A stretch of 63,763 nucleotides of DNA, counting the filler, from Folioceros fuciformis (lineage: Eukaryota): the NCBI GenBank assembly GCA_049999805.1. It is 5 parts of 5 records of this genome, joined end to end, with 100 filler letters (N's around TTAATTAATTAA, not from the genome) between each part and the next. Parts side by side here need not be neighbours in the genome. Positions count along the whole stretch, not along the records: positions 22,326 to 45,093 come from JBNGIO010006164.1; 4 more parts are not named here. The stretch is one strand, 5' to 3'. Numbering within the stretch: position 1 is the stretch's first letter; each line of letters opens with the position of its first letter. Below the pieces are notes generated by a model, which was not told where the DNA came from, did no database searches, and saw only the letters and a program-made list of their open reading frames with translations. Position numbers and translations under genes: made by a program. This document shows, one piece after another, positions 1-63,763 of this stretch.

Positions 1-2823
1 GATCCTGGGAGTGCGCCCCGGTTACTGTGATAGCTCCCTAGCTCGGAATTCTCCAGGGCGAAGCACATCACATACCTGGCAGAGGAAAACAGAGAAAGGA
101 GAGACTGCGCACAGTTGAGAGGAGTAGAAGTGGTGCGCGCCACCAAAACATCACCATAGCACCATGAAGCCCGTGACGGCTCGTCCGTGACAGACGTGGA
201 GCTGACAGTGACCTGCTGAAAACGCTTGCGCCCCACCACTACCGGCAGACGGTTAGTTTCTGTGCCATAGCATACAGCTGCTCCTGACTGGTTGTATCGT
301 ACCGGCTTGATCCAGGAGAAGCCCGATGCAGATGAGATGCTAGTCTGATCTAGCAGTAAATTGTGTTGATGTAGATTCCGATTCTGTAGGGGAGAAAATC
401 TCCATCTCCTCCAAACCAAGTGACCGCGTGTGCTGCTCATGTAGTGGCTTGGCTAAGCCTTTCGTAAACAAATCTGCCACATTGTAAGCTGTAGGTACAT
501 AACTGAGCTGGATTACTTTCTGCTCTACAGCTTGCCGAATATAATGAAACTGGATTTCGATATGCTTGGAGCGTGCGTGGAGGACCGGATTTGCAGAGAG
601 TGCAATTGCGGACTGGTTGTCGCACTGTAATATAGTTGGCAGTTGCTGCTCCATATTGATGTCTAAAAGAAACTGTCTTATCCAGGTTATTTCGCGAGCT
701 GCCAGGGAGAGTGCACTGTACTCGGCCTCAGTAGATGAGAGGCTAATAGTGGAGAGCTTCTTGCTCTGCCAACTGATGGCGGAGCCGCACAAAAGGGTAC
801 AATATGCAGCAATCGACCTCCTACTGTCAATGTCTTCGGCCGAATCTGCGTCAGAGTAACTGGTAAGGTAAAAATTATCTGCCTTGGTATACTTCAAACA
901 ACGATTACTAGTTCCCTTCAGGTAACGGAGGATTCGTTTGACTGCCACCCAATGTCGTTTCCCTGGGTTAGACAGGAAACGTGAGACAAGTCCAGTAGCA
1001 TGTGAGATGTCGGGCCGAGTCCAACTGGCCAAGTACAGTAAGCTGCCGACAACTTCCCGATAAGGTATCATTGACATCTCAGCCTTTTCCGATGTTGTAG
1101 TAGGGCAGTCTGCCAGAGATAATTTTTCGCCGGATGCAGAAGGAGTTGACACAGGATTGATATTCTGCAATGTGAACTTGGTCAAGATCTGGCGGATGAA
1201 GTGTTCCTGGGACAAGGTAACCGAGTGTGCTGTGGGGTCGAAGAAGAACTGAATCCCTAGAGCAAAACGTAAAGGGCCGACATCCGTCATATCCCATTCT
1301 TCAGAAAGCTGCTGTTTGATATACGTAAGTATCCCATCATCACTGGCGAATATGAAGTTATCATCCACATATAATGCTATAATGCACAACTGGTTTTCCC
1401 TGTGCAGAATATAAACAGTAGAGTCGGCAGTGATTGGCTGGAAACCAAGTGCACAAAGTTTCGCATCAGCCCGGCCGTTCCAGACACGAGCTGACTGCTT
1501 CAAACCGTAAATGGATTTGAGGAGTTCACAGATAAGGTCAGGATCAAACACATAACCCTTTGGGTGCTCCATATAGATAGTTTCATCTAAAGGGCCATTT
1601 AAAAAGGCTGTTTTGACGTCCATCTGATGGACAAGAAGTCCCTGTTGTATGGCAAAACATAGTAGTATACGCATTGATGTGGGCTTTACGACAGGGCTAA
1701 ACGTTTCGTTGTAATCAAGACCTTGCACTTGGGTGTAGCCACGAGCAACAAGGCGGGCCTTGTACCTTGCAACAGACCCATCAGGATGTAGCTTCAACTT
1801 GAAGACCCATTTGCTGGTAATGGCTCTCCTCCCAGCTGGTAATTTAACCAGTCGCCAAGTGTGGTTATCCATCAAGGATTTGTACTCGCTATCTATTGCT
1901 TTCTGCTAGTCATGTTTATGTGGGGAACTGAGAGCTTCCTTGTATGTGAGTGGCGTGTCAGGATGTTCCATAATGGTCATGGCTGTGTGCTGAGACACTT
2001 GGGCTAGGCTGACACGTGAGCTATCGAAAACACTGACGTCAACAGCAGACCGGGAGACTAAGGAATTACCAGGCTCGTAAGGGGGGTCTAGCCAGGCTGA
2101 ACGAGGACGATGAGGACGTGAAGAACGACGAAAAGGTATATTCATTTGCTCTGGAGCTCCCGGATCAGTGGCTTCTGTAAGACCTAGATCATCCCTCTCA
2201 GGCAAAGGCATGTTTATCTCGGCAGGTGGGAGGCCATCGTTCAAGCTGTTCGTCGAGGCTGGCTGTGGATTATCCAGGGTAGAAGGTACTGTGACTTGTG
2301 CTTCTTCAGAGTCATAGTCAGAAAGAACAAAAGAGGTGTCCTCCAGGTCTGACTGGATAGGCTGATCAGAGAAATAATCTGCTGGAGTAATGCTGTAGAC
2401 AGAGGATACAAGTAAGGGTTCATGACTTGAGCTTGTGCGTGAGTGTGACTGAAGAACAAAAGTTTCATTGAAACTCACACTGTGAGCAATTGATAAGTCC
2501 CTAGTGACGGGATTGTATAACTTGTAACCCTTGATGTGGTCGGAGTAGCCAACGAAGACATGTTTTGTAGCCCTGTTATCCATCTTATAACGTTTGTCTG
2601 CAGGTACATAGGCGTATGCCACAGCGCCAAAAATCCGAAGGTGGCTTATGCGGGGCTTGTGTCCAATCCATCGCTCAAAAGGCGTAATATTGAATAAGGG
2701 CTTCAGTGGAAGGGGATTTGCTACATAGTTAACAGAATCTACCGCTTCAGCCCAATAGCCCCGGGTTAGGCCAGCCAGTGTAAGTGTAGCCCTTGTCCTT
2801 TCTTGTAGTGTCCTGTTATAGCG
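1..2823 (-). mobile_element. Ty1/copia LTR retrotransposon, internal pol fragment (integrase C-term, RT, RNase H), truncated by the scaffold gap
   Basis: ORF 340-1875 has KARLVARG, HQMDVKTAFLNG, YGLKQS, LYVDD and RNase H motifs (SDAD, STEAEY, CDNQSA, ADLFTK). The upstream frame 1906-2823 has integrase-tail FVGYSDHIKGYKLY. One in-frame stop at 1906-1908. No LTR or PPT identified in 1-339. Confidence 0.95.
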
Positions 2824-2923
2824 NNNNNNNNNNNNNNNNNNNNNNNNNNNNNNNNNNNNNNNNNNNNTTAATTAATTAANNNNNNNNNNNNNNNNNNNNN
2901 NNNNNNNNNNNNNNNNNNNNNNN
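2824..2923. other. Artificial scaffold spacer N44-TTAATTAATTAA-N44 (same spacer at 22226-22325, 45094-45193, 60288-60387)
   Basis: An identical 12-mer giving stops in all six frames is centred in a 100-bp N run four times. Confidence 0.97.
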
Positions 2924-2931
2924 TGCTACTG

Positions 2932-4320
2932 GTGAGCAGTGACCAGGGGTCGGAGGACCCTACTGAGCTCGACGGCGACAACGTATCGTCTTCACACTCG
3001 TTGGACTCGTCTGCGTCGTCCTCATCCTCTTGCTCATCGGCTTCTTCATCCTCCTCCTCCTCCTCCTCCTCCTCCTCGTCTCCATCGCCTTCTCCAACTC
3101 CTTCCTGGCCCTCTCGTCGCGTGGAGATGGACGCGGCCGTGTGGAGCAAGCTTCCGGAGGACTTCCTAGAGAGGGTCCTGGTGCGGCTGCCGCTCGTGAC
3201 ACACCTCCGCTTCCGTTCCGTGTGCAAGCAGTGGCGGGCAACCCTATCGTCCCCGGCCTTCCTTCAGCAGCATCGCCTGGCCTCAGCGGCCTCCCCTCCG
3301 CCAATCTGTCTGTGTCAGATCGAGTCAGGGTGGCCAAGGGAGAGGGCCACGCCCGGCGCACTCCCCGCCTCCTCCCCCTCCCGGACCTTCAAGCTGGGTC
3401 TCTCCTTCCTCCCCCACCGGGTGTCCTACCCTCGCCTCCACGACCACGGCCTCATCTGCTTCCGCGCCGAGCCACACCAGGAGCCGGAGCCGGAAGCCAT
3501 GTCCATCCATGGCCAGGACCAGGGCCGCCAAGACCGGGACCAGGACGTGATGCTGCTCTGCGTGTGTAACCCGTTCACCCGGACATGGAGGGAGCTCCCG
3601 GAGTTCGCCTGCCCCCGCTCTCACCAGCTCCGGGTAGCCCTGGCCGCGGACGCCATAGCCGGGTTCCAGGTGGTGGTGTTGCACGGGGAGGTGTCGGATC
3701 AGTGTCACCTGGACCGGAACCTGGGGGGGTGGAGCATCCGGAGTTGTGTTGGCGGGGGGGAATGGAAGGTGAGCCGGGGAGATTCGCCCTGCCCGCTCCT
3801 CAACCGGAGCACCTTCGCGCTGTGCCGGGGACGGCTCTTTGTGCTCGTCTTCGGAGTGCACTTCCTGCTGTACGCGCTGGACGGGCGGCTGCTGCACAGA
3901 TTTCACGTCCACAACCCGTGCATGCACCACGCGGCGCACCGGCTGGTGGAGCACCGTGGGGAGGTGTTCCTCTGCGGCCACTACAGCCTGGTTCCCGGGA
4001 AGCACCTCACGGTGCGGATATGGCAGCTGGAGCAGCGCCGGCTCGTGTTCCAGCAGGTGGCTGCTCTGCCTGAACCGCAGGTCATGGAGCTGGTGCAGGG
4101 CTGGGACATGGCGGATGCCGATGTGGAGCTGCTCGACTGCCGCGCTGTCGGCGACTGCATCTGCCTCCACCTGGAAATCTACAACCTGGTGTCCGGAGTG
4201 GTGCGTAATTTGGTGCTCGCTTTCCACTGCCTCGCTGCGTCCTGGACCCTGTGCTCCATGGAGTACCTTCCTTACAAATCTCTCACCCTCTTCGAGCCGC
4301 GCCTCGATCTTTTCATTTGA
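2932..4320 (+). CDS. Intronless F-box protein with plant F-box-associated (kelch/beta-propeller-like) C-terminus; start uncertain (ATG at 3127, or upstream within the gap)
   Basis: WSKLPEDFLERVLVRLP...RFRSVCKQW F-box motif, followed by HGLIC and VCNPFTRTWRELP, and a C-terminal FEPRL typical of plant F-box proteins. A Ser-rich (TCC)n stretch precedes the F-box. Confidence 0.9.
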   Translation: MSSDQGSEDPTELDGDNVSSSHSLDSSASSSSSCSSASSSSSSSSSSSSSPSPSPTPSWPSRRVEMDAAVWSKLPEDFLERVLVRLPLVTHLRFRSVCKQWRATLSSPAFLQQHRLASAASPPPICLCQIESGWPRERATPGALPASSPSRTFKLGLSFLPHRVSYPRLHDHGLICFRAEPHQEPEPEAMSIHGQDQGRQDRDQDVMLLCVCNPFTRTWRELPEFACPRSHQLRVALAADAIAGFQVVVLHGEVSDQCHLDRNLGGWSIRSCVGGGEWKVSRGDSPCPLLNRSTFALCRGRLFVLVFGVHFLLYALDGRLLHRFHVHNPCMHHAAHRLVEHRGEVFLCGHYSLVPGKHLTVRIWQLEQRRLVFQQVAALPEPQVMELVQGWDMADADVELLDCRAVGDCICLHLEIYNLVSGVVRNLVLAFHCLAASWTLCSMEYLPYKSLTLFEPRLDLFI

Positions 4321-5147
4321 TACAATTTTTCGCCATCTATGCCGCAAGTGAACGATGCCGGGCTCAGCCCAGCTAAGTTTGGAATGGCATATCCGAGCAC
4401 TGCAAGTAAAACAAGGCTAGCATTGCTTGGACCGACTTGATGTGCCTCCCTCCATCACCGGACAGATTCCAGTAAAACCAGTGTCGGGGATCGGACTGCT
4501 GGGAGCTGAAGGATGCGAGTGGGCAAACGGACTCGTGTGATATCAGTAATGAACGTAAGCTGCATACGTTTTATTCATCCCTTATGCCTCGAGGCCGCTC
4601 GTTTTCGTGGCCTGGCATTGAAAGCCTGTCACGCCATTTGTCATGGGCCAACTCATTTTCAGGAAGATCATGGGAGGAAAGACAAATCTTATTTATTTAT
4701 TTATTTATTTATTTATTATAGATAACCAGATTAATTTATCATGCACATGATCCTTACCTAGATCCTCCCAAACCTCCCAAATTGACCTCCGACAGTGGGT
4801 GCTCCTTGTATCTCGGGATAAGATTGGAGAAAATTATGACTTACTTTGGTGTTGTAGAATACTTATTCTTATATGGTATAAGAGCATTCATAAGCAAGAA
4901 ACAATTACAATGATTTGCACACATTTCAATGAGATTGTATCAAACCCATGTAGGTTGGACTTCAGAAATAGAGGTATGAATGACACTTGAAAAATGAAGG
5001 TGGAGTCAAAGCAAGCAATCCACAAGAAAGAAAGATGTGTATGAGCATACCAAATTTGAACTTCCCTTACATGGTATCATCTTGTTCTTTTTCATAGGAG
5101 AGGTGGCCTCAACAAGTCTAGTAGTAACTAGATCCTTTTTCCTTTGA

Positions 5148-6145
5148 ACATGATGTTGTTTTAGGTGCTATTGGTAGTCATTAGGCTTCAGGGGCTATTC
5201 TCAATCCTTTGACCATGATGTTATAGGTGCTATTGGTAGTCATTAGGCTTTACAGGCTAGTCTCAATCCTTTGACCATGATGTTTTAGGTGCTATTGGTA
5301 GTCATTAGGCTTCTGGGGAGAGTCTCAATCCTCTGACCATGATCTTTTAGGTGCTATTGGTAGTCATTAGGCTTCTGGGGAGAGTCTCAACCATGATCTT
5401 TTAGGTGCTATTGGTAGTCATTAGGCTTCACGGGAGAGTCTCAATCCTCTGACCATGATCTTTTAGGTGCTATTGGTAGTCATTAGGCTTTACGGGCTAG
5501 TCTCAATCCTTTGACCATGATGTTTTAGGTGCTATTGGTAGTCATTAGGCTTCTGGGGAGAGTCTCAATCCTCTGACCATGATCTTTTAGGTGCTATTGG
5601 TAGTCATTAGGCTTCTGGGGAGAGTCTCAACCATGATCTTTTAGGTGCTATTGGTAGTCATTAGGCTTGTGGGGAGAGTCTCAATCCTCTGACCATGATC
5701 TTTTAGGTGCTATTGGTAGTCATTAGGCTTTCGGGCAGAGTCTCAATCCTCTGACCACATCTTTTAGGTGCTATTGGTAGTCATTAGGCTTGTGGGGAGA
5801 GTCTCAATCCTCTGACCACGATCTTTTAGGTGCTATTGGTAGTCATTAGGCTTTAGGGGAGAGTCTCAATCCTCTGACCATGTTAGGTGCTATTGGTAGC
5901 CATTAGGCTTCATTTGCTAGTCTCAACCCTTTGATCATGATGTTTTAGGTGCTATTGATTCATTAGGCTTCAGTCGTAAGTCTCAATCCTCTAGCCCATG
6001 ATCTTTTAGGTGCTATTGGTAGTCATTAGGCTTTAGGGGCTAGTCTCAATCCCCTGACCATGATCTTTTAGGTGCTATTGAGGCTTTAGGGACTAGTCTC
6101 CAAACCATGATGTTTTAAGTGCTTGGTAGTCATTAGGCTTCAAGG
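5148..6145. repeat. Minisatellite, ~62-bp unit, ~16 copies, with a 240-bp higher-order duplication
   Basis: AGGTGCTATTGGTAGTCATTAGGCTT recurs at 5163, 5225, 5287, 5349, 5403, 5465, 5527 and onward. 5281-5400 is identical to 5521-5640. Confidence 0.95.
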
Positions 6146-6499
6146 TTGGCCCTAGTATCCTATCATGGTTGGTTTGGCCCTAGTATCCTATCATGGTTTA
6201 TCTCTCGATGTCCTTATCATGGTTTATCTAATAGAGGATGGTTTTTTTTTGGGATGGGACCATACCCTCTAGAGGATGGCCTCTTTACGGTAGATGATTT
6301 TTCATCTTATTTTTGTAAACTAAATAAGAAACTCATTTTTAAGAAGAGACAATGGTTCTTGAGAGAGATTTGCGAGCATGGACACTTCGCCATGGGATGG
6401 GAAAAAGAGATGGGACGTGGCAGGGAGCGGGCGGCATTTTGAGTTGAGAAAAGAAAAGAGAAAAAGTGCTGACTCCGAATTCCAAAATGCCTGTCAATA

Positions 6500-7852
6500 T
6501 TAGCTTTGGGAGAGAGTATTGAATTGTGGTCCTGGTCCTGGTGCTGAACCCCTGGTCCAGGTTCTGTAATCGGTGCCCTGGCTAAGGGCAACGCCAAAGC
6601 AGGCGTTCCTTTTGGTCCTGTCGTTGCCCACATAGTACAGCCTGAAGCTGGCGTCGTCAAGGCAAACGACATGAGGAGCTGCAACAATCCCATTGTCCCA
6701 GGCATCGTCGTCTCCTACTCTGGCTGTGAAAACAGGGCCTCCAGGATGTTTTCCCGAGGCCAAATCCTTCTCCCAGTGCACACCATCCGGGGAAGTGGCA
6801 AGGCCGATGCCATGGACACCGCTTCTGTCCACACCTTCGTAGAACATGAGATACTGCTCTGCCGTCCTCACCACATGGCGTCGGCTGACGCCTCCCTCGT
6901 CCCAACACCCAGGCTCTCCAGCCTGCAGCACTTTGCCCAGTTTATGCCACGAGATGCCGTCCAGGGAAGTGGCCAGCCCGATGGACGAGCGAGGGGGAGA
7001 AGACGGGTCGGAGCTGGCTTCCATGGAGCTGTAGGTCATGAGCCACGTGAGCTGCTGGGACGATGGAGGGGTCACCCTGGCCCAGGCCACGAATGCACCA
7101 TCCCACTCTTTATCGCCGCCCACATCCAGCACCAGGTTGTGTGCGTCCCTCCAGAACTGCACCCCTCTCGCAGACCTCACGAGCCCTACTCTCATGCGCA
7201 TGCCCCGCACCAGCCTACCCTGCCCCAAGGACGCGGCCTCCAGAGACCCTCCCAAGTAGTACATCCACCACTCTCCGTCGTGGTGGAACACGTCGGTGCA
7301 TCCCACGTGCACGCAGTCGAACGCTGAAGGGTTCTGCTCGTCGGGATCCAGAATGGCTCCTTGTGGCAGAGCCCCCGACAGCCTGCTCCAGCTCAACCCA
7401 TCGTCGCTGACAGCCATCCCTACTCTCCCCGTGGAGAGCAGTGCCGGGCTCACCCCGCTGTGCCAGCTGCTGCTGTTCCTGCCGTAGTAATACATCCTCC
7501 AAGCACCTAGCTCTGCACTCGGATCCTTCACCACGATGGGATGAAACACGCACACACTATCCCACCACTCCGGATCCTTGTCCTCGCACAGCCCGAACAT
7601 CCTGCCAGCCCACCTACAAGCAAATATACCATTTCCTCAGCCCAGGCACGTCAAATTCCAACCCACCCACTACAAGTCTCTTCCTCTCGGACGGGAATCC
7701 CACCTGTGATTCGCACCCACGCTGCTCCCTAAGCACTGCCTCCTCGTCAACATCCGCTGGTGGCCACCTGCTCTATGCTGCTGTGATTTCCGGAACCGTT
7801 CCGGGAAAATCCTCATCACTGGCCCGCTGCCGGGGCAGCACACGCTGTGCAT
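6500..7852 (-). CDS. Five-bladed beta-propeller glycoside hydrolase-like protein (arabinanase/levansucrase/invertase superfamily), probably organelle-targeted; 2 exons (~7852-7704, 7613-6500)
   Basis: Repeated blades WDS..VFHP, WRMYYYG, GMAVSDDGLSW, GLATSLDGISW, GLATSPDGVHW. A phase-2 GT-AG intron joins an Arg/Ser-rich N-terminal exon in frame. Alternative ATG at 7885. Confidence 0.85.
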
Positions 7853-8492
7853 CGTCGAAGTAGGGTCAACCTGGAGGGCTGTCATGTTTCCAGTCACCGC
7901 CTCGTTTCTAGCCTGGCTACCATTGATACCAGCCCAGAAGGAGGAGACGAATCTGGCGCTTTTCTGCCCAGCAGATGCTCGCAACCGGATCATTCCTCAC
8001 AGTCCCACACCCCCAGCCGTTCGGGGATGATGATGATCCCAACACACGAACGAGCATGTCTAGCATCTGGACCAGCCTCCGTTGCCCAACATTCACCACC
8101 TTGGTCCCTTCCATAGAAGTATGAACACGTCCGAGACCAGAGCTGAAAGTTTTGCATCCTTATTATCGTAATCCTTGTTTTCCACCGTTGTATCATTTTT
8201 AGACTTGCACTATTTGAATATTATCCTTATATCCCATTCACTCCACTATGGAATATCGATACGGATACGGACAGGAATTCCTTCACAGAAAGTGCAAACA
8301 GTTTGGACATAACGTTTGTGCCCTATGACCGTATGCGCTTGCTTCGGTCATAGGGCACAAAGTACGTGTCTCGATCCGGACACCTACTTTGTTTTATCCC
8401 TCACGTCACGGTCCGTCTCCTCTACTCACACTCATTCCTTTTTTTAGTTAATTAGGGTTAGGGCCGCATCCACGGTTCAGAGACTTCCTTCG

Positions 8493-8925
8493 GACCTGAG
8501 CGTTCACCACCTCCATGCACACCCCTAACCGTTTTGAACCTGAGCGTTCACCACCTCCATGCACACCCCTAACCGTTTCAAACCTCAGCGTTCACCACCT
8601 CCATGCACACCCCTAACCGTTTCGAACNNNNNNNNNNAACCTCAGCGTTCACCACCTCCATGCACACCCCTAACCGTTTCGAACTTGAGCATTCACCACC
8701 TCCATGCACACCCCTAACCGTTTCGAACCTCAACGATCACCACCTCCATGCACACCCCTAATCGTTTCGGACCTCAGCATTCACCACCTCCACGCACACC
8801 CCTAACCGTCTGAGTTCACCTCCTCCATGCACACCCTTAACCGTTTGAGTTCACCCCTAACCGTTTGAGTTCACCCCTAACCGTCTGAGTTCATCGCCTC
8901 CATGCACACCCCTAACCGTCTGAGT
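8493..8925. repeat. Minisatellite, 44-bp unit degrading into shorter units
   Basis: CCTGAGCGTTCACCACCTCCATGCACACCCCTAACCGTTT at 8495, 8539 and onward; a small N gap lies inside the array. Confidence 0.93.
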
Positions 8926-10239
8926 TTTCGCAACTCCAATGTACAAGGGCACGTTCCTTCTTACCTTCCTCGCTATGCGATGTGAGGAGGACAAAGGGAT
9001 AAACAAATGGGGAATGAAATGGGCACATTTATTTCACTACACATGGGTTTGGCTACACATGGTCTCACCCCACAACACACACGCCCCTAAGGCACTGGAC
9101 AGATCCCCCTCCCCCTTCACTATAGAGAGCAAAAGCAGGCAAATGCCTGTCCACGCCCACGAAGTAGCCTCCTCTTGTGTTCAAGCATGTAGGTAGGCAC
9201 TACCTCCTCACCAGCAAGCTATCCTTGCCCTTCCTGCTCCTCATGTCTGCAATGCCATTGCAAGCCTTCAGTGCGGTGACATGTGCTCAATCGTCTGGGA
9301 TCATATCCTGTTGCCCCATCTATTCATACACCCATAAACTCACCTCTCCCTTCCCATTCGGAGTGTATCCCCACATCACGATGAGGCACCCTCTGGAACA
9401 CCGCAAGTTCTAGAAGCAGGAGCGGGAGCTCCCGACGATTGTTCTGAAACGCTGTACCACCTTGAACACCCGTACATGAATCTTAACACACTCTCTCTGG
9501 GGACGAATCTTAAAAGACACTCTGCATGAACCGAAATGAAGAAAGACGTTGTGTCCCTTTCGGTCCACAAAGAGGTTAGAGGTATTTAAAAAAATTTGCT
9601 ATACAGTATATAGGTAGGGTTGGATGAAGTAAAGTAAAGGTATATTCCTTAGATGCTATAAAATATTCAGGTATGAAATACATATTCCAACAAAAAAACA
9701 AGAGTCTATAGTCCGCAGCTATATCCGACTATATACAAGAGTCTATAGTCCGCATCGGTATTCCATACTCCACACCCTAAACCCAAGAGTCTAGTCTAAA
9801 ATTCTCAACACCCTCAACTCTCACAAAAGTTATTTTCTATTATTGAAAGGTTCATCTACTCCAAAGATAAAAAAAGTTATTTTTTATTATTGAAAGGTCC
9901 ATCTACTCCAAAGATAAAAAAAATTATTTTCTATTATTGAAAGGTCCATCTACTCCAAAGATAAAAAGAGAACAACCACGCAACATTTTAAAGGAAAACT
10001 CCTTACCCCTAAACACCCTATATAAAGTACTCAATTTGAAACCCACGCCCGATCTGCCGAAGGACGTGGACATCGACAGGTATCGCTTGGATGAAGCTAA
10101 TTATGTATCTAGCTGCATTTCACACAAAATCTGAGAGTGGGTTTCAAGTTTGAACGCCTTGGGTGCTGGGTGCTTTGAGGAATCGCGCCTCGTACTACTT
10201 CTTCCCGCCCTAGAGGAAGTTCTGGGTTTTGAATCTCTG

Positions 10240-11547
10240 ATGGCATTCATCCTAGACGATGACCTTGCTGCTGCGGACGAGGATCTCCTTGCTGCCATCG
10301 ACCTCGCGGCCGCTCGCAGCCGCTACAGCAGGCATCTCACCGAACCTCGCTTCCGACAAGCGCATTACTCCGAGGATGAGCAAACTCTTGAGGCATCCTT
10401 GCCTCGCTCTAAGCGTCGTCTTTCTCCTCCTCCTCCGCGTGCGAGACCATCTTCTTTGGTCCCTCTGCCTCCTGTTCCGGACGTGGCCTTCTCTAGCAAT
10501 CTCCTTCACATGTCCGTGGCAGGTATGTTGCATTTTGAATTGAACAAGATGGACTTCAATCTTGTTCACCAGCTGATGAGACAGATGCCCCACAATGACC
10601 TTTGACTAGTCGATGGCTTTCTGATACCCCGCATTCTGGTTGCTCCTGAGTATGACGTCAAACTTTTCGCAGGTAATTCACTGTCTGTGACGGAGGAAAA
10701 TGCTGGTGGAGAGAAGTGCTCCTGGATGAGCAGCATGCCTTCTGCTGAACTCTTCAGGTATCATCAAGAGGCGGCGCTGCAGGTACTTCCGCAGTTCCCC
10801 GGCCTTGGTTAGCTGAACCGGGCTCCTTGTCTGTCACTTCTGCGTCTCGGGTGGTAGTCTGAAGATGAGCCGTTTGCTTGTCCAGATTTTGGTTCCCGGC
10901 GACTATGTGATGTTGCAGGGGAAACCATTCTTGAAGAAGTCTGGTGAGGACACAGCCTACAGGCGCAGTAGATCAGGCGTCACTGTGGGATTTGACCTCA
11001 CAAGCGTTCCTCCTCTCTACTGCTTGTAGTGATACCCTTGTGGTGTTTATGGACTGTTTCTGATGGAACTGTACAGGATGGCGCAAAATCGCGTTCTTCT
11101 ACAACATATCATTCGAGATCAAGAGTAAAGAAATTAAATTTGATCCAAGCGGAAGCAGCGTGCTGAGGGCGGAGTTCATTGTCCGCGCTAGCATGCAGTA
11201 CGGGTTTCTCTTGAGCCATTTCTGTACACGACGATAAGTCCTTTGGTATCTGTAGTTTCCTCAGGTTCGTCCTACTTTTCCTCACCGCAGAGTTGCGCTC
11301 GCAGGTCGGGAAGGTTCGCTGACGGGTGGGGATCCTGTGACCGTGGGGAGAAGAGGTTTTCGAAACCTAATCACGACATCCCAAGCACTGCTGAGACCAG
11401 ATCTAAGACGAGAGCGTGTCAGGTCCGAGGTTTTGCACTGCGATTTATTTGTGCCAGCAAATCTGCTGCGCTAACATTCCCTGGCCTTTTCCATTGGTTT
11501 TGCAGGACTTGCTGGGTATCGGCGATAGCAAACTGGATGCTAGATAA
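10240..11547 (+). CDS. Conserved uncharacterised plant-type protein with a Rad52/Sak-like annealase C-terminal motif; 6 exons (10240-10522, 10673-10782, 10886-10943, 11077-11197, 11305-11422, 11506-11547)
   Basis: GT-AG introns splice in frame to ...DYVMLQGKPFLKKSGWRKIAFFYNISFEIK...RAEFIVRASMQSGRFADGWGSCDRGEKRFSKPNHDIPSTAETRSKTRACQDLLGIGDSKLDAR*. The gene model is read from sequence; the fold assignment is inference. Confidence 0.8.
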
Positions 11548-12509
11548 ATCTTCAACCAACAAACTTTCTCCATTCTGCCTGAGATATAAGCTATCTCATT
11601 CTACAGCTTCACATGCAGCTACAACGCACATCGCTGCAATCGACAAACGCTTGATCAGTGTGGTGTTGGTGACTTGAAGTACGAGGCCAGTCCATGTTGG
11701 TAGCGAATCATGCCGGGTGTATCGAAGTGCTCTGATCATCGGCTACTGACGGTCCCGGTAAACACCCAGTTAAGCTGTGCATTTTCACCGAGGAATACTT
11801 TCATGATTGTAGCATTCGGTTCTAAAAGCTGTTGTTAGCTGTGGAAACTAGCGTGTCAACTTTCCACTAGTCACTAGCTTGTTTCAAGACCCTGTTTAGA
11901 ATGCCAAACATGATTTGAAGGTGAGGTGAAAGAGCATCATCCTTTTTGCAGATCTCCAGTATGTACCTATAGAAATGTAACTCAGCAAGAGTCTTCTACG
12001 TTGATGTATGCATGTCATCTCAGTGAGCTGTTTTCTCGTGATACCTACAGTCTTAATATTCCTTTAGTCGCTGAAGATTGTACCACTTTGAGCTGCTTGC
12101 ACCAGCTCTCCTACTTAGCGGCGACGCACATAAAGTGAGAACTGACAACTGATAAGCAGCTAAGTAGGCTAGACATTTTGCCCTGTGGTAATTCTGGTGA
12201 CAGACTCTAGGATATTCGGCTTTAAGTAACTTAGAGACGGATCATCCCGAGACCTTGAGCATAGAGAGAACAGTCCCATTGGATTGCTTCTCCAACACTT
12301 ATATTCAATATGCATCAAACAGGGAAGAAGTACGTAGTCCTGGAAATGGCCATGCTCCCGAGAGGACATTGTCAGAAGATTTGTAGTAAGAGTAGAAGAT
12401 ATGTATGTATGTAGGAGCCCAGTGACTCAGGCATTAAACATGTCAGCGTGGACTCCACACGAGGTACGGCGTCTCAGAGCTCCCGAAAATAGCAGCACGC
12501 GATTTCTGA

Positions 12510-12965
12510 TTTGCATAATCGCCAGAGAAAAGTACACGATGCCAGGCCTCCACTGCAACCATCTGCTCTTCCTCTTCACAACTAGAATCTTACGCACGGG
12601 CTGCCATATATTAGACCATTATCTCCTCGAACCTTTGTCTACCTGCCATGGCATGCGTTGTTGAGAATTGGATGAATCGGTGTCCAGGGAAGCTGTAGCA
12701 AAATATATCTCAACTATTCTAGAGTAATTTTACCTCAATTATTCTACGCTGATATTTTTTGGCGATAGAAGGTGAGAGTTTATGAGAAGAAAAGTTGCTA
12801 TGGGATGTAGATCGAGTGGGGGGCAGGTGATGGAGGGTGGGACTTATGACAATGAGTTTTATCACGAGCTACAAGCTGTCAAGTGCTTTCACATAAAATC
12901 CAAGGCTTTCCTCTTGCCTCGTGCATTGTACTAAAGGTACCGCTTCATTACACTGATGCATGTCC
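12510..12965. repeat. Diverged direct repeat of 19560-20015 (degenerate, coding-like, unidentified)
   Basis: Shared blocks such as CTTCCTCTTCACAACTAG, GGGCTGCCA(T/C)AT, CTTATGACAATGA and TCAAGTGCTTTCACAT occur in the same order in both places. Confidence 0.8.
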
Positions 12966-13769
12966 TGGGCTCTAATTGCACTAGTTGATCAAGATCAATG
13001 AATCATTGTGTGATATATTTGAGATCATTGGGGCCTTTTGCTCACGAGGAGGAACAATTTCATGTTGCTTATGTGGTTAACATGGATATTGATAGAGACT
13101 CTTGTCTGCAAGCATATCATCATCAACGCTTTGGGTGGACAACAAAGAGCATAGTAAGATCCACAAGTATACTTTTTGATAGGCCTAGAAAAGTGCTTGC
13201 TCATGGCCTAGAAAAGTGGTTGTTCATAACCCTATGGGTCTCAAGTGAAAGAGTAATTCTCTTCCTTTCCAAAATGGTTGTCATCTCTTAATAGATCATC
13301 GACATTGCTATGCAATGATTGATTGCCAACACCTCAACATGCATATGCAAAAGAGTGCTGGCAAACTTCTCAACATTGTTGTGCAAAAAGTGTTGGCCAA
13401 CTCCTCAACATTATGGTGCAAAGGCAAAGATTGTTGGCCAACTCCTTGACATTGCTATGCAAAGAGTGCTAGCCAAATCCGTATCCATGATGTAATGGTA
13501 ACAAGTAGAGAATTGCTGGCTTCATTGGCTTCATTGGGTTGTAGGTCTTTTTGTTATCTTTGATTATGACATTATGGAGGCAATAGGTAGTGATATTTGT
13601 GGGGGTAGTCCTCCAATTTTGCCTTTATCCCTTATCATGTTTTGCCTCTTCATTTATTTGGTTAGATACGAATTATTATCTCTTCTATCTTTCACTCTTT
13701 AAAAAAAAAAAGGAGGAAGAAAGTTCTTTACACGAAAAGAGATACTACAACTAAAATGGAAAGCTATAT

Positions 13770-14834
13770 CTAGATATTCATCAATATAGTACTAGTAGCA
13801 CTGACGAACATGTATAGCCTCGTACCACTAGCTCTCCCCCTTCCTCTTGCACTGCTACATCTAGCCCCTCTAGGGCTCACTCCCCTAGGGGTGGTACCTG
13901 TGTTGCTTGCTTGGCTACCAGTTGACCTTATACCCTTGAGGCTCGCACACATGGCGGTTGTACCCATGTTGGTGGCTCTACAATTGGTTACCCCCGTAGC
14001 CTTTAGGCTCTAATACTTAGCAGTTGTACCCATGTTGGTTCCAGTGCTACCAATTTTCCCTAAACACTTGAGGCTCACTCAATTGGTGGTCCTACCCATG
14101 TCGTTTGCTTAGCTACCGGTTTGCACCCTATCCTTAAGGATCGCTCACTTAGGGTTGTACCCTTGTTGCTTGCACGGCTAACAGTTACCCTTGCACCCTT
14201 GAGGCTCACTCACTTGGTGGTCTTATTCCTGTTGGTTGCTCGGCTCCCAGTTGCCCTTGTACCCTTGAGGCTACCTCACTTGGTGGTCTTACTCGTGTTG
14301 ATTGCTCGGCTACCGATTGCCCTTGCTATGTTTCTTGCTCAGCCACCCATAGCTCCTGTACCATTAAGTCTCGTGCACTTGGTGGGTGTACCCGTGTTGC
14401 TCGTTCGCTAGCTAGTTGCCTCAATATGCCTAAGGCTTGCTGAGTTTCCAGCGGTAGTTGTACCGATTGCTCGAAGAGCAGTTGCTCCCATACCTCTAAG
14501 GCCATCACACTTGGTAATTGTACATGTGCTGATTGCACACCTATCGATTGCAGCCTTTCTCCTGATCTTCGCTTAGTAGCGGGGTACCGATTGCACTGAT
14601 TGCATTTGTAACATTTTTGCTTTGTTTGCATAAAGGAATCCCAGATCACCTCTGCAATTGAGGCATGTATAATGATTTCTTTGGATCCATGACATCAAGC
14701 ATTGGTTGTGGAAGATGTGACCACATACATTCACCCTCTTCTTTTAAAATAGAATTAAAGCAAACATAGCAATCCTTAGTCTCATTGCCATTGTACTTGC
14801 TTGACGTCACATGTGTGCCATATAACCTATGCAT
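13770..14834 (-). pseudogene. RING-H2 + Q/R-rich repeat protein, copy A (frameshifted)
   Basis: MHRLYGTHVTSSKYNGNETKDCYVCFNSILKEE parallels copy B. An ~11-bp deletion inside the RING shifts the frame, and the repeat tail contains stops. Confidence 0.75.
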
Positions 14835-15799
14835 TTTTGCTTCACTTCAAACCTTATTAAATTATCAAGTATGTTTTGTCTTACGTAATTAACTTTCATA
14901 AACTCTGTTTGATCTTGGTAGCATTGCACGAAATCATATTATAGATCCATCTTTCATCTAATCCATGGGGACTTATGCAATGAGTATCATGTTGGACGGA
15001 ATTCATTTGGTTTTGTTTCAATGCTTTTCATAAACAACTAAGGTTAGAGTGTATTAGGTGTAGTGGTCAAGCAATTGTTGATGGATAGTTGTCTTGACCT
15101 ATCTAGACTTGATGGGCAAGCAATTGTTGCTACTCAAGTTGTCTCGACTCACAATACACTTGAGCATATTCATTATTAAGTATCGTACTCAATTCATAAT
15201 TTTCTTTCCTGTTAACATATTACACCATTTAAATATTATAAAAAAAAACTACTCTAGCACAAAAAATGATGATTCTAAAAGGTTTTTTGAGTTTCAAAGC
15301 TTTGCATATTGTATAGCTCAAAAAACCAACATCCAACTACTATGTATATGCATGCGTGTATGATATAATTTTGTACACTATTACTTACCAAGATGAAGGC
15401 ATCACATTTTCATAATTATATACGATGTTTATGGATTTAATGTTGGGAGAGTTGACGAAAATTGATATTTATCAAGTAAGAGAAAAACATTCTTAGACAA
15501 CTTAATAAGATTTGAAAATGGAGCGAAAATGCATAGGTAATAAAGTACATGTGTGACATCCAAAATGTGAAAGAAATGGTTTTATTTAAGGAGTGAGGAA
15601 AGTTCCTTACAAAGAGAAAACGCATTAAAAATGGAAAGCTATGTCTGTATATGNNNNNNNNNNNNNNNNNNNNNNNNNNNNNNNNNNNNNNNNNNNNNNN
15701 NNNNNNNNNNNNNNNNNNNNNNNNNNNNNNNNNNNNNNNNNNNNNNNNNNNNNTCTCCTTAGGATATATTTATGTGATAACATGAACTCTATCTTCCAC

Positions 15800-18439
15800 T
15801 CACACCACTCGATCTCTACCTCTCCCACCCCTGCCTCTAGCCCTATTACCTCTTGCGCAAGTGCCTCTTACGTGAGTGCCTCTCCTACTCCGCACGTCTT
15901 GCACCCCTCCATATCCCTCTTGCACAATTGAATCTTGTGCCATTGCCTCTTGCAACCTTGCGAAAAGAGGCAACAATATCATCCCCAACCCAGAGGCTGG
16001 ATCACTTAGCGATGGTACCCCTGTTGCTTGTTGGCTTACTGATTGCCTCCGTACTGTCGAGGTTTGCTCAGTTGGTTGTCGAACTAGTTTCACTTGCGTG
16101 GCTATTGGTCGTCCAAGTGCCATTGAGTCTCGCTCACTTTGTGGTCGTACCCTTGTCACTTGCTCGGCTATCGGTTGCCCCTGTGACTGTGAGGCTTGTT
16201 CAAATGGCGGTTGGGCTCGCATTGTTTGCTCAGCTATTGATTCCCTTTGTACCCTTGAGTCTATCTCACTTTGCGATCGTAGCCGTGTCGCTTGCTCAAG
16301 CACTTGTTGCCCCCATACGCTTGAGACTTGCTCGCTTAGTGGTTGTACTTGTGCCGCTTGCTCGGCTACCAGTTGCCTTCGTACCCTTGAGGCTCGGTCA
16401 CTTTCTGATGGTATTCGTGTCGCTTGCTTAACTACTGGTTGCCTCCATATGTTTGAGGCTTGCTGAGTATTTGGTGCTAATTGTGCTGCTAGCCTATTTA
16501 GTAGTTGACCTAACATCCCTGAGGTCAACTCACTTTGTAATTGATTTTGTGCCGCTTGCTTAAGTATGGATTACACCCATTCTCTAGAGGTTTGTTCTGT
16601 TGCCATTTGTACTCGTCTTTGTTGCTCCGTTGCCAGTTGTACTCGTCTTGGTCGCTCCCTTGTAGCTCATGCTGATGGTATCTTTGTCGCTTGCTCAGCT
16701 ATCGATTGCACCCATTNNNNNNNNNNTGCTCAGCTATCGATTGCACCCATTCTCCAGAGGTTCGATCTGTTGCTGTATGTACTCGTCTTTGTTGCTCCGT
16801 TGCCGGTTGTACTCGTCTTGGTCGCTCCCTTGTAGCTTGTGCTAATGGTATCTATGTCGCTTGCTCGACTGCTGGTTGCCCCCATATGTCTGAGGCTTGC
16901 TAAGTATTTGGTGCTAGTTGTGCTGCTAGCCTATTTAGTAGTTGACCTAACATCCTTGAGGTCAACTCACTTTGTAATTGATTTTGTGCCGCTTGCTCGG
17001 GTATGGATTGCACCCATTCTCTAGAGGTTCGCTCTATTGCCGTTTGTACTTGTCTTTGTTGCTCCGTTGCCGGTTGTACTCGTCTTGGTCGCTCCCTTGT
17101 AGCTTGTGCTGATGGTATCTATGTCGCTTGCTCGACTACTGGTTGCCCCCATATGTCTTAGGCTTGTTGAGTATTTGGTGCTAGTTGTGCTGCTAGCCTA
17201 TTTAGTAGTTGACCTAACATCCTTGAGGTCACCTCACTTTGTAATTGATTTTGTGCCGCTTGCTCAGGTATGGATTGCACCCATTCTCTAGAGGTTCGCT
17301 CTATTGCCTTTTGTACTCGTTTTGTTGCTCCGTTGCCAGTTGTACTCGTCTTGGTCGCTCCCTTGTAGCTCGTGCAGATGGTATCTTTGTCGCTTGCTCA
17401 AGTATGGATTGCACCCATTCTCCAGAGGTTTGCTCTGTTGCCGTTTGTACTCTTCTTTGTTGCTCCGTTGCCGGTTGTACTCGTCTTGGTCACTCCCTTG
17501 TAGCTCGTGCTGATGGTATTTGTGTCGCTTGCTCGACTACTAGTTACCCCCATATGTCTGAGGCTTGCTGAGTATTTGGTGCTAGTTGTGCTGCTAGCCT
17601 ATTTAGTAGTTGACCTAACATCCCTGAGGTCAACTCACTTTGTAATTGATTTTGTGCCGCTTGCTCAGCTATTGGTTGCACCCATTCTCCAGATGTTGGC
17701 TCTGTTGCCGTTTGTACTTGTCTTTGTTGCTCCGTTGCTAGTTGTACTCGTCTTGGTCGCTCCCTTGTAGCTCGTGCTTGTCTTCGCTCACTTGTAGCTT
17801 GTGCTTGTCTTAGTAGCTTCATTGTCAACCGTACTTGTCGTAGTCCCTCCATTGCCAACTGTACTTGTCTTGGTAGCTTTTAGTCGCTCCATTGTCAACC
17901 GTACTTGTCGTAGTCCCTCCATTGCCAACTGTACTTGTCTTGGTAGCTCTTAGTCGCTCCATTGTCAACCATACTTGTCGTAGTCCCTCCATTGCCAATT
18001 GTACTTGTCTTGGTAGCTCTTAGTTGCTCCATTGTCAACCGTACTTGTCGTAGTCCCTCCATTGCCAACTGTNNNNNNNNNNTCGTAGTCCCTCCATTGC
18101 CAACTGTACTTGTCTTGGTAGCTCCATTGTGGATTGTACGTGTCTTGGTAGCTCCATTACTGGTTGTACTTGTCTTGGTTGCTCAACTAACGATTGCGTA
18201 TGTAATCTTTCTGCTTCATTTGGATAAAAGTAACCCAGATAACCTCTGCAATTGAAGCATGTGTAATGATCGGTTTGGATCCATGGCATCAAACATGGGT
18301 TGTGGAAGACATGATCACATGCATTCACCGTGATTACTTCCTCCTCTTTTAAAATAAGATTAAAACATACACTACAATTTTTAGTCTCATCACTATTGTA
18401 CTTGTTTGATGTGACGTGTGTACCATATAGCCTATTCAT
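15800..18439 (-). pseudogene. RING-H2 E3 ligase domain followed by a long tandem-repeat tail and RGG-like end, copy B (interrupted as assembled)
   Basis: CSVC-x15-CDHVFHNPC-x11-CFNC is a C3H2C3 RING. It is followed by 33-bp (11-aa) units such as RQVQLAMEGLR, grouped into ~135 and 267-bp higher-order repeats. There is a stop at 17544 and several N gaps. Confidence 0.8.
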
Positions 18440-21400
18440 CTTTGCTTCACTTCCAACTTTGTTAAGTTTTAGAAAAACTTTTAGAAAAATTGATTTTTTT
18501 TTCTTTTGTTATAATATTTTGTACTCTATGCATATAATTAGTATCTATAATGTTTTAATGGTGTAGTATGTGAATAGAAGAAAATATTATCAATTGAGTA
18601 ATATCCTTAATACTAAATTCATCAAGGGGTACACATGTATTGATTGATATTAAGGGATAAGGGTGCATAAGTGGTAGGAGGAACTTACCTGTCTCCACTT
18701 GGTCTTCTCCTTAGAAGCTCTATGAGAGAGCACACTCTATGCTCTCATAGCATATGGCATTGAATGCTCCAAAAGCACACAGGATGTTTCTAGCTCTAGG
18801 CTAGGCCCCCTTTTTATACTAAGGTTCACATTTCTATTTCTGTAACTATCTATCTTAAGCTCAAAGCTTTTTATACTAATCCTCACATTACCCTTTTAAT
18901 AACTATCTTATGTTAAGCTTTAAGCTGTTTATACCAAGGTTAACATTTTTAGAAACTACTTTAGAAATTTTTAGAAATTACTTTTTTAGTAACTTTGTAT
19001 CTTATGGTCAAAGCTAGGTCCTACTACTACTCATACCAAGGCTGGATCCATCCATGCTTCCTATGCAAGATCCCTTACCTTATTACTGTATTGATAGATA
19101 CATATATATACTACATTTAAACGCAAGTTAACATATGTCCTTAGATATTATACCTATATAGAACATATTGATAGTGGTATTCAAGTTCATAGTATTTGTA
19201 AGCGTAATGGTAGTAAGTATGAAGAAAAAGATTCAACGAGAAAAAAGTATCGATGGTGGTAGATTAGAAGGAAGTTTGTTCATATTCTCATTAAGCATGA
19301 AAAGAAAATAGTGTAGCGATACAATTTTAATAATATGAAGAATAATCATAGAGAAAATAATTATAATAATATAATTATTGCAACATGGAGAGAGAGAAGA
19401 AAAACATCTCTTACAAGATGTTGACGAAATTGTAAGATTGCGAAGTATGCAATTGTTTTTAGATAATGGCCACATAAGGTGAGATGTCTCATGAGCCCAT
19501 GTGACACCTCACATTGTGTAACCTAAACCCTAATAACATCCACATGTTATGCATGCTAGTACTGAATTGCATTCTCACCAAAGAAAATTACAAAATGTCA
19601 TGCCTCCACGGCAACCATCCATTCTTCCTCTTCACAACTAGGATCGTACACATGGGCTGCCACATATTATACCAACATCTCCTCAAACCTTTTCCTGGCT
19701 ACAATGGCCAATGTCGTTGAGAATGGATGAATCGATGTACAAAGAGGCTGGAGCAAGATAATTACTTTGTTGTTGAAAAGAGTACCATCCCTCTTGCATG
19801 TCTCACTTATCCTACAGTGATTTGTTGCAATAAAAGGTGAAGAGAGTTTTATGAACAAAAAGTTCATGAGAGGGGGGCACATGATGGACCATCGCTTATG
19901 ACAATGATATCTATCACAAGCTATAATTTTTCAAGTGCTTTCACATTGAAATCAAAGGCCTTCCTCTTGCTTAGTACATTATACTAGACGTACCAGTTCA
20001 TTACACATATGTGATGCATGTATAGAGTTTGAGCTCCCAAGCACGTGGTTATGAGATAGCAATTGGGGAAGACAACCAACCTCGCACACGAAGGTGGGTT
20101 TTAAATAGCAATTTGGTAGCCCACCACTGAGCTAGTAGACAAGCATGCCTCTTCTTCCTCAAAACCTTCCCCTTAGTGAGAATATTCGCAAGCGGTCTAA
20201 GTTGTAAGTACTCCAGTTTGCTAGCAAACGGAGATGCCTAGAGTCAGCTAATGGTGAAGATTTAGCTAATGGTGTCCGTAGAGATGATGATGTAGTCCTC
20301 CCCTTGGCCCATGAAGCCTATTTGCTGTGTAACCTTGTACCACTTTCCTTTCTAAAAAAACCCTACCTAGCCTCGCTTCCGTACATGATGTTACTAACCA
20401 CTCATACTGACGGGTGAGTCATTAAGCCCCCCCTTGGGAAACTTACCTTTGTCATACTCGCAACCTACACCCTTACGTTGGTGTCCTCCATCTTCACCTC
20501 CAAATTCTTGTTGCAGGATTTAAGAAGGTTTCATTTGTCTTGGGCAACTAGACTTCTTGTCAACACCAAAAATAAGCGTCGGAGCAGTCCTCCGGTGGTC
20601 CGTTGGACTCATTACCGGAGTGGGTGGGATATTTGCTTTTTTAGGTAATAAAAGGTTATTTCGGTAAACCCAAGTAGAAGACATTCTGGACCTTGGGGGG
20701 TGGGGGGGGGCACTCGGCGAGCGGACTGACATAGACCAGAATCCGTTTGGATCTTGCGTACTTGTTATCATGTTGAGGAGCGGGCGTAACTGTTTCCACA
20801 CAGGTGCAGGCATACTAGCGATGGCTAGCGTAAACTTTTACGCTAGCATATGCCACCCTTTACGCTCCAACGCCTTCGCTCTCCCTCCCACCACTCCGTC
20901 TGAGCCTCATTTCAACACACTATATCTCATCCGTCTTCTCGCTTCCCTTACCTCCTCTATCTTCCGAGACATCAAACTAACCTATGGTTGCTATGTCGCA
21001 CTTTTGGTTGCGCACTCCTCCAACTCTATCTCCTCCCTCAAAGTTTTTTTCTTATTCCTCATGGTGCTAGGGCAATTCCTTGAAGTAGGTAACGTTTGGC
21101 AGATCAATGAAGATCAAATCCAGAAGCGGGCCTACCTGAATTAATCACCTTGGATAGCCACGGCAGGTGACATGATAAAGCAGTGGTGGCTAGGGATCTT
21201 CCAGTTTCCTTGGGGCATCCAATCTAAGGCGGTAGTTGTAGAATTTGCCATAATGCTATGGCGTTGAATGTGGGGCAAACTGGAGTCTTCTAAGATCCGG
21301 GACAACCCCACCCTTTAGACCACCTAGATGATGAGGGAGGTCTACTAATGGCTGGCTACGTAGTAGGGAGGACTCTACCTCAACTCCCAACGGAATAAGG

Positions 21401-22325
21401 GGCTGGTTGATGATGATATGCTTGCAAATAGATAACCATATATTTCCCACCTGAATTTCTCACCTTGGATAGCTGGGGCAGGCGACCTAGTGGAGCAAGG
21501 TGCTAGGGATCTTCCAGTTTCCTTAGAGCATCCAGTCTATGGTGGCAGCTTGAGAGTTTGTGTGGGGTTAAAATATGGTACCTAGGGGTACCGCGAGGTC
21601 CACACAAGCCCTCTATGTCGTTGTAGCTCTGGGATTCCATCCCAAGGGAATGATTGTGTTAAACTACACAGGTTAGCTTCTAAAGACAATTAGCACTTAA
21701 AGCTCGACTGACCCACGCACACACGTCCAGTACTCGGACCTTACCAAACCCCTTTACTTCCCCACCGAATGACCCCTCAGCCACCCGGTCGCCCCAGGGG
21801 CTACCTTCCCCTAGCCTACCCTTGGTTGCCCACCGGGCTACCTCTGTCGCCTTTCGGGCGACGGTCGCCTGACGGTCTACCGCTGGGTCCCACTCGCTCT
21901 CTCTCTCTCTCTCTTTCTTAGTTCCCGCTCTCTAGGATTTTCTCTTCCACCGGGTCATTCCTACCCGATTGATTACCTCCCGCCCGCGCATCCTCTTTGG
22001 CGCTTCCCTTCCTTGGTTCACCACAAACCGTCTCACTCACCTCAGAAACAAGCGTACGCACACATGAATAGCAACAATCTGTTAGACGCCTTCCACCCAC
22101 GTGATCTCCCACCTTAGATACGCCCTGGCGGTCTCCATTCAGTTTCTTCACAGTCTCTCCAGTCTCCTCGCGACCAGTCACTCATACACACCACGTCTCG
22201 TGCACCCCACACACATTACACACCTNNNNNNNNNNNNNNNNNNNNNNNNNNNNNNNNNNNNNNNNNNNNTTAATTAATTAANNNNNNNNNNNNNNNNNNN
22301 NNNNNNNNNNNNNNNNNNNNNNNNN

Positions 22326-23406
22326 CTTTGGCCTTGGCAGCCATATGGAAAGAGTGTGCAAAAGAGTTGGTGCTTTTGTTATCCCGTGCACTTGGACCTG
22401 CATCAAGTTTGGCCGGTGCCCTCCTACTGTCCACTTTTCTAGCATCAGCCTTCACTTTGTGTGAACTGGTGGATGATGGAGAGGGCAAACTCTTTCGCTT
22501 ACTCCCAACTTTAAGTCCCTGTAGTTCACTGTCACCAAGTTGCATGGAAGCACCAATGATGGTATCATCGTTAGCTAGAGAATCAAGATCTACTACTTCA
22601 TGATCCCTATACATACTATCCAAATCCTATGTAGCATTAAGCATACTAGTGAAGCATTCTACATCTCTTGTTGTATCATCAAGTTGTGAGGGCATAGTGA
22701 AACCCTGTTGGATGCCCTCTAGGTTCTGCTCAAGATTATTTGCATTAACCTCAGCTTCATGGAGGATTGGCATGTCTTCATCCAAGGAACGATGCAGCTG
22801 ACCTCGTGATGTGCCTTCAACTCCCTAATCGTATTCAAAATGAGGCTCAATGTTTGCCCTGCTACCAAACAGTTTGTCCATTCTATAAAAAAAAGGACAT
22901 AACATCTCAACCTTTCGTTCAATGGTGTGAATCCCTTTAGCTCTATCAGATTCATCCAAACCAAAACCGGTAGTGTCGAGGAGGGCCTTTGTCTTTGTGT
23001 ATCTCTGTTTGTAAGTCTTGAACCTCTCCCGCATCGCCTTACCATCTAGCATAAGGTGACCTTTGCTAGCTAGAGTGACATGATCAGCTAGTTTTTTGTA
23101 TCCTACAGTAGCTGGTACACATGTCATCCCAATGGAAGTCTTACCTTCCTCTCCCCAAAGCATGCTTCTATTAGCTGGATTTTCTAACCATGTCACAATT
23201 GTAGCATAATCTGCATGGTTGAGATGCGCCTTTTTGTTAATAATTGATGCATCATTAGGCATACCCTTCTTCCGGGTTTGTTTTTTGGCAAGAGGCTGAG
23301 TTAACGGGTCTAGCAAACTGTCCATACTCGTATTGCAATCTTGCCCACAGAGAGTCCTGCTTGGTACCTGCACAAAGAGAGAGGCCACAACACCAGATTG
23401 AGGCAT
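22326..23406 (-). mobile_element. Myb/SANT (trihelix)-like DNA-binding ORF of a PIF/Harbinger-type transposon, with in-frame stops; truncated by the gap
   Basis: IVTWLENPAN...YKKLADHV...AMRERFKTYKQRY...TGFGLDESDRAKGIHTIERKVEMLCPFFYRMDKLFGSRANI matches the pattern of Harbinger accessory proteins. The frame continues past the stop at 22825 into an acidic, low-complexity tail. Confidence 0.65.
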
Positions 23407-24188
23407 GGCAAGTAGAAGGCACTCTCCATGTACTTGTCAATTCGCCACTTACCACAAAATAGCTCCCCGGCTCTAAGAAAGGCACATACAACAACACCTG
23501 GATCACGCGCTGGAGGAGCTCATCATGAGCTTGGCGGACTGCAACACAGGATTTCAACGTAGGCGGGTTAGAGGTGATGAGCTTGAAGGTCTTCAGCGAT
23601 GAGCCGACTCGAAGGTCTTCAGCGATGAGCCGACTCAAAGGTCTTCGGCTAGAGGTGATGAGCTTGAACTCTTCAACCATGAGATGACTACGCAGTGTAT
23701 AGAGTACTCAAGATCCGGGTCACGCGTTTTTACTTCACACCCATAATGCGCAATGACAACCCTTGAGATGCACACGCGTATAATGGTGTGACCATGCATA
23801 TCCTACAGGATACGCCTTAGGGCTCGTCTCTCGGAGATACGGCGTACCTGATTTCACGAAATCGCAAGAATGACACACCCTAATGTATCTTTTTCTTCTT
23901 CCCTACCTCTGTATCCATGTCTTTTAGGTGCAGGTTGCCTTGGATGACCTTATGCGTCACAGTTATTGGCATTTCTTTGCCTTCCACACCTGTTAGGACT
24001 CCCTAAAAAGCCCTCCAAGGCCTTCCCTGCATTGTTGCAACCTCCTTCGATGACTCATTTGACATTTGCACACCGGAGGAAGTGAGTCCAGCTTCCCCAG
24101 GTTTCCTCTTCGCTTGTGCACGTTTCTTTGTCCCAAAGCTTCCTCTTCCTCTTGCCAAAGCTTCAGGGAGCTCACTCCTCTAATACAT

Positions 24189-24907
24189 TCAGAATATTAT
24201 GTCCACGTTTTTCCACAAGATCCCACTACAGTATGGTAATGTTTGCTTGTCTACCATCTTCTGCACCCAATCAGTGTCGCGAGGGTCTCCTCCTTCCTCC
24301 GTCATTCCAAGGAACTTGTACAGGCTAAACTTCCACTTCACAAGGGGCTTCTTATCCAAGTTGTGTTTTCTATAGAAGACATCAAGCTCGTCGTGGATAT
24401 ACCTAACTCGCTCAATGAAGCCTATTCTCTTCCTCTTGTTCGCATATACATTATGGTCAACTGTGAGCACCCTCATTTCCTCCTCTATCAGTCCTTCATA
24501 TGCATGCCCCTCCATCCATTCATACTTGTCTTCAGCTGGGAAACTTGAAGCTTATCTATGTTAGGCCACCGGTTTGGCTCACAAAGAAAGTAAACTGGCA
24601 ACCCCCCTTTCCGGTGGTAACCACATTTTACTTTAGAGCATCGGGTGCCAATACTTGTTTTGGGCCGGTTTGTGATGTCTAGCATTGGTTCAAACCCTTT
24701 CAATCGCAAATCTTTGTGCCCATAAGCAGATGCGTACTTGATGTAATGAGAGGGACTTATAGCTGAGCATAACTTTTTCCTTTCACCTTTCCTGTCCCAA
24801 TGGTAGACACGAATAATGCGAGTAGGAGAGATCTTACATGACTCTTCTCGCACACTCGCTCCTAAGGCATGTACGCACTTTTGCCGGACTTTGCACAACA
24901 TGTACAA
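24189..24907 (-). pseudogene. Degenerate intronless ORF, probably TE-derived (ParB/Srx-like motif)
   Basis: Frameshifted pieces reading FPAEDKYEWMEGHAYEGLIEEEMRVLTVDHN...FIERVRYIH; weak recognition only. Confidence 0.35.
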
Positions 24908-25676
24908 TGTGGACTGTATCTAACCATTGAAGGCTGTCTTTCCCAAAAAGCCATTCCAGAGGTGACGGTAAGAGAAAAGGAAATTAGTCGTGAAGTATCG
25001 CATCGCATTGTACAGTTTCTTAAAAAGCATATCTGCACTAAAACGAATTTATGCTGGCTAGGTTTGAGGAGCACAAAGCAAGTTGAAGATCAAAGAAGGG
25101 TTTGAATGTTAATTGCTGCAAACCGCGCGTGAGGGGCACGGTAGGCGCGATGGGGGTATGGCCGCGATACTGGATGGCATGGGGAGGGCGCAACGTTACT
25201 CTGTCTGTGTCATTAGCTCATGCCCTTCAACTGCCTTCTTTGCTTGCCAGCCGATCGATATCTTCAACCGCGTTCTTTGCTTGCCAGCCGATCGATAGCT
25301 TCAGCTCCGCTCTTTGCTTGCCGCGTGATCCACACTCTAAACCCGACTCCATCCTTGGTTTGCCATCGAACATGCCGAGCCTGTTCAGGACTCACAGCTT
25401 CCCTCGGAGGAGGAGAATTCCCATTCCCTCGTGCACTGCAGCCTGTCAATGTAACCCAGGCGTTGCCCACCTCGCGAAACTCAATGCTGTCATCTTTCAT
25501 TGTTCAAGTATTTTGGGGGAAAGGGTTCTTGTTCAAGTTACACTCGTCAAGCTGTTCTTCTCCCACGATCTTCCACATGCGGCTACTGTTACAACTGTGG
25601 ACAGCGCAGCGTGGGAAAGTTCTGACAGCGTGAGGACTCATTCACAGAAGGCTGACAACTCAGGCGACAATGGCTT

Positions 25677-28249
25677 CTATCTCAAGAAGTGCTCCAAGTC
25701 CCGTCGCATAGCCTGTAACCATGAGAAAGTGGGCATCAACAGCCCGTCGAAAGAAAACATTTGGCATAAAATCTGACAGTGTCAAGAGGGAGGGGGGTAG
25801 TTCCGCGGACTCACCTCGAACTTCTGTTTGTCGGCGTGATGCTGGGTTTCCAGCATCTCCAGTTCAGACGGAATGTGGGTGTATCCGTCAGCTTCGTCAT
25901 GTCCTTCACAGGTAGCTAGCTTCTTGATCTTCGGTTTCGGAATTCTCATTGCAAACTCCTTTGCCTGCCACATACAAGGCGAATGCCCGGAAATTGGCAT
26001 ACTAGCTACTGCCACGTTTGACCCACTTCAATGCGAAAAGTGAACAAAAAATACCTTGGCACGACTTGAAAGCAGTTTATTTGCCTTCGGCTTCTTCGGC
26101 TCAAAATCCTGCTTTGGTCAGCAAATGCAAGGCGTCAGCCGCGTAATCAAAGTTGTTTGGCATTAATCAAAAGTGAGCTTCAGAGTGCGTCAATGGCCTT
26201 TGATGAGTTTGCTGCCTGAACGGAGCGTGCAAACTGCTTGACCTTCTGATATACCTCCTTCTGCAGAAACTATATGTTCAGCACACAGCACGCCGGTAAT
26301 CTACAACTGAACATGCAGAGGCAATGCTGTCCAGCTGACCTGCAATGATAGCTCCACTGTGTTCTTCGGACCGAGACCACCAAGATGAACATGCCCCGTC
26401 ATATTCTGTTGTTTTCTCCAGTCTGAGATGGTGTATGACCGGAACTGTCTCTGCAAAGCACTCCGGAAAAAACAAAGCATTAGCAGATAGCAGAGCAAGC
26501 TGGACAGACAGGGGCCATTAGGTACAGGTTCGAGAAGCAAACCTGGCGATTTGGACCACGGAATGCAAGACCTTCATGCTTGTTGGCTTCTTCCCTCCAA
26601 CGCAGTCCTTTGAGTTCCACTACTCTAGGATTTAAGTTGTCTTTTATCGACTTCTTTATCCGTTTGTTCTCTTTCAACCTCGCCCTCTCAACAGCACTAA
26701 GTACCACTGCTTTCTTGGGTGACTCCCTAAGGTTAACCTTATTTCTCAAAAGCGACAGGTTGTTTTCGTCCCGACATGACATAACCTTTGGTTCATGCCC
26801 ATCAGCAACATTGGAAGGATAGACGACATTCTCTCTCCGATGCTGATCATGGACTATGATTGAAGAATGATTGACGTCAGAGCTTTGAGGGCAAATTACT
26901 GAGTCTCTGTAATGCACAAGATTGTCAGCACTTAAGACTGGATTGGAGTCTGAGTATCCTGAACTTGATCTTGATTGGGGCAAGTCATAACATGTATCAC
27001 GAGGATCTTGAGCTCTGTCCTGTCTATATGCGCCTGTTCTGATAATACTCTGTCCGTGATATCTTCTCCTCTCATCATCCTCTTCTCTTAGTTTCTCAGA
27101 ACTTCTGAAGTCGTGGTCTCCCTCGTAGTGGTCATAATGGTCCCCGTAACCATTATCATAGTATCCCTGATTGACGCAACAATTTTCAGTCTGCTGCCTG
27201 GTACAGTTGTCAACCTTACATGCTGGTGGTTCTTCTGCAGAATCAGGAAGTCCTAACCACAGATCTTGAGCATTGCCATCAATTCGGATTGGAGTGCATC
27301 TTTGACAAACACTTCATCCCATCGTTAGCATGAACGAACCACTAGACCTCATGCATCACAGTCTTCAACAATACTAGAGGACGTTAAAGAACATCTCCCT
27401 AATGGCATTCTGTCACTAACATTGACAGTTCATCGTTCTCACAACAATATTCAGCAGAAGAGAGGATGTGACCCAGGTTTCACACCCACACAATCCATCG
27501 GTGTAAGCCTAAAACGTGAAGGTCAAAAATCACTTTACGTGGCTAGCTGACAAGCAGACACAATTGCTCACATGCCGCCAGGAAAACAGCCACAAATTTT
27601 TCTACCAAAAAGAGCAGTCAGGCATCTCACCGTTGAACGACACAGGAAAACCAAAAAGAAGCCAAACCGAGACGCAATAGTGGCCCACAACCATTCCAGG
27701 AATGTCCTACCTCTTATGTGTCAGAAATCCGTACATGCGGTCAAGCAGCGGACCAGCTCCCTCATTTGAATCGCAATTAATGATATTCTCAATCTCCTCT
27801 TTCAACATATGAAAGTTCTTCTTCTGCAGGCGAGGGCATGGGGCAGAGCATGTGAGATGCGGCAAGCCCGGTCGACGTCCCCCTGTTCGTTAAAGCAGTG
27901 GCAGCCATAGCCAGAATTGCCCATCTTGCCTTGAAGAACTTCTCAAGCTGGGACCAGTTGTTTCTCTTCTTCGCTATTCCGGTCCCGGTGTCAAAGGAGT
28001 GCATCTGTATGCTGCTTGGGAAGTAGCGAGAAAAAATCTCTGCCACCAGGAACCCATTGGAAAAATCTCTGCGCATTCCGTGATTCCCAGCATGAATTCC
28101 ATCCAGAGTTGCGGCTTCATTCTGGGGTCACAAAAATCCCCAACTTGTTCAAACCTGCGTTACCTCCTGAGATTGCGAATCGGGAAGGACAAATTCAAGG
28201 CTACTAGCCACTGCAGCACATCCCTGCGAACACCCGGCATCCCGCCCAT
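25677..28249 (-). CDS. Ciliary protein: N-terminal SPATA4/SPEF1-type CH domain plus C-terminal JHY-like domain; ~9 exons
   Basis: Exons 1-2 give [62 protein letters not shown]. 3' exons give [30 protein letters not shown] and [23 protein letters not shown]. Splice phases are compatible; the model needs GC-AG donors. Confidence 0.75.
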
Positions 28250-29149
28250 TGCGACCTTCGCCTGAAGCAGAAGACGTTACATGTCTCTCGCCGGTTCCTC
28301 CGCCCTTGACGTGGAGCCGTTTTAGGATTAGAGCTCGTCAAACATTTTAGGGCGAGCATGGGTTCTCTCAGACTTCAGTTTTACACTCAAGGGAGATCAC
28401 TGGCCCTCGCGTCACGGGAAACCCTTGGCGGGTGGTGTCATCGAAGGACAAGGTGCATTTGCTGGACGCAGTGCACCCGTCCCATCGTGCTATGGGTCTG
28501 GGGATGTGGAATGTTGGTCCTCAAAGTATGTCCATCCGCAGATCTTTGATGTGGATGGTACCAAAATCTCGACCTACTCCCTAGACAGGACGAGGCACGT
28601 GTGATGCACTACCTGGTTTGCAGTCCCGGACCAGATTCAGGACTACAAGATGAGAGCTCTTGCAGCAGGTGGGAGCACATGGCTTTCGGCATGGTTGCTA
28701 TCATCCGGTACTTGTCTCATGCCAATTTCCTACTCCTCCAGTGAGTTGGACTAGGTAGGGGTTGAGGGTTTAAGGTCCTATGTGATCTCATCGTAGCCTG
28801 TGCAGCCGCAGAAACTGCCACACCAGCCGCAAGTTCACGTGTCGTAGTAGATCTCAGTGCAGAATGAGACCAAACTCCATTGCTAGTGTACAGGTTTTTG
28901 AAAGAAATAGGATCACCTGAAGAGTGGATTTTCCAATAGACTGCGGGCCCTCCATAAGTTCTCCAGCTCGCGCCAGTCTGGCAGTTGCAACTTCTCTGCC
29001 AGGATGTAATAGACGCACATTTCATTCTCGTGCCATTCAAAACGTCCTGGCTTTCTCCTCCAAGCACAAGCTGCTTGCATTGAGTGTCCCAAACTTGAGA
29101 GCAAACGATGTGCGTATGACACACCGAGACATCCCTTTTTACCAAGTTC

Positions 29150-29640
29150 GGACCACACTGAAGGCAAGTGAACATATCCTATGTTCCGAAGTCCGGAACA
29201 ATTAAGAGGCGTGAATATATTCCTTCTCCCGAATTTCGGAACAACGAAGAGAAGTGACCATATCCTTTGTTGCCAAGTCCGGAACAATGAAGAGAAGTGA
29301 ACATATCCTTTGTTGCCAAGTCCGCAACAATGAAGAGAAGTGAACATATCCTTTGTTGCCAAGTGCGGAACAATGAAGAGAAGTGACCATGTGCTTTGAT
29401 CACAAGTCCGGAGCACTGAACAGAAATGACCACGTGCTTCGATCCCAAATCTAGGATACTTATGGACTAGGGATCATGTTCTTCGATCCCAAATCTGGGA
29501 TACTTATGGACTAGGGATCATGTGCTTCGATCCCAAATCTGGGATACTTATGGACTAGGGACCATGTGCTTTGGTCCCAAGTCCACAACACCGAAGCCAA
29601 GTGACCATATCTTTTGCCAAGTCCGGAACGCTGAAAAGAG
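29150..29640. repeat. Compound minisatellite: 43-bp unit, then a 44-bp unit, then the 43-bp type again
   Basis: GAACATATCCTTTGTTGCCAAGT at 29299 and 29342; GATCCCAAATCT(A/G)GGATACTTATGGACTAGG at 29441, 29485 and 29529. Confidence 0.92.
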
Positions 29641-30037
29641 CTGACCATCTGAGGTTCTGTGGCATGGCAAACTTTCATAAACTCCAAGTTTCCGAAGCTC
29701 GTCGTACAAGGCATCTACGATTCTACTGCATTCCCATCACCTTAGGAAACGAGTAACGTATTGATTTTCCGTTCCAGAGCTAGCAACAAACGGGACACTT
29801 GGTGAACTTGACAAAGCGGGTTCGATGACTGCCGAGCCCTAATTTTGTCCTTCGACGCGATGTTTTATGATTCTCGATGGATTTTCGGTCTGTAACCTTG
29901 GGAACATGGGAATTGGCATGAGGGCAGCTATGGCATACAGCAGGTGTTTGGCAAAAGCGTATCATAGGATCTCGAGGCCTTGGCCTTGCCCTTGTGTTCA
30001 CTGATGGTGCTGCCTTTCTGTCATGCGCCGAGGGCGG

Positions 30038-32122
30038 ATGGGATCCAGTGCAAAGAAAGCCTCAGGCTCTGGCACAGCTGTGGCCAGAGGCAATTCCCAA
30101 GCCAGCACCAGCGACCAAGACGGGTCTGCTTCTCTACCTGCTACTCCTGCTCCTGCAACGCAGGCTGAGAGGGATGCGCTTAGGAAGAAGGTGCTGGAGT
30201 TGACTGCTACTGTGGACGAGGTAGGCCGGGCCCAGAGGCTTCTCAGGAAGTATGGGGGATGTCAAACAGACTTGGAGTTGAGATGAGGGTAAAAACATGC
30301 TTGTTGTTTTGGTCTTAGCTTTCATGCTGTTGCCCAGGTAGAGAAGCAGGTACATGAGGTGAATCGTATGCGCGCAGCTCTGTTACAGCAGAGCAAGCTT
30401 CAGAATAATAGCAAGGTTGCTGAGCTAGACAAGGAGAAGACGGTAGTGTCTAGACGATCAGATGCACTTCGTCGTGAAGTTGCCTGGACCAAACGGATGA
30501 CCGAGCTGACTCGCCAGTTTGCCTCTATACTTCGTCAGGTTTCATTCGGAGTGTTCATGGAATTGCCGCTGCATTCGTATGTTACGTGGGTCTTTTGGTG
30601 GAGTTAGTTGATGGTTGCAACCTGTGTTCGTTCAGATCATGCAGCACAGGTGGGCCTGGCCCTTTTTGGAGCCGGTGGACGTGGAAGGCCTAGGCTTGAC
30701 TGACTACTTTGAGGTAAGTCGTAATCTCTGCAATGCGAGGCTTACCTGTTGAGCGGACAGGATGGCTTACCTGGTCAACCTTTCTGCAGATAGTTGAGAA
30801 ACCCATGGATCTTGGTACCATTCGGGATCGTATGGATGCAAAGGATGGCAATGGATACAACAACTTCCAAGAGATTTGCGAGGATGTTCGACTAGTGTTC
30901 AGTAATGCTATGACATACAACCAGGAGGGAACTGACGTGCACACAATGGCCAAGACCCTATCAACGAAGTTTGAGGAGAAATGGAGAGTTTTTGAGGCAA
31001 AAGTAGCCGAAGAAGTAAGTGGTTCTTCGTGCTCCAAGTGTGATGTTTGGTTTCCTGTGTAGTTTCTTTCAGCAATTGTTTACGTTTCATTTCAGTGGAT
31101 CATTGAGCCGGCTGTTTATTCAGGAACTTAAGAAAAAACAGGAAGAATCAGAAATTCCTGAGAGGGAGACGTCCATTCCACTGGCAGAGGGAGCAACAAC
31201 AGAAATTATGGTCGACGAACTCAGCCGGCAGGTGAATGGCGGCCACCTTCCGCTTCGTTGTGCTTGTGAAGGTTACCCCACTTGCATCTTCCTCACAGGT
31301 GCGTACGGTCTTGTAGCTGGACGAGTTGGACAGGGAATTAGAAGAGCTACAGCAGCAAGCAGGTCCCAAATGCAGGTGTGTATCACCTTTGACAAACCCC
31401 TATAGCTGAATATGAATACGAGGGCGATATCAGGAGTGGAATTCGTGTGTGTGTTTGTGTGCACCTGACTTCCCTGTTGTCACTCTTCAGAGCTGGATTC
31501 TTCCTAATCCAGACAGCTCAGTGTGAAGCACGCTTTGGGCTTTTCCTCTGCTTTGATGTTTGAGAACTGGTGCACATGTGCGTGAAATCATATCAAGCAA
31601 TTACAGTATTCAAAGAAACTTGTAACATCTGGGACTGCTTAATTAACACCGGTGCCCTGTGCCGAACCTGAATCTCATTCCCAGCCGTGTCTGAACTTTG
31701 TTGTTTTTGGTGGTTGTCGAGGGCAGGGCTATGTCTGTCAAAGAGAAAAGGCAGCTGGGTTACATCCTGGGCAAGCTAAGCGCAGAACATCTCAATAGAG
31801 TCATTTATATTGTCGCTCAAAAGCATCCAGACGTGGATGCTGCCGGAGAGGAGGTGGTGGTGGACATAACCACTTTGGTACGCCTATCCGACCATTTTTC
31901 CTGCGAATTAATCTATTCCAACCTTGTAATAATCCCTGGACTTAACCGTCTTCCTTTCCATCTCAGGACCCGGCCACACTGTGGAGACTGCACCGCTTTG
32001 TCCAGACCGTGAATGCTTCAAGACCGGTGGCTGGATCTCCTAGGCCATCGGTTGCAGCTAAAAGACCAGGCCGAGGTAGTCAAGGGAAAGGTCAGAGTAG
32101 AAAACAGCGGAAGGTGAACTGA
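30038..32122 (+). CDS. GTE-family bromodomain + extra-terminal (ET) domain protein (GTE1/IMB1-like), multi-exon
   Basis: WAWPFLEPVDVEGLGLTDYFE|IVEKPMDLGTIR...DVRLVFSNAMTYN bromodomain; MSVKEKRQLG...VDITTL|DPATLWRL ET domain; GT-AG introns. Confidence 0.92.
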
Positions 32123-33114
32123 AGCTACTTAATTTCAACCATTGTCTTACTTAACCTGAGATTTAGGATCAGATTTGTCATCTAGGTTTTCGTAGGTATA
32201 AAATTAAAATTATTTTTTAATTAGAGATTTGTGAGTAGTTGTTCATCGACCGCAATTCGCAGAAGGAAGCTAATTGTAATTTATACACGAGAACTAAGAA
32301 GATAAAAAAGATATGCAATAGTGAATAAGATATGGATAAATTAAAGATTTTATTATATAATATAATATAATCTATGTTTCACATGGGGAAGAAAATAACC
32401 CTAGCTGGCTATCTGAACCTTAAAGTCTATTGGAAGATTGCCATCCCTGAAATCTTTGGGGCTATATAGATAAGGAGTTTTCAAGGTTTATTAAAGTGTA
32501 TCCATTGCTTTTGCTTTGTAAAGAGCATTGGCTAATGCGGTTTTTGGAACAATAACAAGTGTAGGTCTAGTCTTGAGAACAATACTAATTGAAGGTCAAG
32601 CCTAAGTGAAGGTCAAGCAGCTTCTTCAACACTAGAAGTAGATAGGTTTTTCTGCATTCTGGCATTTGGGGAGCAATAAATAGTTTTGAGCATTATGTTT
32701 AAAGAACCTAGTACCCTTTTGGGCAAGTTTCAACTTCCTAGGTCCTTAAGGGAGCAGAGAGGAATGCATCGGCCAAGATTCACAAATACACCCTTCTACA
32801 AGCTACGCATATTTTTATCCCCTTTGCCACTCAGTGGATCCACAGGGCAATGCATATTTTTATCCCCTTTGCCACTCAGTGGATCCACAGGGCAATGCAC
32901 AGGGCATTTTCTAAGTTATTGAAGACTTGAGCCAAGGCAGTTTTATAACAAGAAAAATGGGCTTGGTCTTCCTCTTTCCTTTGTATTGTAGCGTTCTTTC
33001 GGGCTCTTTCGGTAGAGGGAATTCTATTGCACTGCACCTAGCATTGGGTAATATTATGTGCAAAACAATGACAATGGTAGGCAACGTTAACGAATCTGTA
33101 GGCAACATTAACGA

Positions 33115-33560
33115 ATCTAGTGGTAGATAGGCCTTTCCTCCTTCAGAGGACCCTGATATCTTAGTGGTCGATAGGCCTCTCCTCTTCAGGACCATGATAT
33201 CTTAGTGGTAGATAGGCCTTTCCTCCTTCAGGACCATGATATCTTAGTGGTAGATAGGCCTCTCCTCCTCCAGGACCATGATATCTTAGTGGTAGATAAG
33301 CCTTTCCTCCTTCAGGACCATGATATCTTAATGGTATAGGGTCCTTTCCTCCTTCAAGACCATGATATCTTACTGGTAGATAGGCCTTTCCTCGTTCAGG
33401 ACCATGATATCTTAGTGGTAGATAGGCCTTTCCTCCTTCAAGACCATGATATCTTAGTGGTAGATAGGCCTTTNNNNNNNNNNCCTTTCCTCCTTCAAGA
33501 CCATGATATCTTAGTGGTAGATAGGCCTTTTCTCCTTAAGACTGTGATATCTTAGGTGCT
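33115..33560. repeat. Minisatellite, 42-bp unit, ~10 copies
   Basis: CCATGATATCTTAGTGGTAGATAGGCCTTTCCTCCTTCAGGA-type unit at 33192, 33234, 33276, 33318 and onward. Confidence 0.95.
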
Positions 33561-33911
33561 AATGGTGGCTATTAGATTATGTGGCTTTAGGGGCCTAGTC
33601 CCATTAGCCTTTGGCCCTGTTGGGGTTGTAGTACATAAATTTTTATTATTGAAAATAACGTTATTAATTACAATAACCATCAGAGGTATGTAGTTGCATC
33701 CTACTCCAGCACCCACGCATTATGCCATATGGATGTATGTATGCATATTATTATTACGTACCAAGTGAGCTGGGCTTCATGTAGGTTGATTTGCGTATGA
33801 AATGTACAGTATGCGACTCAATTGACACGTACATACCGCGTAATAGCTGAGCTTGGTATCCAAGCCTGCGTCTGCGTGCGAGGCCGAAGTTGGGTTGGAT
33901 CCAGGGCAAGG

Positions 33912-35523
33912 ATGGGCGATCAGGAGGCGCAGGGCGACGAGTACGAGCGCAAGGCAGAAAAGAAGCTCAAGGGCTGGGGGCTCTTCGGCAACAAGTACGA
34001 CGAGGCTGCTGAGCTGCTGGAGAAGGCCGCAAACTCGTACAAGCTCGGGAAAGCCTGTCTGTCTGTCTCCTCCCTTTCCCTTTCCTCCGTCTCTCTGCAT
34101 TTCGCTGAAAAACCCTAAATTTACACTCACGGTCTCGCAGGGGACAAGGCTGCCGCGGCCTACGTCAAGCTCGCCGGCTGCCATCTTAAGGTCAGCCAGT
34201 GGCCTCCCTCGGTTTGCGAAGCTGATCGAGATTTCCTGCTGCATGCTGGTTCGGCCCAAGCAGTCGTGTGCTGAATGAAGGTGTGTGTGAGTTGTTGAAA
34301 CAGGCGGAAAGCAAGCATGAAGCGGCTTCGGCGTATGTTGACGCTGCCAATTGTTATAAGAAAACGCAGCCAAAAGGTGTGTAGCTTGTGTGCTGTAAAC
34401 GCGGCTGCGATATTTTATGGAATCGGGTGTTCCGACTGTGCCTGATGATGATGTGCACGAGTTCATGGAGTGCAGAAGCCGTGAGGATGTTGAACATTGC
34501 CATCACTTATTTCCTGGAGTCTGGCAGGCTGCAGCTAGCCGCCAAATACTACAAGGTACGATATCTTTTCGTTGGAAAACGTTTTTCGAAGAAGGAGGAG
34601 ATGGTGTTTGTTGGTGAAATAGAGCCGTGGTCTTATCTCTTGCCGGCAGGATATCGGGGAGCTTTTTGAGAAAGATGATGATTTAGCAAATGCTATAGAC
34701 AACTTCGACAAAGCAGCTGAACTCTATCAAGGGGAGGAGGTGAACACTTCCAGCAATCAATGCAAGCTTAAAGTGGCACAACTTGCCGCTCAGTTAGAAG
34801 AGTGAGTTACCAGGTCTTGGAATGGATGGAAAGCTGGTAAAATAGGTCTGTGCTTTTATGCGGCGTGACCTCCTCTCTGTTGCATCTTGTCACAGTTATC
34901 CAAGGGCAGTCGAGATATTTGAACTTGTGGGAAGGCAGTCGTTGGACAGCAATTTGCTGAAGTACAGTGTCAAGGGTTATTTTCTCAATGCTGGCCTATG
35001 CCACACGGCTGGCTGCGATGCCATTGCTATACAGAACGCGGTGGAGAAGTACAAAGTAAAGTCACGCTAGTTTTTTCTTTGGTCTGCGTTTCGTCCTGTC
35101 ATCGGGAAATTATGACTCACAATGTCATCCGATCCCCGTCCATTGTGCAGGCGTGGGACCCCAGCTTTGAGCCAACCCGCGAATGCAAATTCTTAGTAGT
35201 GAGTTACCTGACAGAGCCTTGCGCAACTCCATTACTGGATTGTGAGTGGCAGTATTTCATTTTGTCTGAGCATGTTGCAGGATCTAGCCGCGAGTATTGT
35301 CGAAGAGGATGTGGGAAAATTTACAGACGTTGTGAAAGAATTTGATTCCATGACCCGTTTGGTAAGTTGCTTACGAATTCCTGGAGCTGAGTGAAATTTG
35401 AACTCTTCAGGTTGAATTATGACCTCGAATGCCTGTCCGCAGGATCAATGGAAAACCACTCTTCTTCTCCGTGGAAAAAATGCTCTGAAAGCCAAGGAAG
35501 ATGAGGAAGATGACCTTACGTGA
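33912..35523 (+). CDS. ASNAP: Alpha-soluble NSF attachment protein (alpha-SNAP), multi-exon
   Basis: [77 protein letters not shown]-terminal EEDDLT*. Confidence 0.96.
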
Positions 35524-36025
35524 GGCAGGACCGGGCGAGCTTTCCTCGGCAGCTCTCTTCGCTGACAGGTCCAGGGAGAACGTATCGTTTTGATCTGGTA
35601 TTGTACTCCGGGAAACCAGTTGGTTGGTGCCCACAGGTTGGGTAGGAGCGAGTTGTTTGAAATCCTCTTATTATGATGTTGTGGGTACTCTGTGCTATAA
35701 TTCCGGCGAAGTGCTCGACTCTGGTGTGTTAGACAGATACATACATGGACCGCCTAGTGAAAATAGGAAATTACAGTATGTAGCGAAGGAGCCTTTTACA
35801 CTTCCTTTGTAATTTTTCGAGATTGGATGAAGGTCATTTGTCTCTTTGCCTCATGACAATCTCGCGGGCGTTCCCCTCAAGTCCTGACATTTCGTTCTGC
35901 AGCGCCGGGGCGGGTACCGATGACCTGACACGCACTGCGACGAAGCATTAATTTTCACAAGCCTGAACTGTGTGTTGTCCCAACGCATTTCATAATTCTC
36001 ATCCAGCTCTGAATGTGCTCTGGCT

Positions 36026-38299
36026 ATGGAGTCCTTCCTTCTGCCGCTGTCCGGACCGCTCGAGGTTTGCGGAGGGAAAGGAGGTGGACCAGCTGCTTGC
36101 GCGCGGATTGTGCGCTTGCCTCTTCTCCCCGCTCGAAGATCTAGCTTCGGAGTGAGGAAGAATCTCCCTGCGCCGGCACTGGTTTCGTTGGGACTTCGAA
36201 ACGGGCGGAGCAATGTTACGGCTGTCGCGAGGCAAAATGCTGCAAGACGCCTGGACAAGGAATCGGAAGCCAGTGATCTGCAGCGTTTCATCAGCGAGGG
36301 CCCTCTGTTGAGCAAGCTAGGCGCCTCTGCAAACAGTGTGCGGGAGAACATTGAAAAGTGGCGTGAACTTGGGGAGACGCTTGCACGGCATTTAGGATTT
36401 CATGAACTGCTGTCGGAGACGGAGAGGGTGCGGATCTATCATTACTACATTCCCGTCTTCTTGTGGTGTAAGGAGCAGCTGTCTCTGCATCGGGCCCGGT
36501 GGCCTGCTGGAAGCTCAATCCCTCCTTTAGTGGTGAGAATTCTTTTCTTGGCGAGTGCTTTCCGAGCTATCTTTTGCGTTTGCGCTGGCCAATGGTATGG
36601 AATTTGAAATTTAGCTGCAGATCGTCATAGAGCGACTAGTAGCTGACGTGTTGTCTACAGCTTGATGTGAAAACTCCGTCGTCGTTCTGCAGATAGGAAT
36701 AAGCGCACCTCAAGGTTGTGGCAAGACGACAATTGTGGATTCGTTGGAGTATCTTTTCAACGTCTCTGGCAGGTAGGTGGACTGCTGCTTGCTTGAGATG
36801 AAGTAGGCTGGTATCTTGTTTGTGCTTGATTTGTTGTCGTTGTTTTGCTTTCGTGCAGCGGTGCTGCTGCCATATCCATTGACGACTTCTACCTGACAGC
36901 GGCCGATCAGGTTCTTCTCAGTCCGGTAGTCGTTAGTCAACTTAGAAGTCTAGCTTTCTGTGCCTCGTTGTGACTCAGGTTCTGCTGCGTCAAACCCTGT
37001 GCAGGCGAAGCTCTCAACGCAGTATAATGGCAACAAGCTTTTGGAGGTAGGGTTCTGAAAATGTTTGTGTGGTAGTCCGTTCTGGATGCTTGTTGTGTGG
37101 AAGATCCAGATCGCAGTGATGAGTTAGACATGGCATTCAATGAGTTGTGAATGGGCCAGCTTCGGGGTAATGCAGGGAGCCATGAGTTGGACCTGGGCAC
37201 CGAAACCTTGAATGCCCTGCACAATCTCACAGGCAAAGGTGACTTGTCATCATGGAATCGACCTTTGCTGTGTCAAAAGAGACCTTACATACTTACTCTG
37301 AGCATTATTTCCCTCATTTTGCAGGCACCAAAGTGAAGTGTCCTCGCTATGATAAGGTATACAATATATTGTGTTGGCTCTTCTGTCTTGATCGTCTTCC
37401 ACCTTAGATCAGACTCCTTTTCACCCTGCACAATTTGTTGTAATTTTCTTTTTCTGCCTGCAGTCTGCTTTCCAAGGGAGGGGCGACAGAGCGGACCCGT
37501 CAGCCTGGCCAGAGGTGGAGGGGCCCCTTGCGGTATTTCTCCATGCTTTGTTCTGCGATGTGAGGTCTCAAGCGATGGAAGGTTGCCATGCTACTGCGTT
37601 TTAGAAATACTGTTATTTTCTTTTACAGGTTGTCTTGTTTGAGGGATGGATGCTGGGATTTGAACCGAGAGACGAAGCCACAGTTACTGCTGTAGATCCT
37701 CAGGTCAGGCTCGGCTGTTCAGTCCGGGATCAATTTCGTGTACTTGGTCGTTGCATATCATAAGTGTTTCCCAATTACGTCTAACATGCTGCGTCTTGGA
37801 CTTCGCAGCTTGCAGTTGTAAATAGGCTCCTTGCTTCGTATCAACAGGCATGGCACCGGTTCATAGATTCCTGGATCATCGTGCAAATACAGGATCCTTC
37901 GTGGGTCTACGAGTGGCGGCTAGAGGTGAGTAGCGTGGGGAAGACCCGAGTCTTACCACCTCATCATACCTTGTTGCTTTCTTTTACTGACAGGACCTCA
38001 TTTGGATTGCTCCACAGGCTGAAATTGCTATGCGAGCCGGGGGGAAGCCTGGAATGACAGATGCGGAGGTACGTTCCAGAACCTTTGATTTCAGGGACGA
38101 TGAAAGTGAAACAACCTGCGGTGTTGCCTCATTTGCCGACTGTATCGTGCGTGACATGTAGGTGGAGGACTTCGTGTCCCGATACATGCCTGCATACAAG
38201 GCATACCTGCCTCATCTCTATAGCCAGGGACCATCTGGAGCAAAACCTGAGCACACCCTCAAGTTCGAAATCAACCAAGCCCGTAATCCTATTGGATGA
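36026..38299 (+). CDS. GLYK: D-glycerate 3-kinase, chloroplastic, multi-exon
   Basis: Transit-like N-terminus; RIYHYYIPVFLWC; P-loop IGISAPQGCGKTT; SIDDFYLT; LRGNAGSHEL; VLFEGWMLGF; FVSRYMPAYKAYLP; RNPIG*. Confidence 0.95.
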
Positions 38300-38523
38300 G
38301 CTTGAGCTTTGAAGACAGCAATCTTCAGAGGCTCAATTGTACATGAGACAACCCCCGACACTGCAGCAGTTGTTTTTAGCTTCATTGTTACCCGTTTAGA
38401 CGTTTAGGCAACATTCTCGGTAATGTTTATCATCTCATTCTTTCTATGCTCAGAGTTTATATGCTCCTGTATAAGTTAGTAGCTAGCCTAAGGGTTTAAG
38501 CGTTGCCCGCATTCCAGGCAGCC

Positions 38524-40116
38524 ATGGCGCTCCTAGCTGCAGCTTCGCGAACGGTGGCCTCGGGGGCTCTACGTGCTGCCTTCTTCGAGCAGCAAGGTAG
38601 CAGCTGCTCCAGCAGCAGCAGTAGCTTCGGCGGCGGCGGCTGCAGCTGCAACACGGCGGCGTGGGACAGGACGCGGTGGAGGCGGGCTTGCAGCGTGTCG
38701 CCCGCTGTGCTTTCTCCCCTGGATGTCTCCGCTCGCAGGAAGGCAGCCTTCCCGCTGCGCGACATCCTGGAGGCGCAGCAGTTTGATCGGGCGCTGATGG
38801 AGGAAATATTCGAGGTAGCTCAGGCAATGGAGGACGTGGACAAATTCTCTCCTGACGCCCAGCAACTAAAGGGTTTCCTCATGGCCACCCTGTTCTACGA
38901 ACCTTCCACTCGCACACGGCTGTCTTTCGAATCCGCCATGAAGCGCCTGGGCGGCGAGGTGCTCACCACAGAGAACGCTAGGGAATTCTCGTCCGCGGCG
39001 AAAGGAGAGACATTAGAAGGTGCGAATTCCCCCAGTATTGCCCAGTATGTAATTCTTCGTCTCTTCCTCCTGATCCTAGTGCCATACATCCCGACTTCCG
39101 CTCATGCGGCCATGGATTTCGCCTCGGCGCTCTTAATCGACTGCTTGTCGCGTTTCACAGACACCATCAGGACCGTTGAAGGATATGCGGACATCATAGT
39201 TCTGCGGCACTTCGAGAGTGGGGCGGCGAAGCGGGCAGCCGAGGTTACTGGCATCCCGATCATCAATGCCGGGGACGGGCCAGGGCAGCATCCTACTCAG
39301 GTTGGCTTTTTCTTCGTTTGAGAATTCAGTTCAGAGGGACGTTGAGGTGAGCAGTTTGTTTTTGTTTTTGTTTTTTGTGACTTGGTCTGCAGGCTCTCCT
39401 CGACGTGTACACCATCCAGCGCGAGATTGGGCGTCTGGATGGTATCAAAGTTGGTCTGGTGGGGGATCTGGCCAATGGCCGGACTGTTCGCTCTCTCGCA
39501 TACCTGCTCGCCAAATATAAAAACGTGCGCATCTACTTCGTGGCGCCTGAGGTGGTTGAGATGAAGGTGAGACAGTCCCTTGGCTTTTATCTCTTGCCTC
39601 GCCTCGACTGCCTACGGGATATCGACTGAATTCGGGCTACGTACAGGATGACATCAAGGACTATCTCACTTCCAAAGGGATTCAGTGGGAGGAGTCGGCT
39701 GATTTGATGCAAGTGGCCTCAGAGTGCGATGTTATCTACCAAACCCGGATTCAACGGGAGCGTTTTGGGGACATTGAACTTTACAACAAGGCGAGGGGGA
39801 AGTATATCGTGAATCGGAATGTGATGGGAGTTCTGCCTAAGCATGCTGTGGTTTTGCATCCACTGCCCCGCCTGGACGAGGTGCTTGTCCTGCTTTTGTT
39901 TTGTAATTTTTTTTCTGTTACAGATAACGCGTACGCTTTTTCGTTCGCTTTTGTTCGCAAATTTTCGTTTCTACAGATGCTGCTAATGCTTTCCACTTTT
40001 CGTTCATTCAGATCACTGTCGATGTGGATTCGGATCCTAGAGCAGCATACTTCAGACAAGCCAAGAACGGACTGTTTATTCGGATGGCTTTGTTGAAACT
40101 TTTACTAGATCAATAA
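38524..40116 (+). CDS. PYRB: Aspartate carbamoyltransferase, chloroplastic, 5 exons
   Basis: [74 protein letters not shown]. Confidence 0.97.
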
Positions 40117-40245
40117 CACAGGATTCACGTCCTTTTTTGGTTCTTCTGTGCTTATCTCCAGCCCCGGGCTGGTACTAGATCAATAACACAGGATTCACGT
40201 CCTTTTTTTGTTCTTCTGTGCTCATCTCCAGCCCCGGGCTGGTAC
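40103..40245. repeat. 70-bp tandem duplication covering the PYRB stop codon and the start of its 3' UTR
   Basis: TACTAGATCAATAACACAGGATTC... starts at 40103 and again at 40173, nearly identical. Confidence 0.93.
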
Positions 40246-41885
40246 AAGACGGCCTTCTCAGTTAGCCGACTTTTGGGGCTATTCCCAACCCTTATTTGGG
40301 TGGAAAGAATTTTCCGTCTCGATTTCATGCTACTTATTCGCTAGTAATTACAAAAAATGATATTACAACTTATTCAAGGTGCAACTATTGGACCCAAACA
40401 ATACCAATCTTACAGCGTCCAGCTCCACAAATTAGATTTCCGGTGAACTACTTCAGAACATTGCACATGGAGGGTGAGAAGACGTCGAACCCGAAAAATA
40501 TCGGACAAGGAACTTAGACAACATTCCGAACGACAACCTCCGTAAGAGCACCCGAGTCCAGTTTCATGCCTCCACGATCATCTCGACGTAGTGCGACGAA
40601 GTACACCACAATATCAATGGTTAGAACTTAAGAAAGGCAAGAAAAGACCCAAAGCCTGTTACATTGTACATTTCCAAGACTCCTCACCCAGGACTCACCT
40701 TTCAGTTGTAGATTTGTCACTTACCTTCCGACCTCAGACCTGAGTACTCTGGACTGGACAGCTGAAGCCTGTAAGACTGTATCCAAACGAACAAGACACA
40801 GGAAACCAGAGCCACATATTTCAAAACCATAGCTGACAAATGCAAGATTTACAAAGAAAGCAGGAAACATTTCAGGCTATGCTATCTCACTTCTCCACCT
40901 GGAACCACGGACTTCTTGCACTTTTTAGTTTGTGAATAGGATAACACAATCTCGAGAAGAAGTTTTAAGAAAAAAAAGTAAGCATGGGGATTTCTAGTGC
41001 CTTGGAAACAAAATGATGCAGACAGATGACGAGCATATCCAACAAAGTTCTAAGCTGTACATTCCCAGAACCCTGATCCACAAACTACTGAGGAAGCTTG
41101 AGTGGGACCGAGAGAGAGAGAGAGAGCTAGACAAAAATCGTCATTGCAATATTACAAGCCTAGATTGCAATGTCCTAGAGTCCAATTAAGGGTCAACAAA
41201 ACAAACCGGCCCAGACTAGGCAACATGATCACTGCAAGTTTAATTTCGCACTGGCTCTGGCTGGAATTATCTGGGTCAGAGCAGTGACATTGCTATTTGG
41301 GCAGTGCATCTACAATGGCCGTCCTGCTGCCACATAAATAGTCTGAGTTCCAAGTCTAACCCATGTCTTCGAGAGCAGAAGGCCTGAAGAGTAAGGAATA
41401 ATGAAGCTTCTGTCACTCCCCCCTTGGCAGCGTGAGAGGGTTAAACCAAAGAAGAACACACATGAGGCTTCAATAATTCCTCAAAAGAGGGAGCCGGTCC
41501 ACCTATAACTCAAGCTTGGGAAGGATGGGCTTCGACGGCTCGGGTCTTCAAATCCATCAGTAAGTGGCTGAGGCTGCGGCATAGGGTGATCTGGCTCCAG
41601 GCTTCTTGTATCGCGGCTGTTTTAGGAAAGGAGGAAGGAAGAGGCACAAGGTAAACCCAGCGTATCAGAATGGCCCTGCAGTGACTTTTATGAGCAGGCT
41701 TGGTGAAAATCAATTGAGACAAGGAAACTGGAGCGACAAACGTGCTGGCTCTCACCAACCAGACCCATCGTCTGCAACATAGGTTCTGTACCCAAGGCAA
41801 TAATCAAAAAGCAGGAACCAGCCAGGAAATCAGAACTAAAGGTGCAGCTAGGCCTGTCAGCAGAAAGCTTTACCTGCACCACTTA

Positions 41886-44800
41886 TCAGCCAGCATATCC
41901 AGAAGACATCATCCCGGGAAGTGACGGCGATTGGCCGTTGAGAATAAAGGCCTGCAGAAGATTCTGTGCTGCGTGAGTCTGTTCTGGTGTTCCTGAAATT
42001 TCAACGACACGGTCCGCAGTTCCCTGCCTTGGATCATGCAGCTTCACTTTCGCACCAGACAGCTGCAGGAGCAGTAATGCTGAGTTTTGGCTAATGCACA
42101 ACAATGCTTTTCTAAACCACCCCTATCATGAAGTTTTTTTCAAACACCCACCCCAGAGCAAACAATGTCTCCGCAGGACACAGTGTATACCTGACGGATA
42201 TTGGCAATGTTACTCCCTCCCTTCCCAATAACTGATCCCACAGCGGTATTTGGTATCACCACTTCAACGGTTGTACCCGCTAGATTTGTTACAAGGCCAC
42301 CAATGGATCTGCCTCCCCTGGATTTTTAAATCAGCTTTTAGCTACTGTAAAGGCTTGACACTAATATAAGTGAAGGGATAGGCAGGGCAGCTGGAAGGCT
42401 TATGGAGCATCTAATAACGAATATCTAAAAGACTGGACTGAGCTAGCATGATATCACACATGCATAAGGCACAGCATGCACACGTAGAGCATGAACAAGA
42501 GTATGAATTTAAAAAAACATACCCTCCATACCCTCCGCCACTTGACTGCATCTGATGCACAAGACCTCCACCAAATGAGGCAAGGTCGCCCAGTCCACCA
42601 CCCTTTCATTCCAAGGGAGCATCAGATAAGTTTACTCTAACCGAAATTTAAGCCGAACCATTCTTTGGACTTGACTTACTTTTACCTCCTCTTGACACAT
42701 GAGGAGCAACACAAAGCAAACAGGCAACAAACAAATACAAGTTATGGAGGCAAGAGAATTACCTGCACACCCCAAGATCCGGGAGGAGAGCCTAGACTGC
42801 CGTATCCAGACGATAACCGTCCTCCTTGTAAGCCTAATCCAGACATAGAGGAGTACATTCCCCCTGGTGATCCAGGCTCATGTCCTACTCCGTAACCTGA
42901 GGGAATATGACCACCAAGACCAAGAGCAGAAAGTGAGGACTGGTAACTACCTCCACCCCCACCTGTATCTCGCTCCAAGAAAAAATTCCTCCTCAACTTA
43001 GATGTTATTTGGACTAAAGCCTCTCGAGCAACATTCAGATCCCCAACAATCTGCAAACAGGAAACGCCAGCATAAATAAGTCCACGCAGCTAGCCCATAA
43101 AAAGTTCAAACATTTTTATTTTCTCTGCCAGTGTAGAGCAGCTGATAGAAATGACAAGCCAGTGTCCCACCTGAACCAGCTCATCTGTTTCCAACGCACA
43201 TCGAGGCAAAGCATCCTTTGGTAGAATCCGAATAGTAGCACGTGTGGCTTTCCGCATCTCCGATATTATACTGCCCCCTTTTCCCAACAAGCAACCAATC
43301 TGGGTCGTGGGGACAAGCAGCCTGGTTGTCGTTGTGCCATCCTTCTCTGCACCGAAATCTGCTGCTCTATTTTGCACCTGCAGGACAGCATCCACCGCTG
43401 GAGATACCACCTCATCTGGAGACTGTTGTAAACAAATATCCTTAGTCAGCTACCTCTTCGAACGTGCCATGATCAGCATCCGCACTAGAAAGCCCTTTGC
43501 ACAACAAGGGATGCTCCAGGAAAGGTTACCTCGTTGGCAGAAACAATAATAACCCGTTCTTCCGTGCCCGGAACGGCATCAGCAATTTTTATTCGGGCAC
43601 CTGTCTCCTCTCTAAGTTGTCTGATAATATTTCCCTTCTTGCCGATGACACTTCCGATTTTGTCGTTGGGCCACAGAATGCGAAAGATGAGCTCGTTGTC
43701 AACTGACGCCTCCTTCACTCCATGCAGAGGACCACCGCCACGGGAAGGAAGGACGGGGCCATTGGGGGACCGAAATTGCCAGCCTCCTCCACCGCCCGCT
43801 CCTAGGCCACCTAACGTGGAGAGCGATGGTCCCAGATGAAATCCCTGGCTCCCGCCATTACCTGGAGCCATGAGAGAATTCACTTGCGACAGGAAATTCC
43901 CTGAAGACAACAAGGAACCCCCCGAAAGCAGCGGGGACGGATGGGACAACATCGATGCTCCTTGAGGCCGTTCTCTTGGGGGATTCTCCTGCAGCCGAGC
44001 TGAGATGGCGTGCAAGGCCTTCTTCACAACAGCCAGGTCACCGTACACCTGCAGCGACATTCCACCTCGTAAGCAACAACAACAACAACAAATCCAGCTG
44101 CACCCTACCCCGCAAAACGAAAATAACTAATTCAAAAACAAGCTTGCAGACCTGGACAAGCTCATCACTTGGCAGAGCGCATGCGGGGAGCTGGTCCCTG
44201 GGCAAAATTCGAATCTGGGCCCCAGTCTCATGCCTCATCTGCTCGATAATTTTGCCGCCCTTCCCAAGGAGACAACCAATCTGGTTGTTAGGCACCAACA
44301 GCCTGGTAGTAAAATGATGCGCCGCATCCTCGTCCTCCACATCCTCCTCGTTGCTCTCCCCGTCCACAATCCGGTCATGCACGCGGTACAAAGCCTCCTG
44401 CGCAGGCGAGACGCCCTCTCTGTCGTCTCCATCCCTGTCCCTGCTGTCTCTGTCCCTCGGCCCCGGCTCTCGTTCCCGGTCACTGTCGTCCCTATCCCCG
44501 TCCCGAGACCTTCCATCTCTGCCCCCGTCCCTATCCTTACCTCGCTCTCGGTACCCCTTCTCAGAGCAGGATATGATAATGACTCGCTCGTCCACTCCAT
44601 GAACCGCGTCCACGATCTTGATCTTCGCTCTAGTCTCCTGCCTCAGCGACTTGATGATGCTCCCCGCCTTTCCGATCACGCTCCCGATCTTGGACCCCGG
44701 GCACAGTATCCGGAAAATAGTGTCCTCCGCCGGCGCCGCCTTAACCGGCGGGCGCTGCTGCTCCACGTAATGCATCCGCCGCTTGTGCCGCCCGTTGCGC

Positions 44801-44889
44801 TCCGGCGGCTCCCGATCGTAGTGCGGGTGCGGCCGTTTGGAGGACCCCGAGTAGACGTGGCCAGAGGAGCCGGAATACGGCGCATCCAT
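41886..44889 (-). CDS. Five-KH-domain RNA-binding protein (HEN4/RCF3-like family), multi-exon
   Basis: GxxG loops IGSVIGKAGSII, IGCLLGKGGKII, IGSVIGKKGNII, IGCLLGKGGSII, VGSVIGKGGSNI; ends VEISGTPEQTHAAQNLLQAFI. Confidence 0.93.
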
Positions 44890-45193
44890 AGCAACAAGAC
44901 TGCGAGATCCTCGGGGCCGCTAACAATCCTGCTGCTCCTGCCACTTGCTGGCCTCTCCTTCCTTCCTTCCTTCCTTTCCTGTCCGAGAAGCCCTTCCTTG
45001 CCTCGGAACCGCAGCAATTCCTTTGCCCTAACAGCCACAGGCTGCGGTCGGGTCCCAAGCTCCAACCCCAGGGGTGTATGGTCTGTCCTGGTGNNNNNNN
45101 NNNNNNNNNNNNNNNNNNNNNNNNNNNNNNNNNNNNNTTAATTAATTAANNNNNNNNNNNNNNNNNNNNNNNNNNNNNNNNNNNNNNNNNNNN

Positions 45194-47078
45194 AAGGTTC
45201 CAATACAGCGGTTGACCTATGATAGCTATGTAGCTAGGCACCGTGCCTATATGGCAAAGGTTGTGCAAGATGTGGAATCGAGGAGCTTTGAAGAAGCTAT
45301 TGGAGACACAAAGTGGGAACATGCCATGGATGAAGAAATGAATGCATTAGATCAGAATGCAACATGGGACCTAGTACAACTACTTGAAGGCAAGAAACCA
45401 ATAGGTTGCAAATGGGTGTACAAGGTCAAACACAATGCAGATGGTAGTGTCAGCAGGTACAAGGCAAGGCTTGTGGCCAAGGGATATGCCCAGACATATG
45501 GAATAGATGTTGAGGAGACGTTCAGTCCAGTTGCCAAAATGGCAACAATTCGAACTGTGATCGCACTAGCGGCATCAAAAGGTTGGGTCCTACATCATAT
45601 GGATGTGAAGAATGCGTTCTTACATGGAGAATTGCTGGAAGGAGTATACATGGACCAGCCACCAAGTTATGAGGATTTGGATCATCCAAATCATGTGTGC
45701 AAGCTAGAAAAAACGTCGTACGGACTGAAGCAAGCCCCGAGGGCTTGGCATGAGCGTCTTGCTCAGCATCTGATTCACATCGGATTCAACATGGTAGATG
45801 CGGATCATTCGTTGTATGTGTGCAGAAGTACAAAAGGACTGGTCTTTGTGATCATTTATGTGGATGATCTAATCATTGGAGGTAATCAGTTGGATCAAGT
45901 GGAGCAGATCAAGGAACTTCTGCAACAAGAGTTCTACATGATGGACCTAGGTGAACTGAAATTCTTCTTGGGCATTGAAATTATACGAACCAACACAGGC
46001 ATTTGGCTGTCACAGCGGAAGTATGCGTTGGATGTACTAACTAAGTATGGTATGGTTGAGTGCAAGCCAATCTCGATTCCTTTGGATCAAAATCTGAAGC
46101 TCAGTGCTCATGATGGTGAAGCACTTGAAGATCCAACAGTGTACAAGAAGATTGTGGGTAGCTTGATATATCTCACTCTATCTAGACCAGATTTAAACTA
46201 TACAGTGGGACTACAGAGTCAGTTTATGCAGGTGCCAAGAAAGCCGCATTTGGATGCAGTAAGGCAAACGTTGCGCTATGTGAAGGCAACTATGAATCAT
46301 GCTCTCTTTTATGCTGCAGATTCAGACATAAACTTGTGTGGGTACACAGATGCAGATTGGGTAGGCAGTGTTATGGATCGTAGATCTATAAGTGGATTCA
46401 TATTTTCACTTGGGAGTGCAGCAATAACATGGAGTAGCAAGAAGCAGCCTACAGTGGCTTTGTCTAGTACAGAAGCTGAATACAGAGCCGCAGCAATAGC
46501 AGCGTGTGAAGTGACTTGGATTTGTAAGTTACTCGGAGATTTTGGATTGCAAGTCAACGACAAGGTTGTTATCTACTGTGACAATCTTAGCAGCATACAG
46601 TTGGCGCGAAACCCAGTGTTTCATGCCAGAACGAAACACATTGAGGTACATTATCATTTTTTTCGAGAAAGGATTTTATTTGGAGCTATTGATCTTGTGT
46701 ATATCAACACAGACGAGCAGATAGCCGATATATTTACTAAGCCAATGGGAGCAGAGAAGTTGAAGAAATTCTGAGCTATGTTAGGCGTACAAATGCTATG
46801 TTGAGCTCGAGGGGGAGTGTTCAGTTATCGAGCTCTATATAAGCTAAACTCATGTGGTGTTAGTTATCCTGGTTGGGTTCATACTAAACTAGTTCTAGTT
46901 ATTAATGAACTTAGGATAGTGTAGATTATCCCATATTGAACTTGGAAGTTGTGTAGCCCTAAATGTACTACTTAAATGGAGACCTCGGACCTCCATAGGA
47001 AGACAGTGGTGATGTGTATTGTTTTTGGTTGCGACTACCAATACCACCCTCTCTTCTCTCCTCTCCTACACTTGCACA
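45194..47078 (+). mobile_element. Ty1/copia retrotransposon 3' half: RT-RNase H (45212-46774), PPT (46809-46817), 3' LTR (~46818-47078)
   Basis: YKARLVAKG, MDVKNAFLHG, IYVDD, ADIFTK; GAGGGGGAG directly followed by TGTT. The LTR end at ...GCACA is an estimate. Confidence 0.93.
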
Positions 47079-47117
47079 TAGATTGGAGTCGATCCTATTG
47101 ACACGATAGGCCCTGTC

Positions 47118-47677
47118 TCATGCGTCTTCTAGATCTTGCAGCCACACACCCACCAGGTTAGCCATCGAGGTCATCAACTGGTGTTCCCTCTCTATTACAC
47201 AATGCGGACACGTCACCCCCGTCAGCAGTGTAATGTTGCGCAATTGTGGCTCCTCTGGGGCATTGTTGCGACCAAACTGCGGGCCGTGTATCATGTACTC
47301 GTCACTGTCGCCATCCTCGTTTACCCCGTATGCAAGTGGCCTGATTGCCCCCGATAGTCGCTCTTCCTCTTGGAATGCCTCCGCAGGCACATGTACGTTG
47401 GCGTTCGATTTGTGTATTGCACCCGCCTAATGCGCACCCTCGCTCTCATTGCCATCGCCTCCGGCTGCAATGCGCGCAAAGCAGCGTCTATTTTCCACCT
47501 CGGCACTTTGTACCCCGCGTCCACCAACGCAGCTTTCACCACCCCCACTCCCCAGGTCACTCCGTGCCTTGTGATGGCCACATTCACCAAGATCAACGCC
47601 GCAATTGTTTCCACTGTTAGCAATTGCCCTGCATATGCCCATGTCCACCCTGGACACTTTTCAAGCCATCGCCGCAA
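47118..47677 (-). pseudogene. IS3/integrase-like (IS3EU-type) transposase remnant lacking the catalytic core
   Basis: WGVGVVKAALVDAGYKVPRWKIDAALRALQPEAMAMRARVRIRRVQY..TP.YM matches the G..V...L...G..V.R.R....L..DP....R...I.RR.Y...P motif that precedes the first catalytic Asp. It is joined out of frame to a C-terminal-like piece (PAEAF...YGVNEDG). Confidence 0.6.
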
Positions 47678-49292
47678 CTGTTTCCATTGTTAGCAATTGC
47701 CCTGCATATGCCCCTGTCCACCCTGGACACTTTCAAGCCATCACCGCAGTGTTCTGGGTGTGCAGCCATACTCGGCAGCCAGGTCTCTCAGCGTCCCTCC
47801 AGTGCGCCTTCGTTGCAGCGCCATCTCTTTCAATTCACATAGTGGCACAGGGCAACCCATTCCTCCATCCCTCCCCCCANNNNNNNNNNNNNNNNNNNNN
47901 NNNNNNNNNNNNNNNNNNNNNNNNNNNNNNNNNNNNNNNNNNNNNNNNNNNNNNNNNNNNNNNNNNNNNNNNNNNNNNNCCCCCTGCTCCCCTTCAACGT
48001 CCATCTCCGTCACATCTGAGCTGTTGCCCCCAACGTTTTCCCTACTCTCCTGCTTCTTGCCATCGGGTTCCGTCCTCCCAGCGTCCACCCCAGAGGTTTC
48101 ACCTCTCTACTTGCGCTTGCTCCTGCCTGCACTGCGCCTGCTCCTGTCCCCTCCTACAATCGCTTTGCGCCCGCTCGTCCTCTCCTATGCGACCGTAGTG
48201 CCACTGCTCTTGCTCCCCCGTGCGATCTCACTGCGCTCACAGCCGCCTCCGATCACACTGCGGCAGCCCTGCTGGCCGCGCCCGTTATCACACTGCACCC
48301 CCTACTGGCCGCGCGGGCAAGTTCCGCATACACTCATGCCATGTGTGACACGTTTGGCTTAGTTGAACTGGACAAGCCTCCCCCAACTGCCAGCGACTGC
48401 GTGCAAGACACCCGTCATCGCCTCCACCTCTTAGCCATCCAGTTGTTAAACCGACAGCGCCGCCTAGCATTTATGCCTCCTTCACCTGTTGCCTGTACAC
48501 CTCACGATAGCTCTCACTTCCTGTCGTCACCTCCCATTGCGCTCTCGCCCACCCCCTCTCTTCATCTAAGCAACAATCCTCCCAGCCCCCTCGTCCCCTG
48601 TACCACACCATCTTGTTGGTGCCTACATTTTCGCTTGCAGGTTTGGCAATCAATGGTCGGCTCACCGCACAAGGCAAATCCACCCGTCCTCCCCGCCCAC
48701 ACCGCAGGCCCATTTGTAGCCTCATAATGCCAGCCATGGCGGCATCGCTGGCTGTCCGCCTAGGCCCGGCGACCAAGCATGCTCCCTACCCAGTTGTGCC
48801 CACCAGGCAATCACTCATCCCATGCTAGGCGCCCTTATCGACACCCCAATCGGCCCTGGCAACCTGGTGGGTTCCACGTTCTCGCCCGCAGACCTTAAAG
48901 GCTCTCCGCTCGCCTCCCATGCCCCACATCGCGGGCTCCTCCGAGGTGCCTTGCGAGTGCGCCCAAGCCCAGCGACAGCACGGGCTCACCACCCCAGCCC
49001 GCCTACCTCTCGTCTCCTCGTGCTGGGGGAGCCATGGGCTCGCGCTCCCTTGCCTAGGAAGGCGACATTCCCGTCTACCAACCCGATTCACTGGGAGATA
49101 GCAAGGACTTGGCTCGCCGCATCTAATGTTCTAGGTAGGATTGGGTTGTAATGTTGGTTTTGCATTTGCAGCATGGCTTTAGCGTACTACTCAGCCCACC
49201 CAATTATGACAACTCTCTTAGCCCCACTTCGATGCACAGGGGCACATCCCTCGTCCCTTCCCTTTGGTTACAAACTCTAAGGATCCAACTCA

Positions 49293-52200
49293 CTACGGCA
49301 ACATGTACACTGCATTGTGGGCTATGGCCACCTCAATGCGCTCTTACATGCTGGTGACACACTCGTATTGAGGGAGTAGCAACGTGCTTGTGCACGTCCT
49401 TGAAGTGGGCAGTTGCCCGTCAGCCAAGAGAGGGACCTCCATCACTATCATTGGATCCCCTTCGCTGAAAAAAACTCTATCTCTGATGAATGTGTATAGT
49501 TTGGCCCTTTGTGCAAAGCTCAGCCACCTAATGGTTGTGGCGTACATCTCCCTCGTCTCCAGCGAGCATGCATGGAAAGTAGTCACCCACAAAAACTCTT
49601 CAGGTCTGCACCCACGGACACCAGAGAAGAAAAAACTCACAACCTCCAAGGACATGGTGTCCACAATCAGGAGAAGGGCCCTGGAATTCAAGCTGTGAAG
49701 GACGTGCCTGAAGCCCTCCCCGACCATTCCCCCAATTGGATAGCAGTTGCTGAATAGCAAGTCCTTTGTCAATTTCCCCTGCAGCGCCATGATGTCCACC
49801 CCCAATTGTGACCCTGGTCTCAGGCGTGAAAAGGCGGAACAAAGATGGATCAGCTGCAACAACGAGTGCCACCCCTTCCTGGATGGCTACCAGTTGTCGA
49901 TTGGCAGGGGCCCATGCGGCTGCCTTCAATTGGGCAAACACGCCCATTACCTCAGGGTAGCAAGCCTTCATGTCTGCCTTGAAGGCCTTCCGGAGTACCA
50001 GGGATCCGGGCGCATCCTCCCAAGTACGGTGCACACCATACCGCTGGGTGCCGAGTGCATGCGCGATTGTGGTCATGGGCTTAGACACCTGCACGCCGGT
50101 CACCAACACCATTTATGGCAGGAACCCAAAGAACCCTGACTGCATTGTGCACTGCAAATGTCAACACGAATCCCATACATTGGCATACGATGCCGTGAAC
50201 TTGGCCGTGGTTTGAGGGCACTCACAACTGTCTCGCTCAAGAACGATGTGTGACTCCCTTGCCGAATGTGGTACAGCAACCTGCTTGGGCCATGGTTGTC
50301 TCTTGCATCAAACACGCAGTTCAGGAACTCTGGGTTCAGCCAGAACTGTCGCCACGCCTCGCTTTTGCACCTCCTCGATGGACCTCCCGCGTCTACCGTA
50401 TTTGCTTCAAGCAACCCTCCTCCCCCTTGGCCAGTGATGTACACAACCTTCAGCTCCAGGAACACATCCATGCGCGCCTCATGGCGTCTGAAATGGTCGA
50501 ACAGTGCCCCACACTCCTGACCTACCTCCGCATGTACCCACCACCTCGAGCCCTTGGCTTAGCCACCATCCCCACCACAAACCCTGGTTGTTCGTGGCGG
50601 CACCTACACAGCGGCCAAGTGCACCTCACCTTTAGCGCTGGGGACCGTTGTGCTCTTTTGCGCTGCTGAGCCGCAATTGGCTGGAATGTGTGGTTAGTAA
50701 GAGCATATCTACGCATCGTAGCGTCTGCCGCGTCGCAGGCTTCTTGCGCAGCATGGAGGTTCATTTCCTCAACCTCCCTAAGTGGTAGTGCGACCTACTG
50801 CGCCCTCTCCTCTCACATGCGGATCCACTCGCGGTGGCGGGCTTGCAATCGGAGCAAATCAAAGTGGTCCACCATCTCCTGCAAACTATTTGTGGCCCAG
50901 GCCTCCCATAGGTCTTCAAGCTTTGCTGCTGCCAGGTCCATACTAGGTTCCACTTCGTGCAGTAGTCTTATGACCGTAGCAGCTGGCGACATCCGCTTCG
51001 CAATGAACCCTTGGATGGTGGCGACGTCATATAGTTCGAACCCTGGTATGGTTACTAGCTGGCGGACCAAGGCCCTTCCCACGCCGTCCCCCGCTCCTGT
51101 CCCTTTGTCCAGGATGGTCTGTAGCTCGGCTAGCACAACGGCGTGCTCTGGCTTTGCTTCATCCCCACCTTTCCTCTTCCGCGCCTCATCCACCATATCA
51201 AAAAACACTTTGGCCTCTACCTGAAGAGGCTTCGGCTTCTTTTGGGGCACTACATAGAATGCTGCCTCCTCTGCTTGCTGTAGATAGCGAGTCGCCGCCT
51301 CCCAAGTCGCCACCAGTGCCGCGTACGCCTCGGCGGCAGTTGCAATTGCAAGAAGGCCCATTGCATCCGCAGCACCAGATTAACTCGGTCTTCCTCTCGC
51401 CGGTGCCTAAGGGGAGCTGCCACGTCGGGGTTACCATCAGTCCACAATGTAACAATCGTCGTCTCCCATAGCCGGAGTGCCCCTCATGTTTGGGGAGGAC
51501 ACTGCAGACCCCCCACCACGCATGGTGTGGCCGGCCAAGCCACGCTCCATGGACCCTGTACGCTCGAAGTCGTCTTGCGAGCAATCACCACCCTCTATGT
51601 TTGCCATACCCTCCACCATTATAGCAACATCGACAACCCCTGCCTTTGCTTGATACGCTCTAACCATGTGTTCCGTCATCTGCACGGCTGGATCCCATAC
51701 ATAAAGTAGCATAGTCTGCAGCTGGTGAGAGCTCTGCGAGGTTGTACTACCTGGTGGGAAGATCAACGGGTCGTCAGTGAGCAATGCCGTTGGCGAGCTC
51801 CGAGCGAATACCTGCTGGAATCGCTCAATGAAGCACCCTAGCCCTAGGCTACTCCTATCTAGGTGAAAGGGACAGGCGACAACATCCACTATCTCCGCGG
51901 CCATAGTAAGAGGCTCAAAGTCTGACCCATCGTACGTTGCGCCTACAGGCATCGACGACGGCACATGTAGCTCCACCACAGTGCAGTCGGAGGATGTTAT
52001 TTTCCTGGCTTGTAGGGGCGCGCCCCCATCAGGCGGCTCAATCAAGAATTCTGGGAAGTCGAGGTTCAGAGGAACCATTATCTTCAGCTTCTTGATGTGC
52101 ACGGGCACAAGCGCGCTTCCTACAACCATTGCTCATTGCCTCCTCCTGGGTGATGGGGTGACAATGATGTGATTTCGTCGAAGCGTCATGGGTATGTTGC

Positions 52201-52684
52201 CAGCCGCTGCTCTCATGGTGTCCTCCGGTGGTGGACACGGTGAAATCTGTGGAGTGTGTGCGGGCGAGCGGGGCACTCCCCGTGCTACCACCATGGATGC
52301 ACTCGCAGTAGCTGGTAGGCATCCTTGCAGTGTTGGCCAACTCCGGCATATTGTGCTCACACGCGGCACTTGGAGCGCTGCAGGTCCATGAGGAGTGTAG
52401 GAGATTGTGCTATGAGCAGACGATGCCGGGGTCGCGGGCTCTGCTGCCAGTGTGGTAAGCTGTGGCGTTCGGGATGCATGACATTGGCAATTGGTCGGCG
52501 GGTCATCTCGGAACACATTGTCCTCATCTTCCCCCTCTGTTCTCCAATCAGCGAGGATGGAGTCACCATTGTCGACGGCAAATTTCAGACGCCAGCGGCG
52601 CTCTGGCCTCCCTTCCACGGACATTTTGATGTCGATAGCGGCTATAATTCTCTCTCCCCGGGTGCCCCGTCCTAGAGTGAACAC
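49293..52684 (-). pseudogene. Intronless HECT-domain E3 ubiquitin ligase (HECT ~50470-49293) with a long unknown N-terminal region; several stops and frameshifts
   Basis: In correct order: LKVVY...E..VDAGGPSR; QLVAIQEGV...SLFRLFTPE; VDIMALQ; WLSFAQRAKLYTFI; LPTSRTCTSTLLLPQYE...ERIEVAI (catalytic Cys codon ~49392-49394). Whether the upstream ORFs 50522-52684 belong to the same protein is inferred. Confidence 0.85.
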
Positions 52685-53060
52685 GATTTGTTCGCAGATA
52701 TAGCGGTAGGTGGATATGGAGTGCGTTCATTTGCTGGGCAGGAGGGTGTGAGTATGCCCCACCCTCTCCATACGCCCATCGTGTACGGAGAGCATGGGTT
52801 CACTACATGGGATATCTGCATGCGCCTACCAGCCGCGCTAAATAATATGGGGTTCCGCAGCCCTTAATACTGCCATTAAGAAGTCGGCGCTTTACGCTGC
52901 TGTTCAAATCCCCTCCCTCATCAACTGAGGATGCCAGCCATTCTACTGCGCCACTTCACACTGAAAGTTGCCTGTCACACCAAGCTCGGGGTCAGTGCCA
53001 AATGATTACTTGCAGATGCTGGCATATAATATTACTGCCACCCATAAGNNNNNNNNNNGA

Positions 53061-54310
53061 CTACAATGATGCGAGTTCATATGAATAACACACGTCGATG
53101 GCCAAGGAATACATTTGTGTATAAGGTCGCGATTCTGGATCAATCAGACGCGTTGATGGGCACAGATGACAGGGTCCCACAAGTTCTGAAGATGAGATCC
53201 AACAAGATTGAAGATGACCAAGGACTAGAGATGACAATATGTTCATAAGTTTGGAGCACTGCAAATTGTTGATTGCCAAGGACAACAATGTACTAAAAGT
53301 TCCGGAGGTTGGAATAATGAACATGGTTGATGGCCTATGGGTACAATGGGCAACAAGTTCGCACTATCATATCAATCATGAACATCGATGGCCAAGGACT
53401 ACAATTGTGTATAAGGTCACGAGTTTGGATCAATCTCAAGTGTCGATGGCTAAGGACTATAGCGGAATATAAGTTCACGTGTGTATTTCATTTGCTGGAA
53501 TGCAATGAGAGTGAGGGGGGGGTGCTGAGGGGAGGGTGCTGGGCAGGGACAACGTCCACCAAACAAACTATATAATTTAGTTGTTTGTGAATGAACTACG
53601 GCACCCTAAACCCAACGGGGTCAAAGGAATGTGTAATGTGTTCGAGTTTTTGTTCCATTCATAGTGTACAAGTGCATGTGACAGAGTAGGGTGTGACTAG
53701 GGAACCCAAAAATGGGCGATGGCCATTGTCTTCAAAGACGAACAAGTTTGCAATGTTGGATAAAGCAATAGCATCAAAGGCCAAGGACTCCAATGTACTG
53801 TGAGTTTGAGAGTTAGGACCATAAAAAAGGAGGCGATACCCAACATCCACAACGGAGAAGAATGATGCGAATTGATGTGAATATCAAACGTCAATGGCCA
53901 AGGACAACATTTGTGTATAAGGTCGTGAGTTTGGATCAATGAGAAGCGTCAATGGGCAAGGACTGTAGTACAGTTCACTACAAGTTCTATAGACGAGATG
54001 AATGAAGGTTGAAGATGGCCAAGGACTACAGATGACAACATGTTCACGAGTGTGGAGCACTGCAAATTGATTATTGCGAAGGACATCATTGTACAATAAG
54101 TTCAAGAGTTTGGATTAATGCACCTGGTCGATGGTCTATGGGTACAATGGAACCAAAGTTCGCACGGTCCTATTACTGAAGATCGTCGATGGCCAAGGAC
54201 TACAATTGTCTAGAAGGTCACGAGTTCGGATGAATCTCAATTGTCGATGGCCAAGGACTGTAGCTGAATATAAGTTCGCGAGTGTATACCATTTGTTGTA
54301 AGCAACCCAT
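53061..54310. repeat. Complex repeat: ~440-bp block duplicated ~800 bp apart, built from GATGGCCAAGGACTA-type motifs
   Basis: 53065-53500 parallels 53860-54300; the motif recurs about ten times. Confidence 0.85.
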
Positions 54311-54368
54311 TTGTATACACAATACACCAAGGCATTCTTGCAAGGACCACAGAGAAAGCTATGCTATA

Positions 54369-57300
54369 TAGTTGGAATATAAGGCAGACCACTTGGTTCT
54401 GTATTACGTTGGTTAGCCTAACTAGATATAGTTATAAGTGTATTCAGTTAACTGGCAGGTTAGTCAAAGGGCACACCCCTTCGTAAAACTGCTGCTTAAG
54501 GCCTACCTTTGTATCCACCTAATTAATTTGCTGATAGATCATTTCAATGCATCTGCTTTCGCGTTAGCAATTCTAACTTGGTATTAGAGCTACGGCTCAG
54601 ATGGCCTATGTTTATTATGCCTAGAAGATTGCTTGCCCTAGAATGTCTAGGTAGCATAGTGTCTTGGCTATGAATATGCCTATCAAAAAAAAAAAAAAAT
54701 CTTTTTAGAGAAAAGAATTAAAAAAAAACTTAATGCATGGGGTTGGTCCCCCATCTTGGTATTGATCGGAGACCAGGGTGCTTAACGCTGGCATTTTGAT
54801 AAAAGTTAGGCTACCAGCCCCCTGTCAACTTCCTACAATTACCATTTGCTTTCGTGCAGATATGAACAAACAGAAGCCTGTATGATTCTTCGAAATAAAG
54901 GGAGAGGCATTCTGCCTTTCCCCTGCAACTCGTCGCGCACGACATTCCTGCCCGATCATGCCTAGAAGACGGCGCCAGACGAATCGATCTCCCCGTCTTC
55001 TTCATGCAAGATTGCCTAGGCCAACTCGCCTTGGATCAACTCCGATTCCTGCCCATCGAATCGCACCAAGGACCTGAGCACTTGGCCGTAATCGCACCTG
55101 TGCCTGCACCTGCACACCAAGATCAAGCCCAAAATTCGATTGTCTCAACATGGTTTTTAAGAAGATGATGAAGTCCCATGGGCATCTCGGAGCCTTCTAC
55201 CACTTCCTGAGGAGCAGACAATCAATAATCCAATCCTCTCTAATCCTGTAGGATGAGGATCTGTGAGGATTTGTCCAGATTGTGGTGGATTTGCTTCTGC
55301 CCAGGTGCACGGGCAAATTGGAAAGCCAGGAGCAATTTAGCTTGATTACTGTGCAGGAGGAAGGCATTTTCTGGGGCGCACCAAAGCCATACCACCATCG
55401 CAAGCGGGCAAGGCTGCAGGCACTCAGCGAGGAGCGTGCTGCCGCCATCACGGTCGTGGTGGAGCGCTTTGCCCAGGGTGCTCACTGGTGTGCGTCCCCC
55501 GAATCGGTGCGACACCCACGAAACGACATTTTAACTCGTCGTTTCGTGGAGGTGGGTTCGTTTTATCCACGAACCAGTGTGAATGCGGCTAATTTTGGCA
55601 CAGGTTCTGAACCGGTTCCATTTTGTGCCTCTTCACACTTGTTGGCACCCCTTCATGGTGATTTTCTGGCACAGCAAGGACTTACCTCTATTTTTCCTAT
55701 GGCTTCGTCTAGAGAAGGACTCAACCTTGCACCCGTGAATATCGAGGCCGATCCTTTGCCTCCTCCTCATGTGGTTTGGCAATGCGGGTGCATCCTTACC
55801 GAAAATCCATTGAAGAAATTTTTGCTTTGTCTAGTGACTCTCTTGGTTCAATCGATCCACCAACACGGCCTGCCAGACTTCTTGCTCTCTGGCAATTAGT
55901 GGCCAACGCCAACAAAGATCTTCTCCACTTATCAACCCAAATTCAAGAATTTCAAGGGAGTGCTAGTTCTGAGAGCGTTGAGGTCACTGAGCCTCCTCCT
56001 CCTCTCCTGTAGGTCACTTGAAGCAAGGGAGGAAATAACTGTGGTGGGTGGATTCTAAAGGACGAAGGGTAATACTTTTATTACATAATCTCTTGTGATT
56101 CTTCTTTCACTCGTACTCTCAGCGTTGTGTCATGATGTATCGTCGGCTTACGCTTTGGTTTAAAATCCACAAGAGATGTCAGGCGCTTCCACCTCTGGGT
56201 CGGGGCTTCTTGGGTCTCCAAGGCCAGGATCAAGACCCCCATCACCACCCACACCCCCTCCAGGTGGGCAAACCATTAACCCACCACCTTCTGGTGGCCC
56301 AGCAGGCAACCCACCGCCTCCACCACCAGCTGGTATTCCCCCACTTCAACCTTACTTCAACATCGTAAATATCAATACTGACTTCAAGGAAAAGGATAGA
56401 TTTAACGGTACGAAGTTTGAGGTGTGGTCAACGCGCATGAAGACTGCGCTCAACACTCGGGATCTTCTCCCCATAGTCGAAGGAACCATTCCCAAGCCCT
56501 CTGCTAATCCAGCTGCCATTGATGCTTGGGTTTGTCAAGATTGACAGGCTATGTAGATGTTGATCTCTGGCCTCGACGAGGTTACCTTATATCACACGGA
56601 TGGTACGTCCACATATGAGGAACCTTGGAAGCAAATCACTGATATCTATCAATCCACTAACGTGATGACGCTGGTCACAGTATGCCTGGAATTCTATTCT
56701 TTGCGCATGGGCCCCAATGACAGCGTTGCTCAGCACGTTAGCAAGTTTCAATATTTGCGAGCCCAGCTTGCTTCTCTTGAGACAACCATTACCAAATTTG
56801 AAGCTGTTGTTCAATTATTGGCTAGCCTCCCGGCTAGCTACCATACATTTGTCTCCTCTCAAAACCAAACGGAGAGAAATGCACATCAGGCTGTGCAGTT
56901 GGGTATGGTTCCCAGCATCACTGTGTCCGAGATCGCTGGAGCACTCCTTCAAGAGGAGTCTACCAGGTTCAATATCGGGACCTCCTAACATGGAGGAGAG
57001 AGGGTCATGTTTGTCTCCAAAGGACGGCCATCGCAGCGTAAGAATTCTTATAATAATACCAATCGAAGGAATAACTCCACATGTCCTCCTAAGCCTGCTT
57101 CCTCAACACCCTCTTCGTCGAAGACACCAAAGCAGCAAGGTACGTGCAATTAGTGCCAGTCCCTAGGTCGTTGGGAAAGGGAGTGCGGGAAGAAGCAAGC
57201 TGGTGAGGCCAAACGCGAACCTCGCACGGAAAATACCGTGGCGGTTTCGACTAAGGCCAAGAACCATTCTAACCCTAGCGTTGCTCTCACTGTTTGTCTT

Positions 57301-60287
57301 GTGACCTTTGAGTACAAGAGTTCCTGGCTGATAGATTCTGCCGTGTCAGCGCATATCTGTAGCCATAAGTCGATGTTCGCTACGTATGTAGCGTCTGTTG
57401 ATACTCAGCGTTTCGTACTACTTGGGGATGACTCTGGTCTTTCTATTGCGGGACATGGTTCCGTCACCTTCACTTTGGATGATGGTTCCTTGTTGTTTCT
57501 TACTAATGTGCTACATGTTCCCCAGATGGCCAAGAATCTTATCTCTGTTAGACAGCTCGTGCGGGACGGATCCTTTCACCTCAACTTCGGCCCTGGAGAC
57601 TGTCTGTTATCTCGAACTTCCAACCCCCGGGTTATTGTTGCTAAAGGTCGTCCTCGTCATCATTTATATGTCTTTTCACGCAATCCCGTGCCTTTAGCGG
57701 CTGCCTCTACGGTGGTTTCCTCTCACGGAGACCAGCCTCATAGGAGCTTGCATCTAGGTGCAGCTCTCTTGTGGCATTGCCGACTCGGGCACCTCAACCC
57801 TGCTCGATTGCTTGCCACCTCCCAGCAGGACTTGTATCGCTTCCTAAGCTTCCATCAACACAGCCTCTCTACGAAGCTTGTGTCCTTGCTAAATAGCGAA
57901 GTTCCCCTTATCCTACTCTTCTTGCTCGTCGGTCTTCGGCACCTCTTGATTTGGTCCACGTAGATTTATGTGGTCCTCTACCTGTCTCGTCTTTAGGCGG
58001 AGCAAATCACTTTATGACTGTTGTGGATGACTTTAGTCGATATACATTTGCCTTTCCTATCCGTCTTAAGAGTGACTCGTTTAATGTGTTCTCACCCTTT
58101 GTTACTATGGTTGAGTTACAGATTGGCCATAAACTTCGGTGTATTTGCTTCGACAATGCGGGAGAACTAAACAACCATCAGTTTCGCAAATTCTGCGAAC
58201 AGCGTGGTGTCTTGCGTCAGTTTACAGTGACCTACACTTCTGATCAGAACAGCGTTGCTGAGAAGGCCAATGGCGATTTGATGTCCATGGCTCGTGCCAT
58301 GCTGGCACAATCCCAGCTACCCAAGTCCTTTTGCGCTGAGGCTGTGTCTACTACGGTGTATATTAAGAACAGAGTCCTCACCAAGTCGGTTTCTGGCCGT
58401 ACTCCTTATGAGTGTTGGCATGGGAGCAAGCCTTTAATTTCCCATCTTCGTGTTTTTGGTTGCCCTGCCTATGATCTTGTCCCATCACAGCTTCGCAACA
58501 AGCTTGATGCTCGTGCTCGCAAGTTGGTGTTTGTCAGTTATGGCGATGACCGCAAAGCCTACAAGCTCGTGGACTTGGACTCTCGGATTCCTATCTATGC
58601 CCGCACTGTCACCTTTGATGAAGCTTAGATAGTGCCTGCTCTTGTGACGTCATTTGAGTCTCCTCTTGACGTGCAAGATGGTGCTTCCTCTGGCTCGAGC
58701 ACTCCTCGCTCTTATGGTGATACTTCTATTGATCAATTTGTTCAGCCCTTTACTTTTCCAACTGTTAGTGTTCCTCCTTCTCCTGTGGCTCCTATCCCTC
58801 AAGCAGTTCTGGTGCCGCCTATTGCTGGTCCTGCTCCCCAAGTGCAGCCCGCTCCTAAGTCACCTGTTCCTACTCGAGAGGGGGACATGGAAATAGACCA
58901 CAAGGTAGTATCTGAGGACCCACGTACGGAACAAGGTGATGTTGAACATGTTGATTTTGAACACGTGGTGCCCCATGATATTCCTCAAGCACCTATCACT
59001 CCTCCATCCCCACCTAGGCCCTCAGTTGCTCCTGAGCATAGATATCCTACTCGTGTGCCTCAGCTTAGGCATCTCTGGAAGGAACAACCATTTGATATTG
59101 AGTTTAATCAAGCTAGCTTAACCTATGTTAATTCTTCGGATGCTCTCTATGCCTTAAGTGTTGCTGCTGCAGAGGGAGATCCTTTAACCTTACAGGAGGC
59201 TTACTCGAGGCCCGAGGCAGCCAAATGGAAGCTGGCTATTGATGATGAGTACAACTCATTACTTAAAAACAACACTTGGACTTTGGTTAGTCTACCTAAG
59301 GGTAGGACCACTGTCAAGTGCAAATGGGTTCTTACAACTAAGTTCCAGGAAGTAGAGCCACGAATTCGCTACAAGGCGAGATTAGTAGCTAAGGGATATA
59401 GTCAGAAAGAGGGAGTGGATTATCAAGGCGATAAGGTCTACTCAACCGTTGTCAAGGCTGCATCAGTTAGAATGCTCCTTACTTTATGTGCTGAACTAAA
59501 CTTGGAGATCTCTCAGCTTGATGTGTGTATAGCCTTTCTCTATGGTCATCTTAAGGAAGAGATCTACATGGATCAACCCGAGGATTACGAAGATAAGGCT
59601 TGTCCACAAAAGGTGTGTAAACTTAATCGCTCAATTTATGGCCTTAAGCAAAGCCCACGACTGGGGTATGAGAGAATGGATTCATATCTTAAGAAAATAG
59701 GTTTTGTTCAAAGTGAAGCAGATACTAATATTTATGTGCTACGCAAGGATAGCTCACTTGTTCTAGTTGCACTCTACGTGGATGACTTAGTCATTCCAGG
59801 CAATAACATTGAACTGGTCAACAAGATAAAACCTGACCTCAGCAGGGAATTCGCTATGAAGGACCAGGGAAAGGTTAAGTATATCCTTGGCATGCATGTA
59901 CATAGGGATACCACAGGTGCTATCTATCTTCACCAAGGTAGATATGTAGCCGGTATGCTCAAATGCTTCAACATGGAGAATGCTAGGGCGTCAACCACCC
60001 CAGGTGCGTTTGGAGTCAAGCTCTCATCTGCCTCATGTCCCCAATTTGAAGAAGACAAAAAGGAGATGGAAAACATTCCTTATCACATGGCAGTTGGCAC
60101 CCTCGTGTTCCTGAGTAATCAGACAAGACCCGATATATCCAACACAGTCAACGCTGTTGCCCAGTTCTCTGAAAACCCAGGAAAGGATCACTGGGTTGCT
60201 ATCAAGCGAATTATGAGGTACCTTAAGGGTACACCTAATTATGGCCTTTGCTATATGCCAAGCGGGAAGAAGCATCTGCAGCTAACT
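54369..60287 (+). mobile_element. Ty1/copia retrotransposon 5' part: LTR (~54369-54578), PBS (54579-54590), ~1.6-kb leader, gag-PR-IN-RT (56176-60287), inactivated by stops and frameshifts
   Basis: PBS TGGTATTAGAGC (tRNA-iMet type, one mismatch); gag RFNGTKFEVWSTRM; protease WLIDSAVSAH; GAG-pre-integrase LWHCRLGH; integrase VHVDLCGP..VDDFSRY; RT LYVDD. Confidence 0.95.
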
Positions 60288-60387
60288 NNNNNNNNNNNNN
60301 NNNNNNNNNNNNNNNNNNNNNNNNNNNNNNNTTAATTAATTAANNNNNNNNNNNNNNNNNNNNNNNNNNNNNNNNNNNNNNNNNNNN

Positions 60388-60770
60388 CAGTCCTTCATAT
60401 GAGCTACACTTCAACGACAAAGTCCTTCATCTAAGTTGCAATTCAACGACAAAGTCCTTCATCTGAGCTGCACTTCAACAACGAAGTCCTTCATCTTAGC
60501 CACACTGCAAAGGCCAAGTTCGAGCTACACTTCAATGACGAAGTTCGAGGTACACTTCAACGACGAAGTCCGAGCTGCACTTCAACGACCAAGTCCTTCA
60601 TCTAAGCCGCAATTCAACTTCCGAATTGCACTTCAAGGACAAAGTCCTTCATCTAAGTTGCAATTCAACGACAAAGTCCTCCATCTGAGCTGCACTTCAA
60701 CAACGAAGNNNNNNNNNNGAGCTGCACTTCAATGATGAAGTCCGACATGCACTGCAGCGATGAAGTCCGC
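60388..60770. repeat. Minisatellite of ~24/33-bp CTGCACTTCAACGACGAAGTCC units
   Basis: Motif repeated throughout; same family and orientation as 63275-63763. Confidence 0.93.
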
Positions 60771-61322
60771 ATGTCTATCCACGTATGTGTGTGTGCATAG
60801 CAATAGTTGTTCATGCCCATCGTTTTGTGCATCTTCATGGCAAGTAGGAAGGAGTTTGTATGGCAAGTAGGAAGGAGTTTGTAAAAGTCTATTTGATTAT
60901 GCAAAATGTTAATAATGTTGGATTACATCGTGAGTATCTATGAAGGTGGAGGTAAAAGCTGACAACCTCTCGACAAATCAAGATAGATCTTTCTCGTCCT
61001 CACCAAAAGTTGCCCGTCCCACATTCCAAGGAGAAAACCTTGGGTCCTTTGTAGTTAGAAGCCAAAGTATCCCGTTTAGATCCCATACAATAAAGCACAT
61101 AGTTGTTTCTAGAGTGCCACATTCCCTTGACATAGGAGTTTCTAGAGAGCCATATTCGCTTGACATGGCTCTCTCCCCTTGAAATTCTACCTCATCCAAG
61201 TTTACCGTCCCATGGCAACCTCCTTGTCATAGCATAGCCCATAAGCTTCATCCAACATAGATTGGGTGTATGTATGGTACCTTTCCAAGTCTCCATCCTT
61301 GTTTATGTGTGACTACAAAATA

Positions 61323-61742
61323 TTATTGCTCAAATTCTTCAAATGTGATTTGCTTTTCTAGGGTGATGATGTCTTGAACTCTTGGGAGACTTGAGGATAC
61401 AACAAGTTCCTTGAGACTTTCAACCATATCTTCAACTTTATCTTGGTCAACTAGACTTTTATAACTTGCTAGCATCTCGTCATGGTAGGGTCGAAAGTTG
61501 ACTTCATAAAGGCAGTAGAGAACAATGCATGTGACAAGATGTGGAAATGATAATAACAATTGATAAGATCTTAATTCTTCACATGAATCTCCATTAAGAA
61601 ATCCCCATACGTTAATATGCAATGTGCAACTTTTTGGCACATACTTCCAATTTTGCCATGCTTCAACATTGTGCATGTACCTTATGAGAATTTGTTCTTG
61701 TAAGTCAAGTGGAAGGTTGCGGATTCCGTCATAGAGATCCAT
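61323..61742 (-). CDS. Hypothetical intronless ORF with an F-box-like start; possibly a pseudogene continuing to ~60980
   Basis: IRNLPLDLQEQILIRY resembles an F-box helix; the rest is unrecognised. Confidence 0.3.
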   Translation of the reverse strand: MDLYDGIRNLPLDLQEQILIRYMHNVEAWQNWKYVPKSCTLHINVWGFLNGDSCEELRSYQLLLSFPHLVTCIVLYCLYEVNFRPYHDEMLASYKSLVDQDKVEDMVESLKELVVSSSLPRVQDIITLEKQITFEEFEQ

Positions 61743-62234
61743 GACTTGTGTTGGGCTAGATGAAGAATACGACTTTGTCTTGGATTAGTGTTATTCACAC
61801 ACCGACCTAAGAGCTTTGCTAAAGATTGTGAATACAATCTCACTTAAAAGAGCAAAGAACACTAGCACTTAAAAGTATCACACTTCCTATTCATACCATA
61901 GTAATTAACCACCCCACATACCACATATATAGTGTGGCTTCAAGACTTTTATTTCTCGAAAATGTTGTTCATGACTTTGTGCCATATTATGTAGTCTATT
62001 TTATTTCTATACATCTTTGTTGTACATAGTGCTCAAACCCTTCAAGCTTGCATGGCAACATTCATCAACGACAATGAGGAGACCAAAGTAAAGGGACCAC
62101 TAGGCACGATGACTAGATGAGAGTGATCACATGGGGGCCATAAAAAGATCAAGAAAATGTTAGAGAAGCAAAAAAAAGGTGGCAGTCCCATGTACGTGGT
62201 GAGCTATGGAAGTATGATACACCAAGAACTGCGT

Positions 62235-62615
62235 TGGGATTTAAAGCTTGACACACTAGAATGTTCAAACGTAGTGCTTGGATCTAAAGCCTGGTGCACC
62301 GGAACGTTCAAGCACAATGCTTGGATCTGAAGCCTGAGGCACTGGAGCATTCAAGCACAGTGCTTGGATCTAAAGCCTGAGGCACTGGAGCGTTCANNNN
62401 NNNNNNAAGCACAGTGCTTGGATCTAAAGCCTGAGGCACTGGAGCGTTCAAGCGTAGTGCTTGGATGTAACGCTTGATGCGTTGGAACGCTCAAGCGTAG
62501 TGCTTGGATCTAACGCCTGACGCATTGGAATGTTTAAGCGTAGTGCTTGGATCTAAAGCTCGGCGCACTGGAACGTTCAACCACCGTTCTTGGATCTAAA
62601 GTATGATGCACTTGA
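62235..62615. repeat. Minisatellite, 43-bp unit, ~8-9 copies
   Basis: AAGC(A/G)(C/T)AGTGCTTGGAT... at 62407 and 62450, with flanking variants. Confidence 0.93.
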
Positions 62616-63274
62616 CCGTTTAAGCTTCGGGTATAGAGTTGGTGGCATAGGCCCAAGAGTTTGTTTGCCCTATTTGCACCTAAACTGGTACCCTACATTC
62701 TTATGTAGATTCATATCTATAGATCTATATGTATTTGAATGTATATTTTCAGTTTGGCCCAAGCTGCACTTTTGCGATGAAGTGCATCATTCGTGGGCGT
62801 TTGAGCAAGCTTCTGGTAAGTGATATCGTGAACCCAAGCATGAAATTTCCTTTCAGGTTTGAACTCAAGAATGAAGTTTCCTTCCACGAGTCTTATGATT
62901 TATGAGCGCGACGGCTCACAAAGCGACAGTTCACAAAGCTCATAACAACTGCGATCTCAGGTACATAAGCTTCCATCTCATGATCAACTATGATCTCGAT
63001 TAGCTCCTCATGATTACCCACATAGCTTTATATTCTCAGTGTACTGGAAGGGGGGAATCGGAACATTTGAGTTGTTGCTTGGCCAGATTGGCTTACCCTA
63101 AACTTTTCCCATACCCATAAACTTGGTCCACTACAGCTAAACTTGGTCCCCTATATTCGTATGTACATATTTTATTCTTAATCTCTATGGACTTGTATGT
63201 ATATTTTCGTTTTCCGTGACGAAGTACATACATATCTATGTGTACTTGTATATATATTTTTGTTTTGGTCTAAG

Positions 63275-63763
63275 CTGAACTTCAACCACAACCGACCTGC
63301 ACTTCAACGACAAAGTCCTTTGCCCGAGCTGCACTTCAACAACGAAGTCCGAGCTGCACTTCACCGATGAAGTCCGACCTGCACTTCAAGGATGAAGTCC
63401 TTCATCAGACCTACACTTCAAGGACGAAGTCCGAGTTGCACTTCAACGACGAAGTCCTTCATCTAAGTTGTAGTCCTTCATGCGAGCTACACTTCAACGA
63501 TGGAAACCGAGCTGTGCGTACTTCAACGATGAAGTCCAAGCTGTACTTCAATGGCGAAGTCCTTCATCTAAGCTGCAATTCAACGACGAAGCCCTTCATC
63601 TAAGTTGCACTTCAACCACGAAGTCCTTCATGTGAGCTACACTTCAACAACGAAGTCCTTCATCTAAGCTGCAATTCAACGACGAAGTCCTTCATCGAAG
63701 TTGCACTTCAACGACGCAGTCCTTCATATGAGCTACACTTCAACGACAAAGTCCTTCATCTAA
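63275..63763. repeat. Minisatellite of ~24/33-bp CTGCACTTCAACGACGAAGTCC(TTCATCTAAG) units, running to the window end
   Basis: Continuous motif repetition. Confidence 0.94.

What the first reader, a model, noticed from the sequence alone, without database searches (positions are those of the whole stretch)
25677..28249. Apparent SPATA4-CH / JHY-domain fusion in a plant ciliary gene
Seen: a CH-type N-terminus ([16 protein letters not shown]) and 3' exons with YT..DW....LGGLGP, A.EFA..IPKPK and LE.L...H..DK. The phase-2 donor near 27710 can join an AAG acceptor near 27300 and stays in frame through the large exon to the 3' exons. Knowledge: in animals SPATA4/SPEF1 (microtubule-binding CH) and JHY (central-pair patterning of motile cilia) are separate genes. 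Inference: a Rosetta-stone fusion implying that the two modules cooperate in the axoneme of plant sperm.
Basis: partly seen in the sequence, partly recalled or inferred. Interest (0 to 1): 0.75.

Follow-up and report, generated by a model that had tools for sequence, protein, structure and literature searches.

The report
Green-plant ciliary CH–JHY fusion gene
This plant gene joins a microtubule-binding domain to the JHY domain needed for the central pair of animal cilia; the same join occurs across green algae and plants with swimming sperm, and JHY also occurs in other protists, against a recent claim that it arose in animals.

Summary
Real. A 9-exon minus-strand gene (28249-25677) encodes 502 aa: a CH_2 domain, a disordered linker and a C-terminal JHY domain. 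All 8 introns appear as splice joints in run X1, including the AAG acceptor and two GC donors; no single contig spans CH to JHY. Orthologues with both Pfam domains over cut-off occur in mosses, liverworts, Selaginella, a fern, Ginkgo and chlorophytes, so the fusion is green-lineage-wide, not a plant-sperm novelty. The CH is SPATA4/FAP178-type, not SPEF1, and is a paralogue of FAP178; this genome has a separate SPEF1-type gene. Stand-alone JHY proteins occur in cryptophytes, Telonema, a jakobid and a brown alga, contradicting PMC12979858, which found no JHY in protozoa and tied it to animal waveform evolution. Likely mechanism (inferred, about 0.6): the CH docks on a central-pair seam and carries the JHY tail, which in mouse needs SPEF1 to reach microtubules. 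Localisation and partners are untested. Nine literature searches found no description of the fusion, though database annotations show both domains.

The parts
28164..28249 (-). Exon 1 (ATG at 28249; aa 1-28, start of the CH domain)
   Evidence: joint 28068/28164 in 4 of 4 runs; aligns with plant orthologues
27930..28068 (-). Exon 2 (aa 29-75, core of CH_2); followed by a GC-donor intron that is retained in some contigs
   Evidence: Pfam PF06294 E 8e-17; joint 27823/27930 in X1, loose end matching exon 3 in X5, retained in contigs of X2, X3
27711..27823 (-). Exon 3 (aa 76-112, end of the CH domain); phase-2 donor at 27710
26543..27299 (-). Exon 4 (aa 113-365): AAG acceptor; poorly conserved linker, then a conserved AVERAR helix and the LAFR start of the JHY region
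   Evidence: joint 27299/27711 in X1 and X5, 26450/26543 in 4 of 4 runs; third-position bias; low pLDDT linker in the Ginkgo model
26340..26450 (-). Exon 5 (aa 366-402): JHY domain, YT..D and LG.LGP motifs
   Evidence: 17.1 bits alone against the stand-alone JHY profile; joints in 4 of 4 runs
26198..26260 (-). Exon 6 (aa 403-423): JHY long helix; followed by a GC-donor intron; skipped in frame in one X1 contig
   Evidence: joints 26260/26340 (4 of 4 runs) and 26107/26197 (3 of 4, loose end in the fourth)
26055..26108 (-). Exon 7 (aa 424-441): basic linker inside JHY
   Evidence: joint 25963/26054 in 4 of 4 runs
25815..25964 (-). Exon 8 (aa 442-491): A.EFA..IPKPK and SELE.LE..H motifs of JHY
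   Evidence: Pfam JHY 15.7 bits; 31.5 bits against the stand-alone JHY profile
25677..25712 (-). Exon 9 (aa 492-502 and stop): end of the C-terminal helix, conserved in land-plant orthologues
   Evidence: joint 25711/25814 in 4 of 4 runs; alignment

Best explanation
The gene encodes the land-plant member of a green-lineage ciliary protein in which a duplicate of the SPATA4/FAP178 CH domain became joined to the much older JHY domain. Shown: the gene model, both domains, the green-wide architecture, stand-alone JHY in other eukaryotes. Inferred: the CH binds the seam of a central-pair microtubule (most likely C2), as FAP178, SPATA4 and SPEF1 do; the flexible linker lets the extended, helical JHY tail reach neighbouring central-pair proteins (SPEF1 is the candidate by analogy with mouse) and so brace the central pair in sperm flagella. 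The fusion gives JHY its own microtubule anchor, where mouse JHY must be recruited by SPEF1 and WDR47; it takes the place of an N-terminal motif seen in many stand-alone protist JHY proteins.
For: Splice joints for all 8 introns, and exon-3-to-exon-5 joints in two relatives that tie CH and JHY exons to one pre-mRNA. Both Pfam domains over cut-off in Sphagnum, Selaginella, Ginkgo, Physcomitrium, Adiantum, Calypogeia, Marchantia, Myrmecia, Pyramimonas, Bryopsis, Volvox, Chloropicon. 25 fetched proteins carry both domains by local profiles; the 22 with an assignable organism are all green (with 19, 26, 49, 56). CH closest to SPATA4 (81 bits) and FAP178 (78) against SPEF1 (57, 55, 51); Foldseek ranks the same order. 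FAP178 and SPATA4 lie on the C2 seam with PF20/SPAG16 (passages). Of nine tubulin-contacting residues listed for Tetrahymena SPEF1A, five are kept or stay basic here, including the equivalent of mouse R31; FAP178 also keeps five (my reading of the alignments). Mouse JHY does not bind microtubules alone, is recruited by SPEF1 through its JHY domain, lies at or near C2, and its loss removes distal central microtubules (PMC12979858). The genome has a hydin-family match and a SPEF1-type gene. An N-terminal [RK]F..[KR]I-type motif is in 46 of 156 JHY-only proteins, its strict form in 0 of 26 fused ones, and the loose form in 2 of 156 in a control window.
Against: No localisation, expression in sperm-forming tissue or mutant is known for any fused member; the tissues of the runs laid are not on record. 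The C. reinhardtii orthologue XP_001699269 was not among the rows of the central-apparatus candidate table that I saw (part of Table 2), and FAP178, not it, is the CH modelled on the C2 seam. No single contig spans CH to JHY and the joints across intron 3 have short sides (28-30 letters). Several observed splice forms cut off JHY (intron 2 retained, 121 aa; exon 4 skipped, 129 aa; alternative acceptor, 138 aa). The JHY-domain tree does not recover the green sequences as one group (3 changes; 0 of 200 bootstrap trees with one; starred branches force only one). Riccia, Chara and Chlorokybus models have JHY without CH, perhaps truncated models, not checked. Four of nine SPEF1A contact residues are not kept.
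Confidence: 0.6

Rival explanations
1. The fused protein acts only while the central pair is being built, or at the ciliary tip, as a transient stabiliser, and is not a repeating subunit of the mature central apparatus.
For: Mouse JHY is enriched in nascent short cilia and its loss hits distal central microtubules; SPEF1 CH binds tip seams; in Chlamydomonas the mature C2 seam is modelled with FAP178, a different paralogue.
Against: In this genome no second SPATA4-type gene was found (lower bounds), so here the fused CH may be the only candidate for the FAP178 site; mouse JHY is spread along mature central microtubules.
Confidence: 0.2
2. The protein works on non-axonemal microtubules of flagellate green cells (basal-body roots, the spline or multilayered structure), and the central pair is not its target.
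For: CH_2 proteins also occur on non-ciliary microtubules and basal bodies; human SPATA4-YFP did not localise to cilia in RPE1 cells; the fusion is restricted to green organisms among named hits.
Against: Both domains' characterised relatives are central-pair proteins; chlorophytes such as Volvox carry the fusion and, from general knowledge, have no spline.
Confidence: 0.12
3. The JHY-like tail is only distantly related to animal JHY and has another job; the animal protein's central-pair role is an animal novelty, as PMC12979858 proposes.
For: Pairwise identity to the one named animal hit is 24% over 149 columns; an Ectocarpus protein scores 117 bits on Pfam JHY, which suggests that the Pfam model itself may contain non-animal members; only one named animal sequence was in hand.
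Against: A profile of six plant tails finds the cnidarian protein at E 1.7e-13 in 1.84 billion; the nearest ESM Atlas clusters are JHY clusters, commonest phylum Chordata (0.92, 0.91); all four motif blocks are collinear at the C-terminus.
Confidence: 0.06
4. Two adjacent genes or an annotation artefact: the functional products are a CH-only protein and a separate JHY protein.
For: No contig spans both domains; JHY-less splice forms exist; some database models are split (Adiantum nelumboides, Riccia).
Against: In-frame joints at every intron, direct exon-3-to-5 joints, coding signature of the linker exon, and the same architecture in more than 20 green species.
Confidence: 0.02

Closest known systems
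SPATA4 (mouse, PDB 9ijj) / FAP178 (Chlamydomonas, PDB 7n61, 7som)
   Same: CH_2 domain of the same subfamily: best sequence and fold matches; seam-contact arginine and histidine kept.
   Different: No JHY domain; Gln two residues after the first conserved Trp (33 of 33 stand-alone rows, and FAP178 and SPATA4) against a hydrophobic residue in 23 of 23 rows of the fused group; C. reinhardtii has both FAP178 (XP_001702799) and the fused gene (XP_001699269).
JHY (mouse Jhy, human C11orf63; Pfam PF15261)
   Same: C-terminal JHY domain with the same four motif blocks after a long disordered region.
   Different: Mouse JHY (774 aa) has no CH, does not bind microtubules alone, and binds WDR47 through its first 150 residues; here that end is a CH domain.
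SPEF1/CLAMP
   Same: CH_2 seam-binding domain, disordered linker, helical C-terminus; binds the JHY domain in mouse.
   Different: Different CH paralogue (51-57 bits); C-terminus is a dimerising coiled coil, not JHY; this genome has its own SPEF1-type gene on G000:C6298.
Stand-alone JHY-domain proteins of protists (Guillardia, Baffinella, Palpitomonas, Telonema, Andalucia, Ectocarpus)
   Same: Same JHY domain, 59-117 bits on Pfam, including the LAFS/LAFR-R lead-in.
   Different: No CH; many begin with a short [RK]F..[KR]I motif. No description found in the papers searched.

Membership tests
CH_2 (PF06294) | Pfam score over the curated cut-off | tested here: met
   61.5 bits on exon 2 alone, cut-off 27
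CH_2 (PF06294) | CH fold | tested here: met
   Ginkgo orthologue model, pLDDT about 90 over residues 11-110; Foldseek E 1e-7 to SPATA4 and FAP178 chains; the window's own protein was not folded
SPATA4/FAP178 subfamily | CH closer to SPATA4/FAP178 than to SPEF1 | tested here: met
   81 and 78 bits against 57, 55, 51 (Ginkgo orthologue)
SPATA4/FAP178 subfamily | One-to-one orthology with FAP178/SPATA4 | tested here: not met
   Volvox fused CH aligns to FAP178 with many differences; C. reinhardtii has both genes; fused rows form their own side of a 97/91 branch (FAP178 itself not in the tree)
SPATA4/FAP178 subfamily | Binds the C2 seam with PF20/SPAG16 | not testable with these tools
   5 of 9 SPEF1A contact residues kept, indirect only
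SPEF1 | SPEF1-type CH and C-terminal dimerising coiled coil | tested here: not met
   lower CH scores; C-terminus is JHY; separate SPEF1-type locus in the genome
JHY (PF15261) | Pfam score over the cut-off | tested here: inconclusive
   window: only single exons could be scanned, best 15.7 of 27 bits; orthologues 43-63 bits; 82 of 83 relatives scanned over cut-off
JHY (PF15261) | Full-length homology of the spliced C-terminus to JHY-domain proteins | tested here: met
   94.6 bits against a profile of 52 stand-alone JHY proteins; 500 shuffles at most 7.1
JHY (animal protein) | N-terminal WDR47-binding region, no CH | tested here: not met
   N-terminus is a CH domain; WDR47 binding mapped to mouse residues 1-150
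JHY (animal protein) | Central-pair localisation; binds SPEF1; loss gives 9+0 cilia | not testable with these tools
   shown for mouse only

The most novel reading that the evidence does not exclude
JHY is an ancient central-pair component already present before the major eukaryotic groups split, not an animal invention for fixed waveforms. In the green ancestor a duplicate SPATA4/FAP178 CH replaced JHY's N-terminal targeting motif, giving a self-anchoring seam protein; land plants with swimming sperm may have kept only this fused copy, so that it fills the FAP178 site on C2 and braces the pair through SPEF1, with CH-only splice forms possibly supplying a short FAP178-like product.
Probability: 0.3. 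Interest if true: 0.82.

Novelty: new variant of a known kind. Interest (0 to 1): 0.68.

Why it matters
A 2025 paper (PMC12979858) states that JHY is absent from protozoa and proposes in its title that it enabled fixed ciliary waveforms in animals. JHY domains in Chlamydomonas relatives, cryptophytes, a jakobid, a brown alga and land plants undercut the phylogenetic basis of that model; Chlamydomonas is, from general knowledge, the classic waveform switcher. The fusion also names a gene that can be tested at once in Chlamydomonas (XP_001699269), Marchantia (MPTK1_3g13630) and Physcomitrium, which makes the function of a hydrocephalus gene's only conserved domain accessible to algal genetics and cryo-ET, and offers a candidate for how plant sperm stabilise their central pair.

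Tried and rejected
Complex prediction of CH (1-116) with JHY (294-440) of the Ginkgo orthologue: no answer, score 0.00, alignments not used; no evidence either way. Single-chain models of Ginkgo and Myrmecia proteins both gave pTM 0.39, with JHY as separate helices; they say nothing on packing. No solved structure matches the JHY domain by sequence and all Foldseek hits shown were CH proteins. Search of the own genome with Pfam JHY found nothing, including this gene, and its controls did not ring, so it cannot count JHY copies. No listed holder of the stretch is on record as RNA; the library type of the four runs laid is a guess, tissue unknown, and contig depth was not used. Other acceptors in intron 3 (27509, 27235) give stops in the needed phase. 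Rooting the CH tree on the own SPEF1-type sequence put the root inside the plants on a long branch and was set aside. The JHY tree is unresolved. The last homologue search with a full-length fused alignment returned only 17 proteins, missing known members, so it does not bound the range. Presence of WDR47 in green plants was not established. Absence from angiosperms and conifers was not tested beyond their not appearing among listed names. Earlier findings of the scan: nothing. The organism was not identified; it is a land plant by tree position.

Full report
Gene model. The region holds a minus-strand gene of nine exons from ATG 28249 to stop 25677, inside one N-free stretch. Splicing gives 502 aa. 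Four of the 21 listed runs were laid. Run X1 (18 of 19 laid records 99% or more alike) shows joints at all eight introns; introns 1, 4, 5, 7 and 8 are seen in 4 of 4 runs, intron 6 in 3 of 4, intron 3 in 2 of 4, intron 2 in 1 of 4 plus a matching loose end. The library type is not on record; joints that fit GT-AG or GC-AG ends show spliced RNA (inference). Introns 2 and 6 have GC donors. The data are contigs, none spans CH to JHY, and the joints over intron 3 have 28-30 letters on the short side, under the tool's bar of 31. Two relatives join exon 3 directly to exon 5, which puts CH and JHY exons on one pre-mRNA but shifts the frame. Intron-2 retention, exon-4 skipping and a second acceptor give 121-, 129- and 138-aa products without JHY; exon-6 skipping is in frame. 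The linker exon is coding: 20 of 32 listed substitutions at third positions, no stop (40 of 217 differences shown).

Domains. Exon 2 is CH_2 (E 8e-17). JHY is split over five exons, and single exons stay under Pfam's cut-off. The spliced tail scores 94.6 bits against a profile of 52 stand-alone JHY proteins, shuffles at most 7.1, and aligns over its length with plant orthologues (E 9e-36 to Ginkgo) that pass Pfam JHY at 43-63 bits. An AlphaFold2 model of the Ginkgo orthologue has a confident CH, a disordered linker and a JHY region of separate helices and extended segments, not a globule; the Myrmecia model agrees. Gb_11052 is read as Ginkgo from its prefix (recalled).

Range of the fusion. 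Of 120 CH hits listed (of 239), 7 also had JHY signal, all land plants or unnamed. JHY-profile searches added liverworts and a moss and, among the best 150 of 624 clusters, chlorophytes: Pyramimonas, Chloropicon, Bryopsis, Myrmecia, Volvox, Polytomella, a Tetraselmis cluster; one search added Chlamydomonas eustigma, C. euryale, Tetradesmus, Haematococcus, Sanguina and C. reinhardtii XP_001699269, whose old model has a partial JHY (21.3 bits). In all, 25 fetched proteins have both domains; 22 can be assigned, all to green organisms; 3 cannot. Riccia (2), Chara and Chlorokybus models have JHY without CH; they may be truncated, which I did not check. No angiosperm or conifer name appeared; most rows are unnamed.

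Which CH. The plant CH is nearer SPATA4 and FAP178 than SPEF1 by sequence and fold. It is not FAP178's orthologue: the Volvox fused CH differs widely from FAP178, and C. reinhardtii has both genes. In a tree of 56 CH domains (21 fused, 2 short fragments grouped with them, 33 stand-alone; chosen from 142 by completeness and de-duplication) the fused group is one side of a 97/91 branch, with a diagnostic Gln-to-hydrophobic change. FAP178 was not in the tree and no root is reliable, so a single origin is compatible, not shown; the JHY tree of 58 rows does not recover the green group. The own genome gave two CH_2 loci, this one and a SPEF1-type gene, no second SPATA4-type locus and a hydin match; these counts are lower bounds.

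JHY outside animals. I looked up names for 30 of the 150 hits. Stand-alone JHY proteins were named from Guillardia, Baffinella, Palpitomonas, Telonema, Andalucia, Ectocarpus and the cnidarian Actinostola. 82 of 83 proteins scanned pass Pfam JHY (Actinostola was not among them). The plant profile reaches the cnidarian protein at E 1.7e-13 and ESM Atlas returns chordate-rich JHY clusters. Caveat: Pfam's model may already include non-animal members, and only one named animal sequence was in hand. Many stand-alone proteins begin with a short [RK]F..[KR]I motif (46 of 156; control window 2 of 156), absent in its strict form from the 26 fused ones; its role is unknown.

Literature, with what I saw. 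PMC12979858: abstract, passages, sections 13-15, and supplement searches (files 2 and 12 not searched): JHY binds SPEF1 through its C-terminal domain and WDR47 through its N-terminus, needs SPEF1 to reach microtubules, lies at or near C2; BLAST found no JHY in protozoa; SPATA4 and plants are not mentioned in the main text. Passages only: 10.1101/2022.01.23.477438, 10.64898/2026.01.30.702858, PMC11759756, 10.1101/2024.08.06.606614 (FAP178/SPATA4 on the C2 seam with PF20/SPAG16); PMC6548120 (part of Table 2); 10.64898/2025.12.03.689828 (72); PMC8490363; 10.1101/2021.07.25.453666 (its supplement, which may list the Marchantia gene, was not seen); PMC5718522; 10.1101/2025.07.31.667833 (97); PMC3689809; 10.1101/2024.12.02.626492 (seam contacts, 103). 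PMC9236146 had no JHY passage. Searches listed no paper on a CH-JHY fusion or non-animal JHY; the library lacks most subscription papers. The two-domain architecture is, however, visible in precomputed Pfam annotation of public proteins.

Mechanism. Shown: structure, domains, distribution. Inferred: the CH docks on a central-pair seam (5 of 9 SPEF1A contact residues kept, as many as in FAP178; my reading), and the tethered JHY tail binds other central-pair proteins, SPEF1 first among candidates, to stabilise the pair. I put this at 0.6; a transient tip or assembly role at 0.2; a non-axonemal role at 0.12.

Verdict. It is a new architectural variant of known ciliary families, green-wide in range, and it brings out that JHY is not confined to animals, which conflicts with a recent published model and is directly testable in Chlamydomonas and Marchantia. 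Interest 0.68.

Noticed in passing
G000:C6298 321722-322044 (L002, L003): Separate SPEF1-type CH_2 gene in at least three exons, in an AT-rich region.
   Followed up: partly
G000:C6113 96750-96878 (L005): Hydin_ADK match inside an open frame of 3502 aa, i.e. a very long uninterrupted exon in a genome of short-intron genes.
   Followed up: no
window 27929 and 26197: Two of eight introns of this gene use GC donors; the second (GCCATT) is far from the usual GC-donor consensus yet is spliced in three organisms.
   Followed up: partly
window 26451-27710 and 27824-27929: Splice forms that give CH-only products of 121-138 aa in four organisms; either decay substrates or a source of a short FAP178-like protein.
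   Followed up: partly
window 28393-28900: A 661-base X1 contig lies just upstream of the start codon and runs beyond the stretch laid; long 5' UTR or separate transcript; nearby open frames have no Pfam match.
   Followed up: partly
window 29134-29580, 25225-25322, 32807-33400: Tandem arrays with periods of 37-45 bases flank the gene.
   Followed up: no
window 25557-25678: Contigs of two relatives skip 122 bases starting at the stop codon with non-canonical ends; probably a 3' UTR deletion or divergence.
   Followed up: no
window 2872-4320, 18035-18508, 38500-40096, 43485-44919: Unrelated neighbours: F-box/KIB1-4 propeller, RING finger, aspartate carbamoyltransferase and KH-domain genes; several Copia-like retroelement frames by eye (340-2871, 45146-46774, 57154-60335).
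   Followed up: no
proteins P0132-P0272 (not in the window): Short conserved N-terminal motif in 46 of 156 JHY-only proteins, a candidate targeting or WD40-binding element.
   Followed up: partly
proteins P0016-P0120 (not in the window): Many protists have a SPATA4-type CH in proteins of about 750-930 aa whose long C-terminal part has no Pfam family over cut-off.
   Followed up: no

Follow-up and report, generated by a model that had tools for sequence, protein, structure and literature searches.

A possible dead DNA transposon of IS3EU/GingerRoot type carrying a HECT-type gene in Folioceros fuciformis

Can a plant DNA transposon carry a ubiquitin ligase of its own? Enzymes that strip off ubiquitin or SUMO (OTU, Ulp1) are known from transposons, and those of fungi also carry erasers of DNA methylation. 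A locus of Folioceros fuciformis raises the question of an enzyme working in the opposite direction. The locus lies in a window of 63,763 nucleotides, filler included (the window being the whole stretch of DNA that was analyzed, with positions counted from its first letter). On the minus strand, a long decayed reading frame, ORF1, ends in the catalytic lobe of a HECT ubiquitin ligase. Some 1.4 kb beyond its end, in the same orientation, comes the remnant of an IS3-like transposase, ORF2. We read the locus as what is left of a DNA transposon resembling IS3EU/GingerRoot elements, now dead, that had a HECT-type accessory gene, and consider that reading about evenly balanced between right and wrong. 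A pairing of HECT and IS3EU parts in a single dead, truncated copy is no proof that such an element exists. The wider proposal, that a plant lineage has IS3EU/GingerRoot-type transposons equipped with a very divergent HECT-type ubiquitin ligase gene of their own, and with it the first E3 ligase borne by a transposon, is offered tentatively, as something that could well prove wrong. The features of the locus are as follows.

45194-47103, plus strand: copia element 1, reverse transcriptase (RT) to 3' LTR (RVT_2, E 1.4e-77, at 45194-46771)
47104-47860, minus strand: IS3-like transposase remnant (NCBIfam, Pfam, ESM-Atlas)
47597-47748: tandem duplication, 73 bp x 2.1, inside the transposase ORF
47880-47979: scaffold gap of 100 N
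47980-49292, minus strand: GC-rich spacer (~62% GC) with no open frame (14, 20, and 17 stops per frame in 436 codons)
49293-52624, minus strand: ORF1, decayed and intronless, ~1,110 codons (~3.3 kb), from stop counts per frame
49296-49616, minus strand: HECT C-lobe with catalytic Cys (Pfam, PDB, tblastn, and our own profile)
50325-50402, minus strand: possible remnant of a HECT N-lobe signature motif, without statistical support (frameshift-tolerant profile match)
53049-53058: scaffold gap of 10 N between ORF1 and the repeat block
53065-54305: repeat block upstream of ORF1 (self-comparison and read contigs)
54370-54700: high-copy insert or flank (loose contig ends at 54370)
56164-60287, plus strand: copia element 2, with gag, protease barrel, integrase, and RT, running off the contig

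In what setting do these parts lie? A preliminary description of the locus placed all of them between the same two spacers, with copia elements on both sides, and this is what we find. The parts fall within a single piece, 45194-60287, which has N44-TTAATTAATTAA-N44 spacers at both bounds and the 100-N gap inside it. The left-hand copia element has lost its start at the contig start, and its LTR, which judging from TG..CA ends probably stops near 47103, truncates the transposase remnant; its summed read-contig depth is 2,600 to 13,000, versus 67 in the adjoining bin. The right-hand copia element contains the Pfam domains DUF4219, Retrotran_gag_2, Pol_BBD, gag_pre-integrs, rve, SH3_retrovirus, and RVT_2. 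The stretch at 54370-54700 has a depth of 440, versus 41 to 94 on each side, and carries a PBS-like TGGTATTAGAGC plus an A-run. GC content is 0.50 to 0.62 in the block with both genes, and the flanks are AT-richer (0.41 to 0.43). Rfam and tRNA scans of the whole window gave 0 matches, and no further copy of the element turned up in the window at either the DNA or the protein level.

Was ORF1 ever a gene? Its frame is open from 52726, with a first ATG at 52624 and a natural stop at 49293-49295. Over 52726-50525, where a single frame can be followed, it contains 7 in-frame stops in 734 codons, versus 29 to 32 in the other minus frames and 18 to 26 in the plus frames (Poisson P[<=7 given 25] = 2e-5). 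ORF1 was thus once a real long gene, and the long decayed minus-strand ORF of the preliminary description, set against the 18 to 32 stops of the five other frames, is real. Further decay takes the form of at least 3 or 4 frameshifts between 50558 and ~49790 and a TAA nonsense codon at 49344-49346.

What did this gene encode? The clearest answer comes from its 3' end, where the catalytic Cys codon lies at ~49400-49398 in a motif of the type LPTSxTC...LLLPxY. Pfam assigned this end to HECT with 31.2 bits (cut-off 23.9; E 2.4e-7; profile positions 255-301 of 306), a score obtained with one TAA read as X. All 11 of the 11 PDB matches for the C-terminal piece are HECT C-lobes, the best being HERC6 (E 7e-4; query residues 118-197), and in tblastn with L090 the last 94 residues of L090 aligned (E 4e-6). 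Our own HECT profile was built from 37 metagenome HECT ORFs, of which 7 were checked in Pfam and all 7 proved to be HECT (192 to 322 bits); it gave the C-lobe 18.7 bits and aligned its Cys to the catalytic Cys. A frameshift-tolerant search scored the C-lobe at 38.4, where shuffles scored 13.2 ± 1.9. With the TAA read through, the ORF1 stop falls 35 codons past the His position, a distance found in 61 of 115 real HECT genes, with 36 codons in 33 more. On these sequence comparisons we take the HECT C-terminal lobe with its catalytic Cys to be genuine, with statistical support confined to the C-lobe, approximately the last 95 to 108 residues.

The comparison with cellular HECT ligases runs both ways. 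As in E6AP/HERC-type proteins (PF00632), the C-lobe Cys sits in an LPT-x-x-TC context; the domain is at the extreme C-terminus; the stop stands at that 35-codon distance; and the residue at -4 is aromatic, Tyr in ORF1 and Phe in 36 of the 37 comparators. The best cellular matches are HERC6, UBE3A, UBR5, and HERC5, together with metagenome ORFs that carry AZUL or RCC1 domains. Unlike cellular HECT proteins, ORF1 has Arg for His before the Cys and T-S for F-N after it, and its C-lobe apparently contains ~50 extra residues. The N-lobe is unrecognizable, and no known domain was found in the ~730-residue N-terminal part.

HECT domains are bilobed, and the N-lobe, of ~250 residues, binds the E2. Is any trace of it left? 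The preliminary description saw an ordered set of HECT motifs including the catalytic Cys and called for a HECT profile search of the repaired C-terminal part of ORF1; the C-lobe and Cys held up, but the N-lobe matches, although ordered, fall within the null range. The remnant of the signature motif scored 16.6 bits at model positions 107-131, in the correct order relative to the C-lobe, a level that 30 of 320 genomic control windows and 7 of 150 shuffles also reached. A second N-lobe-like piece (50215-50138; 14.1 bits), also in the right order, was equaled by 78 of 292 control windows. Pfam gave the N-lobe no support, our own profile with its filters off found none, tblastn for the N-lobe gave nothing above a reversed control, and phmmer against PDB with two pieces upstream of the C-lobe gave 0 HECT matches. 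An ESM-Atlas search with one ORF1 piece (H1) likewise returned no HECT, with low recognition (1354) and unrelated lipid-binding clusters. Affine-gap chaining of the N-lobe pieces to the C-lobe was uninformative at the penalties used, the real sequence and all 576 controls scoring 38.4.

Wider searches for relatives of ORF1 were equally empty. Word-index protein searches with its N-terminal 536 residues and with the C-lobe region gave no match, and phmmer with a 180-aa piece found 0 matches at E <= 0.001 among 1.84 billion representative proteins, a weak test in that the query ended at the TAA and reached only 19 bits on Pfam. Because of these 0 matches and the unrecognizable N-lobe, ORF1 does not appear to have been copied recently from a conserved HECT gene of the host. 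Single-sequence AlphaFold2 models of a 231-aa piece (mean pLDDT 33.4) and of the 180-aa C-terminal piece (mean pLDDT 39.2) were unusable.

Downstream of ORF1 comes the spacer, for which Pfam gave no match over 47980-49292, and then the transposase remnant. The latter opens with an ATG at 47860, followed by a helix-turn-helix at ~47717-47821 and a linker that ends in an R-R-x-x-Y...P motif. The only NCBIfam match at E <= 10 is an IS3 family transposase (E 2.5e-4), which covers profile positions 2-48 of 369 and at 20.4 bits lies far under the 160-bit whole-protein cut-off. Pfam matches are HTH_23 (E 1.4e-4), HTH_29 (9e-4), HTH_28 (1.3e-3), and HTH_Tnp_1 (0.011), all of these HTH matches being under the curated cut-offs of their families. 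The nearest named ESM-Atlas clusters (scores 0.90 to 0.93; recognition 2760) are eukaryotic fragments with rva_4 and HTH_SpdB_C from Chordata, Mollusca, Porifera, Basidiomycota, and Cnidaria; a word-index protein search with a 122-aa piece gave no match. The transposase remnant of the preliminary description thus keeps its IS3-like helix-turn-helix N-terminus, but no integrase or DDE core (rve or rva_4) was found by Pfam or NCBIfam in the three frames of 47104-47439 or in the long frames. The stretch where a catalytic core would be expected, 47104-47400, has decayed, and the copia LTR interrupts it at ~47103.

Do the two genes belong together? Evidence from other copies was sought in contigs assembled from public reads (runs X1, X2, and X3). 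Contigs identical to the window have a depth of ~9.3 to 9.8. In 504-base bins across 47210-54265, summed depth is 41 to 99 in X1 and 58 to 147 in X2 (13 and 33.5 in the gap bin), which is 4 to 10 times that of the identical contigs, summed contig depth not being the same as true copy number. The listed copy pieces are ~4 to 13% diverged from the window. The whole block is a low-copy repeat with several diverged copies, dispersed or tandem. Distinct contigs number 8 in X1 and 10 in X2 at 48196, 4 in each at 49483, and 2 in each at 47586-47623. Many copies may lack the transposase, because 2 distinct contigs cover it, versus 8 to 10 in the spacer.

The 100-N gap between the two genes is bridged in another copy. 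In one X2 contig, from a ~13% diverged paralogue, 47755-47879 and 47980-48104 are separated by 16 letters, and three contigs from X3, a run that looks bisulfite-treated, have the same joint. Since 16 and 100 leave the same remainder on division by three, the frame relation across the gap is kept. The HECT and transposase sides, whose co-occurrence across the gap the preliminary description left to be checked, are therefore joined in a contig from a diverged copy. Some copies may also have an internal deletion joining 48783 to 50086, seen with anchors of just 27 to 29 letters. Run X4, which we guess to be RNA, placed one 36-base piece on the region, which has no bearing on expression.

What of the ends of the element? 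Inverted pairs of at least 20 nt were sought in 47104-55800, and the single one found is internal, 20 nt long, and 80% complementary. The TIR and TSD that the preliminary description wanted defined were not found at the locus. Neither end of the element can be placed in the window, the 3' end falling outside the contig, on the far side of the copia insertion. The read contigs and protein searches also yielded no intact copy or database relative. Upstream of ORF1, the repeat-rich block that had been described is present, with two ~445-bp copies that are 81% alike. A 17-mer occurs 10 times, always on the plus strand (expected 0.13), and the block contains two copies of a ~800-bp higher-order unit, each made of ~290-bp subunits. 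The array is tandem, since a read contig goes back 794 letters, from 53852 to 53059. Its junction with ORF1 is by scaffolding alone, because the 10-N gap intervenes, and its GC content of 0.42 is unlike that of the ORF1 side.

How does the locus compare with known transposons? The GingerRoot/IS3EU transposase has an IS3-like N-terminal helix-turn-helix and no HHCC zinc finger (PMC6839031; PMC10045372), and the remnant agrees in both respects. The first catalytic residue of these transposases is expected 100 to 300 residues in, and the pre-catalytic motif of the remnant lies ~130 to 155 residues in. GingerRoot elements measure 3.9 to 12.9 kb, and the element at this locus at least 7 kb; a low-to-moderate copy number is a further likeness. 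IS3EU/GingerRoot elements are present in some land plants (PMC6839031; PMC10045372), and another paper describes GingerRoot as absent from angiosperms (PMC9804982). Their TIRs end in TA..TA, rarely TG..CA (PMC6839031; PMC10045372). Unlike these elements, the locus has no visible DDE core, 100- to 150-bp TIR, TA..TA ends, or 6-bp TSD. GingerRoot has also been described with a transposase only, and the element here would add a HECT-type ORF; the main text of the GingerRoot paper mentions HECT or ubiquitin 0 times, and its supplementary tables itemize the elements and the ten captured genes (PMC6839031).

Extra genes are nonetheless known in this superfamily. According to PMC12730594, IS3EU families of rust fungi and Tuber carry TET/JBP dioxygenase and alpha-kinase genes beside the transposase, in the same orientation in some families as here, and its authors propose that the extra genes aid escape from host control. 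The same paper gives these fungal elements defined TIRs (TAYGG..CCRTA) and 6-bp TSDs, neither of which was found at our locus, and the accessory genes and hosts differ, TET/JBP plus alpha-kinase in fungi as opposed to a HECT-type gene in a plant. Enzymes of the ubiquitin system occur elsewhere: Ginger1 transposases have OTU or Ulp1 domains, and plant MULEs (Kaonashi/KIU) carry Ulp1 (PMC2836005; PMC13317346). As in those cases, a DNA transposon (with an integrase-like transposase in Ginger1) would bring along a ubiquitin-system enzyme. The Ginger1 and KIU enzymes are cysteine proteases that remove a modifier, whereas the product of ORF1, a predicted E3 ligase, would attach ubiquitin; and in Ginger1 the enzyme is fused to the transposase, whereas the HECT-type gene here is a separate ORF.

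Has such a pairing been reported before? The preliminary description mentioned IS3EU elements with HECT ORFs as reported mainly from animals and fungi, a statement that found no backing: no paper in the literature searched contained both IS3EU and HECT, and the fungal accessory genes described in PMC12730594 are TET/JBP and alpha-kinase. Among the literature matches listed, judged by titles and abstract openings, none reports a transposon-encoded ubiquitin ligase, and HECT goes unmentioned in a 2026 review of plant gene capture. We found no report of a HECT gene paired with an IS3-type transposase in the literature searched.

Taken as an IS3EU/GingerRoot-like transposon, the element would read along the minus strand as a repeat array, ORF1 ending in the HECT-type catalytic lobe, a 1.4-kb spacer, and the ORF2 transposase. 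A DDE transposase would have moved both genes together by cut-and-paste. ORF1 would have been a working accessory gene whose product formed a ubiquitin thioester on its Cys. As targets one may guess at the element's own transposase or at host factors where excision or repair took place; degradation of host silencing factors, an idea already voiced in the preliminary description, is pure speculation. The family would first have spread to several copies, after which the copy at this locus would have gained its stops, frameshifts, and 73-bp duplication, and the copia insertion would then have removed the 3' part. Of the E3-ligase-armed plant transposon as originally proposed, there stand the HECT-type ORF and the IS3-like N-terminus on one strand, in one GC-rich block that is a low-copy repeat, with the gap joined in a diverged copy; the search for TIRs, TSDs, a DDE core, and an intact copy came up empty.

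Could the two genes be chance neighbors, an IS3-like fragment beside an unrelated HECT-bearing repeat or segmentally duplicated pseudogene, later copied together in a larger block? We think this unlikely, though not negligibly so. The missing TIR, TSD, and DDE core are what it would lead one to expect, as are the lower count of distinct contigs over the transposase part (2, versus 8 to 10 for the spacer) and the nature of the region, a nest of insertions with two copias and the high-copy insert at 54370. Against it, both parts lie on one strand, are GC-rich, and have similar summed depth in every bin; the gap junction recurs in at least one copy ~13% diverged; and an ORF of 1,110 codons, clearly still open at the time the family multiplied, calls for some means of spreading. 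It is less probable again that the ligase was passive cargo, a piece of a HECT gene taken up by a non-autonomous GingerRoot/IS3EU-like element (Pack-type transduplication) for which it never worked. Such capture is common enough, with gene fragments in 22 of 77 intact GingerRoot elements (PMC6839031), and the C-lobe is the sole recognizable part of ORF1. Those fragments, however, are 84 to 1,654 bp long, contain introns, and are 79 to 98% identical to the parent gene (PMC6839031), whereas ORF1 is ~3.3 kb, intronless, and provided with its own canonical stop, and the 1.84 billion representative proteins gave no match to it, albeit with a weak query.

Could transposition be dispensed with altogether? 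A host family of HECT-like pseudogenes, descended by retrocopying or by tandem or segmental duplication from an E3 gene that is divergent and lineage-specific, would fit an intronless ORF1 in several diverged copies. It would leave unexplained the transposase N-terminus directly downstream on the same strand, an arrangement present in another copy too; there is no A-run after the stop at 49293, and no similarity was found to conserved HECT N-lobes or to any searched protein. We give this explanation a slim chance, slightly below that of passive cargo. Giant viruses and Polinton-like viruses carry very divergent HECT ligases and IS-type transposases, but that the locus is part of an endogenous insertion of either kind is very improbable indeed: the motif pattern had 0 matches in the viral contigs searched, two protein scans produced no relative, the three minus frames of 47100-55800 show no other viral hallmark, and the family consists of several copies ~4 to 13% diverged.

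If the wider proposal is true, the element would be a counterpart to the proteases for ubiquitin and SUMO that Ginger1, MULE, and Helitron elements are known to carry, and would suggest that such elements write ubiquitin marks as well as erasing them, whether in the course of transposition or to evade the host. Should the family have intact members, it would provide a testable case of a mobile element using host protein degradation. The value of the dead copy is in drawing attention to a family whose members merit collection from the complete genome. As a separate observation, the window also contains an F-box/KIB1-4 propeller gene, whose architecture we take to be of the angiosperm type.

Does a decayed HECT ligase gene share one mobile element with an IS3-like transposase? 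The stretch in question lies within a single assembly piece, 45194-60287, between two spacers, and the 100-N gap that separates its two halves is indeed present. Five assembly pieces are joined in the window with spacers between them, so nothing on one side of a spacer is linked to what lies on the other, and the whole does not represent a continuous locus. Copia elements stand on both flanks, as the preliminary description had it. The features are as follows:

2824-2923, 22226-22325, 45094-45193 and 60288-60387: spacers, each N44-TTAATTAATTAA-N44
340-2823, minus strand, first piece: third copia-type element (RVT_2, E 4e-71; SH3_retrovirus, E 6e-24)
2926-4317, plus strand: ORF with F-box (E 4.8e-9) and KIB1-4 beta-propeller (E 2e-5, just below its cut-off)
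38500-39318, plus strand: aspartate carbamoyltransferase (PYRB) gene piece
44041-44919, minus strand, end of the preceding piece: KH-domain ORF (KH_1, E 6.5e-27)
left flank: copia with an RVT_2 ORF (E 1.4e-77), then its LTR
47597-47748: tandem duplication inside the transposase ORF (73 bp, 2.1 copies, 93% alike)
47880-47979 and 53049-53058: assembly gaps inside 45194-60287 (100 N and 10 N)
54370-54700: high-copy repeat with a sharp start at 54370 and loose contig ends
56164-60287: right copia (gag, Pol_BBD, rve, SH3_retrovirus, RVT_2)

From its TG..CA ends, the left copia LTR would stop near 47103. GC content is 0.50-0.62 at 47-53 kb, 0.41-0.42 in the left copia, and 0.42-0.43 at 53-55 kb.

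ORF1, the decayed minus-strand ORF, has its first ATG at 52624. Its frame over 52726-50525 holds 7 stops in 734 codons, as against 32 and 29 in the other minus-strand frames and 18-26 in the plus-strand frames (Poisson P of 7 or fewer with 25 expected, 2e-5). No intron signs were seen in ORF1, in line with the earlier account of a long, intronless, decayed ORF. Its N-terminal 730 or so residues match no Pfam family. Downstream, the frame shifts at least three times (50558-50103, 50112-49603, and 49886-49347), and 50215-50138 may be one more piece, in the third frame, judging by a frameshift-tolerant alignment.

The end of ORF1 carries the strongest evidence. Unrepaired, its last piece gives a weak Pfam HECT match (19 bits, E 0.0012; one of nine pieces tested). 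With TAA 49344-49346 read as X, the frame gains 16 codons, up to TAG 49293-49295, and the match improves to 31.2 bits (cut-off 23.9; E 2.4e-7) over profile positions 255-301 of 306. With the same read-through, phmmer against PDB returns 11 chains, every one a HECT C-lobe: the best is HERC6 (E 7e-4, query residues 118-197), and the others are UBE3A (eight entries), UBR5, and HERC5. Comparators came from metagenome contigs scanned with a short degenerate HECT active-site pattern, which gave 118 loci. Among the 115 motif matches that run into a stop, the distance from the His codon to the stop is 35 codons in 61 and 36 in 33; in the window it is exactly 35. Residue -4 is Tyr in the window and Phe in 36 of 37 long comparator ORFs, seven of which were checked against Pfam, all seven proving to be HECT (192-322 bits). 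A profile of these 37 matches the last 36 residues of ORF1 at 18.7 bits. With the 37 as tblastn queries, the match covers up to the last 94 residues of comparator L090 (108-column alignment, E 4e-6), and the reversed control gave nothing similar. When the C-lobe is aligned to the profile with frameshifts allowed, the score is 38.4, as against 13.2 +- 1.9 for 100 shuffles. Because of these concordant Pfam, PDB, stop-distance, profile, tblastn, and frameshift-tolerant results, the HECT C-lobe, catalytic Cys included, is genuine. The comparators that match it best belong to the E6AP type (AZUL plus HECT) and HERC type (RCC1 plus HECT); with about 95 decayed residues to go on, this is not taken for a placement.

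What about the rest of the HECT domain? The preliminary description spoke of an ordered set of motifs and proposed a HECT profile search of the frame-repaired end; the C-lobe stands, but upstream the picture fades. Two upstream ORF1 pieces have no HECT match in Pfam or PDB, our own HECT profile, run unfiltered, has no match in them, and the ESM-Atlas neighbours of one piece, H1, are unrelated to HECT. The best frameshift-tolerant match to the N-lobe part of the profile falls on the signature motif that opens this lobe (model 107-131, window 50402-50325), in the right order and about 331 codons before the Cys versus 277 in the profile; it scores 16.6 bits, and at least as much is scored in 30 cases among 320 other windows of this sequence and in 7 of 150 shuffles. 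A second piece (model 150-175, 50215-50138), also in order, scores 14.1 bits, a level that 78 of 292 control windows attain. Nothing is gained by chaining the two pieces to the C-lobe. The scores lie within the control range, so that the upstream motifs lack statistical support; ORF1 may hold a very divergent or decayed candidate N-lobe.

The transposase remnant begins at an ATG at 47860, just past the 100-N gap, and its frame reaches 47324 with two stops read as X. Its Pfam matches, HTH_23 (E 1.4e-4), HTH_29 (9e-4), HTH_28 (1.3e-3), and the IS3-type HTH_Tnp_1 (0.011), all fall below their curated cut-offs. The sole NCBIfam match at E <= 10 is the N-terminus of an IS3 family transposase model (E 2.5e-4, profile 2-48 of 369). 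For the unbroken 122-residue part (47689-47324), the nearest named ESM-Atlas clusters are short eukaryotic fragments from Chordata, Mollusca, Porifera, Basidiomycota, and Cnidaria (scores 0.93-0.90, recognition 2760). Domains in these neighbours are PF24764 rva_4 (17-73% of members), which we take to be the integrase core of IS3EU-like proteins, and PF27079 HTH_SpdB_C (12-25%). The part ends in an R-R-x-x-Y...P motif that presumably leads up to the first catalytic Asp. An IS3-like N-terminus is retained, but no integrase match appears in the three frames of 47104-47439 (Pfam, NCBIfam). The gene is severed by the copia LTR and further disrupted by the 73-bp duplication, a recent event in a gene long dead. 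The taxa of the Atlas neighbours agree with those reported for IS3EU/GingerRoot (PMC6839031).

Upstream of ORF1, and connected to it across the 10-N gap, lies an AT-richer tandem higher-order array (53065-54305), into which a read contig runs back from 53852 to 53059. One 17-mer occurs there 10 times in a single orientation (0.13 expected), a likeness, and only that, to the subterminal repeats of DNA transposons. Within the high-copy repeat beyond it, TGGTATTAGAGC at about 54579 resembles a tRNA-Met-type primer-binding site, and an A-run occupies 54686-54700; the repeat may be a short LTR or SINE-like insert. Low-copy depth returns at 54770-55777, with a 210-residue ORF at 55267-55896. The ends sought by the preliminary description did not emerge: no terminal inverted repeat or target-site duplication is definable in the window, and the other end lies beyond the copia and the contig start.

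The stretch is present in two of the six public runs listed, from one sample of one study, whose read contigs were aligned to 45194-60287 at >=80% likeness. Contigs identical to the window have depths of 9.3-9.8. Summed depth in the 47210-54265 bins, save the gap bin, is 41-99 in run X1 and 58-147 in run X2, with the copias at hundreds to thousands, although summed contig depth is not copy number. Distinct contigs with non-window letters number 8 and 10 at 48196, 4 and 4 at 49483, and 2 and 2 at 47586-47623, and the pieces listed show a divergence of about 4-13% from the window sequence. As a whole, the block has the pattern of a repeat present several times over. Separately, one or two contigs per run connect 48783 directly with 50086, leaving out 1,302 bases on anchors of just 27-29 letters, which hints at internally deleted derivatives of the family.

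Do the two genes belong together? An X2 contig, about 13% different, joins 47755-47879 to 47980-48104 with 16 letters between, and three contigs of run X3 show the same joint; the sides of the gap are therefore contiguous in at least one paralogous copy. Against this, contigs are fewer over the transposase part than over the spacer (2 versus 8-10), which calls for caution. Two repeats placed side by side by chance is an unlikely reading. The best reading, given an even chance, is that this is what remains of a now dead two-gene DNA transposon resembling IS3EU/GingerRoot, whose accessory gene was of HECT type; the likeness lies in N-terminus, size, copy behaviour, and multi-gene layout. It is not filed as a proven member of that superfamily, because a search for the defining DDE core came up empty and the element lacks its ends here.

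IS3EU and GingerRoot are described as a single lineage with TA..TA ends and 6-bp target-site duplications (PMC10045372). GingerRoot elements span 3.9-12.9 kb with 100-150-bp terminal inverted repeats, are reported in plants from lycophytes and bryophytes only, and in 22 of 77 cases hold intron-bearing gene fragments of 84-1,654 bp (PMC6839031). Passive capture of a HECT gene piece, in an ORF free of intron signs, seems improbable here, and a host pseudogene family, given the neighbouring transposase, about as improbable; a viral insertion is very improbable. “HECT” and “ubiquitin” are absent from the main text of the GingerRoot paper (PMC6839031), and a 2022 paper gives GingerRoot as absent from the angiosperms it analysed (PMC9804982). 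The 57 “IS3EU” pieces, 3.7 kb in total, listed for a rice-relative genome (PMC10576809) we take as annotation noise. Accessory genes are reported elsewhere: TET/JBP and alpha-kinase genes in fungal IS3EU families (PMC12730594), OTU or Ulp1 domains in Ginger1 transposases (PMC2836005), and Ulp1 in MULEs (PMC13317346). In the literature searched no paper mentions IS3EU and HECT together, and, among the listed papers on HECT and DNA transposons, titles and abstract openings point to no HECT-bearing transposon. We infer that the ligase might serve the element.

In X3, a run on the sample that also yielded the two runs containing the stretch, C>T (521) and G>A (523) are far commoner than other changes, a pattern to be expected of a bisulfite or enzymatic methylation library; the run might be used to read methylation of the repeat family. 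Other pieces of the window hold plant genes. The intronless ORF at 2926-4317 (GC about 0.67), overlapped by a long antisense ORF (3328-4416), is predicted to encode a plant-type F-box protein, and its F-box/KIB1-4 architecture was taken as a possible sign that the organism is an angiosperm. In the aspartate carbamoyltransferase exon, two conserved blocks match PDB 6ypo (named PYRB; E 2e-57), the best solved relative and presumably the Arabidopsis enzyme, and the roughly 45 in-frame codons between them look like an unspliced short intron.
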